64,000 nucleotides of DNA. It comes from Mobula birostris. Its lineage: Eukaryota. Of this stretch, positions 1 through 64,000 are shown in pieces. The notes under the pieces are model-generated. The model had not been told where the DNA came from. It did not search any database and was given only the letters and a program-made list of their open reading frames with translations. Each line of letters begins with the position of its first letter. The first letter of the stretch is position 1. The translations under genes were made by a program, and so were the position numbers. The stretch is from assembly GCF_030028105.1 (NCBI RefSeq), contig NC_092389.1:13937180-14001179 (forward strand), read 5' to 3'.

Positions 1-257
1 AATGGTTGAAACTGCAGTGAGCAACAGTTCTGAATTGTTTTACTGTTTATTTCTCGCCAACTATCAGTGATAAAAGTCACTGTTTTGAGCTCAAAATACA
101 TGCAACTGATGCTATTTTAAAAACTGTTTGCTCAAAGCATGGTGTAGCATCTAATGGCCACACAACTGCACATGACTGATACTTATTAGAACCTGGCAAC
201 ACACATCAAAGTTGCTGGTGAACGCAGCAGGCCAGGCAGCATCTCTTGGTAGAGGTA

Positions 258-295
258 CAGTCGACGTTTCAGGCCGAGACCCTTCGTCAGGACTA
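258..295 (-). ncRNA. Minimal type I hammerhead ribozyme motif in a Penelope-like pseudo-LTR fragment (about 197-358)
   Basis: The minus strand reads tagtc-CTGACGA-agggtctcggcct-GAAA-cg-TC-gactg: intact core, stem I, stem II and a palindromic ACGT stem III. Confidence 0.7.
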
Positions 296-768
296 ACTGA
301 AGGAAGAGTGAGTAAGAGATTTGAAAGTTGGAGGGGGAGGGGGAGATCCAAAATGATGATCCCAGGTACCCTGTCATTTGAAGATTTTTCATGGGGACAA
401 TTTGTTCTAATTTGTTCTGTATTGCATTTCATGAGCAAGTCCAAACAAAACAGTAAATATTATTTTCTCTTTGGACACCTGCAAGGACCCAGGCCAATAT
501 ACAATTAGGGCTGGAGTTCACTGGTCAATTTCAGGTGACATGAGTGCACCTGATATTTACTGATAGGCGTCAATGTGTTCTGTCAGTTGATTCTAGCAAG
601 AAGCTATGAAGCTGTTGATACTGTGCAAGAATTGTATACACTTGGGTATGTTGTATACTATAAAGGAGATAGAATCTATAAATGTGGGAGGTGAATATAT
701 TAGTGGACAATATTTTGTAAATCACAAGCATATCTGGGCATCACTTATTAATAGACGTGTTGTGGCAG

Positions 769-2238
769 GTCAGAATATATGCCAGCAAGAGACTGATTGA
801 CATGTTTGTTCTGGAGATTCTGCTGAAGACTTTGGCAAATAAAGGAAGAGCATTCTCTGAAGAGGTTGAGTTGGACAGGCTGTCAGACAGTAAGTTGTGT
901 TCTTCTTATCATCACACACAGTAGAGCATTTGTGATTACAGCCAGCAATGCATTGACAGTGCAGAATATCGGGTTTTCCTAAGTTTCAACCCACATGGTG
1001 AGTCTGTTATAACATGCTGCCAAAGGTTTTCCAACAAAGGAGGAGGAGGATGCAAGAGTTCATGAAATTCCTTCTTTTCCTCTGGATTTTTGATGTTGCT
1101 GAGGACACTGCAGAATTCCAGGTCCAGCCCTTGTACAATAATGTGTGGAAAGATGGGATGTTATTGAAAGAAATGGAAAATTATCTATTTGTAAGTAACA
1201 TTTGATTTATGACTGTAGTAAAGCAAGAATTGAGAATTTCCTGCGTTACCACTGAAGCAGCTGATCAGGTGGATTATCCAGCAACTTGTATTGAGTGTTT
1301 CATTTGTTTTGTCATAAGCTCTTTGTGTGCTGGTTGATAACTGAGAAGTCACCTCATCCTTTTTTTTTAGGTTCAATGCTTGACATCCTTTTAGGCCAGT
1401 ACCTCAACATAGGCCAATACAGTTGTGCAGCCATTGACAATGTGGCACTGCGGGATTACCATTTGAAGGCTTTTACAGATGTGGTGAGTGTATATTTTCC
1501 ACAACTAGTCCTCAATATATCCTTTTGGGATTTTATACCGTCACCCCTCCTGCAAAGCCATTGCTTATTTAAATACTTCTGTTAGTTCTTTTATAATTGT
1601 CAGGGCAGGGGATTTCAAGAAACAATTTCTGGTTCAAGCATCCCCTATCGGCAACAAGCTGTCTTCAAATACTCCTAGAACAGATACAACCCAAGTTAGG
1701 AGGAACAGAATAAAATTCCTCTGTTCTTTTCTCCATCGGTATGCTTCAACTCCTTTTCCAATACACCGTAAACTACTGATTCTGTCTTGGTTCCTAACAA
1801 TTACACATTGTCATTTTGGGCTGGCTAAGGGACTTTGCTTATGCATACAAATTAATGAATGTTGTGCAGCACCAATAAAGACAAGGAGACAGGAATCACA
1901 TTAGAATCATGTCGTGTTACCTGCTGATAATACATAGTTGTAATGGAGTAGTGAAGCAATTTCAGTTCCTCCCGTCTGACATTTCTCACTCTTTTTACTG
2001 GAAAAGTTCTTAAGAATTCTTGGGGTCTGAGGAGAATGAGGAAGCTATGATGTAGTGGAGCTTGTCACCCTGCAGTGAGGTTGCCAGTCCTTTGAATTAA
2101 TGGGGACTCCTGTCTGTTTGCCTTGAACAGGCACTGGATGTGATTCTGACGGAAATGGGTGAACATATGGATGAGGACATGGCTGATCTTTTCCAGTATG
2201 AAAGACAAATGGAAGAAGCAGACTCTAATGTAGAGTAA
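769..2238 (+). CDS. 3' coding exons of an unidentified multi-exon gene: join(769..889,1371..1483,2131..2238), ...VRIYASKRLIDMFVLEILLKTLANKGRAFSEEVELDRLSDSSMLDILLGQYLNIGQYSCAAIDNVALRDYHLKAFTDVALDVILTEMGEHMDEDMADLFQYERQMEEADSNVE*
   Basis: Three exons with AG/GT sites (ggcag|G, A|gtaagt; ttttag|G, G|gtgagt; gaacag|G). Phases are compatible (0,1,0) and give one open frame ending in TAA at 2236-2238. AATAAA lies at 2506-2511. The product is not recognised and the upstream exons were not identified. Confidence 0.75.
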
Positions 2239-3504
2239 TGAAATTAGTGCCTTGGGCTGATGATGTTGTATTCATTCTAACTGTGGTTGCTTATATTCCA
2301 ATTTGCTGTACCAAAAGAAGAGAAACGTGTTTACCATTGTATCATGTAACCTTAAACATATTAAGGAACTTTGTAAATTCTATTTCTTATTTTGAAATGA
2401 CAATCTTACATGAACAGTAGCTATTAAGTTGGCCAGAGCACAGGAACACTGTCCTGCTCTTTGAACACTTTGGTTTGATCTAAAGTCCCTATATAAAAGA
2501 TTGCCAATAAAGTGATAATCATTCCTTAAATGGACATTCATCTTTATTTATGGAAGAGTCATTTAACAAAGCATTTTCTCACTTCAGAAGTTTCTTGGGA
2601 AATTGTCTTGCACTGAAGGCCCTCACAATGAGGTATTCACAAGGATATAAATGTCTAGCACCATTCCTTCTCCACAGGCAGAAAATTTCCATTCCACCAC
2701 AGTTATAGACTTTAAAAATGGCTGTCCTCATTGTTACGTTTAGTAATTGTGTCTTCTATTTTGAGAAATTTGATGCACAGTTTATTGATATTGTTAAATA
2801 ATCATGTTTCAAATGTTTTTTTAAATGGAATAAGCAATAACTGATGCTCCAATTTAATGCAAGTCTGAAGTTCAATTTGTTCAAAAAGTTTATTTATTCA
2901 ACAGCAGATACTCGGAAATGAGCAACTATGAAGGAAGACGTAACACTAACTTTTTTAATGGTGGGTGGGAGGAAATTGTGATGGTTTCTGAATTTTTGGT
3001 GGGTAATGGCCAATAACAAGGTGCCTATCACTAAGTTAAAAATAGTTGCTACAGGTGGATTTGGGAGTTAAGAAAATATAGTCATCTCGACCCAAACTAC
3101 CCTATCTGTCACTTTAGGTAATGCCTTTGGTTCAGTGCTGACACTCTGAGTGAGCCAAAAGTATCATGGATTAAATTCTTGCTTCAGAAATTCAAGCACG
3201 AAATATAGGCTAACTGTAATTCATTAGTGATTATACAGTAAATAGAGGACCAATTTCCAGGCCTGATTTCAGTATATTAAAAATTATGTTCCACTTTGGT
3301 TTTATATAAACAATATTACACAAGAAATTTGCTAGAAAGGTGCTAGTAAGACAAGACTTCATTTATCCTGAGAGAGTAGATTAATTGTGGTTATCATTAG
3401 AGAAGGTGTTTGAAGAAATGAAGAAAAGAAAACTAATGCAGTGAAATATTATTGGTTTAAAGAGCCTGATAATATGGTTGAAGGAAATTTAATATTAATT
3501 TGAA

Positions 3505-4290
3505 GGAGCATAATTAGTCCACCCGGCCTATCAAGTCTGCTCCTGCATTCAATCATGGCTGATACTTTTTTCATCCCTATTTCCCATTTTCCTCATAAGG
3601 CTTAACCTCCTTCCCAGTCAAAAACTTATCAATCTCCACCTTAAATGCACCTAATGCCTTGACCTCCACAGCCCTCTGACGTAATGAATTCCACAGAGTC
3701 ACCATTCTCTGGTTGAAGAAATTTCTCCTCATCTCAGTTTTAAAGAGATGTCCCTTTATTCTGAGGCTATACATTGGATCCTAGACTCTCCTACGAATGG
3801 AAACCTGAGTTTCCATGTCCACTTTCTCCAGGTCTTTCAGTATCTGATAGGTTTCAATTGATAAATCCTCTCATCCTTCTGAACTCCAAGTACAGGTCCA
3901 GAGACACCGAACATTCCCCATAGATTAAGCCTTTCAATTCTTGTGAGTCTGCTCTGGACTCCCTCCAGTGCCAGCACAACTTCCCTTTGATACAGGGCTC
4001 AAAGTTGCTCACAATGTGGCAAATGTAGTCTGACCATGCCTTATAAAACCTCAGCAGTATACCCTTGATTTTATGTTCTAGCCCTCTTGAAATGAATACT
4101 AATATTTCATTTGCCTTCTTTACTACTGAAAAACACCCACAAAATGCTGGAGGAACTCAGCATGCCAGGCTGCATCTATGGAGTGGAGTAAACTGTTGAC
4201 ATTTTGGGTCAGGACCCTTCATTAGGTCTAACTCAACCTGCAAGTTAACCTGAAGGAAATCCTCAACTGGGACTCCCAAGACCCCTTGCA
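3505..4290 (-). mobile_element. CR1 LINE 3' fragment with a nested Penelope-derived piece (about 4130-4230)
   Basis: HSLRIKG..FKTEMRRNFF.QRMV.LWNSL-type C-terminal CR1 ORF2 motif on the minus strand. Confidence 0.75.
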
Positions 4291-6129
4291 CTTCGCGTAA
4301 TAAAATGATCGAATGAAACATGAAAAGGGAAATATACAAAGCGATCAATAGTGTTATTCCTAAACACTTTATTATTTTCCATAAGTATATTTGTTTCTTG
4401 TTATTTTAAAAGTTTAAAAAAATACAAGTCAAATGCGTTTATAAGTGTTATTAAGTGAAACTCCTATAATTTTTCAGTTGCTAAAAGGATACCATTTATC
4501 TGAGGCCTCGTGGGCACCACAGTTAACTTTTTTGTTACAGTAGCATAACAGCACGACACCAGTACAACTCAAGTGTGTTCCAGAGTGTGGAGTTCAATTC
4601 CAGTGCCGTCTGTAAGGAGTTTGTATGTGAATCACGTGAGTTTCCTCCCAACAGTCCCAAGATGTACTGGTTAGTAGGTTAGTTGGTCATTGTAACTTGT
4701 CCTGCAATTAGGCTAGTGTTAAATAGGTGGGTGGCTGAGCAGTGCAGTTGTTGGGCAGAAGGGCCTGTTCCATGCTGTATCTCTAAATAAATATAAAATA
4801 ATTAGTGATCTCTAAACTTGGTTATATTTCACAACTATTCTGTAAGATATACATATTTGTCCAAATGCTGGATAAGGGAAGAATCACTACATTTGAATGA
4901 CATCCACATTCAAAAAGCAAGTTTACCGTCTGAAAGGTTCCCAGTACCAGTGAAACTCCAGTACACATCACTGCATTTACTCCTTGGCTGACTTCCTCCT
5001 TACCCAGGAGAACTTGGACCATTCCATTCTTTGTGAATTGACATTACATGGCAGCAAGAAAGATCTTGTTTCAAAAGGGCCCAAAGAATTTCCATTTGGA
5101 GGAAGTGCTGAACCCTGAACATCCGCTCGGACTGTGGATTAAATTCCATCTTTGTAATTGGTGCACAGTTTGGAAGTTGTCCCAAAATGTTACTAAACAT
5201 CAACTGAACATAGATTTACATTTTTATTTTAATTATTAGCCAAAACCAAAATTTAAGGGCTGAAAGTAACATATTGATATGTCCAGTCCAAGCATTGCAC
5301 AACTTATCCTCAAAAGGTAGACAGCAATAGCTATCGCAACAATTAATCATTAAGATCATTATAGCATAGTTTAACGCTTCTGCAGTTTAAAGTTTTGAAA
5401 TTCATATTTTTTCATATTTCTTTATGATGTGTGAGGAGCTAGTCATCTCCTCAAGTCTATGCCAGATCTCAGATCATTCCTGTCAGTTACAACCCTGACT
5501 ATTTCCTTCTACTTATTTTTCCACCACCTCCCCTCTCCTCCAATGTCCCTCCACCCACTGAAATTAGGGACAGTATATACAGCTGCTAATTAAACTACCA
5601 GCATGGCTTTGGAATGTAGAAGGAAACTGGAGCATCCAGGAGAAACCCATGTGGTGGCAAGGAAAATAAGATCATAAGACATTGGAGCAGAATTAGGCCA
5701 TTTGGTCCACCAAGTCTACTCTGCTATTTGATCAAGTCTGGTTTCAGAGTTCAAAGTTTAAAGTAAATTTATTGGCAAAGTATGTATATGTCACTATATA
5801 AAATCTTGAGATTAATTTTTTTGCAGGCAATGTCAGTAAGTACAAAAAAAACAGTAGTATCAATGAAAGACCACACCCAACAGGGCAGACAACAACCACA
5901 GTGAAAAAAACTGTGCAAGTACAAACAACGGAGGAAAAATAAATAAATAATCAATAAATATCGAGAACATGAGATGAAGAGCCCTTGAAAGTGAGTCCTT
6001 AGATTATGGGAACAGTTCAGTGATGGGGTGAGTAGGGGTGAGTAAAGTTGGGTAATGTTATCCCCTCTGGTTCAAGAGCCTAATAGCTGATGGGTAATAA
6101 CTGTTCTTGAACCTGGTGGTACATGTCCT

Positions 6130-8600
6130 GAGGGTTATTATCCCTCTCAACCCCTTTGACGCCCTTGCTAATTGAGAACTTATCAACCTCCGTTTTAACT
6201 ATAACCAATGACTTGGCATCCACAGCAGTCTGTGTCATTGAATTCCACAGACTTACCAGCTTTGGCTAAAGAAATTCTGTCATACCTTTACAAAATAATG
6301 CCCTTCTACTCTGAGGCTGTGCCTTCTGGCCCTAGACTCCCCCACTATTGGAAACATCTTCTTAATATCCACTCTGTCTAGGCCTTTCAATATTTGATAA
6401 GTTTCAGTGAGATTCTCCCCCATTCCCCCAGGCCCTGAGCCATCAAATGCTCCTCATACTTTAACCTTTTCAATCCCAGGATCATTCTTGTGAATGTCCT
6501 CTGGACTCTCTCCAATGCTAGCACATCCTTTCTTAGATAAGGGGCCCAAAACTGCTCACAATACTCTGAGTGTAGGCTGATCAATGCCTTATAAAGCCTC
6601 AGTATTACATCTTGCCTTTATATTTTAGTTATCTTGAAATGAATGTTAACATTGTATTTTTCCTTCCTTACCAGCAACTGAACCTGCAAGTTAACCTTCC
6701 GTGAAACTTGCATGAGGATTTCCAAGACCCTTTTCACCTCTGATTTCAGAACTTGCTCCTGGTTTAAAAAATAGTGTACCCCTTTATCCCTTCTACCAAA
6801 GTGCATGACCATTCACTTCCCTACACTATATTCCATCTGTCAACTTTTTACCTATTCTCCCAAATCTGTTCAGGTCCTTTTGCAGACTTCCTGCTTCCTC
6901 AACACTACTGCCTCTCCACCTGTCTTTGTATCGTCTGCAAACTTGACCACAAAGCCACCAACTTTCATTGAAATCATTGTTATACACTTAATGGCCACTT
7001 TATGAGGTACACCTGCTTGTTAATGCAAATATCTAATCAATAAATCACATGGCAGCAACTCGATGCATAAAAGCATGCGGACATGGTCTAGCAGTTCAGT
7101 TGTCATTCAGACCAAACATAAGAAGAAATGTGGTCTAAGTGATTTTGACTGTGGTGTCAGACAGGGTGTTTTGAGTATCTCAGAAACTGCTGATCTCTGG
7201 GATTTTCATGCACAACAGTCTCGAGAGTTTAAAGAGAATGGAGTGAAAATTTTAAGAAAAAACACATCCAGTGAGCAGTAGTGCTATGGGTGAAAATGCC
7301 TTGTTAATGAGAGAGGTCAGAGGAGAATGACGAGACTGATTCAAGCTGACAAGAAGGTGACAGTAACTCAAATAACCACGTGTTACAACAGTGGTATGCA
7401 GAAGAGCATCACTGAATGCACAACATGTCAAACCTTGAAGTGGATGGGCTACAACAGCAGAAGACCATGGATATACACTAAGGGGGTACCTAATAAAGTG
7501 GCACTGAGTGCATGATGTAAAAAGAAGTGGTTCTAACACCAACTCCTGCAGATTACCACTAGTCACTGGTAACCAACCAGAGAAAGCTCCTCTTATTCCC
7601 ACTCTTTACCTCCTGCCAGTCAGCCAATCTTCAATCCATACTAGTATCTTTTCTGTAATACCATGGGTTCTTCTTGTGTTTAGCAGCACCATGTGCCATA
7701 CTTTGTCAAAGGCCTTCTGAAAGTCTAGGTAAACAACACCCACTGACTTTGTTTATCCTGCCTGTTATTTCTTCAAAAAATTCCAACAGATTTGTCAGGC
7801 AAGATTTCTTCTTAAAGACTTAGGACTATTTTATGATGTGCCTCCAAGTGCTCCAAAACCTCATCCTTAATAATGGACTCTAACATCTTCCCAACCATTG
7901 AGGTCAGGTGAACTGGCCTATAATTTCCTGTCTTTTGCCTCCCTCCTTTCCTAAAGAGTGGAGTGACATTTGCAATTTTCCAGTCCTCCAGAACTATTCT
8001 GGAATCTAGTGATTCTTGAAAGATCATTACTGGTGCCTCTACAATCCCTTCAGCAACCTCTTTCAGAACCCAGGGTGTAGTCCATCTGGTCCAGGTGACT
8101 TATCTACCGTCAGTCTTTTCAGTTTCCCAAGCAACTTCTCCCTAGTAATAGCAACTGCACTCCCTTCTGCACCCCAACAGTTTTGAGTTTCTGGCATACT
8201 GCTAATATCTTCTGCAGTGAAGACTGGCACAAAATAGTTAAGTTTGTCTGCTATTTCTTTGCCCCACCCCCTCCCCATTGCTACCTCTCCAGCATAATTT
8301 TCCAGTGGTCTGAAATCCACTCTCATCTCTATTTCACTCTTTATATATCTAAAAATTCTTTTGGTATCCTCTTTTATGTTATTACTATCATTACCTTCAT
8401 ATTTCACCTTTTCTCGCATTGTTTATTTTAGTTGCCTTCTGTTTTTTAAAAACATCCTAGTCCTCTTAGCTTCCCACTAATTTTTGCTATATTATATGCC
8501 CTCTCTTTTGCTTTTATGCTGTTTTTGTCTCATACTCCCTTTAGAATGCTTCGTCCTAGGGATGAATCAGTCCTGCATCTTCTGAATTGCTCCCAGAAAA
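6130..8600 (-). mobile_element. Degenerate CR1 LINE ORF2 (RT), interrupted by a Tc1-like element
   Basis: Motifs KSPGPDGLHP, DWKIANVTPLFRKG..GNYRPV.LTS, VTSG..Q..VL.PLLF and EYCEQFWAPYLRKD in fragmented frames. Confidence 0.85.
6985..7510 (+). mobile_element. Non-autonomous Tc1/mariner DNA transposon nested in CR1
   Basis: Imperfect TIRs cacttaatggccactttatgaggtac / gtacctaataaagtggcactgagtg, preceded by TA. The interior encodes RLIQADKKVTVTQITTCYN...LKWMGYNSRRP, a Tc1 transposase N-terminal fragment. Confidence 0.75.
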
Positions 8601-8774
8601 CATGTAAACTCCACAGAGAGAGGACTGAAGAATGGGATGAAATCTGAATCCTACAGCACCATCTCTAACTACAAGACCATTATGTTGCCCATACAAATAC
8701 AAAAGCTGTAACATTTTCATACTATTTTTATTTTGAGTAAATCATACGTCTCACAGAAAATCACACTTTTATTG

Positions 8775-10104
8775 TTAATTATTTCTGCTTGTGATCTCCA
8801 GGATTCTTTGAGTAAGGTCTTGATGTTTTTGTTTTATATATTCAGGTAGCTGCCCAAGATGAGAAGAAATCCATTCTCTGAAAAATAAAAGTCAAAATTA
8901 TTATTGCAATATACATGGGACTGCAGGGATGTATCTGTTATATATGGTCTTGGGAATATTTTGTTGGGAACATAAGATGGAGTTTTACTGTAAATTTGTA
9001 ACTTTTCCTGTAATTTCCTTGGATGTATTCAAAGGAACTGTGAAGAGGAAGTTCCCCTTTGTATAACCTATTAGTTACTTGCTCAGAGCAGAATTACAGC
9101 ACCATAGAGTGACATATAAATTAAAAAATATCTTTATAGCATCCAAAGCTTCAGATGCAGCTTTTATATTAACCTAAATTAAAATCAAAATTTTGTTTTT
9201 ATTTAATAAATATATTTGAATAACATAAAGGTTTGGTGATTACCTCCCACTTTGAACCACAGAACTGCTTGCCACATTGTCTAGAAGAGAGGATGCAGAC
9301 TCTGCAATTCTTCTTGCAAAACTTAGAAGTTGATGAGGTTCAGCTGTGGCACTGACTTCTTCCACAGGGGCAGCTTCATATGCTGTAAAACAGAGTTAGG
9401 AAAATACAGAGATTAAAACAGTGTCCAACAAAGGTAATGTTTATGTATGTTAAAGTATGAAAGCATGCAAATTTAGTTAGGACACTCTATAAGAATTCTA
9501 ACTCCATTCAATCAAAATTTTATCTCACCCAATGTATTAATTGTAATAAAGGGGCTGATTTTAACAAGAGTGGGAATTTAGATTGTGAGGGTATTGATCT
9601 GGTCCCAAAATACTATCATTTGGCTGTGACTCAAATCAAGCCCCAATTTAGAGTAGAAACCTTGTCTACTTCAGAGTATATGAAGATATTAGTTTGGGCT
9701 AGAGCAAGCAATTTCTTACTGGTAAATAACATTTAACTAATTTAAACCCCAATACATATTATATTTTCTATTGATAATGTTGTTAATGGAAATTAAGGAT
9801 ATCTGATAGAAGCGCAAACTAACTTCAGCTTTAACTGCTCCAAGAAGTTTGATGGGGCAATATTGAGGAAGTCTTACAACTAAACTGAGCTATGTAGAAC
9901 TGATAGTACTTAAGGCTGATTTGGGTGGAAAAGGTGACATTGTTTCTTTCCCCGGTGTTTAGGGCAGTTCCATTTGAGACAAAGTGACTTCCTGAGAAAA
10001 TAGTTTCATTTGTTACCATATTCTCAGTTAGGAATATAAAGAGTCATTCACGTACCAGCCAGTGTTGCAACTAGAAGAACCAGAACTGTGACTTGAATCT
10101 TCAT
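8775..10104 (-). CDS. Small exchangeable apolipoprotein, apoC-III/apoC-I-like, 96 aa: complement(join(8775..8877,9244..9382,10056..10104)) MKIQVTVLVLLVATLAAYEAAPVEEVSATAEPHQLLSFARRIAESASSLLDNVASSSVVQSGREWISSHLGQLPEYIKQKHQDLTQRILEITSRNN
   Basis: Canonical apolipoprotein architecture: a 49-nt signal-peptide exon ending phase 1, a 139-nt exon ending phase 2 within an Arg codon, and a last exon starting EW. All splice sites are GT/AG. AATAAA at 8768-8773 follows the stop. LLSF..A...L..V.SS.V.Q..R|.W matches the human apoC-III exon 3/4 pattern. Confidence 0.85.
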
Positions 10105-10950
10105 TTTGATTTTTCTTTCCTTTCTGTCCTTTGGAGTGAATTAGAGAATTTGCAGTTATTAACAGTATGCAGTTGAGCTTCTGGGTAACCTCTCGTGGGC
10201 TATTTAATTTTGGACTCATTGACTAGTTAGTGTTTACATTCTATTCCATTCTCTCATTTTCTTCACCTTCAAAGTAAAATATCAAACCTCCTCCCCCGTG
10301 CACAAAAACATTGCACAAACAGCAACAATAAAAAATGAGTGAAAAACACAGAACATAAAACACAAAATCAAAAGGTATAGTTCAGTATTGTTCAGCTCAG
10401 TGTTCATTATCTGCAGTCTGCCCTGATTCAAAAATCTCCCAAAAGTAGTAACAAAAAAGAGCAACCATAGTTAGAACTAGAGCTAGAACTAGAACACATC
10501 ATAAAAAATGAATTAGATATTAGGATGATAGGAAACAACCCTGAAATTGTCCTTACTGCTTTTTTTCTAGAAAAAAAATTAAATTTTCAGTTGTGCAACA
10601 TTGAAAATAAGATATATATTTGAATTGCTAGGCAGTGGTCTCTTCTGAATATGTGAGAGCAAAAGAAGAATGGGTAGCACTTCCCGGCTTTTTAATTCTC
10701 CTTCTCATTTCAATCTCACCTGTATTGTTCCAGGGTGGTTCAAGCTAAACTCAAGGAACACCACCACCACTTCTAATTAGAGCCTTCTGAATTTAACACT
10801 GATTTTTTTTTAAAAATCCAGATAATGAATATTTCCATGATTTTATTCCGTATTTCTAGTGCCCATTCCACATTTGTTTGGTAACTTTGAATAATTATTC
10901 TGCTTTTACATATCTTTTAGACTTTTGTTAGCTTACTCTATTACCTCTTT

Positions 10951-11631
10951 AATACAAAATACTCTGCAGATGCTGGGGTCAAAGCAATACTCATAACATG
11001 CTCCCGGTGCGGCCTCCTCTGCATCGGTGAAACCCAACGCAGATTGAGGGACCGCTTCGTCGAGCACCTCCGTTCCGTCCGCCAAAACAGACAGGATCTC
11101 CTGGTTGCCACCCACTTCAACTCTGCTTCACATTCCCATTCGGATATGTCCACACATGGCCTCCTCTACTGCCAAGATGAGGCTAAACTCAGGTTGGAGG
11201 AGCAACACCTCATATACCGTCTAGGTAGTCTCCAGCCCCTTGGTATGAACATTGAATTCTCCAACTTCTGGTAATTCCCTCCCCCTCCTGTCCCCCATCC
11301 CAGTTTCACTCTGACCCTCCCCCAGCTGCCAACTACCTCCCTCATGGTTCCACCTCCTTCTACTACCCATTGTGCTTTCCCCTATTCCTTCTTTACCTTT
11401 CCTGCCTATCCCCTCCCTGCTTCCCTTCCCCCACCCCTTTATCTTTCTCCTTACTGGTTTTCACCTGGAACCTACCAGCCTTCTCCTTCCCACCCTCCCC
11501 CCACCTTCTTTATAGGTCCTCTGCCCCTTCCCCCTACAGTCCTGACGAAGAGTTCCAGCCCGAAACGTTGACTGATCGTTTCCACGGATGCTGCCCGACC
11601 TGCTGAGTTCCTCCAGCGTGTTGTGAGTGTT
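10951..11631 (+). mobile_element. 5'-truncated Penelope-like retroelement (GIY-YIG C-terminus plus pLTR) with a 14-bp target-site duplication
   Basis: IGETQRRLRDRFVEHL...VATHFN...EEQHLIYRLGSLQPLGMNIEF. TSD tctattacctcttt at 10937-10950 and 11632-11645. A short inverted pLTR piece sits at the 5' end. Confidence 0.85.
11537..11574 (+). ncRNA. Minimal hammerhead ribozyme motif (Penelope pLTR)
   Basis: cagtc-CTGACGA-agagttccagccc-GAAA-cg-TT-gactg; stem II is partly mismatched. Confidence 0.6.
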
Positions 11632-13431
11632 TCTATTACCTCTTTTGTGTTTGTAACCTCTCCTGCTTTCTACCTTGGCAGAGACATTAGCTTTTTTCCT
11701 CTCTTCCATTTCTTCTTTCTCTGCATCGTAAAGTGGTTTATTGCTATTATTCCTAGTTCCACTGAAAGGTCTTTGATCTTATACAGTATGTTAACTCTGT
11801 TCCTCTTTCCATGGATGCTGCCTGAGCTGGTGTTTTGAGCACATTTTGATTTTACAACATCCAAAAATCTCATAGCATTTATGTGCCTTGACAATGTCAA
11901 GCATTTAAAATATGTTTTTCCTGAATAAAAACCAAGTGAATGGGAATTGTATTCCCAAAACTATTATCACATATTCCAGGCTGGCAGATATCCATACTTC
12001 TATTGCAGCAAAAAGTGCAATTGTCTTGTCCAAGTTTCATCAGGAGCAACTTGAGTTGACTTTTCTTTTGTAGGATGTCTTTGCTGAAGTCTACCACCTA
12101 CTGGACATTTTTGCAACAGCCAATAGTTTGCTATGCACTGAGGCAAATGCAAGATACTACCCCAGCTCCCAGTGAGAGAATTTCCTTTATTTCAATCTCC
12201 TTCACAGGTACAATAGTATAATTTAAGAAGCACTTGGATAGGTACATGGAGGGGAGAGGCCTGGAGGGATATAGGCTGAACACAGGAAATTGGGGCAACA
12301 CACGCAAAATGCTGGTGGAACTCAGCAGGCCAGGCAGCATCTATGGAAAAGAGTACAGTTGATGTTTCGGGATGGACCCCTTCGACAACCCTTCTCTTGT
12401 TTGTGATAGGAAATTGGGACTAGCTGGGTGGGCATCATGTGGGCAACATGGACTTGTTGGGCCAGAGGGCTGGTATCTGTGCTGTATTTCTCTGTGACTC
12501 TGTAGGCAGTTACTCAGGGTTGAGAAAAACTCATGAGGCACACAGGTTTCCAAGGATTGTAGGCAACCCCACATTGTGGGTTGTCAGTATATACATTCTG
12601 TTTTGACTGCAAGTCCCCTGAGTACACAATCAACTCTCTCCCTCCTCTCTACTCCCTCACCAAGACCTTTAATAAAACATTAGCTAATTTTGGTAGTACT
12701 AGTCTGATTAGCAAAAAAAAACTTTCTTTGCAGGTTTTAGCCACAATGCATTACTGTTGCAAGAAGGCAGGTGACATACCTGCTGTGGTAGTTGAAGAAG
12801 GGTCTCAGACCGAAGCGGCGACTGTTTATTTATTTTCATAGATTCTGCCCGACCTGCTGAGTTCCTCCAGCATTTGTATGTGTTGCTTTCCTCCTCTTTC
12901 TCTGTGTTTCTATCTACTCCCACTTGCACTTTGTAAGTACAGTAGCACAATTCTATGATGAAAAGCTAAATCTGAAGGAAGGAGCTTGCCATTGCCTTGG
13001 CTAGATTGCAATAAGTAAACAGTGATTGAAGTTTCTGTTGCTTATCATGTGACAGTGTTTACTTTGAATTACTGCAGGGTTGTCTTGATCTCCCCATGTC
13101 TAAACCACTACCATGTGTAAGTAACATAAAAAGTATAGATGCTGGAAATCTGAAATAATATGCTTTTATACAGCCTTTTTCTGTCAAGTCCCTTGGATAG
13201 TCCCATGCTTGTGAAGGGGCTATATATGTGGAACATCTTGCTTTTATGTGGTCAGTGGATATTCTTACTCAATGACCATGCTGTGGGGAAAAAAATCAGA
13301 AGCGGGAATTCTGGCTGATTGCTCGCTTCCACAAGCTGGCCTGAGGTCAGTTACAGTGTCAGCACTGGCTAATCAGCTAGGATCAGCTCATTGAAATTTC
13401 CTCAGAAAATACTAGAATTGTTTCTCTAAAG

Positions 13432-13511
13432 CAGGGTTTCCCAACCCTTTTTATGCCATGGACCCCTACCATTAACCGAAAGGTCCATGGACCCCAGGTT
13501 GGGAACTCCTG
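13432..13511. mobile_element. 80-bp hAT/Charlie-type MITE
   Basis: TIRs cagggtttcccaacc / ggttgggaactcctg. Flanks ctctaaag / gtctagaa resemble the NTCTAGAN target. Confidence 0.7.
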
Positions 13512-15189
13512 GTCTAGAATGCTGGGGTTTAGTTGTGATTAGATTTAATTTAATTCAAACAAAAGTAGTAAATTTCATTGACTGTAAAATAATTATAAAG
13601 TTACAACAGGGAAGTGGGACCCGAGAGCTAGAGACAGCATGCATCCAACCATTACAGTCAAAATAGTTAAAGAGAGCAAGATGGTAAATTAATATGTAGG
13701 TAAATGTTTGCCATGGCATAATTTATTATACTTTTGCCTTGAGTCAGAGATTGCCCACAGAAGTTTAGGCTGATTGTCGAACTGGTATACTGAGGGATTG
13801 CTGCACAGCTGTATTGTAAGAATTTAAAATGAGAAGCCCTTTTTCCTCAGTAAAAGATCCATGGAACTACTTTAGAAAATGTGCAGGCCTGTTATCACTA
13901 GAGATTTGATCAACATCACTAAATCTGATTGCATAACTATCATGCCACAAATCGTAATGCCATACTGAAGAGGACTATTGTGATTCCTACAACAGGAACC
14001 ATACATTTCAAGTACTTTATTGGCAGCATCCATCACTAAGGACCCTCACCATCTGGATCATGCTCTCTTCTCATTATGACCAACCAAGGGGAGGTACAGG
14101 AGCTTGAAGACACACACTCAATGATTCACAAACAGCGTCTCCCCCTCCACCATGAGATTCTTGAATGATCCATAAATCCATGACACTACCTCATTACTCC
14201 TTTTTTTGCACTATTGATTTATCTTGTAATTTTATATCTTTGCACTACTGCTGTCACAAAACAATAATTTTTAAGTCTTATAATTCAGTGATAATAAATC
14301 TGATTCTATTAGCAGAAGAGCAATGCTTAAAATTTGTCTCCTGTGAAATTTTCGACTAAGTTATTGTGAATAATGACCAAGAAAAGAATCAGCTTTTACT
14401 AATGCTGAAAGCTCAAAAGGAATGCTTATTAAAGGGCCAATCGCTGTAAACCTGCTGTATAATATTATGCACACTGCTCACATTGAAGATTGACTCTGCC
14501 ATATTCCTTCAAACATTTTGCTGCAACCAAAACTGACTTAAATGGTCAAGGTATGACACTGCTTTTCAGAGGGAAATTATTTGCTTCAGGACTAAATCCA
14601 GTGTTCGCAGCCTGAGTTTCTGTGGCCAAAACCCTCAGCACCAGCTCCTTCTCGAGCTTTTCAAAATCCTTGACCAGTAAACCTATTCACAATAGTCAGA
14701 AATCTCTGGTGAGTCTCTAGTAGCTACAGGATTGCTGTTGAATGTTGTGTGCTCTTGGGCTGGCCAATAAGCTCTCAACTGCATGTCTTAAATGCAGGCA
14801 TCATCAAGAAGTTCGCTAAACATTGGGGCAATATATGAGAGAGTTGAAGAACACTTCTTCAACTGGTGTTAGCAAATATCACCTTTTAGGAGCTATCGAA
14901 AATAGTTTTGAGGAGCCAATTTTTAAAACCCAGAGGATAGTGTAGACTTTCTATCTGAACATGTCTCCCTGTTCTCTCTGCTGCTCTCACTCCCCTCTTC
15001 CTTTTAATATATATTCCTAAATGCACCTAAGTTTCCAATTATAAAGAATAGCCAGAAACAATTCCTGTAATTTACACTTTTCTTCTCTATTTTTAAGTGA
15101 ACATTTGGAATAAAAATGTTGAGCCATGCCTTGTGGTTCAAATAAAAATTGTCAGCTTGGCCCATAAAGGAGAAAGAGATAGCTCTTAC

Positions 15190-15249
15190 CTGAAACTGTG
15201 TGAGGTTCAGCTTCTGTGAAGCAAGTTGTCGAGTATATATGTATTTATA
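15190..15249 (-). promoter_or_regulatory. TATA box (TATAAATA, 15242-15249) and short non-coding exon 1 (about 15190-15220), probably of the small apolipoprotein gene
   Basis: The minus strand reads TATAAATA...ttcag|gtaaga. Apo genes typically have a short non-coding first exon. A candidate acceptor lies just upstream of the ATG exon (~10.13 kb). Confidence 0.65.
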
Positions 15250-17199
15250 CATAGCTTGATAAGGATGCTCGGGTTAAGATAAGTTTTGTTGACTAATGAT
15301 CAATAGACGCTTGCTCTTGTGTCATGAGTTTGTCAACAGTAGCACTTAGGCCAAGAATTTTGAAAGTCCTCTAGCATTTCTGCTGATCTGACATGCTGGG
15401 TGCCTTGACTTTTGAATCAATACATGCCCAGATTACTGCTGTCATGATGGATACAAGGTTGTGTTGAATTGCCCTGATTGCATAACCTTGATACCTTCTT
15501 TTTTGTATCGATATTTCAAAACAAATAGAGCAATCAGAGATATTCTAGAAATTAAAAAGCAGCCATTTGAGAATGAAAAAAGGAAACACTTTTTCACAGA
15601 AAGGACAATAGACATTCAAAATGGTCTCTTGATAACCAGGGACCAATCCAGGTTTTCAAGGCTTTGATTCGTACATATTTGATTTAGAATTTTATCAATG
15701 ATTTGTGGAACAAAGAAAATCTTCTTCATTTCTTAATTTTTACAAAGCAGCATCACTAGCAAGGCCACTGTTTATTGCCCATCCCTAATGGTTCTTGAGA
15801 AAATGGTGGCAAGCTGCCATTTACTGGGTGAAGGAATGTTCAGAATGCTGGATAGACATTCCCAAGCATTTAAATGGAGTGACCATGGAAGAACAATGTA
15901 GTCAGTCCCAAGGTCACTGTGACAAATGGTGCAACAACCCTCCTCTATTGTGCATTTGGCTAATATTCATTCAGGTCTCAACCAACCCATTTTAAGGTTA
16001 GTTGTTATGCTTTATACCTAACACTGATTGGCCTGGTGGAGTTCACTTCCTCTCCAAAACTGTATGGTAAATGACTTGCTTAGAGCTTATCTGCCCTCTG
16101 ACATGTCTTCCACATATCTTCTTCCCCCAGCCTATCCCAGGTCCACACACCAGTTTACTAGCCAACAACCCAACCAGGATGTATAGGTTTCCATGATAGC
16201 AGAGGGCCATCAAGAGAGGCCTGATCTGACAATAAGGGTACCAAGAACCCAATCAGAATTACTGCACGAATATGCAATATAAATTCTGTCTTGTTTCAGT
16301 TCCTGAGTGGCCCTAAAGGACTGCAACCTGCCTAAGGAAATGAGTAAAAACATTCTCAGGGTTTGATTTCTGTTCAACCAGAACCATTACAGTTAGTTCC
16401 TTTGCTTCTTTCCATTCACTCTGCAATTTAAAACTAATTTTCCTTCCCAATACCGATGAGGAGCCTTCAACCTAAACATTAGTCCTGTTTCTATTTCTAC
16501 AAGTGCTGCCTGAGATACTAAATGTTATTAGCATGTCCATTTTAATTTAAAGTTATTGAATTGGTGTATGTTCCTTTGTTTAATCCAGTAGATGCCTTAT
16601 TATAATTCCAAATGTGATATGGTATCTTTTTTATTTTATGGTCACCATTCTTAACTTTAACACTAAAACACCAGTGTCCTATGCTGAAGAGACCTACTGA
16701 AGATGAGTATTGAGCTTTTAAATTGAGGGATAAATATAGAAGTAACAAAGTTAGCTAGAGCACAGATTTAAGATAATTGAAAATAGCAAATGGGAATAAA
16801 GATTTTTGTACTCAACCAGTTATTATTCAAAATGCACTGCATGACGTGGTATTTTTTAGTTGGATCATGTTGTACTACACTAAAAAACTCTCTTGCCAGA
16901 AGTTAATTTGCTGTGTCCTGTTTTTTTCAGTAGTCCATTATTGAAAATTATCCACAAATTATGTTTTAACAAATTCTGGTCAATTATACCAACAGGCTAT
17001 TACTTCGAGTAGATTTTAACTTCGAAACAATATTCACTTCAGGAGGCATCCTCCTCCTTAAAACACTCCTGTTGGAGTCTTGCAGGACATCTTGGTCCTC
17101 TTTGTTCTAGGGGCAATTATTAAATGGGAATGCCTGAAACATATAGTCTCGAAATCATAACATCATGTTGGATGAGCAGCAAGATACATAAAATATTAA

Positions 17200-17590
17200 A
17201 AACACAAGAAAATCTGCAGGTGCTGGAAATCCAAAGCAACGTACACAAAACACTGGAGGAACTCAGCAGACCAAGCAGCATCTATGGAAAAGAGTAAAGA
17301 GTGAAGGTTTCGGGCCAAGACCCTTCTTCAGGACTGAGAGGGAGTGGGGGAGATGCCTGAATATAAAGATGGGGGGAGGGGAAAGAGGCTAGTTGGAAGG
17401 TGATAGGTGAAGCCAGGTGGATGGGAAAGATCAAGGGGTAGAAAGGAAGGAATCTAATAGGAGAGAAGAATGGGCAATAGGAGAAAGGGAAGGAGGACAG
17501 ATCTGGCCACTGGGAAGTTCCGCTTGTGGCACATGGTGCGGAGGTGCTTGAGAAGCGATCCCCCAACTTACCTGTATCCCAGCAACTCCC
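17200..17590 (-). mobile_element. Penelope-like fragment (pLTR plus deleted GIY-YIG piece)
   Basis: Same pLTR family sequence, with a hammerhead-like motif at 17299-17336. Confidence 0.7.
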
Positions 17591-17779
17591 AACATGCCTC
17601 CACCCAATTCCAACCAATGACCCCAACCCCTTAACTGTGCTCCCTAGTCTGTCATCTCCAATGAACTTTGCTGCCTCTACTCCTCCCCAGCTCTCATCCT
17701 GATTTTACTCTCACTCCTTCAGTCTTAATCCTCTACCCTTCTGCTCTCCAGCCTCATCCTGAAGCTGTCCGTTAAAGAG

Positions 17780-18680
17780 CAACCTGAACCCTTCAGTGGA
17801 TAAACTTCCTGAATATCACCCAAGCCTTCGGGTAAGTACCATAAATTTATCACTGAATATACTCCTTGAAGTTAGCCCGCACCCATCTTTGGGTAAAACA
17901 CTGAAACTATCCTGAATAAATATGCAGAACACCAACTGTCTGAACCGATCCCTGGGCAAACATTCTGAACTCATTGCTGGGTAGACATTTGGACCCCACT
18001 ATTGTACGAACACCCTGAATGTTCATAGTAACCCAAACCCATGAATAGATAAACACATTGAACCCATCACCTGGCAACTACCTAAATCTATCAAACGATT
18101 TAAAACCATGTCAGCGTAACTGTGCTAAACCCATAACTGGATATACAGCTTGAATCCAACCCTGCATTTAAACCTGAACCTCGGAGAAACAACGTGAACC
18201 AATGGTTAGATACCCTAAAAAACCATCTCTGGGTGTGATACCAGAGCGCCTCTCTATCTAAACATCCTGATCCCACCAAGAGATAAGCTCCCCAAACCCA
18301 CTAGTAAGCAAACACACTGAATCATTCTTGGCTGAGTAACTGTACTCAGTCCTGGGTAATTCCTCTGTAGCCATCCCTGGATAAGCACATTAAACCATGA
18401 AAAACTCTGAGGACATCCCTTAATAAATTTCCTGAAGCAATTAGTGAGTAGCTGGTCTAAACCCATTACTAGGGAGTGGCTCTGAACACATTCTTGGATA
18501 GATACTCAGAACCACCATGGGTAAATACAGTATTCTTGACTAATTCCTTGGAAAAACTTCTTCCAGCACCGGAGAACTACCTTGAAACCAGCACTTGAAA
18601 AAAGCCTCAAACCCATCTCTGAATCTTCACCTTGAACCCAGCACAGAATAAACATTTTGAACCATCCCTAGTTGTACAAT
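17780..18680. repeat. Highly degenerate tandem array, about 25-bp unit (approx. tgaacccatccctgggtaaacacc)
   Basis: Recurring tgaacc..../ctggg.aaac units, e.g. at 17941, 17966 and 17991 (period 25). Confidence 0.6.
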
Positions 18681-18994
18681 CTGAACTCGGAGGGCGGTGA
18701 GAGTGTGGAACGGGCTGCCAGTGGAACTAGTAGATTTCATATTAAATAAATATTTCCCAGCTGTGGAAAAGCTCATAGAAACTAAGGAATTAAGGGGAAT
18801 GAATAGTGATGTCTTGGAGTGTATCCACTTTGTAAAAGTGGTGCTGCCCATCCATAAGGTGTGATTATCAACAGCATAGGAAACATAGTTTACACAACAG
18901 AATATATATAACCTCATGGTCTGGCATTCTCTTGCTCTACTTTTACTGTCAAGTCGGATAAAAAAAATCACAAACATAAACATAAAACTACTAT

Positions 18995-19600
18995 CTGGTA
19001 GGCAGCCGTCAGTCCCAGGAGATGATGGGTTTGTGCCTCTGGTAGACTGTATCCTCTCCAGGGCGCAAGCCTGGGCAGGAAGATTTGAAGAACTGGCTGT
19101 TGCCCATGCAGTGGGTTCCCCCTCTCCACGTCACTGATGTAGTCCAAGGGAAGGGCAAGCACCAATACAGCTTGGCACCAGTGTCGTCACAGGTTGCCAG
19201 AGTGAAGTTGTAAACAACATCAAACTGCCTAAGGGACCCCGGCTCCGGATTTCTTCCTTGGGGTTTACTCCCGAAGCTATTCCCATGGGTGGATCTGGCC
19301 GCAAGGCAATGGAAGTTTAAAATCAGAGTTTTCCTTCTCCCAGGTGTGCTGCTGTCCAAGGCTGACGAGCCCCACCTGCCCAAAGCAACTAGTTTTGAGG
19401 GGTCAGTGGTCCACCTTTACCCCTTCTCTTGTCAGTAGAAACAGTTTTGCCGGGCCTAGTAGCTAAGCCACATGTGAAGGCCAAGAGATGGACTTGGTTG
19501 TCAGAGGCTGTTAAGAGTCGCATGCCATTTGGAGCACTTCATAGGTAGTGAGAGCTTATCCTCACTACCATCCCTGGCTATGACAACCTTAGGAACCTGA
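18995..19600. mobile_element. Interspersed repeat family (RTE 5'UTR-like); second copy at about 33900-34420
   Basis: Shared blocks ctgttgcccatgcag, cag(c/t)ttggcaccagtg, ggggtttactcc.gaagct and atcagagttt between the two loci. Confidence 0.55.
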
Positions 19601-22600
19601 AACTACTATAATTTACAAAATAAATAAAGAGTAATGCAGTAGTGTTTATGAGTTCATAAACTGTTCATAACTCTGATGTGAAAGGGAAGAAGCTGTTTGT
19701 GAATCATTGAGTATGTGTCTTCATGCTCCTGTACCTCCTCCCTGATGCTAGTAACGAGAAGAGGGCAAGGGGGTGGTGTTTCATTTTTGGGATAAAGGAA
19801 CAATCTTCGTTCAGTGAAGACTGTGTTAGGACAGGACAAGACAGCAATAAGCATGCAATAAATGGTGAGGTGCTAGCCTGATGGAGCTGCAACACAGCAT
19901 ACTGAAGAGTAAAAACATGTGATAGGCAGAGCTAAATGATCTCGCAACCATGGGATCAGATCAGAGCTCTGTAATAGTACCACACTAAGTTGTGAATTCT
20001 GGTGGACAGTCAAACAGCTAATGGGAGGAGGATTCTACAAGAATATCCTCATTCTTAAGAAAGCAGAGTTTACCATGTGAATGCTAAAGCAAATCCTGAA
20101 ATATTTACAACCATTCTCAGCAAGAAATGTCATAAAGGTCATAATTTCCTCCTGGCACCCCACCAGCATAGAAGCAGGTCTTCAGTCACCTCAGTACATT
20201 TCACATAATAAGAGCAGTGCATACTGCAAAGACTATGGAACTGGGTAATATTCCATCCATACTACTAAAGATCTGCAGTCTAGAAATAGCTGTACTTCTA
20301 ACCAAACAGACTGCACACTGGCAATTACTCAATAATGTGAAAAATTAACTAGGTATTGATAGACACAAGAAATCCTGCAGATGCTGGAAATCTAGAGCAA
20401 TACACACAATGTGCTGGAGGAGCTCAGCAGGTCAGGAAACATCTATGGATGGGAATAAACAGTCGATATTTCAGGCCGAGACCCTTCATCTGGACTGGGG
20501 ATGAGGAAATGGTCCCGGGTTCAGATCCAGCCGGCTCCTTGCACACTTTCCATCCGTGCTGGGTTGAGTGTCGAGCTAGCAACTTGGTCTCATAAAATAG
20601 ACAAATGGCAAGGTTGCCACCTGGTGTGCCAAACAAGGCATGGGGGGAGGAATTTTACTTTTCATAGGGTGATGGTTGTGATTGTTGGAGGTCTATCATC
20701 TTCAAAGCACAAGTCAGGAGTGTGAAGGACCTCCACCTTACTCTCAGTGAGTTTGGTTAAGATTACCCCAGTATGTGCTGGTGGCTACTTGAGAGTGATA
20801 CGATATTTCATAACGGAGACTTACTCCTCATCTGCTGTCCACCCACACACACCACTACTTATTCTAGCTTGTGATCAGGCCTGGGATTTTCCTGGTCACG
20901 CTGACTGAATTGCAAATACCAGGATCTCAGAATGGAAAGGAAGGAAGGGGAGTTTGAATCTCAGCTTTGGTGGGGGGGGGGGGTGACAATATTAGAGCAA
21001 CCTAAAGCAAACTGGAAATATTTATTTTAAGATAAACCAAATTACTTCCCATGGGTCTCAAGCCCTGAATTCACCACTCACAGTGACAGCATCCCTCAAA
21101 GACCACAGATCAAAGTCAAGGCCCTAGTTAGTAACATTTCAACTGATTTCAAACATTCGTTCATCTGGGGACCAAGGCTCCCCCAGCTCAGGGAACTAAA
21201 TAAACCCAAAAAGCTTACAATCGTCAAACTTCACCAACTGAGACTTGGTGGGACTAAGAAACGGAAAGGTCGGGATGGGATAAGGTAATCCTATAAAGCC
21301 CAATACGGCCCTCTCTAACACTGTGGTTTGCAGATTGAGGGAAGTCAGCTGGAGAAGGCTATTGTTGAGACCCTCATAATCTGGACCCCAGAAAGAACAG
21401 TGGGAAATCCCCATCATTCTGAACAGAGGTCAGTACATCACTGAATCATCAAGTGATGGGTTCGCTTTAGGCTTCTGATGAACTTTGTCTTTTAAAATTT
21501 TTGCACAAAACATTACACTTATCCTTGGACTTTATACAGATAATAAATTAGCACCAGGATCATCAGTTTAAAGGTAAGGGCTGCTACCTGAGGTCATGAA
21601 AGTTTGCACAGTACTTGAACAATATTTACTCTAGGTTACAATTTTACCGACCTCTCTGATTTCAGTACAAGATATCCACCAGTTTAGGAAAGAGTTATGT
21701 TATCTTTTTAAGAATTTGTTCTTTGTATAATTAACTAAAGAAAATTTAGATTTAATGCCATCCAAGCAATTCTTTGCCAGTAAGAGCTTTTGGTGAGTGA
21801 GGCAAGGTAATTGTGGATGTAAAGACTGATGTATTGGAGTGATATATGAAGTGACCAAATGACACCAAGATCAGGAACAGTCCTGAAGTTCTATTATTTA
21901 AAAATATAAGAAACTCTTGACTTTAATAACTCTTATGTCATATTGAAATGACTTCAAATGATCGCCTTTGTTGAAAGAAACCCATCCTTGTAAAATTAAT
22001 TCTGCATTTGGCAAAGAAATGTGGTTTTACAAGATGATCCACAATATACGAGTTCACAGTCATCCAAGAATGAGGGTCTGTATGACCTTGCACATCATCT
22101 ACTCCCCGCCTAATACCTCAGTTGTTTGAGTTAGGCAGAGTTTGGAGTACTCTTCTGAAAACCTATTGGGTTTACTAATGTTCTTTTGAGGAGGGAATTT
22201 ACCATCCTTGCCTGGCATGGCAATGTGATTGACCCTCAAAAAGCTCAGTACACAATTCCATTCAGAGACAATGAGGGAAAAGTAATAAAAATCTAATATG
22301 GGTTGTAACATGTTAGTGTGACAAAAATCGTGGAGTTGGTTATTACCCATGTCATTGACATCGAGGAAGTCATGTACAGTAAATAACGATGACCGAAAAT
22401 GATTGCATTGGCAATTGCAATGAATTTGAGGGTTGGGCATTTTCAAGGATATTCACATAATTTTTAACTAATTATATCGGAAATATTCCAAAGGAATGGG
22501 TGGCCAATCAAAGAGCTTCAAACAAGTCATGGTGGATGTAATTCAATCAGTTTATGGTGTTTCCCAATAGATCAGTGTTTGATGGGAGTATTTGGTAATG

Positions 22601-22792
22601 TTTCATGTCTCATAACTGTGATGTTTTTGGAAATTTAGCAGAATGTGAAAGAGCCAGGGATGAAGTACAAACAGGAAATGCATTTGGAAAGTAAGGGAAA
22701 GAAATGAACTGACAAAAGAGAATAAGCTGGGAGAAAAAGAAGAGGGAATGAGCTGGAATATTAAGAATACAGAATATGATTTGGATATCATT

Positions 22793-25700
22793 GGGGGGGT
22801 TGACTTACTTGGGACAAGCTGCGGCAGCCGGATCTCTGGCACTGAGTCTGCCGTGCAGAAGGGAGGGTGGAAGAAGAGGAGAGCGGTAGTGATAGGGGAC
22901 TCGATAGTTAGAGGTACAGATAGGAGGTTCTGTGGTCGTGACAGAGAATCCAGGATGGTTTGTTGCCTCCCAGGTGCCAGGGTCAGGGACGTCTCTGATC
23001 GCGTGCACAGCATTCTGAAGTGGGAGGGTGATCAGCCAGATGTCATGGTACACATCGGTACCATTGACGCAGGAAGAAAGAGTGAGGAGGTCCTGAAGAG
23101 TGAGTGTAGAGAGCTTGGTAGGAAGTTAAAAAGCAGGACCTCGAGGGTGGTAATCTCAGGATTGCTACCTGTGCCACGTGCCAGTGAGAGTAAGAATAGG
23201 ATGCTCGGGCGGATGAACAAGTGGCTGAGGAACTGGTGTAGGGGCAGGGTTTCAGATTTCAGGATCATTGGGGCCTCTTCTGGGGCAGGTGGGAAGAGAG
23301 ACAGGTTACACCTGAACCACAAGGGGAGCAATATCCTTGCAGGGAGGTTTGTTAGTGCTGTTGGGGAGGGTTTAAACTAGATTTGCAGGGGGATGGGAAC
23401 CAGAGTGCCAGAGCAGATAGTGGAGTGGGGGTGAAAATAAATGATGTTAAAAGTTCATGGAAAGTCACAAATAGAAGGGTTGTGTGTGGTGGTAATAATC
23501 TTCTGAGGTGTGTCTATTTCTATGCAAGGAGTATTGTGGGGAAGGCTGACAAGCTGAGGGCATGGACTGACACATTGAATTATGACATTATAGCCATTAG
23601 TGAAACTTGGCTACAGGAGGGGCAGGACTGGCAGCTTAATTTTCCAGGATTCCGATGTTTCAGACGTGATAGAGGCAGAGGGATGAAGGGTGGGGGGGAG
23701 GTGGCATTGCTAGTCAGGGAAAATGTTACGGCAGTGCTCAGACAGGACAGATTAGAGGGCTTGTCTACTGAGGCCATATGGGTGGAGCTGAGAAACAGGA
23801 AAGGTATGACCACATTAATGGGGTTGTATTATAGACTACCCAATAGTCAGCGAGAATTGGAGGAGCAAATCTGCAGAGAGATAGCAGACAACTGCAGGAA
23901 ACGTAAAGTTGTGATAGTAGGGGATTTTATTTTTCCACATATTGATTGGGACTCCCATACTGTTAAAGGTCTAGGTGGGTTAGAGTTTGTAAAATGTGTT
24001 CAGGAAAGTTTCCTAAATCAATATATTGTCACAAAGGCAGGGGCATTGGGAGCAAGGGTGGACCCAAATGTAAGACACATCTTGTGAGGTTAATTAGATT
24101 TAGTTTATTGTTCAATACCAGGAGAGCAAGGCAGGAGCAGGAGTAGCGAACTGGACAAGGACTCAGGACTACTACTAGGCTGGGACTAGGGGTCTGGGCT
24201 AGGACTCGGAATTGGATCCCAGAACTAGAGGAGACATGAAGAGGCTAGGGTATGGACTCCGAGCCAGAGACTGGGCAAGGACCCAGTACCTGGGTCTTGC
24301 CTCTGGCTCGGACCCCAGAACCAGGCAAAGACATGACATGGGCTAGGGAGAGGAGGAACATGGGAACACAGAGCCTCGGTCTCAGGAGAGCAGGTACATG
24401 TAACCATGAACACATACACAGAACACAAGCTGGGACCCCTCCTTGGGTACAGGACATAGGGCCGGGACTCATGATCCCCCGCGATGCAATGGCAAGATGG
24501 CCTGACTTACCCCAGGGAGACGAGGACAAGACAAGACAAGACATGACCCCCCCCCCCCGCAGAGCAATGGCAAGACGGCCTGACTTACCCCACGGAGGCG
24601 AGGACAAGACAAACACCAAAGAACAACACAGTTCCCATCTAGCTCCGGCGATAGAACTAGACCGAGACAGGGGGGTAGGACAGGAATCACAGACCGCCAG
24701 GGCCAGGACTTGACCAGGTACTCAGATGCTGCCAGGGCCAGGACTTGACTTGGTACTCGGATGCCGCCAGGGCCAGGACTTGGACTTAGACGTGGTACTT
24801 GGATGCCGCCAGGGTCAGGACTTGGACGTGGTACTTGGATGCCACTGGAGCCAGGACGTGGTACTTGGAACCTCCGGGTGGTGGCGAGCTCTAGATTCGG
24901 CCCAGGAACAGTAGACAGTGGCTCCTGACTCTCTCCGGCGGGTTAACTGACGGACCCACCTTGATGAGGAAACTTTGCAGGCTTGCTTCGGTGAGGTAAC
25001 TGGACAGGGTTGCTCCGGTGAGGAAAGGCGAATTACCAGCACTCGCTTCGGCAGAGACTAGGCTTGCTCCGGCCAGATGACATCGGCACACTGTACCTTG
25101 GTGACTTTGCAAACGCTCTCGCGCCGAACGGCTGAAAGCCGGAGACTATAAACTACCGGTTCAGCCGAGCGTTAATTGCCTCTAATTACCAAAGCCGAGG
25201 GACATGGGAAAACAGGGAATCAATGGTCCAGATCGTAACATAAACAAGGTAAATTTAAAGGGACCCCGATCCGGACCATGACATATATAGAGGTACCAAC
25301 TAGAGAGGATGCAATATTAGATCTCTTATCAGGAAACAAGTTAGGACAGGTGACAGAAGAGTGTGTAGGGGAACACTTTGGTTCCAGTGATCATAACACC
25401 ATTAGTTTCAACTTGATCATGGATAAAGATAGATTTGGTCCTCGGGTTGAGTTTCTAAACTGGAAAAAGCCAAATCTGAAGAAATGAGAAAGGATCTAAA
25501 AAGCGTGGATTGGGATAGGTTGTTCTCTGGCAAGGACGTGATTGGTAAGTGGAAGGCCTTCAAAGGAGAACTTTTGAGAGTGCAGAGTTTGTATGTTCCT
25601 GTCAGGATTAAAGGCAAAGTGAATAAGAATAAGGAACCTTGGTTCTCAAGGGATATTGGAACTCTGATAAAGAAGAAGAGGGAGTTGTATGACATGTGTA

Positions 25701-27640
25701 GGAAACAGGGAGCAAATAAGGTGCTTGAAGAGTATAAAAAGTGCAAAAAATACTTAAGAAAGAAATCAGGAGGGCTAAAAGAAGACATGAGGTTGCTTTG
25801 GCAATCAAGGTGAAGGATAATCTAAGGAGCTTCTACAGGTATATTAGGAGCAGAAGGATAGTAAGGGATAAAATTGGTCCTCTTGAAGATCAGAGTGGTC
25901 AGCTATGTATGGAACCAAAAGAAATGGGGGAGATCTTAAATGGTTTTTTTGCGTCTGTATTTACTAAGGAAACTGGCATGGAGTCTATGGAAATAAGGCA
26001 AACAAGTAGTGAGGTCATGGAATCTATACAGATTGAAGAGGAGGAGGTGCTTGCTATCTTGAGGCAAATCAGAGTAGATAAATCCCCAGGACCCAACAGG
26101 GTATTCCCTTGGACCCTGAAGGAGACTAGTATTGAAACTGCAGGGGCCCTGGTAGATATATTTAAAATGTTGGTATTTACGGGTGAGGTGCTGGAGGATT
26201 GGAGGATAGCTCATGTTGTTCCGTTGTTTAAAAAGGGCTCTAAAAGTAATCCGGGAAATTATAGTTTGACGTTGGTAGTAGGTAAATTATTGGAAGGAGT
26301 ACTAAGAGATAGGATCTACAAGTATTTGGATAGACAGGGACTTATTAGGGAGAGTCAAAATAGCTTTGTGTGTGGCAGGTCATGTTTAACAAATCTATTA
26401 GAGTTTTTTGAGGAGGTTACCAGGGAAGTGGATGAAGGGAAGGCAGTGGATGTTGTCTACGTGGACTTCAGTAAGGCCTTTGACAAGGTCCTGCATAGGA
26501 GGTTAGTTAGGAAGATTCAGTTGCTAGGTATACATGGAGAGGTAGTAAATTGGATTAGACATTGGCTCAATGGAAGAAGCCAGAAAGTGGTAGTGGAGGA
26601 TTGTTTTTCTGAGTGGAGGCCTGTGACTAGTGGTGTGCCACAGGGATCACTGCTGGGTCCATTGTTATTTGTTATCTATATCAATGATCTGGATGATAAT
26701 GTGGTAAACTGGATCAGCAAGTTTGCTGATGATACAAAGATTGGAGGTGTAGTAGACAGTGAGAAAGGTTTTCAAAGCTTGCAGAGCGATTTGGACCAGC
26801 TGGAAAAATAGGCTGAAAAATGGTACATGGAGTTTAATACAGACAAGTGTGAGGTATTGCACTTTGGAAGGACAAACCAAGGTAGAACATACAGGGTTAA
26901 TGGTAAGGCATTGAGGAGTGCAGTAGAACAGAGGGATCTGGAAATACAGATACAAAATTCCCTAAAAGTGGCGTCACAGGTAGATAGGGTCGTAAAGAGA
27001 GCTTTTGGTACATTGGCCTTTATAAATCAAAATATTGAGTATAAGAGTTGGAATGTTATGGTGAGGTTGTATAAGGCATTGGTGAGGCTGAATCTGGAGT
27101 ATTGTGTTCAGTTTTGGTCACCAAATTACAGGAAGGATATTAATAAGGTTGAAAGAGTGCAGAGAAGGTTTACAAGGATATTGCCGGGACTTGAGAAACT
27201 GAGTTACAGAGAAAGGTTGAATAGGTTAGGACTTTATTCCCTGGAGCGTAGAAGAATGAGGGGAGATTTGATAGAAGTATATAAAATTATGATGGGTATA
27301 GATAGAGTGAATGCAAGCAGGCTTTTTCCACTGAGGCAAGGGGAGAAAAAAACCAGAGGACATGGGTTAAGGGTGAGGGGGGAAAAGTTTAAAGGGAACA
27401 TTCGGGGGGGGCTTCTTCACACAGAGAGTGGTGGGAGTGTGGAATGAACTGCCAGATGAGGTGGTAAATGCAGGTTCTTTTTTAACATTTAAGAAAAACT
27501 TGGACAGGTACATGGATGAGAGGTGTATGGAGGGATATGGTCCGTGTGCAGGTCAGTGGGACGAGGCAGAAAAATGGTTCAGCACAGCCAAGAAGGGCCA
27601 AAAGGCCTGTTTCTGTGCTGTAGTGTTCTATGGTTCTATG
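22793..27640 (+). mobile_element. Near full-length CR1 LINE: ORF1 SGNH esterase, ORF2 endonuclease plus RT, disrupted
   Basis: ORF1 VVIGDSIVRG/HIGT/DRLHLN. EN motifs AISETWL, VGDF and SDH. RT motifs DFSKAFD, GVPQGS.LGPLLF and KFADD. Frameshifts, an in-frame TAG at 26809, and a (ttctatgg)n tail. Confidence 0.95.
24027..25283 (-). mobile_element. Long solo LTR (Gypsy-type) nested in the CR1 endonuclease domain
   Basis: TGTCA...TGACA termini and a 5-bp TSD tatat (24022-24026, 25284-25288). Removing it restores CR1 QYIEVPTR. TATA-like and AATAAA signals on the minus strand; internal ~36-bp tandem repeats. Confidence 0.85.
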
Positions 27641-27859
27641 ATTAGGGAGCAAGGAGTAAACTGGATGTTGAGAATGACTGAGAAACAAGGCAGGAAATGA
27701 TGTGGAAGGAGGGAATGAAGTGGAAATAAGGAATGAATTGGAATTGGGAGCAAGCAATGAGCTGTCAGAGTGGTAAAGGTAGGATTGAGAAATGTACACT
27801 GACAAAGGAATGAAAATGGGGAAATTTAAGGAGCAGGGAAGGTGAGATTTAGACTGAAA

Positions 27860-28600
27860 ATTGCCCATTCACCTCCTCCCTCACTTCCATTTAGGGCCCC
27901 TACAGTCCTTCTAGGTGAGGCACACTTTATCTGTAAATCTGTTGAGGTCATTTACTGTATCTGGTGCTCCCAATGCAGCCTCATTTACATTGGTGAGACC
28001 CGCCATAAGTTGGGAGACCACTTTATTCAAGCACCTCCGCTCCATCTGTAAAAAGAGGAATTTCCTGGTGGCCAACCATTTTAATTCTTGTTCTGATATA
28101 TCAGTCCATGACCTCTCCTTCTGCCACAATGAGATCACACTCGGGTTCCGTCTAGGTAGCCTCCAACCTGATGTCATAAACATCGATTTCTGCTTCCAGT
28201 AATTTTTTTTCTCCTCCCTGTTTTCTCTTCTTCTATTCACCACTCTGGTCTCTTACCTCTTCTCTACCTGCCTATCACCTCCCCCTGACGCTGCTCCTCC
28301 TTCCCTTCATTGCATTGTCCAGTCTCCCCTCCTTCTTCAGTCCTTTGCCTTTCCCACCTATCACTTCCCAGCTTCTTACTTCATTCCCCCTCCTCTCCCA
28401 CCCACCTGGCTTCACCTATCTTCTTCTAGCTTGAACTACTTCACCTCTCCCTCCTCCTTTTTATTCTAGTTTATTCCCCCTTCCTTTCCAGTCCTGAAGA
28501 AGGGTCTTGGCCCAAATGGTTGACTGTTTATTCATTCCCATAGATACTCTCTGACCTGCTGAGTTTCTCCAGTATTTTGTGTGTGTGTGTTGCTCAAATA
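27860..28600 (+). mobile_element. Penelope-like fragment (GIY-YIG plus pLTR)
   Basis: FICKSVEVIYCIWCSQCSLIYIGETRHKLGD; decayed hammerhead at 28489-28526. Confidence 0.8.
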
Positions 28601-29670
28601 TTGTAAAATGTGTTAGTCAGAGTCTGAGAAACATTAGGTGTTCTGGCTGCAAATACACAACAGGAAAGTTACTTAGTAAATTTTCTATTTGTGTACCTAG
28701 GTGATCTTGTGTGATTGTACAGCTTAGGTAAATACCCAAATAGAAAGAAATTTGAGGCTATGGGGAAAGAAAAATTAAATTATCTTTAGATAATTAAATT
28801 CTCTTTTGGACTCTGAGGCGATTTGATGTGGCAGAACCAAGGTGAGGTAAGGCAGTGGGCCCGTCACTGAGAGCGGGGGGAAGAAATGAAGGTTTGATTG
28901 ACTTAAATGCTAGGCCGAATTGGAGAGGTTGATACAGGCCGAATCTAAGTGGGGGAGGGGGGGTCTAGCCCCCAGAGTGCATTGAAGCAACAGAACCCGA
29001 TATTTGGACGATGATTTAAGCGCTGGGCCCAATTGGAAAGGCTGGGCCGAAATGGAACAGTCGGGTACAGGCCAAATTGAAGTGGTGGGGTCCAGGGTCC
29101 AGGCTCCAGGCTCCAGAGCCTATCGAAGCAACAAAACCTGATGTTTGGATGATTTAAGTGCCGGGCCAGATTGAAAAGGTCAGGCTGTCGGGGCCAGAGA
29201 CGAGGGACTGTGCTGAACTGAGGCTGTAGCTTTGTGTCTGCGGACAGACTCTCTTTTCTGAATGCTATTTGCTTGCTCTTGTTGTTTGCATTTCTTTTTT
29301 CTTTATACATTGGGTGTTTGTTGGTCTTTTTTTAAAAGGTTCTTTTTGGCTTTCTTGTTTTGTGGCTGCCTGTAAGGAGATGAATCTCAAGGTTGTATAA
29401 AGTATACATACTTTGATAATAAATGTACTTTGAATATGGGTGATAGTGTTCAGTGCCTGTTACCCATCCAATACTGCCCTTCCAGTGAAGGTACTGATGC
29501 TATGCTGAAGAATATTGTTGGATCCTAGTGTTTTTGTGATCCAAAGGTTCTTTGGAAGTCAAGAATGAGGCATAAAACTTGTTGGTTACGACCATTTATT
29601 AAGTGTTATAAGAATGAAGCACAAACAAAGGAATAAGGAAAAGAACAACGAAGTTGCGGTTGTCTTCATG

Positions 29671-30185
29671 GTCATAGTCATAGTCATAGTCATACTTTAT
29701 TGATCCCGGGGGAAATTGGTTTTCGTTACAGTTGCACCATAAATAATAAATAGTAATAGAACCATAAACAGTTAAATAGTAATATGTAAATTATGCCAGG
29801 AAATAAGTCCAGGACCAGCCCATTGGCTCAGGGTGTCTGCTCCTCCAAGGGAGGAGTTGTAAAGTTTGATGGCCACAGGCAGGAATGACTTCCTATGACG
29901 CTCTGTGTTGCATCTTGGAGGAATGAGTCTCTGGCTGAATGTACTCCTGTGCCCACCCAGTACATTATGTAGTGGATGGGAGACATTGTCCAAGATGGCA
30001 TGCAACTTAGACAGCATCCTCTTTTCAGACACCACCGTCAGAGAGTCCTGTTCCATCCTCACAACATCACTGGCCTTATGAATGAGTTTGTTGATTCTGT
30101 TGGTGTCTGCTACCTTCAGCCTGCTGCCCCAGCACACAACAGCAAACATGGTAGCACTGGCCACCACAGACTCGTAGAACAACTC
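29671..30185 (-). mobile_element. Rex1/Babar-like LINE 3' end
   Basis: FYESVVAS..FAVVCWG...RINKLI.KA...RCNTERHRKSFLPVAIKLYN, with a (gtcata)n tail. Confidence 0.8.
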
Positions 30186-30640
30186 GTAGGTCTTGTCCTA
30201 AAAACTACAAATAACCCGTGAAATAGCCAGATTCAGTGCCAGGACTTCTGCTGCAGAAAAACTAAGAAGCTTCTAGAAAATACAGAATCAGTTATATTAC
30301 AATTACTAGAAAAAAAAATCACTGGACAGTTATACACACGGGTGATGATATAAAATACAGTAAGCATAGAAAAAGTTAAATTATGAGAATTATTGGCACT
30401 GTAATTCAATCGATCTGGAGATCCCTGTTTTGGACCTAGTACTGGTGATTATAATAGCAGATCAAGCTGGTGTGAGAGCCATCAGAGAACTGGGTAAGTG
30501 TAGTGTTCCCGTGCATTCACTGCCCACCGTCCTTGCAAGGGTCGCAGAGTTGGACGATATCGTTATGAAAAGCCTTGGCAAGTTGCCAAGTTGTGACAAG
30601 CTAGTAGAAATTGTAGCCACTGTGGATGGAATGAATGTTT

Positions 30641-32637
30641 CTTTCTTTTTCAATCTTTTTATTAATTTCAAAATATAGAAACAAAACATAGCAATAATAC
30701 AAATAATATGAGATGTATAATTACATTTAAAAAAAGAGTAATTGCAAAACCAAATAGTGGAAATTACCAAAACTCCCATACATGTAGAACTGATCACGGA
30801 TAATATAAAGCAAAAAAAAAAGGAAAAAAAAAACCCATCCCAAAAGAAAAAAAAACTAAACTAATCTAAAAGACTTGGGCAAAACTAACAACTTAAAAAT
30901 GGAAAAGAAGAAAACCTCAGCGTCGACGCCTCCACTCCCCTCCAACAACAGTACAGAGAAATAAAACCAGTTTGGAAATGATCAAATTACATCAAATGAA
31001 AATGCTGAATAAATGGCCTCCAAATTTTTTCAAACTTAATAGAAGGGTCATAAACTGCACTTCTAATTTTCTCCAAATTCAGACACACCATAGTTTGTGA
31101 AAACCAATGAAATACTGTAGGAGGGTTGATCTCTTTCCAATTCAACAAGATGGACCTTCTAGCTATTAAAGTAAGAAATGCAATCATCCTTCGTGATGAA
31201 GAGGTTAAATTATTTGAGTCTATCATTGGTAATCCAAAGATAGCAGTAATTGGATGAGGTTGTAAGTCTAGATTTAGGACCGTTGAAATAATATCAAAAA
31301 TATCTTTCCAATATTTCTCCAACAAGGGACATGACCAAAACATGTGAGTTAAAGAAGCAATCTCAGACTGGCATCTGTCACATATTGGATTAATATAAGA
31401 GTAATAACGAGATAGTTTATCTTTGGACACATGAGCCCTGTGAACAACTTTAAACTGTATCAACCTATGCTTAGCACATACAGAGGATGAATTCACCAAC
31501 TGAAGAATTTTTTCCCATTTTTCAGTCGGTATATTAATCTCAAGTTCTCTTTCCCAGTCAGCTTTAATTTTATTAGAGGCATCAGGACATAAATTCATAA
31601 TTATATTATATACAATTGCTATTACACCTTTCTGAGAAAGATTTAAGTCTAAGATTTTTTCCAAAGTGTCCATTGGATATGGGTGTGGAAAATTAGGAGA
31701 GACAGTAATTAAAAAGTTTCTAATCTGTAAATATCTAAAAAAGTGAGATCTGGGTAAGTTATATTTATTAGAAAGTTGATCAAAAGACATAAAACAGTTA
31801 TCCAAAAATAAATCGCGAAAAGATATTATACCTTTGGTTTTCCAATCAAAGTAAGCTTGATCCATCATGGAAGGTTGAAAAAGAAAATTTGATATAATGG
31901 GACTTGCTAGAATGAATTGATTAAACCCAAAAAATCTTCGGAATTGAAACCATATACGTAAAGTATGTTTAACTATTGGGTTATTCATTTGTTTATATGA
32001 TTTAAAGGAAGTAAAGTTCCTAAAACCGAACCCAAGGAAAACCCTTGTAATGAATTAGATTCAAGATTTACCCAATGAGGGTTTAAAGATGCGTCCAAAT
32101 CTTGTAGCCAAAATTTTAAATATCGAATATTAATTGCCCAATAATAGAATCTAAAATTTGGGAGGGCAAGTCCCCCCTCCTTCTTGGATTTCTGTAAATA
32201 TCTTTTACCTAACCTAGGATTTTTATTCTGCCAAATATATGAGGAAATTTTTGAATCCACGTTATCAAAAAAAGATTTTGGGATAAAAATTGGAACCGAT
32301 TGAAATATATACAAAAATTTAGGCAAAATGATCATCTTAATAGCGTTAATCCGACCAATCAAAGACAAAGAGATTGGGGACCATTTGGTAAATAAAAGTT
32401 TAATCTGATCAATTAAAGGTAAAAAATTAGCTTTAAATAAATCTTTATATTTTTTGGTAATTGTTATCCCTAAGTATATAAATGAATCAGTAACCAATTT
32501 AAATGGTAAACGTCCATAAATAGGTACATGCTTATTTAAAGGGAATAATTCACTCTTACTAAGATTCAATTTGTAACCAGAAAAGTTACTAAATTGAGCT
32601 AACAGATCTAAGATAGCAGGAATTGACTCCTCCGGGT
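30641..32637 (-). mobile_element. 5'-truncated L1-clade LINE (RT C-terminus plus Cys/His knuckle) with a 14-bp TSD
   Basis: FSGYKLNLSKSE, SLIGRINAIKM, GGLALPNF, CDRC...SLTHMFWSC. One frameshift near 31990. TSD tggaatgaatgttt at 30627-30640 and 32638-32651. Confidence 0.92.
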
Positions 32638-33284
32638 TGGAATGAATGTTTAAGGATAAAGAAAGCACTCTTACTATCGGGACACTAGGGCCTGTCATCC
32701 ATGGAACTGAACCTGAGCAGGAAACAGTAGCTTCAGGGGAAAACATTGGAGAAGTAATAGTTGTGCTGTTAGTTGTAAAATAAACATTGGTTAAGACAAC
32801 AGTGACAAGCCTGCTCTTTGAGTGGTGCCACAGATTTTTACACCCATCTTCAAAGACAGATAGGGCCTCTGCCTAAAATTTCATTCAAAAACAGGCTCAC
32901 TAACTTAACTGCTCTTCCTCAGTATTCTACAGGAAACATTGTACTTGAATTTAGTACTGAGTTAGTGGAGAGAAAGAACTGAAACAAAGAGGGGTGGAGG
33001 TGAGGGGCTGTGCTGATCCTGAAGCCTGTGTCCTGAGTTCCTTTTACCCTGGCCACAAGCATGCAAGGAGCCGGCTGACGCTCTTTCCATCCATGCTGGG
33101 TTGAGCGTCATGCTAGGAACTTGGCCTTGAGTCCCCTTGCGATTAGACTCAGACCCTGCCCTGTCATGTTTTTTTGTTTCGTGATGTACAATACCACTCT
33201 TCTTTCAAAGAATTCACACACGTTGTCCACCATTTGGAAACGGAACAGAAGCAAGTCATTCTTGAACCAAAGAGACTGCCGATT

Positions 33285-33542
33285 GTGGCACAGCAGCGTA
33301 GCGGTTAGCTTAACACTGCTACAGTGCCACCGACCCCAGGTTCAATTCCCACCGCTGTCTGTAAGGAATTTGTACTTCCTCCCTGTGACCGCGTGGGCTT
33401 CTCCCGGGTGCTCTGGTTTCCTCCCACAATCCAAAAGCCCAATTAAAAATGAATAGATTAATTGGTCACATGGATGTAGTTGGGCAGCACGGGCCCATTA
33501 GGCTGAAAAGGTCTGTTAGCGTTCTGTATCTCCAAATAAATA
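33285..33542 (+). mobile_element. tRNA-derived SINE (related copies at about 4545-4790 and 35230-35460)
   Basis: A/B-box-like head (tggcacagcagcgtagcgg...ggttcaattccc), ctgtaaggagtttgta core and an A-rich tail. Confidence 0.7.
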
Positions 33543-36039
33543 AGAAGGGAGAAGAATTTGAATAGAATAATTATAGACAGTAAAACCTCGGAATTGGAGG
33601 TGTAATGTATCTGTTCCTCCTCCAGGAGGCAGGCAAGTTCTTCTTTTCACTGCTGACTTCACTTCAGTTGGCAATGAGCATTCTAGGGACATTCCTCAGG
33701 AAGAACTCCGATTGATAAGTGTGCTTGAGTTTTAAACCTCTTTAAAACTCTCATCCTGGTAGATGGTTTCACATGACAGGGCACAGGAATGGGAAAAGTT
33801 ATTTGTGGTTACTTGAGCTGAGACAGTCCCTGAGTTATACCGTAATATGCCCAAGTGCTGGGAAGATGGAACCCAGAACCATGCTGGAAGAAAGAGTATG
33901 GCACAGGGCTAGGCAACCAGCAATCTCAGGTCGGTGGAAGTATTGTGCCAGTGTATTAGATTGTTGCTCTGTGAATCTCCCTCACTGTTGTAAGCCCTCC
34001 GTTGGTCAGGGTCAACCATGGACATTGTGTTCGAGCTGTCTACATCAAAGTAAATACACAAGCCAGGACAATACGATATGGAGAGCAAGCTGTTGCCCAT
34101 GCAGCAAGTTCCACCTCTCCACACAGGTGATGAATCCAAAGGAACAGCAGGGACCAGTACAGTTTGGCACCAGTGGCATTGCAGGAGTTGTCAGTCAGCG
34201 TTGAATTCAGCTTATGTAGCACTGTCTGGGTACTCCTGCTCCAGATTTTTCCTCGGGGTTTACTCCTGAAGCTTTCCCCATGAGTGGGTATAGCCACAAG
34301 GCAGCGGAGGTTTGAGATCAGAGTTTCCTTCTCCCAGATGAGCTGCCAATCATGGCTGGTGAGCCCCATCAGTGGCTGATTTTAAGGCACCAGTAACCCC
34401 GGTTATGAAAGCCTTAGGAACCAACACTTGTATTAGTATATTAATGTATCTTAACTTCTTTCATAATTGTCATCACAGTCTGCATCAAGTTCCTTGCCAT
34501 AGTTATGTTGTAGTTACATTATTCTCTCAAAAACCCAGAGAACTGGGTTTCATCCTGACTTTGAATGCTGTCTATGTGGTGTTTGCATGTTCTCCCTGTG
34601 ACTGCATGGATTCCACCTGCCCCCCGCCCCCCCCCCGCCATATGTTCTGGTTTCCTGCTAAATTCCAAAGCTGTGCTGTTATTGCTCCTTAGCACAGTCT
34701 AGGGGAAAGGAATCAAAAGGGGGAGTTACGTGAATGTGAGAGAGAATAGGTTGTAGAGAAATAATATGAGAAAGGAATGGAATTGATGAGATTGCTTTGC
34801 TGGGAGCTAGTATAGACCAGAATGACCGAAAAGCCTCCATCTGCGTTGAATACAGTAAGTAAAATTTATGTTACTTCATCCCATGCACCATCCTGGTAAA
34901 GATGACATCTCGTCTACTGACGTGGAGACTGTTTTATGTGCAGTCCTCCAGGAGTGGCCCTTTTAAGATTACACAAGATCACCATTGCCTAAGACTTGCT
35001 TTGTGTGTCCAACCAAAGTACTTTTGATGTGTGAAACAAACAGAAAATGCCAGAAGTACAGAGAAGATGGGGGCAAAAATTAATTTCACGTTTCATGTCG
35101 ATGGTCTTTCATCAGAACTGGTCATAGATGCTGCTTGGCCTGATGAGTATTTTCGCCATTTGCCCTGGCTTTTCATTAAGGATCTGGACAAAGTTAGAAT
35201 TGACCTTATATCCTCATGATATTGTAGTGATTACAGTACTTTACAGTAACTGCAACCCAGGTTCAATTCTGCCACTATCTGTAAGGAGTTTATACATTCT
35301 CCCCATGCCTGCATGGGTTTTCTCCCATAATCCAAAGATGTACCGGTTGGTAGGTTAATTGGTCATTATGAGTTGTCCTATGATTAGGCTAGGATTAATT
35401 TGGGGGGTTGCTGGGTGGTGCCAGAAGGCCCTATTCTGTGCTGTATCTCAAACAAATATACTTGCCATGTTCCTATCCTGGCACTGAAATGTCATAGCTC
35501 ACCCCTCAACCGCCAAACAGGATTAATAAGGTTTCTGTGGGGGGGTAGGAAGAGTGGTTGGGGGAGGAAATATTTGCCAAGCTCCTTCCCTGGTGCTAAA
35601 AATAACATGGGTCACCCCTCAACTACCAAACAAGATTAAGAATGTTTCACTGATCGACACCCTGAGAGATGTGATGATGAATCAGTTAAGAAATACAAAC
35701 TATTTTGACTGTGGTCCCTTAAAGAATCTTCATCTGTAGCACCACAGAACTAAATCATTCAGAACAGGAAGGTCCAATTAAAGCTGAATTTTGCTGAGGC
35801 AGTGATCGGAAGCCTAAAGTTGGGTTTGGGTCAACCATAATATTCCACCAGTGATCCTGTTGTAATTTAACCCTATCTTGTAGGGACGGAAGTCATTATG
35901 AACTAGGCTAGCATTTAAAGCACATCCACTTGGGTGTCCCTGGAACAGTCAACTTTGCATTAACAACGATAGGCAGATTGAGTGAAGAAAGAAAATCTTT
36001 TATATCTTCCTCATCCTTTAAACACATCTAAAGGCACTG

Positions 36040-36325
36040 TGAGTTTCTTTGGTTAACTCCGTAAGATTGATTTGAAAACTCTGCTGTAATTAACATGGAC
36101 AATTTGTGATCAAAATTTTCTAATTATTGACTGAATATCAATTACTGTTGGCCAGATTCATTTAACTCACTATGAGAGTGATAGAATGAACCATTCTGTT
36201 CCAGGATGTGGACTTTGATTCTGCCTTCATATTTCCAGCTCAAGAGGCATGCACAGCACATGTTGTTTTTGGTTAATTAACAGTCAAGGTCTTGTGAACA
36301 CAACATTGGACTTTAAACAACAGAT
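36040..36325. promoter_or_regulatory. Candidate liver/intestine enhancer (HNF4 TGGACTTTG at 36209-36217, HNF1-like ggttaattaac, FOXA-like taaaca)
   Basis: Cluster of motif matches in non-repetitive DNA between the head-to-head small-apo and apoA-IV-like genes. Motif evidence only. Confidence 0.35.
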
Positions 36326-38574
36326 TACTCCCCCAAATGTGTGAGTGTGTGCGTGTGTAATGTGTATACGTGTGTGGGGGAGGGTCGTGGGGGTTTGTGT
36401 CTGTCAGTGACTCTGTATCTCTATCTGTACATGGTTCTGTGAGTGTGTGTATGTATGTATTCATATTTGTAAGAGTTTATTTGAACTTGTGTTTCTGTCT
36501 GAGAAGCTTTGACTCTTCTGTGTCTCTTTCCCTGGGCATTTTCTTTGTGAGAGTCACTGTCTGTATCTACATGCCTTGTAAGTGTGTTCCCACTTGTTCC
36601 CTACTCAGAATTTCTTATTTTCAGATTTAATATCACCTGTATATAGTGCTAAAAGAAAGCCAACAAATCAGAATCAGGTTTATTATCACCGGCAGGTGAT
36701 GTGGAATTTGTTAACTCAGTAGCAGCAGTTCAATGCAATACATAATCTAGCAGAGAGAGAGAAAAAAATAAATAAAATAAGAAAAATAATAAATAAATTA
36801 CAGTATATGTATATTGAGTAGATTAAAAATTGTGCAAAAAACAGAGATACTGTATATTTAAGAAAAGTGAGGTAGAGTCCAAGGGTTCAATGTCCATTTA
36901 GGAATCGGATGGCAGAGGGGAAGAAGCTGTTCCTGAATCGCTGAGTGTGTGCCTTCAGGCTTCTGTACCTCCTGCCTGATGGTACCAGTGAGAAAAGGGC
37001 TGTACTGTTTATGTTCTATGATGTAGGGTACATGACTTGCTGAACCAGTGGCTCAGGAAGATGAGCAGACTGGTTAATAAGGGCATTACCTTCAGCAGGC
37101 CACCACATAAGGAGTGCAGCATGATACATGCACAGCAATTGCTACGTACTTCTAGGGCAGCTGATTCCTCGTCTCATGTCATGGAATTTCTTGATTTCAC
37201 CCAAGTAAGTAAAAGGACTTAAGTTTAAATTAAGACAGAGTTACGCAGGTAAACCTCGGTGCTGAAGTAAAACTTAGAATACACAATCCTAAGCAGCTGG
37301 GAACGTGAATTACCACACCAGCAACGATCTGGCAATGAGTGGATGCAAAGCCGGGATATTTATGCTGCAGGTTTAAATGAACATCAGGTGTGCCGCAATC
37401 AAAGGGAATTAGGAGAATATGGGGAATTAACGGTCGGGACCGTGACAATGGTAGAATCATGTTAGGTTATGAGTCATGATCTTTTTTCTTTGGCATTCTC
37501 TCAGGTCAAGGATAAGTTGCTTTCCCTCTAATTCATTGATTTCTGGAGTGTTTAACTAGGTCCTGCAGGCTCTGAGCAGGAGGTGTCTGATGGGCCAGGC
37601 AGGTGGGTGTTACGGAAGGTGATGCCTTCCTTTTGCTTTGCTCTCTGGATTCTACATGCTCAAGTGGCTCAAGGTTCTGAGCACAGTCGCTATTTTGAGT
37701 CGTGATTAGCAGAGATTCCCATGCTGAGGGTGTTACGTTTTTGTCATGGAAACTCTGGGAAAATCCTTGAAACATTTCCTTTGTCTTCTGGTAATGTTTT
37801 ACTATAGCAGAGCTTCTGATTCAAAGGTTGGGACTTCATGGACTAATTGGATCCATAATGAGGAAAACACATTCGCAGTGAATTGCTGATATCTCAATAT
37901 CAGCCTTGGTCTAATGTGTGGAGACTGGCTCTTTTGTAGTTGATATGTAGAGGGTGGTGAATCTGTGGAATTCGTTTCCACAGGTGACTGTGGAGGCCAA
38001 GTCATTGGGTATATTTAAGGCAGAGGTTGATAGGTTCTTGATTAGCCGGGGCACGAAGGCTTACAGGGAGAAGGCAGGAGATGGGGGCTGAGAGGGAAAT
38101 GGGTCAGTCGTGTTGAAATGACAGAGCAGATATGATGGGCCGAATGGCCCAATTCAGCTCCTATATCTTATACATGATTCAGGGTGGGGGTCCAAGATGT
38201 GATACAGAGCCTCATAAGCAGATCATTGGAAAGGATCCCAGCAGTGGCTTTCCTTCTGGCAAGAGCAGGGAGAGACCTCAGTAGATATCACAGTCAGACC
38301 CATCTCCTTTCTTCAAGAAGGTCACAGGAACATCATTTGTAAGATCCTCTAACGTGCTCTTCTCTTCCTGGGTGAGAGTGTTAAGATTACAATGTGACCT
38401 AACCATGTTGTGATACTTCACCAAGTATTTTGTTTTCCTCCAAGGCTTCGTTGTTGTTTATTGGATGGGTGGCAGTCGTGGTGGATCGAGCAGTCCAGAA
38501 CACATATCAGACAGAGAATCCATTGAAGGGGCCTTTGAAGTGCCTTGTACAATAAGCACTGACTGCTTCCCAGT

Positions 38575-39090
38575 TAAAATCAGAATCAGGTTTATTATTA
38601 CTAATTGATGTTGTGAAATTTATTGTTTTGTGGCAGCATTTCAGTGCAAGACATAAAAAAAACCTAAGTTACAATAAGAAATAAAGTAAATAAATAGTGC
38701 AAAGAGTGGAATAGTGAGGTAGTGTTCATGAGTTCATGAACCCATGAGAAATCTAATGGCAGAAAGGAAGAGGCCATCCCTAAAATGTTGAGTGCGCATC
38801 TTCAGACTCCTGTACCTCCTCCTTGTTGTTACTAGTGAGAAGGGGGCATGTCCCAGATGGTGAGAGTCTTTAGTAATGGATGCTATCTTTTTGAGGTACC
38901 ACCTTTTGAAGATGTCTTTGATGGTGGGGAGGCTTGTGCCCGTGATGGAGCGGGGTGAGCCTACAACACTCTGCTGTGTCTCGGTGATGCAACTAGTCAG
39001 AATGCTCTCCATGGTTTATCTGCAGAAGTTTGCTAGAGCCTTTGGTGACATGCCAAATCTCTTCAGACTTCTAATGAAGTATAGCCAGTT
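38575..39090 (-). mobile_element. Rex1/Babar-like LINE 3' fragment (related 3' ends at about 36668-37000 and 14030-14330)
   Basis: LYFIRSLKRFGMS, ESILT.CIT, RRYRSLK; (aatcag)n tail. Confidence 0.7.
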
Positions 39091-40196
39091 GGTAAGCAAA
39101 CCTGTATTATTGTCTCTTAGTAAGCTAGTCTCCTTAGGTGTTGGGGTCACAGATGTTTTGACAGCACTGAAGAATCCAAGCCTGTTGCGGTTATTGGTGA
39201 GTTCCTGATCTCCCTGTGCATTTCCACCTACCATATGTTGAACTTCAGCTTTCAGTGCCAAAGAAATTGTTTATCTGCTCCTTTTCTTGACAATGTTTCC
39301 AGTCCAAATACGATTTGCATTTGTGTTTGGTTTAATCCTGAATCCCCTGATAGTTTTGATAAATCAGGACTTAGTGAGTTCAGATGGAGAAGCCAAACAT
39401 TTTTTTTTGTAGGCACTAGTTACAATGGACTTCAAGGCTGACCAAATTCTATGAGCATTCTGCTGTCCCTGCTGGTTTAGACTCAGGTTGTTTGTAAGGT
39501 AAGTAGATTTAGTGTTGTGGGCTTTCACCTCAATTTATGTCATTGTCCCTCAGACATGAAAACTGATGGGCAGAAAGTTCTTTCAGGATACTATACCTTT
39601 AACAAGTCAGTCAGTCAAAAGAAGCTTTCCCTCCAAAATATAATCGATTTGTTTTTGAAAACAAGAGGCTTTGCTATTGAAGAGCAACATCATTTGATCA
39701 GTTGGACTGTGCACAGGAGAGCTTTCAAAATATGGTCAAAATGGGAGTGCTTTGCCCCAATAACATTAACAAGATTCTGTAGATTTTGTGTCATGGGAAG
39801 TATTTGGCCCGTTGAAATTCTGTAACGTATGTGAGTGGGAAGAAGTTTGGTCCATTGGATTCTATAGTGTGTGTAAATGAGTGAAAGTTTTGTCTTTTGG
39901 GATCATGTGTGGATCTGCAATTTATTCCACTAAAGAACATTAGAACAGTTTTAGTTGTTTTCCCTCCAGTGACTTTGTTACTGATGCTTATACCAATCCG
40001 AACCTTAACGGAATTGCTTTGAAAGATCAACAAGTTCTCATTAACAAGGTCAAAAACATCAAAGTGTTAATGAATAACTCTAGTCTGAACCTACAAAGAC
40101 ACCGAATAAAATTTGTTTGGAGTTTTAGAGGTTAAATATGAGTGAAACTCAGATTTTCATTTCCGTTCGGATTGTTCATAGCTTGAAACATCCACC

Positions 40197-43100
40197 ATGA
40201 TAATCAAGTCATCGATTGTGATTTCAATCCTCCTCACACTCTCAGGTTGGTATACTTTATTTTCCTCTGATTATTTGATATGGTACCTGATCTAGGTAGG
40301 CTTTTATTTCAAAGCCATAAGAAACTGGTTCAAAGCTTACCTTTTCACTCTGATCACTGTCTTCATTGCCTTGTCCCTCTTGCTCTTTCCATCTTCCTTT
40401 CCTTATACTCCCATCCCTATCAACCCATCGCATAACCCTCTCCCACTTGCCTACAACACACTCTTAGTATCACTCTGTCTCTGACCCATTCTCAGTGTGT
40501 TATCTCCACTGTGATCCATCACTCTGTTCCCATCTCTGTCTCCAATTGTGAATCATGTGGACCCCATTATGCTGACGAAGGGTCTCGGCCTGAAACGTCG
40601 ACTGCACCTCTTCCTAGAGATGCTGCCAGGCCTGCTGCGTTCACCAGCAACTTTGATGTGTGTTGCTTGACCCCATTATACTGCTGTTATTATCCTCTTC
40701 CCTCAATTTCTTCCCACAATTTCTGCTCTTTAAGTAAATAACGGTGGGTATACAACTAACTGCTATTAAGCAGTCAGCTCTACAGTAGGTGGTCAATATA
40801 ATATTGTGTGCTTAACACTTCCACTGAAGGTGAATCATTTTGTCTTGGAGTCCACAAAAGCTGCCTCTCTCAGTATACCATCAAACAATGTTCCTGTGAC
40901 TGTCCAAATGTCATGATAGAGAATTGTTTGGAACCCTGCAGAGCAAGTCATGATGGTGCCTCACCAGCTGCCTTGTAATGTAGAGGGCCCTGGCTCTATG
41001 AAGTCACCAGGTCACTTCTTGAATGACTAGAACCCACTTCTCAGTGAATTAAACTGCAGACTCATTGAATCTTCCTCATGTGTTCTTTCTCTATTCCTTC
41101 CATTCCCTTCACCCTGAAGGCTCATGGGCTGACGATAGTGATCAGTTTCAAAATGTCTTGAGAGACCGCATCAGCCAATTGGACAACAATGCCGAGAACG
41201 ATGCGAACCAGCTACAGGGCTTGAAAGCTAACCAACGACAGAAGTGAGTACCTGCCGTGAGGGGTGTTATTAGTACAGGCTGGGCTCCTGTGAGGTGATT
41301 CGAAATGACAAAATGTTGCATTTAGTAAGATAATTAAAAAGTTGGCACATTTGCTGATCAGCAGAGAATTGATGAACTGAACCAGTGCCAGGGTTGTTGA
41401 GTGGAAGCTGATGAGCTGCACATGGTAGTCAGACAGAGACTAAACAAAGGGTAATGGATAACACACGCAAAATGCTGGAGGAACTCAACAAGTCAGGCAG
41501 CATCTATGGAAGGGAATAAACAGTCAACATTTTGCACTGAGGCCCTTTAACACAACTGGAAAGGAAGGGGGAAGAAACCAAGATAAGAAAGAGGGGGTAT
41601 GGGAATGAGTACAAGCAGGTGATAGGTGACACCAGGTGATGGAGAAGATAGGTGGATGTGGGTGGAAAGATGAAGTAAGAAGCTTGGAGTGGATGAATGG
41701 AAGAGGTAAATATCTGAAGAAGAAAGAATCAAATCTGAGTGGACAGTGGACCATTGGAAGAAAAGAAAGGAGGAGAAGAACCAGGGGGAGGCAATGGGCA
41801 GGTGAGGAGAAGAGGAGAACTTAAGAGCGTAACCAGATCAGGAAATGGAAGAAGAGAGAAGGATGGTGGGGGAAGAAATTACCAGAAGTTTGAGAAATTG
41901 ATGTTTGTACCATCAGGTTGGGGGCTACCCAGTCAGGTGTTACTCCTCCAACCTGTGTTTGGCCTCATCTTGGTAGTAGAGGGGGCTATGAGTAGACATG
42001 TCAAAATGGGAATTGGAAGTCAAATAGTAATGGGTGTTAGATGAAGACAGTCATATTTGAATCTTATCTGCTGTTCTATACTATCATGAGATCCCCTATC
42101 TGAATACTATAGTTTTCCTATCTTCCCATATCCACTGTTGCCTATTATGTGCAGAAATTTATTTGTCTCCTTCAGAAAATATATTCAGTATTTAATTGCT
42201 ACAGCTGTCTATAGTAGTGAATTCCACAAATTCACTATGTCCTAAGTGAAGAAAATACTCCTCATCTCCATCCTAATACTTTACCTTGTATCCTGAGACT
42301 GATCTCCTGCTCTAGACAACACAGTTAGGATTAAGCAATATCATCACTGCATTTATGAAGGGGTATGATAACCCTCCTGGAGTTTTTGAGGCCTCTACTA
42401 GTGAAGTAGACAAGGGAGAACCAGTGGATATGGTGTGTTTGGATTTTCTTAAAGCCTCTGATAAAGTCCCACGTAAGTGGCTACTGTGCAAAATTAAACC
42501 ACATGGGACTGGGGGGTAATAATCAAGCATGGATTGAAAATGATTTGACGGAAGGTGGGAAACAGAGGTGCCACTACAGGGATCAGTGACTGGGCCTCAA
42601 CTGTATACAGTATGTTCATGATTTGGATGAGGAACTGAATGTAATATTTCTGTCAACAACATGGAACTGAGTGAGATTGTGAGTTATGAGGAGGATGCAA
42701 AGGGGTTTCAAGCCAATTGTAACAAGTGGAATGAGTAAATACACGGTAGATGCAGTGTGAAGAAATTATATTTGTTGCAAAAACCTCAAAGGCAATTTTT
42801 TTATTTAAATAGTGAGAGCTTGGAAGTATTGATGTACAACGGAACCTTGTTCTTCTTGTACACCAGTCATTAGAAACCAACATGCAAGTGCAGCAAGCAG
42901 TTAAGAAGGCGAATGGTATATTGGCCTTCATTACTAAAGTTTTTTGAGTACAGGAACAAGGATATTTTGCTGTAGTTATATGAGGTTTTGGCAAAATGAC
43001 ATTTGGGAGCATTGTGTGCAATTTTAATTTCCTTACCTATGAAAGGGTATACTGCATACTGGAGGGTATAGCTAAGGTTCACTGGATGGGTTCCCAAGAC

Positions 43101-44278
43101 GGCAGGACTATCATCTGAGGAGAAATTTGGTCAATTATCTTTTCTGGAATCTAGAAGAATGAAAAAGGGTTTTGCTGAAACTGACAAAATCCTAACGTGT
43201 CTTAATAGACTGAATGCAAAAAGGATGTTTCCTGGGGCTTGAGGGTCAAATGGAGTAGGGGAGGGAATTGGGAAGGGTTGATGTCTCAGTCATATGCTGA
43301 CATTAAGGACTGAGATGAGGAGAAACTTTTCCCTTAGAGATTGGTGAATTTGTGGAATTCTGCACTCAGAAGGCAGTGGAGACGGAGTCACTGAGTCTAT
43401 ATTATAGAGGTGAATATATTTAAGAGGGAGATACGTTCTAGACATGAAAGGCTTCAAGGGATCCAAGAAAAGAGCAGGAATATTGTATTGAGGTAAGCAA
43501 TCAGCCATGACCAAATTGAATTATGGGCTTGTCTTGAAGAGTCAAGTGACTTATTACAGGTCTTATTTTCTGTTACTTTGTGCCTATTACCAAACATCAA
43601 ACAAAGGCATTAACTATGGAAGGTGTTTGGGTTTCTTTCCTTATCTATTATCTCACTCTCCATTTTGTTTTGAATTTTTTCCAAGCATCCAGTTACCAGG
43701 AAACTTTCATGCAAGCTGTCTTTTTGGATATACACCTTTCGAGTTCATCTCCTTTTCTTGTTGATTCTTCCAGCCCCACAATGGCTAATCCTGGCCTGAC
43801 TCCCATCGCAGACGACTTTGAAACGGAGATGTCTGAGAGGAGAGAGGCCATTCAACAGCAGGTCACAGAGCAGCTGAGCAACATGGGTGAGAAGCTCTCA
43901 GTTGCCATTGATGGCATGCGTCAGAAGATCAGCAAGGATGTTGAAGAAATTACTCAAAGTCTGACACCCAGCGTTGAAAAACTCAACATCAACCGATGGG
44001 GGCAGTTATTTACCCCCTACAACAAGGTTCTTAGGGCCAGACTGGAAAGCATGAAGGACGCGCGGGATGTGCTGAGTCCATCCACTGAGCGAGTACAACT
44101 GAAAACTATTGGAAATGTGAACATCCAGCACATGACTGGCAATGATGAGCAGACGCGCAACATGGTTGACCAAGTCTCGCAAGAGCTGCTCAATAAGATA
44201 ATTCCGCTGATCAAAGATAGCATGAGCAAGGTGAGCCAACTGGCAATTGAAGTAGCCCAGAAGGGTTGTTCAAAATAA
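40197..44278 (+). CDS. Divergent, shortened apolipoprotein A-IV-like protein, 225 aa: join(40197..40245,41120..41243,43774..44278)
   Basis: Kozak ccaccATG; signal exon MIIKSSIVISILLTLS-G (phase 1). Exon 3 SWADDSDQFQNVLRDRISQLDNNAENDANQLQ resembles apoA-IV 'SQLSNNA' (phase 2). The last exon carries 22-aa amphipathic repeats that align with the neighbouring APOA4. AATAAA at 44359 and 44688. Confidence 0.85.
40572..40668 (+). mobile_element. Penelope pLTR fragment with hammerhead core, sense to intron 2 of the apoA-IV-like gene
   Basis: CTGACGAagggtctcggcctGAAAcgtcgactg..., nearly identical to the reverse complement of 197-290. Confidence 0.75.
41455..42040 (-). mobile_element. Penelope-like fragment in intron 3 of the apoA-IV-like gene
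   Basis: pLTR family sequence and a GSPQPDGTNINF-type GIY-YIG tail. Confidence 0.7.
42290..43570 (+). mobile_element. Decayed CR1 RT fragment in intron 3 of the apoA-IV-like gene
   Basis: VDKGEPVDMVCLDFLKASDKVP and KKANGILAFI motifs. Confidence 0.75.
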
Positions 44279-45379
44279 GATAGATTCTTAGCACATAAGG
44301 TGGTTCTGTACATCAGAGAACTAACTGTAGGCCAGCCTCACAAGTGTTGAAAGCACCAAATAAAATCTGGAATCATATACCTTAGCAGCAACGTCAACCA
44401 GTAGATTGAAACAAGTGGTCCCTGTAAAGAAGGCAACAAAAAGTGTGGAGGAAACACGAAACAAAATTGTCACAAAATACAAACGTCAATCAGCAGAATC
44501 TTCAGTGTGTGTCCTCGGCTTTGCCAAACTTCCACCTGCAGCCCTTAAACAGCAAAAGTACTTAAGCTAAATTGTTACCCAGAACTGTGGAATTGCTTTG
44601 GAACACAAAATGCCATGTCTTTGCTTGTAGTCATTTAAAGCCCTTCAAATGCTTTTATTTGTAAAAAACAATGATTTTGAAGCCACTAATAAAAATTTTT
44701 CAAGCCTGATCTGTAGAATGTGGTTTCTTGAACTCACTCCTGTAAATCTCCACCAGCCGAATGACCCTCTGTAACATTTATTCTGCTCCAATTCTGAGGG
44801 TCCTGAATAACCCTGAGTTCAGTTGCCAAGGTCCTAAGTTTCAAGACGTCCTCTTCAAGCCTCTTTGTCTCACTATTTAAGGAGGAAAATAGCAAGGGAA
44901 GTAACATAGTAAAGAGTAAGTAAAAGTTATAAATGTTATTTTCAAGAAATAAGCATCAACACTTCTAAAATTAAGACTCTAAGGCATAAGTGGTTCAAAA
45001 GGAATTTTATCTCAATACATCATTAAAAGCTCAGTTATGCTTCTTTCAAGAGGACAGTAATTGCAACAGATTGTATTGTAAGAATAGTGTATAAATGGTT
45101 AAAGGGTATATTTAGTCAGCAACTCTACTTGGATTGCCATGTTCGTTATGTCACATAGAGGAGCAGAGTGGCATTGATGGCACTTGCAATTTCCATACTT
45201 ACCAGCCCAATGAAGACTTCAGAAGTAGCTCTAAGTTTAGCAGAATATTGACAATGTGATTAAAGTTTTGCCATCACCACAAATTCATTCCATCATGATG
45301 TCATCTTTTCAAGAAAGGCTTGGATTTATGTAGCACTTTACAGTGCTGCAAAATCCCCAAAATAGTTTCCAATTAATTA

Positions 45380-47130
45380 CAAACAAGAGAAAACCCGCAG
45401 ATGCTGGAAATCTGAGCAACAGACACAAAATGCTGGAGGAACTCAGCAGGCCAGGCAGCATCTATGGAAAAAAGTACAGTCGACGTTTCGGGCCAAGGTC
45501 CTTGGGCAGGACTGGAGAGAAAAAGCTGAGAGTAGATTTAAAAAGTGTGGGGAAGGGAGAGAGAAACACAAGGTGATGTGAAACTAGGAGTGTGAGGGAT
45601 GAAGTAAAGAGCTGGGAAGTTGATTGGTGAAAGAGATAAAGGGCTGGAGAAGGGGGAGTCTAATAGGAGAGGACAGAAAGCCATGGAAGAATGGAAAGGG
45701 GGGAGGAGCACAAGAGGGAGGTGTTGGGCAGGTAAGGAGATAAGGTGAGAGAGGGAAAAAGGGATGGGGAATGGTGAAGGGGGAGGCATAACCGGAAGTT
45801 TGAGAAATCAATGTTCATGCTATCAGGTTGGAGGCTACCCATGTGGAATATGAGGTGTTGTTCCTCCAATCTAAATGTGACTTTATCCTGACAGTGGAAG
45901 ATGCCATGGATTGACATATCGGAATGGAAATGGGAAGTGGAATTAAAAGAGGTGGCCAGCGGGAGATCCTGCTTTTTCTGGCGGATAGAGTGTAGGTGCT
46001 CGGCAAAGAGGTGTCCCAATCTATGTTCGGTCTCACCGATATACAGGAGGCCACACTGGGAGCACTGAACATAGCACTGACCAACAGACTCACAGGTAAA
46101 GTGTCGCCTCACCTGGAAGGACTTTTTGGGGCCCTGAACGGTGTAGGGGCAGGTGTACTCGTCATCTTTTTTCTCCAGTCCTGTCGAAGGGTCTTGGCCT
46201 GAAATATCCACTGAACTTTTTTCCATAGATGCTGCCTGGCCTGAAGTTCCTCCAGCATTTTTTGTGTGTGTTGCTTGGATTTCCAGCATCTGCAGATTTT
46301 CTCTTGTCTGTGCTACTTCCTACACCCATGCAGAGCTCATCGACTTCATCACCTTCGCCTCCATCTTCCACCCTGCCCTCAAATTTGCCTGGTTTATTTC
46401 CGACATCTCCCTCCCCTCTCTCAATCTCTCTGCCTCTGTCTCTGGTGACCGTTTATCTACTGATGTCTATTATAAAGCCATAGACTCTCACAGCTACCTG
46501 GATACTACCCATTCCCACTCTGTTGCTTGTAAAAACACAATCTCATTCTCTCAATTCCTCCATCTCCACTGTATCTGCTCTCAGGATGAGGCTTTTCATT
46601 CCAGAATGAAGGAGATGTCCTCCTTTTTCACAGAAAGGGGCTTCCCTTCCTCCACCATCAATGCTGCCCTCAACCGCATCTCTTCCATTACGTGCACGTC
46701 TGCCCTCACCCCAACCTCCCGCCAGCCCACCAGGGATAGGGTTCCTCTTGTCCTCACCTACCACCCCACCAACCTCCACGTCCATCACATAATTATCCGT
46801 AATTTCTGCCATCTCCGGCAGGATTCCACCACCTGCACATCTTTGCCTCTCCACCCCCACCCCACTTTCTGCTTTCCGCAGGGATCGCTCCCTGTGTGAC
46901 TCCCTTCTCCATTCATTCCTCCCCACTGATCTCCCTCCTGGCACTTATCCTTGCAAGCGGAACAAGTGCTACACCTGCCCTTACACCTCCTCCCTCACTA
47001 CCATTCAGGGGCCCAAAAAGTCCTTCCAGGTGAGGCGATACTTCACCTGTGAGTCTGTTGGGGTCATCTACTGTGTTCAGTGTGCCCGGTGTGACCTCCT
47101 GTATATCAGTGAGACCCGATGTAGATGGGT
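45380..47130. mobile_element. Penelope-like retroelement with inverted arrangement: minus-strand GIY-YIG plus pLTR (45380-46155) abutting plus-strand pLTR, RT C-terminus and GIY-YIG (46160-47130)
   Basis: FHPALKF..ISD.SLP.L, TDVYYK..DSHSYLD, SQF.HL.CICS, FTCESVGVIYCVQC..C.LLYI.ET; hammerhead-like motifs at 45477-45514 (-) and 46176-46213 (+). Confidence 0.9.
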
Positions 47131-48104
47131 GACATTAAGAAATTAAATAAAGGGATATCATCAGGGTTGATATTGTTAATCATGCCTGAACTGAATAGAG
47201 ACTGACACAACAAAGCAGACTGAGAGATCAAGAGCTCATCTTTGTCATATAAAAAGTCAGTTCAAAGGTCTTATAACAGCAATATAGAATCCGTCCTTGT
47301 GCTTCTGGTACATGTTTTTAAGCTTTTATATTTCCTACCCAATTGGAGAGGGGGCAAGAGGGAATGGTCAGGGTGAGAGGAGTCCTTGATTATGTTGGCT
47401 GCTTTCCCAAGGCAACAGGAAGTATAGATGGAGTCAATGGATAGGAGGTTAATTTTTGTAGTTCACTGGGATGTGTTCACAACTCTCTACAATTTCTTGT
47501 GATTTTGAGCAGATCAGTTGCTGTACAAAGCTGCGATGCATCCAGATTGGTGCATTCTTTAAAAATTGTAGAGGGTCTTTAGGGACATACTGAATTTCCT
47601 TGGAGGCCCGAGGAAGTAGAGGCACTGGTGTGCATTCTTGGCCAGGGAATCAATGTGATTGGACCAGGGCAGTTATTGGTGATATAGAAAACTAGGAACA
47701 TGAAGCAATGTGCCTGAAATATACAGCAGGTCAGGCCGCATCTCTGGCATAAGGAGCAAAATTATAGGTTCAGCCCCTTCATCAAAGCGTCAAAGAGATC
47801 GTTTAAGTTTTGGAGAGCATACAGTTGTGCACCTGAAAAGATGCTGAGGGAAAAGGAGAAGGAAGACTTCAAAATTATGCTTCAGGAGGATGCAAGTTAG
47901 AAAATTGGAGTATGTCCGAACAGGACAATTTAGACCAGTTTGTTTAAAATCTGTCATAATAGTAATGCTAATGCTTTAAATTTGTAAACTAAAGATAATT
48001 TACAAACTGTCTTGGTAAAGGAAATGATTAGACTCATGAATTTCAGAAAGGGAGGATGATCTTAAGAAACCTAACTGACTTCTCGAAAGAAATGATGGAT
48101 AAAA

Positions 48105-48530
48105 TGTCAGAACGGTGCGGCTATGGCCCAAGTGCAGAGTGAGAGACACTGACGCGGGTCGATAGTTCACAGATTTTAATGTGAACGGAGTTAAAGGGAA
48201 GAGCAAACAAGAAACACTTGGCCAAACAGGGCCGTTAACTAAAACTCTCAAATGGAAAACGAAGTCTACACTGTGGCTGAAAAGAACAACTAAGTATAAA
48301 ACGAATACCGCTAGTCTTCAGAGTCAGTTGACTGGACAGTCCAATTTCTCAGGCAAGGCCAAATGCAGGCAGTGAAGTGTTGCCGTGTTCCAGGTTCAAG
48401 TCCTGACAAGCACTACGACGGAATGAATGGAGTTAAATACTATCACAATGAAATAATAATTAGCTGGTATGTACATATTCATGAGCGCAATTGCCGAATC
48501 TGCTGCGCTGCTGAATCTGTGGTTGTGACA
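48105..48530 (-). mobile_element. Probable solo LTR
   Basis: TGTCA...TGACA termini; flanks taaaa/taaga suggest a 5-bp TSD with one mismatch. Confidence 0.55.
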
Positions 48531-48831
48531 TAAGATGGGCTAGGAGCCGAATGGATGTGGCTTACATACGGTACATTTTCAGTAAAACACTTACAAAGGT
48601 CACCACATGAGATTACCGTAGGGAAGCAAATTGGATTCAAAACAATCTGATGGTAGGAAACAGCAAGTTAGAATTCAGGATGACTTGATGACTCAATGAG
48701 AATGAGAAGGTAATGAAGCTGGTCATTACATGAAGGGTTTGTGTAAATCGGTGGTTGATGGCCACTGCAGACTTGATGGGATGAATGTCCTGCATGGAAT
48801 TATTTGTCTGGATAGCATGCAAGCATCAAGT

Positions 48832-48972
48832 ACAAAATGCTGGAGGAACTCAGCAGGCCAGGCAGCATCTATGGAAAAAAGAACAGTCAACGTTTTGGGC
48901 CAATTTGCTTCTGTTGACTGTACCCTTTTCCATAGAAGCTGCCTGGCCTGCTGAACTCCTCCAGCATTTTGT
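48832..48972. repeat. Foldback of two Penelope pLTR pieces (about 60-bp inverted arms)
   Basis: acaaaatgctggaggaactcagcaggccaggcagcatctatggaaaa...cagtcaac followed by its near reverse complement. Confidence 0.75.
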
Positions 48973-51900
48973 GTTTGTTGCTCGGATTTCTAGCATCTGC
49001 AGATTTTCTCTTGTTTGTAGCATGCAAAAAGCTTTTCACTGCATCTCGGTACATGTAATAATAATAAAAAAACAACTACCAATTACCTCTCTACGGCAAA
49101 GTCTCAGCTGGGGTGGAAGTCAGTAGTGCATACTGCCCAGGGGTTCATCTTTGTGTACTTGGCTCCAGGGAGTACAATTCAAACTTCCAGTTAATATGAG
49201 AAATAATTAATTATAAAAAAATGAATTGACAATATGGCAGAATAGGTTTAAGAAGTTGGAATTGTTTACAGATGACACTGGGAAGATTGATGGGGTTTTT
49301 GGTTCTTTAAAAGGTGTTGATGAAGGGCCATAAGCTAGAGTCGGTAACAAAATTGAAGCCCTTGGATTTAGCTGGACGCCAGCATCAGGGATAAGGAACT
49401 GGTCAGAAGGCAGAATTGCGGCGCAGTTAGTTGTCAGGCTGCAGCAAATTAAGCAGCGGTGCCAACAAGGGGTCAGGGTCAGTAACATTGGGAATTAAAG
49501 TTCACATCATTGCCATTCCTTTCCAACCTATTGTGTGGCCTATGCAACGTCCTTCCATGTCAAAGTTGGAACTTCCTCCACTCTCGGAAGGGATGCCTGG
49601 CCAGAGGGATAGTCTGCCATTTGCAGGCATGCCCCATAGAGCTTCAGTGACATGCACTCTGCCTGCCCCTGAAAGGTTCACTATCCTTCTCCTTGGCCTT
49701 TCTCCAGCATGTAAAATCTTCACTTCAAATTGTTTGTAGCTGAAGACGAACTTGTCTTCTCATTTTCCCTCTGACCTGTTCAATGATCAAGTCGAGTTTA
49801 ATGTCATGTGCACAAGGACAAAGCTGGTTAGGGTTGTGCAGGTCGGTTCAAGAACATAACAGTTATTGGAAAGTTGCTGTTCCTGAACCTGGTGGTATGG
49901 GACGTCAGGCTTCTGTAGCTCCTGACCAGTGGTGTCAATGAAAAGCTGGCATGACCCAGGCAGTGTGATTCTTCATGATAGAACATAACAGATAGAATAT
50001 AAAACATAGAACAGTACAGGCCATTCGGCCCGCAATATTGTGCCAACCTACTCTGAGGTCAATTTAACCATTGCCTCCTACATAGCTGTCCATTTTTTTC
50101 TATCATCCATAGGGTTAGATGCCGCTTTCTTGAGGCAATGCCTTGTATAGATGTTGTCAATGGTGGGGAGGATTGTGACTGTGGTAGACAGGGCTGTGTC
50201 GACTACCTTCTGCAACCACCTACACCCCTGTGCATTGCAATTGCCGTACCAGGCTATCATGCAACCATTTACTTTCTATAATGTATATGTCGAAATTCCC
50301 CAATTGTTCATTGACAGACACTCTTGGTCATGAAGTGGGGTTTCATGAATAATGCAAACAGTTGGCAGCAGCAAGGAAGCTGCCAACTGTGGCCTATCTT
50401 GCTCATAGTTATGCGGTCTAGATCTAACCAGAGCAAACTTCAGCACAGTTGGCACCCAACAGCTGTATTGCCATTGGCTGACTTAAATGAAGCAGGTCAG
50501 TGGTCAGTTTGTGTAGGAAACATGTATCTATTTTCTGTCTACTTGTATTGTACTTTGTGCTGTGCATCTATGATGGGTGATTTGTCACATAGGTTGGGGC
50601 GTAGTAGATGTGGCTAGTATAGTTACATATTCATGTTTTGTCTTTCATTCATTTTTAGTCTGGTTAGAGTTAGAGGCAGCCAGGAATGATAGTTTTTCAT
50701 TTAAATTCGCTTCACTTAGTTACGCTTGGCTTAAGTATGATTGAATATGCTCAGGCTGTATATTTTCTTGTATCGCTAGTTTAGTTTCATGAGTTTTATC
50801 GTTACAAGATAGCTTGTCTTTGCTGGTTTCTCAATAATGAATCCAGAAACTTTCTTCGACTTTAAAACATTGTTATTTGCGGAGGGTGTCACACAGTGTC
50901 ATTTTCCCATTCTTGTCTCTGAGCGGTTTCGGTTAGTTTGTGATAACGTGACAGTTTGCATTCCCAAATGGGACTTCAGTGTGCACACATCCACGTCCAT
51001 TTCTGTGTATTGGGTTGCGTGTTCCCTCCAGCCACCAGTCCCTGCTCCTCCACTGGTGGGGCTTCTAGCCCCTTTACACTCAGGTGAGACTGAAGCATAT
51101 TGACTCAGCTAGTGCACCGTCCGCAGGAGCGCAACAGCAAAGTCCCCTGTGTCCCTGGGTAGGGTTAGGGTTATGGTCGGGTGTGGTGGGAGGGGAAGTA
51201 GTTAACTGTCCATCCAGACTACACCAGTCACCACAACCATCGTGCTTATCAGGTACAAATTAAAGGCTCTATTTTTGGACAAGGTTACCATTCACTAGTT
51301 TCCAATATTACACAGACATGGAGCATACATTATGTATTATTACCATTGTAGTATTTGTTATTGTATATGTATACTGCTTACACAGTGAACATCACACGAG
51401 TGAGGAATTTCGTTGCACCCTGCTGTATATGACAATAAACTAGCTTGAATCTGGAGTGAGCATATACATCACCATGAAAGGAGTGTGCAATCATTTGAAA
51501 AGCAATGCCTCAACCTTTGGACACCTGTCATAGTGGGAGGACTGTACCATATTGCAGACAAGCCTGAAGACACAAAATAAGTAAAAGATTCATTGTTTAG
51601 GAGTCTCAATCTATTTAGCAGCATGCCTTGGGTTGAGAAGTGCCCACAGAGAGTTGCCTCTGGGGAAAAATATTCCAGGTTTCCTCAAATGCTCCTGAGG
51701 GAGAACAGCAAAAAATATCAGTCTGAGATAGACAAAACCAGAAATGGCACCAATTCAACAAGGATGTCTCAGACTAAGGAGGGTCTGAATTGAAAATCTG
51801 AAGTGATGCAAAATCATTGAGAAGTGGTCATTTCCAGGGCTCAGTCCAGATAATGTTAATTACCAATGGTACAACACTGAAGGAAATGTGTTACATGAGT

Positions 51901-52158
51901 GAATTTCTTACAATATTTACAAAAATGTAAGTATACGAAGAGACGATTTCTATTATGAAAATAAAACATGCAAAAGTGATGGATCAAAAGGTAATTCAAA
52001 CTTTTATTGTACATACTTCAGAAATTCAGACTCAAAAATATAATCAATGATATTGATATATTCCTCTTTGCAAAAAATAAAGAGAGTGGGGAGAGTTACA
52101 TTTAAGCATTCCTTTATCTGTGCACCAAGAGGACAACAAAGTAAATTCTACTTATCAG

Positions 52159-54419
52159 TTAGTTCTGCAGATGCTGCCAGAAGTTGCCCCATAAAGTGGT
52201 GAGCTGGGTCTGAAGATCCTGCTGAACATTGCCTCCATTCAGGACAAGTCTCTCCTGCATCTCCTTCACATTCTGACTGATGATTTGTTTCAGCTGCTCA
52301 GTGTAGGGCGCCAGGTTCTGATGGAACTCCTCGATTCCCTGGTTAACATTGGTGTTGAAATTTTCAATGAATGGGCCCAGATTCTGGTCCATGTTCTCGT
52401 TAAGTTTAGCCTTCAGTTCGACGATGTAAGGGTTCAGCCTTTGGTTCAGAACATCCACATGCTCACTGACTTTTGCCTGGAGCTTCTCGGCATATGGTTC
52501 AACTATCTGGGACATTTCTCCAATTTGTTGGTTCATCTTGATCTGGACATCCTTGGCATAGGGGGCCAAGCTATTGCGAAGCTCCTGGACATTCTCATTA
52601 AACCTGGAGCGGAATTCAGCAGCTTTGGCAGCCACATCCTGCCTGAAGGTGTCCATGTTTTCATCAATCTTCATCTGGAGCTCCTCAGCGTAGGGAGTCA
52701 GGGCTTCCCTCAGGTTCTCTGTGCTCACTTCCAATCTGGCCTGTAGCTCTTCAGTAAAGGGAGTCAACTTCTGCCGAAGTTCCTCTGCATTCTTACGCAG
52801 CTGTTGGCCCAGGTCTTCAGCAAAAGGGGTCAACTTCTGATGAAATTCTTCAATGTTCCTGCTGATCTTCCGATGAACTCCATCAGCAAAGGGAGCAAGT
52901 TTCTCCCTCAGGTCTTCCAGCTGTTCTCTTATCTGCTGGCGAAGGCTCTCAATGTCGACTGTCATCTTCTCATGAAGACCATCGGTGTAAGGAGCCAACT
53001 TCTGTCGGAGATCCTCAGCATAGTCATTGACAGTCTGCAGATTATCCTGAATAAGGCGACTGGAAAAGAAGAGACAGTTGTTTCTTATTCTCGTTACAGG
53101 AAAGAGATACATTTAGACAGAGCTACGTACAAGGCTGGTTCTGAAACAAATGTACACTGGAAAGGAGAGCTTCTAAAGGACATTTTGGATCACAAAATCT
53201 TCTAAGGATAACTGTAGATGTTCATTGCAGAGGGAGGATGTGAGTCACACAATAGTTTTCATTCAATCTATTATTACCTATCTGTTAAGTTTTGCTGGGT
53301 ATCTGTTCCACAAGCCCTGATGAGTTTACCCCTTTTATCATTTATTCTCATTCTTGTTTGTTTTTAAACTTGCTGAGGAACCTTCACTTTAATATTACAG
53401 CACAGTGGTTATGTTCCTGGTAAAACCAATCTACAAAACCATGACGATTAATCTGAAATAATGAATTCAGCTCCTCGTGAAAGACACTTACATTAGAGTA
53501 GATAAATAATACATCTGGAATTCAAGATATCACTCTTGTTATAGCAGATTGACTGTGTTATTATAGAAGTCCATAATGTCCTTAAGGGAAGGAAATCTGT
53601 GTCCATAGTTGAGACTTCACTGGCATCTTAAACTGGTCAATTAACAAATAGAGCTGGACAATAATGTTGGTGGGGATCAGATTCTATAAAATAATTGTAA
53701 AGAACCTCTCGGACTGTTGCAGTGCTCCAGTCCTAAGGCATGTCTGGCCAGCTCCTTGCTCAATAGACGTTGCTGATCTATTCTTAGTACCCATTAAAAC
53801 CCCAAATGCTCACTTGAGTTGCTGTCCGATTTCTGTGCTCTGGATCAGCTCGACACTATCCTGGGCTTCCTCAGTCATTTGGCTGATGTAATTCCAGAAG
53901 GCATCTCGAACCTGATCTCCATTGCTCTCAGCCCGACAGCCTATGGGAAGGAAAATTTGAGGTGATCAGGGTAGGAACACAGCAGGAACATTCCACAACA
54001 TCTACTGTTCATTCAACCAAATGATGCGTAACAAGACTTCACTCTGTATCTTGCTGATCACTCCTCTTTGGGGGTATACTGTAGCTGAATGAGTCATTGA
54101 GTAAAATCCCAGGTCTTTGATTATTTGTAACGGGGACTTACAACAAACCCAGTAAGGGGAGGAACAAGTTGCACCCAGGAGCCGATGTGTGGAGGAATGG
54201 ACAATGCAAGGGGCTCCAGAATTCAGATCAGAGCTAAAATCAGGTGCACATCAGTGAAGTGAAGCTAGTGCGTCCAAGGTCAATCAAGAACCAGCTTTGA
54301 AGACTGGAAATGGCAATAAAACCCAGTCATCGTCTCAGAATAAGAGAACAGGAATATTTGAATCTCATACCTGTGAGAAAGGCAGCAGCCAGAAGCAGGA
54401 GGATTGCTTTGGGAAACAT
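52159..54419 (-). CDS. APOA4: Apolipoprotein A-IV copy A, 358 aa: complement(join(52159..53059,53814..53940,54371..54419))
   Basis: MFPKAILLLLAAAFLTGCRA|ESNGDQVRDAFWNYISQMTEEAQDSVELIQSTEIGQQLNRLIQDNLQTVNDYAEDLRQKLAPY closely parallels human apoA-IV. It has Pro-punctuated 22-aa repeats, canonical splice sites and phases, and AATAAA at 52003-52008. Confidence 0.92.
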
Positions 54420-54772
54420 GGTGGTGTTCTCAAATGATATTGAGTATGACAGATTATTTCTATGTCCCTTTGCAGTCAATCTATGGAAAAAAAAATAACG
54501 ATCAAAGTTATTCCAGAGTTTAAACCCAGATGGAAAATCTACCCGAGTATTATTGCCCCCTTCTGAACTCTATTTGTTATACATGAAGTCAGCATCCAGC
54601 CCTTTGAACCTGTTCAGTTATTGAGATCAAAGCTGATCATTGAGCTCACCACCATTTTCTGCATTGTCCCAATATACCTAGGTGCCCATGGCAACCAGAA
54701 ATATATCCATTTCTGCTTTGAATGAGCTCAGTGACTGAGCCCTCCAGACTTCCAAAGATCTACTGACCTCTA

Positions 54773-55886
54773 AACATCGAACATAGAACAGTACAGCACA
54801 GTACAGGCCCTTCGGCCCACAATATTGTGCCGACCCTCAAACCCTGCCTCCATATAACCACCCACCTTAAACTCCTCCATATACCTGTCTAGTAGTCTCT
54901 TAAATTTCACTAGTGTATCTGCCTCCGCCACTGACTCAGGCAGTGCATTCCACGCACCAACCACTCTCTGAGTAAAAAACCTTCCTCTAATATCCCCCTT
55001 GAACTTCCCACCCCTTACCTTAAAGCCATGTCCTCTTTTATTGAGCAGTGGTGCCCTGGGGAAGAGGCGCTGGCTATCCACTCTATCTATTCCTCTTATT
55101 ATCTTGTACACCTCTATCATGTCTCCTCTCATCCTCCTTCTCTCCAAAGAGTAAAGCCCTAGCTCCCTTAATCTCTGATCATAATGCAGACTCTCTAAAC
55201 CAGGCAGCATCCTGGTAAATCTCCTCTGTACCCTTTCCAATGCTTCCATATCCTTCCTATAGTGAGGCAACCAGAACTGGACACAGTACTCCAAGTGTGG
55301 CCTAACCAGAGTTTTATAGAGCTGCATCATTACCCCGCGACTCTTAAACTCTATCCCTCGATTTATGAAAGCTAACACCCCATAAGCTTTCGTAAATACC
55401 CCATCTACCTGTGAGGCAACTTTAAGGGATCTATGGACGTGTACCCCAGATCCCTCTGCTCCTCCACACTACCAACTATCCTGCCATTTACTTTGTACTC
55501 TGCCTTGGAGTTTGTCCTTCCAAAGAGTACAACCTCACACTTCTCCGGGTTGAACTCCATCTGCCACTTCTCAGCCCACTTCTGCATCCTATCAATGTCT
55601 CTCTGCAACCTTCAACAATCCTCTACACTATCTACAACACCACCAACCTTTGTGTCGTCTGCAAACTTGCAAACCCACCCTTCCACCCCCACATCCAGGT
55701 CATTAATAAAAATCACGAAAAGTAGAGGTCTCAGAACCCTACAATCCGAATGTACTCTCTCCACCACGACCCTCTGCTTTCTGCAGGCAAGCCAATTCTG
55801 AATCCACCTGGCCAAACTTCCCACCACAGATGTAAGGCTCACTGGTCTATAATTACCCGGACTATTCCTACTACCTTTTTTGAACC
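54773..55886 (-). mobile_element. 5'-truncated, internally deleted CR1 inserted in intron 1 of APOA4 copy A only
   Basis: CR1 ORF2 C-terminus (KFADDTK, LEYCVQFW, FFTQRVV). Copy B has the empty site gacctcta|atttacaa at about 63550-63565. Confidence 0.9.
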
Positions 55887-56334
55887 ATTTACAACATTCT
55901 TTCTTTTTGAAGTCCTTAATGGCACACCCCTTACTCTGAAACTCTGACCCCACCCTGGGATCCTAAACTCTTCAGCCAGAGAAAGTATCCTCCACACATC
56001 TAGTCTGTGACGAATCAGTTATAAAACCATAAATCACAGGAGCAGAATTGAGCCTTTTGGCCCAGCGAATCTGCTCGTCCATTCAATCAAAACTGATTTA
56101 TTTTCTCTCTCAGCCCCATTCTCCCCATAATCTTTGATCCGATACTAATGAAGAACCTATCAAACTCCCAGTTAATTATACCCTGTAACATTACAGAAAC
56201 ATAGAAAGCTGTTCTTTAGTTTCTATGCATTGACCAATTGCCTGATCAGTGAAGCTGTCCATAGACAGTAGTTAAAAGGATAAGCAGGCAAGCTCGCTGC
56301 GGTGGAGGAAAGTGAGCATCAGGGCTCCTCTCAC

Positions 56335-56700
56335 CTGTTTCTGCTGTGTTCTTCCAGGAGATCTGTGTGGCAGCCCACAGACGCTCACTCTATATAAGGG
56401 CACCTTATCAGCAGCTGATAACAAAGTTGATACATTTGTGTTCTCGTGGACTTTCCCTGAAAACCAGGAGAATGTGGAGCTTCCAACAAGAATGTTACTC
56501 TGAACTGCTGCCTTCACCATGACTCCAACTCAACCTGAGAGGGCAAATTCCATTCAAGATTAATTTTTCATTCCAAAGGCCATGGTTTACTACCTCTGTA
56601 ACATTAGATCACTCTATGGACTTGGGGTGAGGTATTTTTAATGACAGGGAGAGTCTGTCATCATTGGCAGCTGATTAGGTAACCTGAGGACTTTGATTCG
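56335..56700 (-). promoter_or_regulatory. APOA4 copy A promoter: non-coding exon 1 (about 56335-56365), TATA (56391-56397), paired GATA motifs (56403-56420), HNF4-like site (56687-56695)
   Basis: The minus strand reads ccttatatagag...aaacag|gtgaga. The + strand shows ttatcagcagctgataa and AGGACTTTG. Confidence 0.65.
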
Positions 56701-57499
56701 AGATCATCAGCAAAGGAAGCAGATGGGAGATGTAGGAATAATGAGTTGCTGGCGTCTGGAATGAATATTTGTGGAGTGGATGGAAAGAGTCTCCCCTTGC
56801 CTCCGCAGATAGATCGACAGGAAGCAAATTGTATGGCCGCTGGGAAAGTGTGATGATTGAAATTAATTCCTTAGACAGAAATGCTGGGCCTAACAAGGTC
56901 CTGTCTGAGATAAAGGAATCTATGATTTTGTATCGTTTTACCTGCTAAGGCCTTAAAAGTTCTCCATGTGAACATATTCACACAAGACAATCACTGTTGC
57001 TTAAGCCTGCGACCTCATGGTCACAGAGTCACACAGCACAGAAACAGGCCTTTGGCCAATGGAGTCCTTGACAAACAACAGTCTACATTAACACTATATT
57101 AACTGCATTTTTAAATTCTTCCCACGTTCCATTCAAATCTCCCCATATTCTAACCATCTATCGGCAATTTACAATGTCCAATAACCTACCAACCTGTCTG
57201 ACTTTGAGGTGTGTGAGGAAAAGGAGCATTTGAAGAAAACCCACTTTGCTTCATGTACAACGTGCAAACTGCACACAGAGCCCTGAGTCCACTGCGAATC
57301 CAATGGGGAAAACAAAGCCCAGTGTCTGTGAATCTACAAGTTCACTGGACGCTGGAGGCCCAGAGGCCTGTCCTGGGGTTGGGCAACGGTTTGTTTGTGT
57401 GTGTGGGAGGGAGGAACAGGGATTGTTTTGCTGTAGTTGTTTAGTTGCTTGTGTGTTTTGTCTTGCTCTGCCGAGCGTTGTGGGCATGTTAGGTTGGTG

Positions 57500-58556
57500 A
57501 CTGCAGTCTGTGCGGATTGGTAAAAACATATCCTCCTCGCTGACGATCAACACTGGCGCACCTCGGGTGTGTGCTTAGCCCACTGCTCTATCTTTGTATA
57601 CACATGACTGTGTGGCTAGGTATTAGCTCAAATACCATCTATAAATTTGCTGACGGTACAACCATTGTTGGTGGAATCTCAGGTGGCGACGAGAAGGCGT
57701 ACAGGAGTGAGATATGCCAACCAGTGGAGTGGTGTCACAGCAACAGCCTGGCACTCAACGTCAGTAAGACGAAAGAGCTGATTGTGGACTTCAGGAAGGG
57801 TAAGACGAAGGGACACATACCAATCCTCATTGAGGGATCAGAAGTGGAGAGAGTGAGCAGCTTCAAGTTCCTGGGTGTCATGATCTCTGAGAATCTAGCC
57901 TGATCCTTACATATTGATGTCATCATAAAGAAGGCAAGACAGTGGCTATACTTCATTAGGAGTTTGAAGAGATTTGGCATGTCAACAAATGCACTCAAAA
58001 ACTTCTATCGTTGTACCATGGACACCATTCTGACAGGCTGCATCACTGTCTGGTATGGAGGGGCTACCGCACAGGACCGATAGAAGCTGCAGAGGGTTGT
58101 AGATCTAGTCAGCTCCATCATTGGTACTAGCCTACAAAGTACCCAGGACATCTTCAGGGAGCGGTGTCTCAGAAAGGCAGCGTCCATTATTAAAGACCTC
58201 CTGCACCCAGGGCATGCCCTTTTCTGACCGATACCATCAGGTAGGAGGTACAGAAGCCTGAAGGCACACACTCAGGATTCAGGAACAGCTTCTTCCCCTC
58301 TGCCATCCTATTCTCAACTGAACTTTGAAGCTTTGGACACTACCTCACTTTTTTAATATACAGTATTTCTCTTTTTGCACATTTTTTAATAATCTATTCA
58401 ATATACATAATTGTTTTACTTGTTTATTTATTATCATGTTTTTATTTAATTTATTTTTTCCTCTCTCCCTGTGGATTATGCATTGCATTGAACTGCTGCT
58501 GCTAAGTTAACAAATTTCATGTCACATGCCAGTGATAATAAACCTGATTCTGATTC
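57500..58556 (+). mobile_element. Rex1/Babar-like LINE RT 3' portion
   Basis: GCVLSPLLY, YKFADGTTIVG, KTKELIVDFR, FKFLGV; aataaacctgattctgattc tail. Confidence 0.85.
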
Positions 58557-59039
58557 CGGTGTTGGAATGCATGGCACCATTTGCGGGCTGCTGTAGATTG
58601 TGTTGGCTGTTAATGCAAACATTTGTTTTGAAGTACAAGTGATACATAGATGGATCTGAATCTCACGGTGTCTAAGTTCAGGGTTGAACCCAGTTGGTGA
58701 CACTGAGATGGATAGAAAAGGGGTTTGTTTTGTTGCTATTGTCTCTTCTAATTTGCTGTCGTTGCTCCTTGTGTTATTTATTGGAACATATTGGGCCAGT
58801 GATGTTGGTGATGGAATGCGTGGAAACAATTGCAGGCTGCCTCAGCACACCCTTGGGTTGTGTTGGGTGTTAACGCAAATAATGGAGGATGACCATGTGA
58901 TAAATAAATCTGCATCTGTCTCTCTCGAAATGCCTTCTTTTCTGCTACACTGGATTATATGCATCCAGAAACTCTGTTTGCACTTGCTCCAATTCCATTC
59001 ACTCTCACTCTCTGACCTTTTAATTGCACCTAGAGACTT

Positions 59040-59180
59040 GATTGTTTTGTATTTAATATTTCAATTATACTTGAGTAATCTTGTGTGTGTGTGTATATAT
59101 ACATACAAAAATATATATATAGTTTGATTTAAGTATTTTGTTCGTTTAAATAATTGTGTTGTTATATATGTGTGTATGTA

Positions 59181-59226
<46 letters not shown>

Positions 59227-60250
59227 TATAAAATGATATATACAGTTTGATGAAGTAATCCTGTTCGTTTAAATAATTAATTACGGTTTCATGTAAAAAT
59301 GCATTAATTGTAACTGTCATCACGCTATCACGTGATACAAGAGCGCCTCGCTTAAAGGCAAAGCGAGACCTATATTTCGGACTCTGTATCTTCCTTTGAA
59401 TTACTTCAAGTTTTGAAGTTAGAAAACATAACGGTGCTGATTAGGTATTTTAAAACGAACCCGAGACCTCTACCAACCTGTTAAGCGTAGCGGGCCGTTC
59501 AAAATAAAGTAAACACAGCAGGTGCACCGTCGAGTGAAAACCCACCCCAACGTGAGGAGAGACGGCCGAATTTAAAGCGAATGCAGCCAGCACGTGCTTT
59601 TCGGAAGGGAACACACGATCGAGGTTTTTTTAAAATGGAGTAAACGGAAGAACTTGGGGATCATAAACTGTGAGTAGCGAGTGATACTACGCATTAAAAA
59701 ATCAGAAATGGCTGGTTGCTTCGGAAAGATTGACGAGTTTGATTGCTCAAATGGCTCATGTACTGAACTATTGGGACAGTATTTTGATGCAAATGAAATA
59801 GCCAATGAGAAGCGAGTGCCAGTTTTGCTAAATGTATTGAGTTTAAAGGCATACAGTTTTCTTCGACGTTTGACTGCTCCGACCAAACTATCAAGTCTGA
59901 GTTTTGCCGCTATTGTAAAAGTGATGCAGGAACACTGAGAACCCAGGCCATTGTTTATTGCAGAACACTTTAGGTTTCATAAGCAGAATCAAAAAGAAGG
60001 GGAGCCCATTTTGGCATGGGTGGCTGAATTGAAGAGACTGCCTTCCATAATGGGCTTAATGATGCACTGAGAGATTGCTTAGTTTGTGAAATCTAAAAGA
60101 AAGTATTCATCAGCAGCTCCTAACTGAGGCGCAGCTTACGTTCCAATGAGCAGTGGAAATCACTGTTTCATTGGAAACCGCAGAAAAACAATTGAGTTGC
60201 AATCAGGAATGAAAGTGAGCATGAAGAATACTGAGATGCTGCAGTTGAAA
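59040..60250 (+). mobile_element. Gypsy LTR retrotransposon remnant: 5' LTR with (TG)n/(TA)n microsatellite and gag fragment (59708 onward)
   Basis: MAG.FGKIDEFD...QYFDANEI...LL..L..KAY..LR.L.AP.K...EH.EPRPLFIAE.FRFHK.NQ.EGE.I..WVAELKRL is a typical Gypsy gag. Confidence 0.8.
59165..59230. repeat. (TG)n/(TA)n microsatellite
   Basis: Directly visible dinucleotide runs. Confidence 0.9.
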
Positions 60251-60944
60251 ACAGCCTGGCTGACCAAATTATGTTATTGTGGCAGTGGAATAGTTGAGAA
60301 GGAAAATAAATCAGCCATGATTGAATGCTGAAGCAGATTTGATGTGTCAAATGGCCTAATTCTGTTCCTATGTCTTACGGATCTTGCACTCCAGACATTG
60401 AAGTTAGCAGGTTCAGTGGCCTGCTGAAATGACCTGTTCAATAATACATACAGGATTGAAGTTATGTTAGAATCTTTGAAACACTGATTGAATTACTGAT
60501 GTTAAGTATGGTCGAAAGACTTTATGAAGGCTGTCCAAGCTGCAGAAGGAGCAGATTTCCATCAAAGATATGGCAGAATAGGGCAGGTGTGATTTCAATA
60601 AGTATCTCCAAAAATTGCGTTGCACCAATGCTTGTCAGAGATATTTGGAGTAATTGGGGAAACGTGTGGGAAAATGGGATGTAGTGGGTTGGATGAATTG
60701 CTTTGTTTTGTGCAGTATGATTTACATAGTTCTAGTGATAACTATTTTTGACCATGTAAAACTTCTCAGATATTAAAGTTTTATTGCAGGTATTTTATAG
60801 TTCACACTCCAAAATTTCAGTATTTGATTTTAATACTTTTCAGTCGAAAAACAATAAATAATTTTGACATATTACCATTTGAGACAGCAAGAGGACCCCT
60901 GAGTCTTGACACACAGTTTGATAGAGCCACATTCTACATCTCAA

Positions 60945-63205
60945 TTAGTTCTGCAGATGCTGCCAGAAGTTGCCCCATAAAGTGGTGAGCTGGGTCTGAA
61001 GATCCTGCTGAACATTGCCTCCATTCAGGACAAGTCTCTCCTGCATCTCCTTCACATTCTGACTGATGATTTGTTTCAGCTGCTCAGTGTAGGGAGCCAG
61101 GTTCTGATGGAACTCCTCGATTCCCTGGTTAACGTTGGTGTTGAAATTTTCAATGAATGGGCCCAGGTTCTGGTCCATGTTCTCGTTAAGTTTAGCCTTC
61201 AGTTCGACGATGTAAGGGTTCAGCCTTTGGTTCAGAACATCCACATGCTCATTGACTTTTGCCTGGAGCTTCTCGGCATATGGTTCAACTATCTGGGACA
61301 TTTCTCCAATTTGTTGGTTCATCTTGATCTGGAGATCCTTGGCATAGGGGGCCAAGCTATTGCGAAGCTCCTGGACATTCTCATTAAACCTGGAGCGGAA
61401 TTCAGCAGCTTTGGCAGCCACATCCTGCCTGAGGGTGTCCATGTTTTCATCAATCTTCATCTGGAGCTCCTCAGCATAGGGAGTCAGGACTTCCCTCAGG
61501 TTCTCTGTGCTCACTTCCAATCTGGCCTGTAGCTCTTCAGTAAAGGGAGTCAACTTCTGCCGAAGTTCCTCTGCATTCTTATGCAGCTGTTGGCCCAGGT
61601 CTTCAGCAAAAGGGGTCAACTTCTGATGAAATTCTTCAATATTCCTGCTGATCTTCCGATGAACTCCATCAGCAAAGGGAGCAAGTTTCTCCCTCAGGTC
61701 TTCCAGCTGTTCTCTTATCTGCTGGCGAAGGCTCTCAATGTCGACTGTCATCTTCTCATGAAGACCATCGGTGTAAGGAGCCAACTTCTGTCGGAGATCC
61801 TCAGCATAGTCATTGACAGTCTGCAGATTATCCTGAATAAGGCGACTGGAAAAGAAGAGACAGTTGTTTCTTATTCTCGTTACAGGAAAGAGATACATTT
61901 AGACAGAGCTACGTACAAGGCTGGCTCTGAAACAAATGTACACTGGAAAGGAGAGCTTCTAAAGGACATTTTGGATCACAAAATCTTCTAAGGATAACTG
62001 TAGATGTTCATTGCAGAGGGAGGATGTGAGTCACACAATAGTTTTCATTCAATCTATTATTACCTATCTGTTAAGTTTTGCTGGGTATCTGTTCCACAAG
62101 CCCTGATGAGTTTACCCCTTTTATCATTTATTCTCATTCTTGTTTGTTTTTAAACTTGCTGAGGAACCTTCACTTTAATATTACAGCACAGTGGTTATGT
62201 TCCTGGTAAAACCAATCTACAAAACCATGACGATTATTCTGAAATAATGAATTCAGCTCCTCGTGAAAAACACTTACATTAGAGTAGATAAATAATACAT
62301 CTGGAATTCAAGATATCACTCTTGTTATAGCAAATTGACTGTGTTATTATAGAAGTCCATAATGTCCTTAAGGGAAGGAAATCTGTGTCCATAGTTGAGA
62401 CTTCACTGGCATCTTAAACTGGTCAATTAACAAATAGAGCTGGACAATAATGTTGGTGGGGATCAGATTCTATAAAATAATTGTAAAGAACCTCTCGGAC
62501 TGTTGCAGTGCTCCAGTCCTAAGGCATGCCTGGCCAGCTCCTTGCTCAATAGACGTTGCTGATCTATTCTTAGTACCCATTAAAACCCCAAATGCTCACT
62601 TGAGTTGCTGTCCGATTTCTGAGCTCTGGATCAGCTCGACACTATCCTGGGCTTCCTCAGTCATTTGGCTGATGTAATTCCAGAAGGCATCTCGAACCTG
62701 ATCTCCATTGCTCTCAGCCCGACAGCCTATGGGAAGGAAAATTTGAGGTGATCAGGGTAGGAACACAGCAGGAACATTCCACAACATCTACTGTTCATTC
62801 AACCAAATGATGCGTAACAAGACTTCACTCTGTATCTTGCTGATCACTCCTCTTTGGGGGTATACTGTAGCTGAATGAGTCATTGAGTAAAATCCCAGGT
62901 CTTTGATTATTTGTAACGGGGACTTACAACAAACCCAGTAAGGGGAGGAACAAGTTGCACCCAGGAGCCGATGTGTGGAGGAATGGACAATGCAAGGGGC
63001 TCCAGAATTCAGATCAGAGCTAAAATCAGGTGCACATCAGTGAAGTGAAGCTAGTGCGTCCAAGGTCAATCAAGAACCAGCTTTGAAGACTGGAAATGGC
63101 AATAAAACCCAGTCATCGTCCCAGAATAAGAGAACAGGAATATTTGAATCTCATACCTGTGAGAAAGGCAGCAGCCAGAAGCAGGAGGATTGCTTTGGGA
63201 AACAT
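60945..63205 (-). CDS. APOA4: Apolipoprotein A-IV copy B, 358 aa: complement(join(60945..61845,62600..62726,63157..63205)); exon 1 lies beyond the window end
   Basis: Same structure as copy A at a constant offset of 8786 nt, with six amino-acid differences. AATAAA at 60780-60785. Confidence 0.92.
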
Positions 63206-64000
63206 GGTGGTGTTCTCAAATGATATTGAGTATGGCAGATTATTTCTGTATCCCTTTGCAGTCAATCTGTGAAAAGAAATAACGATCAGAGTTATTCCAG
63301 GGTTTAAACCCACATGGAAAATCTACCCGAGTATTACTGCCCCCTTCTGAACTCTATTTGTTATACATGGAGTCAGCATCCAGCCCTTTGAACCTGTTCA
63401 GTTATTGAGATCAAAGCTGATCTTTGAGCTCACCACCATTTTCCTGCACTGTATCAATATCACTAGGTGCCCAAGGCAACCAGAAATATATCCATATCTG
63501 CTTTGAATGAGCTCAGGGGCTGAGCCCTCCAGATTTCCAAAAACTGACTGACCTCTAATTTACAATATTCCTTCTTTTTGAAATCCTCAATGGCACACCC
63601 CTTACTCTGAAAATCTGACCCCACCCCAGGATCCTAAACTCTTCAGCTAGAGAAAGTATCCTCCATAAATCTAGCCTGTGACATGTCAATTATAAAACCA
63701 TAAATCACAGGAGCAGAATTGAGCCTTTTGGCCCATCGAATTTGCTCGTCCATTCAGTCAAAACTGATTTATTTTCTCTCTCAGCCCCATTCTCTTACAT
63801 TCTCCCCATAAACTTTGATGCCCTTACTAATGAAGAACCTATCAAATGCCCAGTGAATTATACCCTGTAACATTACAGAAACATAGAAAGCTGTTCTTCA
63901 GTTTCTATGCCTTGACCAATTGCCTGATCAGTGAAGCTGTCCATAGAGAGTAGTTAAAAGGATAAGCAGGCAAGCTCGCTGGGGTGGAGGAAAGTGAGCG

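Follow-up and report, generated by a model that had tools for sequence, protein, structure and literature searches.

Analysis of a 64,000-nt stretch of DNA (the window) showed the presence of a small gene on the minus strand, which is real, spliced and transcribed. Most probably it is a four-exon mobulid-ray gene for the 96-residue precursor of a small secreted exchangeable apolipoprotein, which would add an 'apoC-type' member to the apoA/C/E family; it is located at the edge of an apoA-IV array. The host is a mobulid ray, a cartilaginous fish, as had been suspected from the letters of the sequence: a gene nearby encodes a product with 97% identity to a protein of Mobula hypostoma.

Structure and transcription of the small gene

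The gene, read from the sequence on the minus strand, is represented by a TATA box, a short non-coding exon, three coding exons, a stop codon and the signal AATAAA, with the following parts.

15242..15249, minus strand: TATA box TATAAATA, read in the sequence, with a function suggested by its place before exon 1
15190..15216, minus strand: non-coding exon 1, with its 3' end fixed at 15190 and its 5' end reaching at least to 15216
10129..15189, minus strand: intron 1, 5,061 nt, GT..AG, in the 5' UTR; junction deduced from contig overhangs
10056..10128, minus strand: exon 2, with 24 nt of 5' UTR, 16 signal-peptide codons and the first base of an Ala codon
9383..10055, minus strand: intron 2, 673 nt, GT..AG, phase 1; contig joint 9382/10056
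9244..9382, minus strand: exon 3, 139 nt, with the signal-peptide end, an acidic N-terminus and a predicted 29-residue amphipathic helix; core QLLSFARRIAESASSLLD
8878..9243, minus strand: intron 3, 366 nt, GT..AG, phase 2; contig joint 8877/9244
8750..8877, minus strand: exon 4, where an Arg codon is completed by its third base and 33 codons (EWISSHLGQLPEYIKQKHQDLTQRILEITSRNN) and the stop follow; 3' end approximate (about 8750)

The first transcribed letters seen lie about 26-33 nt downstream of the TATA box. Exon 1 ends at the donor CAG/GTAAGA (15190/15189) and contains no ATG. Exon 2 begins after the acceptor ...CCAAAG/GACAG (10129/10128), carries the ATG at 10104-10102, with no other in its 5' part, and ends at the donor CTG/GTACGT (10056/10055). 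Exon 3 lies between the acceptor TTTTACAG and the donor GAG/GTAATC, and the proposed frame is its only open one, with two stops in each of the other two frames. Exon 4 starts at 8877 after TTTTTCAG and contains the stop TAA at 8777-8775, followed by AATAAA at 8773-8768; near its 3' end, depth in runs X1-X3 is present in the bin 8714-8770 and absent from the bin 8657-8713. The split codons are G/CA for Ala and AG/A for Arg, giving 16+1+45+1+33 = 96 codons. The coordinates proposed in the sequence-only reading were right to the base, and its splice phases 1 and 2, its 96-aa product and its placement of the TATA box, the upstream non-coding exon and the polyA signal were borne out by this reading. 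Intron 1 contains interspersed repeats.

Transcript evidence comes from contigs assembled from four public runs (X1, X2, X3 and X7), labelled 'RNA? (a guess)'. The joint 9382/10056, skipping 673 nt, was found in all four runs (three contigs in X1, one each in X2 and X3, and seven in X7), and the joint 8877/9244, skipping 366 nt, in three of the four (two contigs in X1, five in X2, one in X3 with 50 letters on its shorter side, and none in X7). Both coding-intron joints read CT..AC on the plus strand, that is, GT..AG on the strand of the gene. Exon 2 is covered by contigs from all four runs, and overhangs past it correspond to the reverse complement of the end of exon 1 (9 of 9 letters in X3 and 24 of 25 in X7, compared by eye). 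Of the junctions that had been put forward for checking against RNA, 10056/9382 and 9244/8877 have their counterparts in contigs, and the one at 15190 is suggested by the overhangs. Contigs of X2 and X3 are confined to exons (8 and 7 of 30 bins, respectively), while the summed word depth of X1, a poor measure of expression, is 25-64 in intron and flank bins versus about 3,000 to 218,000 in exon bins. Run X7 contains a diverged version of the gene, in which the Trp codon of exon 4 is followed by 9 codons of which 6 are changed, among them the 'GQL' of the tail motif that had been set against apoA-II (by eye); from this version, the coding sequence seems to be fast-changing.

Encoded protein and the apolipoprotein array

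Exon 2 encodes a hydrophobic leader peptide, MKIQVTVLVLLVATLA, which by a rule of thumb would be cut after Ala16 or Ala17; the mature protein would then have 79-80 residues. It is acidic (two Lys and five Arg versus two Asp and eight Glu, net charge about -3) and contains no Cys. The hydrophobic moment of exon 3 is 0.60 over 18 residues, a value equalled by 2 of 2000 shuffles, and the mean hydrophobic moment of exon 4 is equalled by 37-50 of 2000. AlphaFold predictions, which for single sequences of short peptides are weak evidence, give a helix at residues 15-43 of the 45 in exon 3 (mean pLDDT 85.4) and helices at residues 2-7 and 10-32 in exon 4 (mean pLDDT 86.7). The leader, the hydrophobic moment and the predicted helices agree with the earlier proposal of a secreted amphipathic protein; as in the family, the product is predicted to be of the secreted type and built of amphipathic alpha-helices.

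The window contains three genes with the apoA1/A4/E domain (PF01442 in Pfam, E-values 1.3e-10, 1e-71 and 5.5e-72). Two of them are canonical apoA-IV copies, which share the strand of the small gene and lie upstream of it; their last exons match at 312 of 317 residues (98.4% identity). In the apoA-IV-type gene at 52.2-54.4 kb, the intron phases, read by eye, are 1 where the signal peptide ends and 2 behind an exon of 41 codons; the small gene shows the same pattern, with a leader exon of 16 codons and a middle exon of 45. A short apoA1/A4/E-type gene with exons 41107-41241 and 43772-44275 on the plus strand, an inverted, shortened paralogue of 225 aa, is head-to-head with the small gene at a distance of 25 kb. 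Downstream of the small gene, no apoA-I-type exon was found in the 8.7 kb within the window (positions 1-8700).

The layout of the apoA/C/E family reportedly comprises four exons, the first intron lying in the 5' UTR. The small gene has this layout together with the phase-1 intron, the phase-2 intron that follows a middle exon of about 40-45 codons, and linkage to family members, and the claim that it follows the exchangeable-apolipoprotein plan agrees with the same phases in the apoA-IV-type neighbour. Since many secreted proteins have a phase-1 intron near the end of the signal peptide, the layout is suggestive but does not prove membership.

Similarity searches and family placement

Searches were performed exon by exon, with the peptides of exon 3 (45 aa) and exon 4 (33 aa) taken separately. 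No Pfam family was found at E<=10 for either peptide, HMMER filters hiding weak matches. Thus, the comparison with the families Apo-CIII (the Pfam name for the family of apoC-III), ApoC-I and ApoA-II, suggested for the whole peptide, gave zero matches for each, a weak result since it was obtained exon-wise. Among exon-wise phmmer matches to PDB at E<=10, no apolipoprotein chains were present, and the best match was RAD51 at chance level (13.4 bits). Exon 3 had no matches at E<=0.001 among 1,835,955,588 representative proteins, and the Atlas search gave no usable match. The neighbouring protein of Mobula hypostoma is present in the sister collection, yet exon 3 of the small gene found no match; the gene is apparently unannotated, as far as protein libraries show. 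Judging by these searches, the sequence of the small protein has diverged past the reach of exon-wise comparison, and none of the named subfamilies (C-I, C-II, C-III, A-II) appears assignable from exon-wise data; the apoC-III call, in particular, is supported by no test run.

The small gene resembles APOC3 in having four exons, the first intron being located in the 5' UTR, the second in phase 1 where the signal peptide ends and the third in phase 2 within the mature part. The two are also alike in a precursor of slightly fewer than 100 residues with an acidic mature part of about 79 (as commonly given for the human protein), and in divergent orientation to an apoA-IV-type gene. A cartilaginous-fish orthologue of APOC3, divergent beside an apoA-IV-type gene and inhibiting lipoprotein lipase, would account for these features, but is unlikely: neither exon has similarity to the family by HMM or to apoC-III chains by phmmer, and the head-to-head arrangement described in the sequence-only reading held for a short, diverged paralogue 25 kb away, whereas the canonical apoA-IV copies are co-oriented. 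In mammals, APOC3 is located between APOA1 (tail-to-tail) and APOA4 (head-to-head); this order is absent here, with no apoA-I-type exon at the place where mammals carry APOA1. Equally good parallels to apoC-I and apoA-II had been pointed out along with those to apoC-III and, because the parallels to human strings point to three families at once, they probably represent family-wide resemblance. It is correspondingly improbable that the small gene is a true APOC3 orthologue and that the apoC-III lineage, together with a lipase-inhibiting small apolipoprotein in divergent pairing with an apoA-IV-type gene, already existed in the last common ancestor of jawed vertebrates, to be lost or overlooked in ray-finned fishes; the available text of two papers dates the origin of APOC3 much later. 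The probability is similarly low for orthology with another named small apolipoprotein, namely apoC-I, apoC-II or apoA-II (Apo-14 kDa of teleosts). With APOC1 the gene shares a small secreted helical product, the layout, a position downstream of long apolipoprotein genes in the same orientation, here the two canonical apoA-IV copies, as APOC1 follows APOE in mammals, and the Arg/Glu-Trp junction of exons 3 and 4 noted earlier; with apoA-II and Apo-14 kDa it shares the size class, the layout and an amphipathic C-terminal helix after Pro, besides the tail register noted earlier. The intron phases are common to the whole family. However, neither exon matches any of these families in Pfam, the mature part is acidic with only two Lys and about 20 residues longer than that of apoC-I, which is basic and Lys-rich, Cys is absent, and the tail motif is altered in the X7 version.

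A small apolipoprotein specific to elasmobranchs or batoids, independently duplicated and shortened from an apoA-IV/A-I-type gene and having no tetrapod apoC orthologue, is a possible but somewhat doubtful origin. The array is dynamic, as seen from the nearly identical last exons and the inverted, shortened paralogue, exon 3 lacks a detectable relative in the 1.84 billion representatives, and the coding sequence seems to change fast. The small gene has the intron phases of the apoA-IV-type genes and belongs to the same array, but their last exon exceeds 300 codons versus 33 in the small gene, which is devoid of the 22-mer repeat domain, and local alignment to the exon-3 equivalent and the last exon of apoA-IV gave scores reached by 236 and 160 of 2000 shuffles. 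This similarity is not significant, so a recent origin from the neighbouring apoA-IV exons is excluded, while an old origin from an apoA-IV/A-I-type gene is indistinguishable from orthology with present data. Far less credible is a helical peptide, small and secreted but with no relation to apolipoproteins, for example a host-defence or hormone-like one, merely located beside the array. Such a peptide would fit the lack of family matches of any kind and the frequency of phase-1 signal-peptide introns, but both intron phases and the size of exon 3 agree with the neighbouring apolipoprotein gene, the gene sits inside the array, and long amphipathic helices with a Pro/Gly break are unlike the layout of processed peptides, whose dibasic processing pattern around a conserved core is also absent.

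Possible function and place among vertebrate apolipoproteins

As a new apoC-type member of the family, the protein would be made mainly in the liver or gut. On plasma lipoproteins, its helices would lie flat against the phospholipid surface, the protein swapping between particles, and by analogy with other small apolipoproteins it may modulate the access of lipases and receptors to these particles. Elasmobranchs store and transport liver lipid in very large amounts; therefore, a small apolipoprotein that is abundant would probably be of importance to their physiology.

In the available text of a published survey, the earliest apoC-I and apoC-II are placed in teleosts and the earliest apoC-III in Sauria (PMC6854765). 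According to the same text, the survey was performed with human proteins by BLASTP and tblastn, and would therefore miss such a gene. Another small serum apolipoprotein outside bony vertebrates is lamprey LAL2, compared here by its description and proposed, in the part of the source available, as ancestral to the APOA/C/E genes; lal2 loci are described there as intronless, whereas the ray gene has three introns (PMC7431520). The ray gene would represent a small apolipoprotein in a fish group said to be without such proteins. Being transcribed, it would show that the arrangement of a small apolipoprotein next to a long one is older than published schemes, and it provides a concrete handle for dating the rise of lipase-modulating apolipoproteins.

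The list of open reading frames for the window contains 63 entries, none of which covers the small gene, as noted in the sequence-only reading; the gene is missed because no ORF of at least 90 aa covers it. It exemplifies short multi-exon genes overlooked by ORF lists and, apparently, by protein catalogues.

Structure and expression of the small gene

The four-exon small gene, the first exon of which is non-coding, is real and is expressed in several related rays, represented by public sequencing runs labelled ‘RNA? (a guess)’. Its signals and exon borders, read in the sequence, are as follows.

15249-15242, minus strand: TATA box TATAAATA
15190/15189, minus strand: exon 1 donor, CAG/GTAAGA, end of a short stretch
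10129/10128, minus strand: exon 2 acceptor, CCAAAG/GACAG
10104, minus strand: start ATG, with A at -3
10056/10055, minus strand: exon 2 donor, CTG/GTACGT
9382-9244, minus strand: exon 3, between acceptor TTTTACAG and donor GAG/GTAATC
from 8877, minus strand: exon 4, starting after acceptor TTTTTCAG
8777-8775, minus strand: stop TAA, in exon 4
8773-8768, minus strand: AATAAA signal, 3' of the stop

In-frame translation gives the coding pieces MKIQVTVLVLLVATLA (16 aa) for exon 2, YEAAPVEEVSATAEPHQLLSFARRIAESASSLLDNVASSSVVQSG (45 aa) for exon 3 and EWISSHLGQLPEYIKQKHQDLTQRILEITSRNN (33 aa) for exon 4; with the split codons G/CA for Ala and AG/A for Arg, the total is 96 codons, in agreement with the length and the phase 1 and phase 2 introns proposed in the sequence-only reading. 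The proposed frame is the sole open frame of exon 3, and no ATG is present in exon 1 or in the 5' part of exon 2. The gene is, as that reading held, invisible to the ORF list, since none of the 63 ORFs of at least 90 aa in the window covers it. A second copy was not found in the window by tblastn with the three exon peptides (best other matches, E 0.26-0.27). A motif of ~26-30 nt, CTGGAGGAACTCAGCAGGTCGGGCAG..., noticed by eye, is present twice in intron 1 (~12870-12845 and 11617-11588, minus strand) and probably belongs to a family of interspersed repeats.

Queried with 8760-10300, a search of public runs gave 12, nine of them containing part of the stretch; all carry the label ‘RNA? (a guess)’ and are represented by Logan contigs, with organisms coded A-E. 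The share of sampled words present was 0.68 in one run and 0.07-0.16 in the eight others, about the expectation for the exons alone. Contigs of four of the 12 runs (X1, X2, X3 and X7, one each of organisms A-D) were aligned to 8600-10300 at 90% likeness. The joint 9382/10056, which skips 673 letters (CT..AC on the plus strand), was found in all four runs (3, 1, 1 and 7 contigs of X1, X2, X3 and X7, respectively), and the joint 8877/9244, which skips 366 letters (CT..AC), in three (2, 5 and 1 contigs of X1, X2 and X3; none of X7). Among the X3 contigs, record 18 (198 letters) joins exon 3 to 50 letters of exon 4, and record 19 joins 21 letters of exon 3 to 75 letters of exon 2. Seven more joint rows are displaced by 1-10 places, four near 9382/10056 (all X2) and three near 8877/9244 (all X7); six of the seven have one to ten other letters in between, and the displaced rows are taken to reflect sequence variation at the junction rather than alternative splice sites.

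The aligned stretch excludes exon 1, and contigs extend past 10130 with letters unmatched there. Compared by eye, these overhangs past exon 2 are the reverse complement of the end of exon 1, in 9 of 9 letters for X3 (15200-15192) and 24 of 25 for X7 (15216-15192). The alignment reaches 10130, not 10128, because exon 1 and intron 1 both end in AG. All three junctions predicted from the sequence are thus borne out, two by contig joints and one by the exon 1 overhangs.

Contigs of X2 and X3 are confined to exons (8 and 7 of 30 bins). Low-depth contigs of X1 also run across both introns, and one contig of X7 runs across most of intron 2. Depth in X1 is 25-64 in intron and flank bins versus ~3,000-218,000 in exon bins, contig depth being a poor measure of expression. 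The joints were judged not to stem from a processed pseudogene or a DNA artefact, given the low depth of the intron contigs against the far deeper exon-only contigs and the removal of three GT..AG introns. Depth in X1-X3 stops inside bin 8714-8770, which fits cleavage soon after AATAAA.

Apolipoprotein family membership and neighbourhood

Good support for placing the small gene among the exchangeable apolipoproteins comes from its layout, linkage and helix character, not from sequence statistics; this part of the sequence-only reading stands, whereas the apoC-III identity it proposed has no sequence-statistical support. Reading by eye of the apoA-IV-type gene at 52-54 kb shows a signal-peptide exon that ends in ...CTC ACA G/gt (phase 1) and a 41-codon exon at 53940-53814 joined by a phase-2 junction (AA/gt) to a long last exon. 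Both intron phases are alike in the small gene, the middle exon of which has 45 codons versus 41. Li et al. are said to have described such a layout in 1988 as common to the apoA-I, A-II, C-I, C-II, C-III and E genes.

The 18-residue window QLLSFARRIAESASSLLD of exon 3 has a hydrophobic moment of 0.60, matched by 2 of 2000 shuffles, and the mean moment of exon 4 is matched by 37-50 of 2000. In AlphaFold models of single exon peptides, residues 15-43 of exon 3 form a helix (mean pLDDT 85.4), and exon 4 has helices at 2-7 and 10-32 that are interrupted at Gly-Gln, ahead of Leu-Pro (mean pLDDT 86.7). By the -3/-1 rule, the signal peptide would be cut after Ala16 or Ala17, leaving 79-80 residues; the mature part contains two Lys and five Arg versus two Asp and eight Glu, and Cys is absent.

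The following features of the window surround the small gene.

41107-41241 and 43772-44275, plus strand: exons of a short apoA1/A4/E-type gene, from mapping of P0001 (Mobula hypostoma protein LOC134340773), the first 12 residues of which are unmapped
52159-53112, minus strand: apoA-IV-type last exon (PF01442, E 1e-71)
60945-61898, minus strand: apoA-IV-type last exon (PF01442, E 5.5e-72)
23383-24084, plus strand: LINE endonuclease remains
25741-26808, plus strand: LINE reverse transcriptase remains
30990-31988, minus strand: zf-RVT LINE remains

The ORF 43685-44275 (plus strand) shows 97% identity to the Mobula hypostoma entry ‘uncharacterized protein LOC134340773’ (225 aa) and 63% to ‘apolipoprotein A-IV-like isoform X2’ of Pristis pectinata. 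The window thus comes from a mobulid ray, near to the Mobula hypostoma record but distinct from it; the guess of a cartilaginous fish was right, Mobula being a batoid elasmobranch. The short gene matches PF01442 with E 1.3e-10, below Pfam's cut-off. Its divergence from P0001 is uneven, with 86.7% identity in the middle exon (45 aa) and 97.0% in the last (168 aa).

The two apoA-IV-type last exons have 312 of 317 residues in common, and this near-identity looks like recent tandem duplication or gene conversion. The small gene lies downstream of both, on the same strand. No further apolipoprotein-type exon was found in the window, including 1-8700 downstream of the small gene, by tblastn with the window's apolipoproteins. 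The short gene lies head-to-head with the small gene, with ~26 kb between the start of the small gene and the nearest mapped exon of the short one, and all three LINE features lie in the gap between them. In the past, the two genes probably lay much nearer to each other. LINE-type remains in the gap span 22748-27700 (plus strand) and 29772-32746 (minus strand).

Sequence searches and the apoC-III assignment

The spliced protein was searched as separate exon peptides. The Pfam check proposed for Apo-CIII, ApoC-I and ApoA-II, run exon-wise with the exon 3 and exon 4 peptides, gave no families at E<=10, HMMER filters hiding most matches above ~0.1. In PDB (phmmer, E<=10), exon 3 gave 10 RAD51-type rows (best E 1.1, 13.4 bits) and exon 4 one spike-mimic row (E 0.34), with no apolipoprotein in either case; likeness to any solved apolipoprotein chain would thus score below chance-level matches in these exon-wise comparisons. 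The ESM Atlas gave no usable match for either exon. In Smith-Waterman comparisons with the apoA-IV exon-3 equivalent, with the apoA-IV last exon and with P0001, no score rose above shuffles, the scores being reached by 236, 160, 1257, 992 and 970 of 2000.

For exon 3, phmmer against 1,835,955,588 representative proteins gave no matches at E<=0.001, where a 45-residue query reveals only relatives above ~55-60% identity by our estimate, and a word-based homologue search gave no candidate among proteins of 25-79 aa. This suggests that the small protein, or an exon 3 relative above ~55-60% identity, is absent from a protein library drawing on NCBI proteomes. The sister protein collection does contain the Mobula hypostoma neighbour protein, and because exon 3 is without a match in the library, the small gene is probably not annotated as protein-coding.

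That the small gene is apoC-III is one of several possibilities and an unlikely one. The acidic mature part of ~79 residues, the parallel to human apoC-III quoted in the sequence-only reading and the divergent orientation to an apoA-IV-type gene speak for it. The head-to-head arrangement, however, holds for the short, diverged, inverted paralogue at 41107-44275, whereas the small gene has the orientation of the canonical apoA-IV copies, which resembles the order APOE-APOC1 no less than APOA4-APOC3, and there is no apoA-I-type exon downstream within the window. Exon-level statistical similarity to apoC-III was not found, and the parallels are spread over three families (C-III, C-I and A-II), as expected from family-wide helix periodicity. 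The assignment is accordingly not upheld: the exon-wise Pfam, PDB and 1.84 billion-representative searches are all negative, and gene order is against it.

The small gene contradicts the gain/loss scheme set out in PMC6854765, which used BLASTP and tblastn with nine human proteins, and it offers a starting point for dating the small apolipoproteins. The accessible part of PMC7431520 orders the family as LAL2/LAL1, then A1/A4/E, then A2/C1/C2, then C3/A5, then C4; no mention of cartilaginous fishes was found there, and the accessible parts of PMC4527288 and PMC5159437 state nothing on fish APOC3. No publication describing a small apolipoprotein from sharks, rays or chimaeras was found in a search with most subscription journals beyond its reach. 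From lamprey and teleost data, one would expect a small apolipoprotein in cartilaginous fishes.

Variation between runs

In X7 (organism D), intron 2 is ~92.7% identical to the window (44 of 604 letters differ, and there are 5 gaps). By eye, exon 3 starts in the overhangs with Tyr-Glu-Ala-Ala-Pro-Val-Glu-Gly-Asp versus ...Glu-Glu-Val in the window, and the exon 3/4 junction is followed by Trp-Leu-Ser-Ser-Leu-Ile-Lys-Lys-Ile-Pro versus Trp-Ile-Ser-Ser-His-Leu-Gly-Gln-Leu-Pro; at the start of exon 4, 10 of 25 letters and 6 of 9 codons differ, with equal length. The tail, also by eye, is Ile-Thr-His-Gly-Asn-Asn-Glu-Glu-Ser-stop versus Ile-Thr-Ser-Arg-Asn-Asn-stop, the stop being replaced and the frame three codons longer. 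The frame is retained in this version and the residues change fast. The ‘GQL’ of the motif behind the proposed apoA-II register is changed in X7 and is not conserved.

The coding end (8772-8777) is variable across runs, one X1 contig having three extra letters directly after the stop (by eye). A single contig of X3 (organism C) has C for G on the plus strand at 8810, which, by eye, puts Glu in place of Gln23 in the exon 4 peptide.

What the first reader, a model, noticed from the sequence alone, without database searches (positions are those of the whole stretch)
40182..44693. Inverted, shortened and rapidly diverged apoA-IV paralogue (225 aa)
Seen: an intact frame with the same exon phases as the adjacent APOA4s but on the opposite strand, and 133 aa shorter. 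It has lost the conserved FWNY/WDY motif (LRDR instead), the start of exon 4 is truncated, several repeat prolines are replaced, and it ends with a free Cys (KGCSK). Inference: a lineage-specific, possibly neofunctionalised apolipoprotein that could dimerise by disulfide or be lipidated, rather than a pseudogene.
Basis: partly seen in the sequence, partly recalled or inferred. Interest (0 to 1): 0.7.

Follow-up and report, generated by a model that had tools for sequence, protein, structure and literature searches.

The report
Shortened, cysteine-tailed ray apolipoprotein
This is a real, spliced ray gene for a shortened relative of the blood fat-carrier apoA-IV, kept in skate, sawfish, stingray and manta with an unchanged tail cysteine; it likely coats small fat particles and is likely disulfide-linked, making it an undescribed branch of a well-known family rather than a new kind of gene.

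Summary
Confirmed: three coding exons (49/124/505 nt) give a 225-aa secreted protein, identical to an 'uncharacterized' RefSeq model of Mobula birostris. Spliced contigs occur in three organisms, and dN/dS is about 0.3-0.6, so it is not a pseudogene. It is not narrowly lineage-specific: orthologues exist in stingray, sawfish and skate, and longer ones in sharks. The clade is sister to the neighbouring apoA-IV-like array. ApoE and apoA-I lie at separate loci; apoA-V could not be tested directly.

The tail Cys is kept in 6 of 6 ray sequences. Sawfish and skate carry a second Cys where the WxY motif was; stingray and manta lost it. Best reading: an exchangeable apolipoprotein whose Cys is disulfide-bonded (untested). 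Tissue is unknown. Two earlier scan notes describe what is probably a different short shark subfamily. Side finding: APOA1 looks decayed in this assembly.

The parts
37061..37204 (+). Optional upstream exon used by the RefSeq isoform X1 model (P0002, 53-aa N-terminal extension)
   Evidence: tblastn of P0002 residues 1-53; donor GT at 37205 read from the sequence; not checked by reads
40182..40245 (+). Signal-peptide exon: acceptor at 40182, ATG at 40197, 49 coding nt, phase-1 donor
   Evidence: joint 40245>41120 in runs X3 and X4
40246..41119 (+). Intron, GT..AG, 874 nt, holds a SINE-type repeat
   Evidence: tables 2 and 5
41120..41243 (+). N-terminal mature exon (124 nt, phase-2 donor)
41158..41169 (+). 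Codons 30-33, LRDR, in place of FWNY; residue 33 is Cys in sawfish and skate, Ser in stingray
41244..43773 (+). Intron, GT..AG, 2530 nt
   Evidence: joint in X1, X2, X3; exon-3-like letters joined at 43774 in X7 and X8
43774..44278 (+). Last coding exon: Pro-punctuated amphipathic repeats (P68, 123, 139, 160, 202), ending at a 22-mer boundary
44267..44269 (+). Cys223, the only Cys of the mature chain, conserved in rays
44279..44693 (+). 3' UTR; contigs end at 44686, AATAAA at 44688-44693 (an earlier AATAAA at 44359 is read through)
52159..54419 (-). Neighbouring apoA-IV-like copy 1 (358 aa), sister paralogue
60945..63205 (-). Neighbouring apoA-IV-like copy 2 (358 aa); three more copies follow beyond the window, then ZPR1 and BUD13

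Best explanation
The gene is a spliced, conserved elasmobranch paralogue of the apoA-IV-like array next to ZPR1, and its product is likely a secreted exchangeable apolipoprotein that coats small lipoprotein particles and is likely disulfide-linked through its tail cysteine. Shown: gene model, splicing, purifying selection, orthologues, retained amphipathic periodicity, Cys pattern. Inferred steps: (1) a 20-aa signal peptide is removed, leaving about 205 aa, 23 kDa, pI about 5; (2) Pro-punctuated amphipathic helices bind phospholipid surfaces as in apoA-I/A-IV; (3) on the batoid stem the chain lost, by colinear mapping, the later part of helix C, helix D and the tail, plus the N-terminal W/Y. 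In human apoA-IV these parts build the antiparallel dimer and the N-C contact that tunes lipid binding, so a smaller, less self-inhibited, apoA-I-sized belt protein is expected; (4) sawfish and skate have Cys at both ends (33 and 223), which would allow an N-C disulfide in place of the lost contact; stingray and manta lost Cys33, so Cys223 can only pair with another chain (homodimer or heterodimer, as recalled for human apoA-II) or a small thiol. Step odds: functional secreted family member 0.95; binds lipid 0.8; Cys disulfide-bonded 0.6.
For: Exact GT..AG joints: intron 40246-41119 in 2 of 4 runs, intron 41244-43773 in 3 of 4 runs with the fourth bridging it in one contig; exon 4 joined to exon-3-like sequence in 2 of 4 further runs; one genomic copy of exon 4 plus UTR, so no processed copy explains the joints. 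dN/dS 0.39-0.57 against organism D (24.3-25.3 non-synonymous, 15.7 synonymous in 466 nt; P 0.006-0.06) and 0.31-0.43 against organism B (6 and 5; P 0.06-0.14), hand-classified. Orthologues at 97, 83, 62 and 40% identity. Batoid clade 100/100; with shark proteins 98/96 and 97/94; sister to the array 91/95 and 82/91. Batoid profile scores ApoA-IV 83 bits, ApoA-I at most 37, ApoE at most 17. Helical hydrophobic moment above shuffles in 5 of 5 ray sequences (z 2.7-5.2; mean 0.356 against 0.385 for the array). Tail Cys in 6 of 6 ray sequences that reach the end; Cys33 in 3 of 3 sawfish/skate-type sequences and 0 of 3 stingray/manta ones. Role of the apoA-IV termini and helices C/D: PMC6523623, passages; N-C distance 26 A in the dimer, 127 A with lipid: PMC12017984, passages.
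Against: No biochemical or tissue data. The runs are only guessed to be RNA and contigs cannot rank expression. dN/dS near 0.5 is weak constraint, and neutrality is only marginally rejected at high transition bias. The Pfam score is below the cut-off. The Mobula protein has the lowest moment z of the ray set, a 16-residue proline spacing (6-aa deletion) and a poorly amphipathic stretch at 43-64. The helix mapping onto human apoA-IV assumes colinearity in a repetitive protein. Cys conservation rests on five named species. Support for the array-sister branch is below the starred level.
Confidence: 0.55

Rival explanations
1. It is a redundant, drifting apoA-IV duplicate that does the ordinary job at low level; the truncation and Cys are historical accidents without a special mechanism.
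For: dN/dS about 0.4-0.55; at least 7 intact apoA-IV-like copies exist in the genome; long batoid stem branch fits relaxation as well as adaptation.
Against: Frame, length (225-232 aa) and tail Cys are kept across skate, sawfish and stingrays at only 40-62% identity; Cys is absent from all modelled array copies.
Confidence: 0.22
2. It is the long-diverged orthologue of tetrapod apoA-V (or of apoA-IV proper), acting as a lipase modulator rather than a scaffold.
For: Same strand as ZPR1/BUD13; a sturgeon 'apoA-IV-like' gene that looks apoA-V-like (recalled resemblance, not tested) is fused in one model to BTG and ZP-domain genes whose matches lie 90-114 kb upstream of the window on the same strand.
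Against: AU tests reject grouping with the sturgeon protein (p 0.014 rays alone, 0.040 with sharks) and with alligator/bat apoA-IV (p 0.041); best BLAST match outside the clade is the ray array (77 bits against 44-46). The tests are borderline, uncorrected and named after the first tree, and no tetrapod apoA-V was available.
Confidence: 0.12
3. It has been co-opted for a non-plasma role such as uterine milk, yolk sac or skin mucus lipid carriage.
For: Fast stem evolution and stingray/manta-specific changes (loss of Cys33, 6-aa deletion); histotrophy of stingrays is recalled knowledge.
Against: The short form is also in egg-laying skates (reproductive mode recalled); no tissue labels were available; paper searches gave no such report.
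Confidence: 0.08
4. The C-terminal Cys is lipidated and anchors the protein in membranes or particles.
For: Cys near a basic C-terminus; the sawfish ends in CSKY, with Cys at -4.
Against: Cys is at -3 in 5 of 6 ray sequences, so no CaaX box; a signal peptide sends the chain to the ER lumen, away from cytosolic prenyl- and S-acyltransferases (established knowledge).
Confidence: 0.03

Closest known systems
Apolipoprotein A-IV (human PDB 9hx4, 3s84; the adjacent ray apoA-IV-like array)
   Same: Signal exon and intron phases, colinear N-terminal two thirds, 33+22-residue proline spacing, acidic pI, best profile match.
   Different: 133 aa shorter, ends at a repeat boundary, no WxY motif, no aromatic C-terminal helix, one conserved Cys, about 30% identity to the array, opposite strand to it.
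Apolipoprotein A-I
   Same: Similar size class (mature 205 against 243 aa) and helical repeat design.
   Different: Much weaker match; the apoA-I-like exon of this genome lies 3' of SIK3, 12 Mb away.
Apolipoprotein E (shark 'apoEb-like')
   Same: Same Pfam family and gene plan.
   Different: No LRKYRKRL-type receptor motif; a separate apoE gene is on contig C192; grouping rejected, p-AU 0.016.
Apolipoprotein A-II (disulfide-linked dimer; recalled, not tested)
   Same: Proposed mode: a single Cys near one end joining two short amphipathic chains.
   Different: Different subfamily and size; the Cys here is C-terminal.
Database entries XP_072094406.1, XP_062894348.1 (LOC134340773), XP_032905635.1 (LOC116991269), XP_051896046.1
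   Same: The same gene is already modelled in four ray genomes.
   Different: Named 'uncharacterized' or 'apolipoprotein A-IV-like'; no description of the subfamily turned up in nine paper searches.

Membership tests
Exchangeable apolipoproteins A-I/A-IV/E (PF01442) | Signal-peptide exon, phase-1 and phase-2 introns, large last exon | tested here: met
Exchangeable apolipoproteins A-I/A-IV/E (PF01442) | Pro-punctuated 11/22-mer amphipathic helical repeats | tested here: met
   5 of 7 prolines kept; moment z 2.7-5.2
Exchangeable apolipoproteins A-I/A-IV/E (PF01442) | Homology to the family profile | tested here: met
   E 3.7e-11; 43.5 bits is under the 90-bit curated cut-off, the longer shark orthologue P0018 passes at 122; ten of ten best Atlas hits share the family, scores at most 0.85, a lead only
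Exchangeable apolipoproteins A-I/A-IV/E (PF01442) | Reversible binding to lipoprotein surfaces | not testable with these tools
   needs DMPC clearance or plasma fractionation
ApoA-IV proper | Full repeat set with helices C, D and C-terminal tail | tested here: not met
   about 103-110 C-terminal residues absent; no remnant in the 3' UTR
ApoA-IV proper | Conserved N-terminal WxY motif | tested here: not met
   LRDR/LRDC/LTEC/LRDS in rays
ApoA-IV proper | Three-exon gene without the 5' intron (PMC6523623) | tested here: inconclusive
   acceptor at 40182 used by RefSeq models in manta and sawfish, but contig X4 runs unspliced to 40148
ApoA-IV proper | One-to-one orthology with tetrapod APOA4 | tested here: inconclusive
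   grouping rejected at p-AU 0.041 with only two tetrapod rows
ApoE | Basic receptor-binding motif and place in the apoE cluster | tested here: not met
   motif absent; separate apoE on C192
ApoA-I | Position 3' of SIK3 and best match to ApoA-I | tested here: not met
ApoA-V | Orthology with tetrapod APOA5 | tested here: inconclusive
   no APOA5 sequence was returned by any search; sturgeon proxy rejected at p-AU 0.014-0.040
CaaX-prenylated proteins | Cys at -4 in a cytosolic protein | tested here: not met
   Cys at -3 in 5 of 6; signal peptide present

The most novel reading that the evidence does not exclude
Rays rebuilt apoA-IV's terminal 'latch' in covalent form: the ancestral batoid protein swapped the aromatic N-C contact for a Cys33-Cys223 disulfide, and stingrays and mantas then turned it into a covalent dimer by losing Cys33. 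In a manta genome whose APOA1 is decayed, this short protein and the expanded apoA-IV array have taken over as the HDL scaffold.
Probability: 0.12. Interest if true: 0.7.

Novelty: new variant of a known kind. Interest (0 to 1): 0.37.

Why it matters
[quoted passage not shown] This locus shows an extra, old elasmobranch subfamily with a batoid-specific truncation that removes the parts known to tune dimerisation and lipid binding in human apoA-IV, so it is a natural deletion mutant with a testable one-Cys/two-Cys switch. It also bears on which proteins scaffold HDL in rays, given the apparently decayed APOA1 and the multiplied apoA-IV-like copies. It is not a new kind of system.

Tried and rejected
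AlphaFold2 with 5 and with 22 aligned sequences gave helical but low-confidence models (pLDDT 39 and 43); no fold search was run on them. The two-copy complex job gave no answer (score 0.03, alignment not used); it is no evidence either way. No listed run is on record as RNA. Run X9 had no cover and X6 only one 158-nt contig; neither was used. No remnant of the lost repeats in the 3' UTR (scores 33, 25, 28 against shuffle 95th percentiles 32-33). Word-index protein searches were insensitive (1, 4 and 6 hits) and returned no apoA-I or apoA-V reference. Genome searches with bat apoA-IV and with the C192 gene missed even this gene, so they show no absences. Most PF01442 hits in the genome (C2016, C2273) are a 33-bp satellite (2 loci read). 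The Atlas gave nothing usable for the upstream gene. Earlier-finding look-ups by place and by sequence were blank. Rejected: pseudogene, apoE, apoA-I, batoid-only duplication (p-AU 0.035), CaaX lipidation.

Full report
Observation. Three + strand exons (40197-40245, 41120-41243, 43774-44278; 49/124/505 nt) splice to a 225-aa open frame with a hydrophobic N-terminus and the end KGCSK. The adjacent - strand genes are 358 aa with exons 49/127/901 (5 of 7 copies modelled). The product is identical to P0003, RefSeq XP_072094406.1 of Mobula birostris, 'uncharacterized'. Pfam gives PF01442 at E 3.7e-11, below the curated cut-off. Alignment to the array copy shows about 30% identity, a 13-aa gap at the start of exon 4, a 6-aa gap near residue 128, and loss of about 103-110 C-terminal residues. 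The chain stops at the column of the next repeat proline, 22 residues after P202. Five of seven prolines in the shared span are kept.

Expression and constraint. Contigs from runs X1-X4 (organisms A and B, two studies) show the predicted joints: 40245>41120 in 2 of 4, 41243>43774 in 3 of 4 with the fourth bridging it, and 3' ends at 44686 in 3 of 4. Runs X7 and X8 (organism D) cover exon 4 at about 91% identity without gaps and continue 5' into exon-3-like sequence; X6 and X9 gave little or nothing. The genome has one match to exon 4 plus UTR. From 40 listed differences (one more hidden, counted both ways) dN/dS against D is 0.39-0.57, P 0.006-0.06; against B 0.31-0.43, P 0.06-0.14 (hand-classified). 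Tissues are not given, and depth cannot rank genes.

Relatives. The full-library search gave 9 proteins at E up to 0.001: Hemitrygon (fused model), Pristis, a cluster holding Amblyraja, three shark clusters, sturgeon, alligator and one unrelated hypothetical protein. The short form, 225-232 aa, is in all rays; shark proteins run about 300 aa after the signal region. The tail Cys is in 6 of 6 ray sequences reaching the end. Residue 33, the Tyr of WxY, is Cys in Pristis, Amblyraja and P0016, Arg in both Mobula and Ser in Hemitrygon. The 6-aa deletion is also confined to Mobula and Hemitrygon.

Synteny. Order on C24: BTG-family (+), ZP-domain (+), an uncharacterised gene (+), this gene (+), five apoA-IV-like copies (-), ZPR1 (+), BUD13 (+). 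The Heterodontus and Hemitrygon models fuse the same upstream gene to the apolipoprotein, so place and strand are shared with a shark. In humans only APOC3 is on the opposite strand within the cluster (PMC6523623, passages); that ZPR1 and BUD13 share the APOA5 strand is recalled. The array may therefore be the inverted part. ApoE, with LRKYRKRL, and a second apoA-IV-like gene lie on C192, as for teleost apoA-IV next to apoE (PMC4348566, passages). SIK3 is 12 Mb away and is followed by an exon matching only ApoA-I (3 of 3 PDB hits, best E 0.0011).

Phylogeny. With 25 rows the rays form a clade (100/100), join four shark proteins (98/96) and are sister to the array (91/95). With 14 rows (11 near-duplicate or long rows dropped) the values are 100/100, 97/94 and 82/91. 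Nine of nine alternative groupings were rejected at p-AU 0.010-0.041; these are borderline, uncorrected and named after the first tree. No tetrapod apoA-I or apoA-V was in the set. The reading is a duplication before the shark-ray split, followed by truncation and fast change on the batoid stem.

Mechanism. Amphipathic periodicity is kept, which supports lipid-surface binding. Human apoA-IV uses helices C and D for its antiparallel dimer and an N-C contact to tune lipid binding, and its C-terminal domain inhibits cholesterol efflux (PMC6523623, passages; PMC12017984, passages). The batoid profile aligns over positions 1-224 to residues 1-219 of the human chain, so these C-terminal parts are likely missing, together with the N-terminal aromatics. 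A Cys at each end in sawfish and skate suggests a covalent replacement; one Cys in stingray and manta suggests interchain pairing. All of this step is inference. Lipidation is unlikely for the reasons given under rivals.

Literature and earlier notes. Nine searches showed no description of this subfamily; the library lacks most subscription journals and no supplements were read. [quoted passage not shown] PMC8923501 (passages) reports apoa1 transcripts in catshark. PMC7431520 (passages) has no shark data in the terms searched. Two earlier scan notes describe short, glycosylated shark apolipoproteins, one placing them beside APOA1. They fit the two SIK3-side genes found here (5 and 3 sequons), which barely match this protein (E 0.02-0.04); the Mobula protein has no sequon.

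Verdict. A real, conserved, uncharacterised variant of a known family. Interest 0.37.

Noticed in passing
G000:C24:2103651-2109213 (L186): APOA1 looks decayed in this assembly: the ApoA-I-like exon 3 next to SIK3 carries an in-frame stop, its signal exon gives a second stop or a frame shift, and no last exon was found up to 2.40 Mb. Not checked in reads or other rays.
   Followed up: partly
G000:C24:2185196-2221890 (L194-L198): Two short, very divergent apolipoprotein genes with several N-glycosylation sequons follow the APOA1 remnant.
   Followed up: partly
G000:C192:40144-40944 (-): A clear apoE gene with LRKYRKRL, grouping 100/100 with shark apoEb-like proteins, against the statement in PMC6854765 that cartilaginous fish lack apoE.
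   Followed up: partly
window 52159-63205, G000:C24 to 14026000, and G000:C28:27863000-27879100: At least seven apoA-IV-like copies, five in tandem and two on another contig; the five modelled differ by 1-23 of 1077 nt, so they are recent or homogenised.
   Followed up: partly
window 56330-56400 (-): TATA box and short non-coding first-exon candidate upstream of array copy 1, suggesting a four-exon gene unlike human APOA4 (read by eye).
   Followed up: no
window 760-1483 and up to 29.6 kb upstream of the window: Uncharacterised multi-exon gene shared with sharks, no Pfam or Atlas hit; database models in Hemitrygon and Heterodontus read through from it into this gene, skipping the signal exon.
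   Followed up: partly
G000:C24:1.4-2.2 Mb versus 13.98-14.08 Mb: The SIK3 and ZPR1/BUD13 halves of the human APOA1-APOA5 cluster are 12 Mb apart on one contig.
   Followed up: no
G000:C2016 and C2273 (L017, L019): A 33-bp tandem repeat translates into apolipoprotein-like 11-mers and passes the Pfam cut-off falsely.
   Followed up: partly
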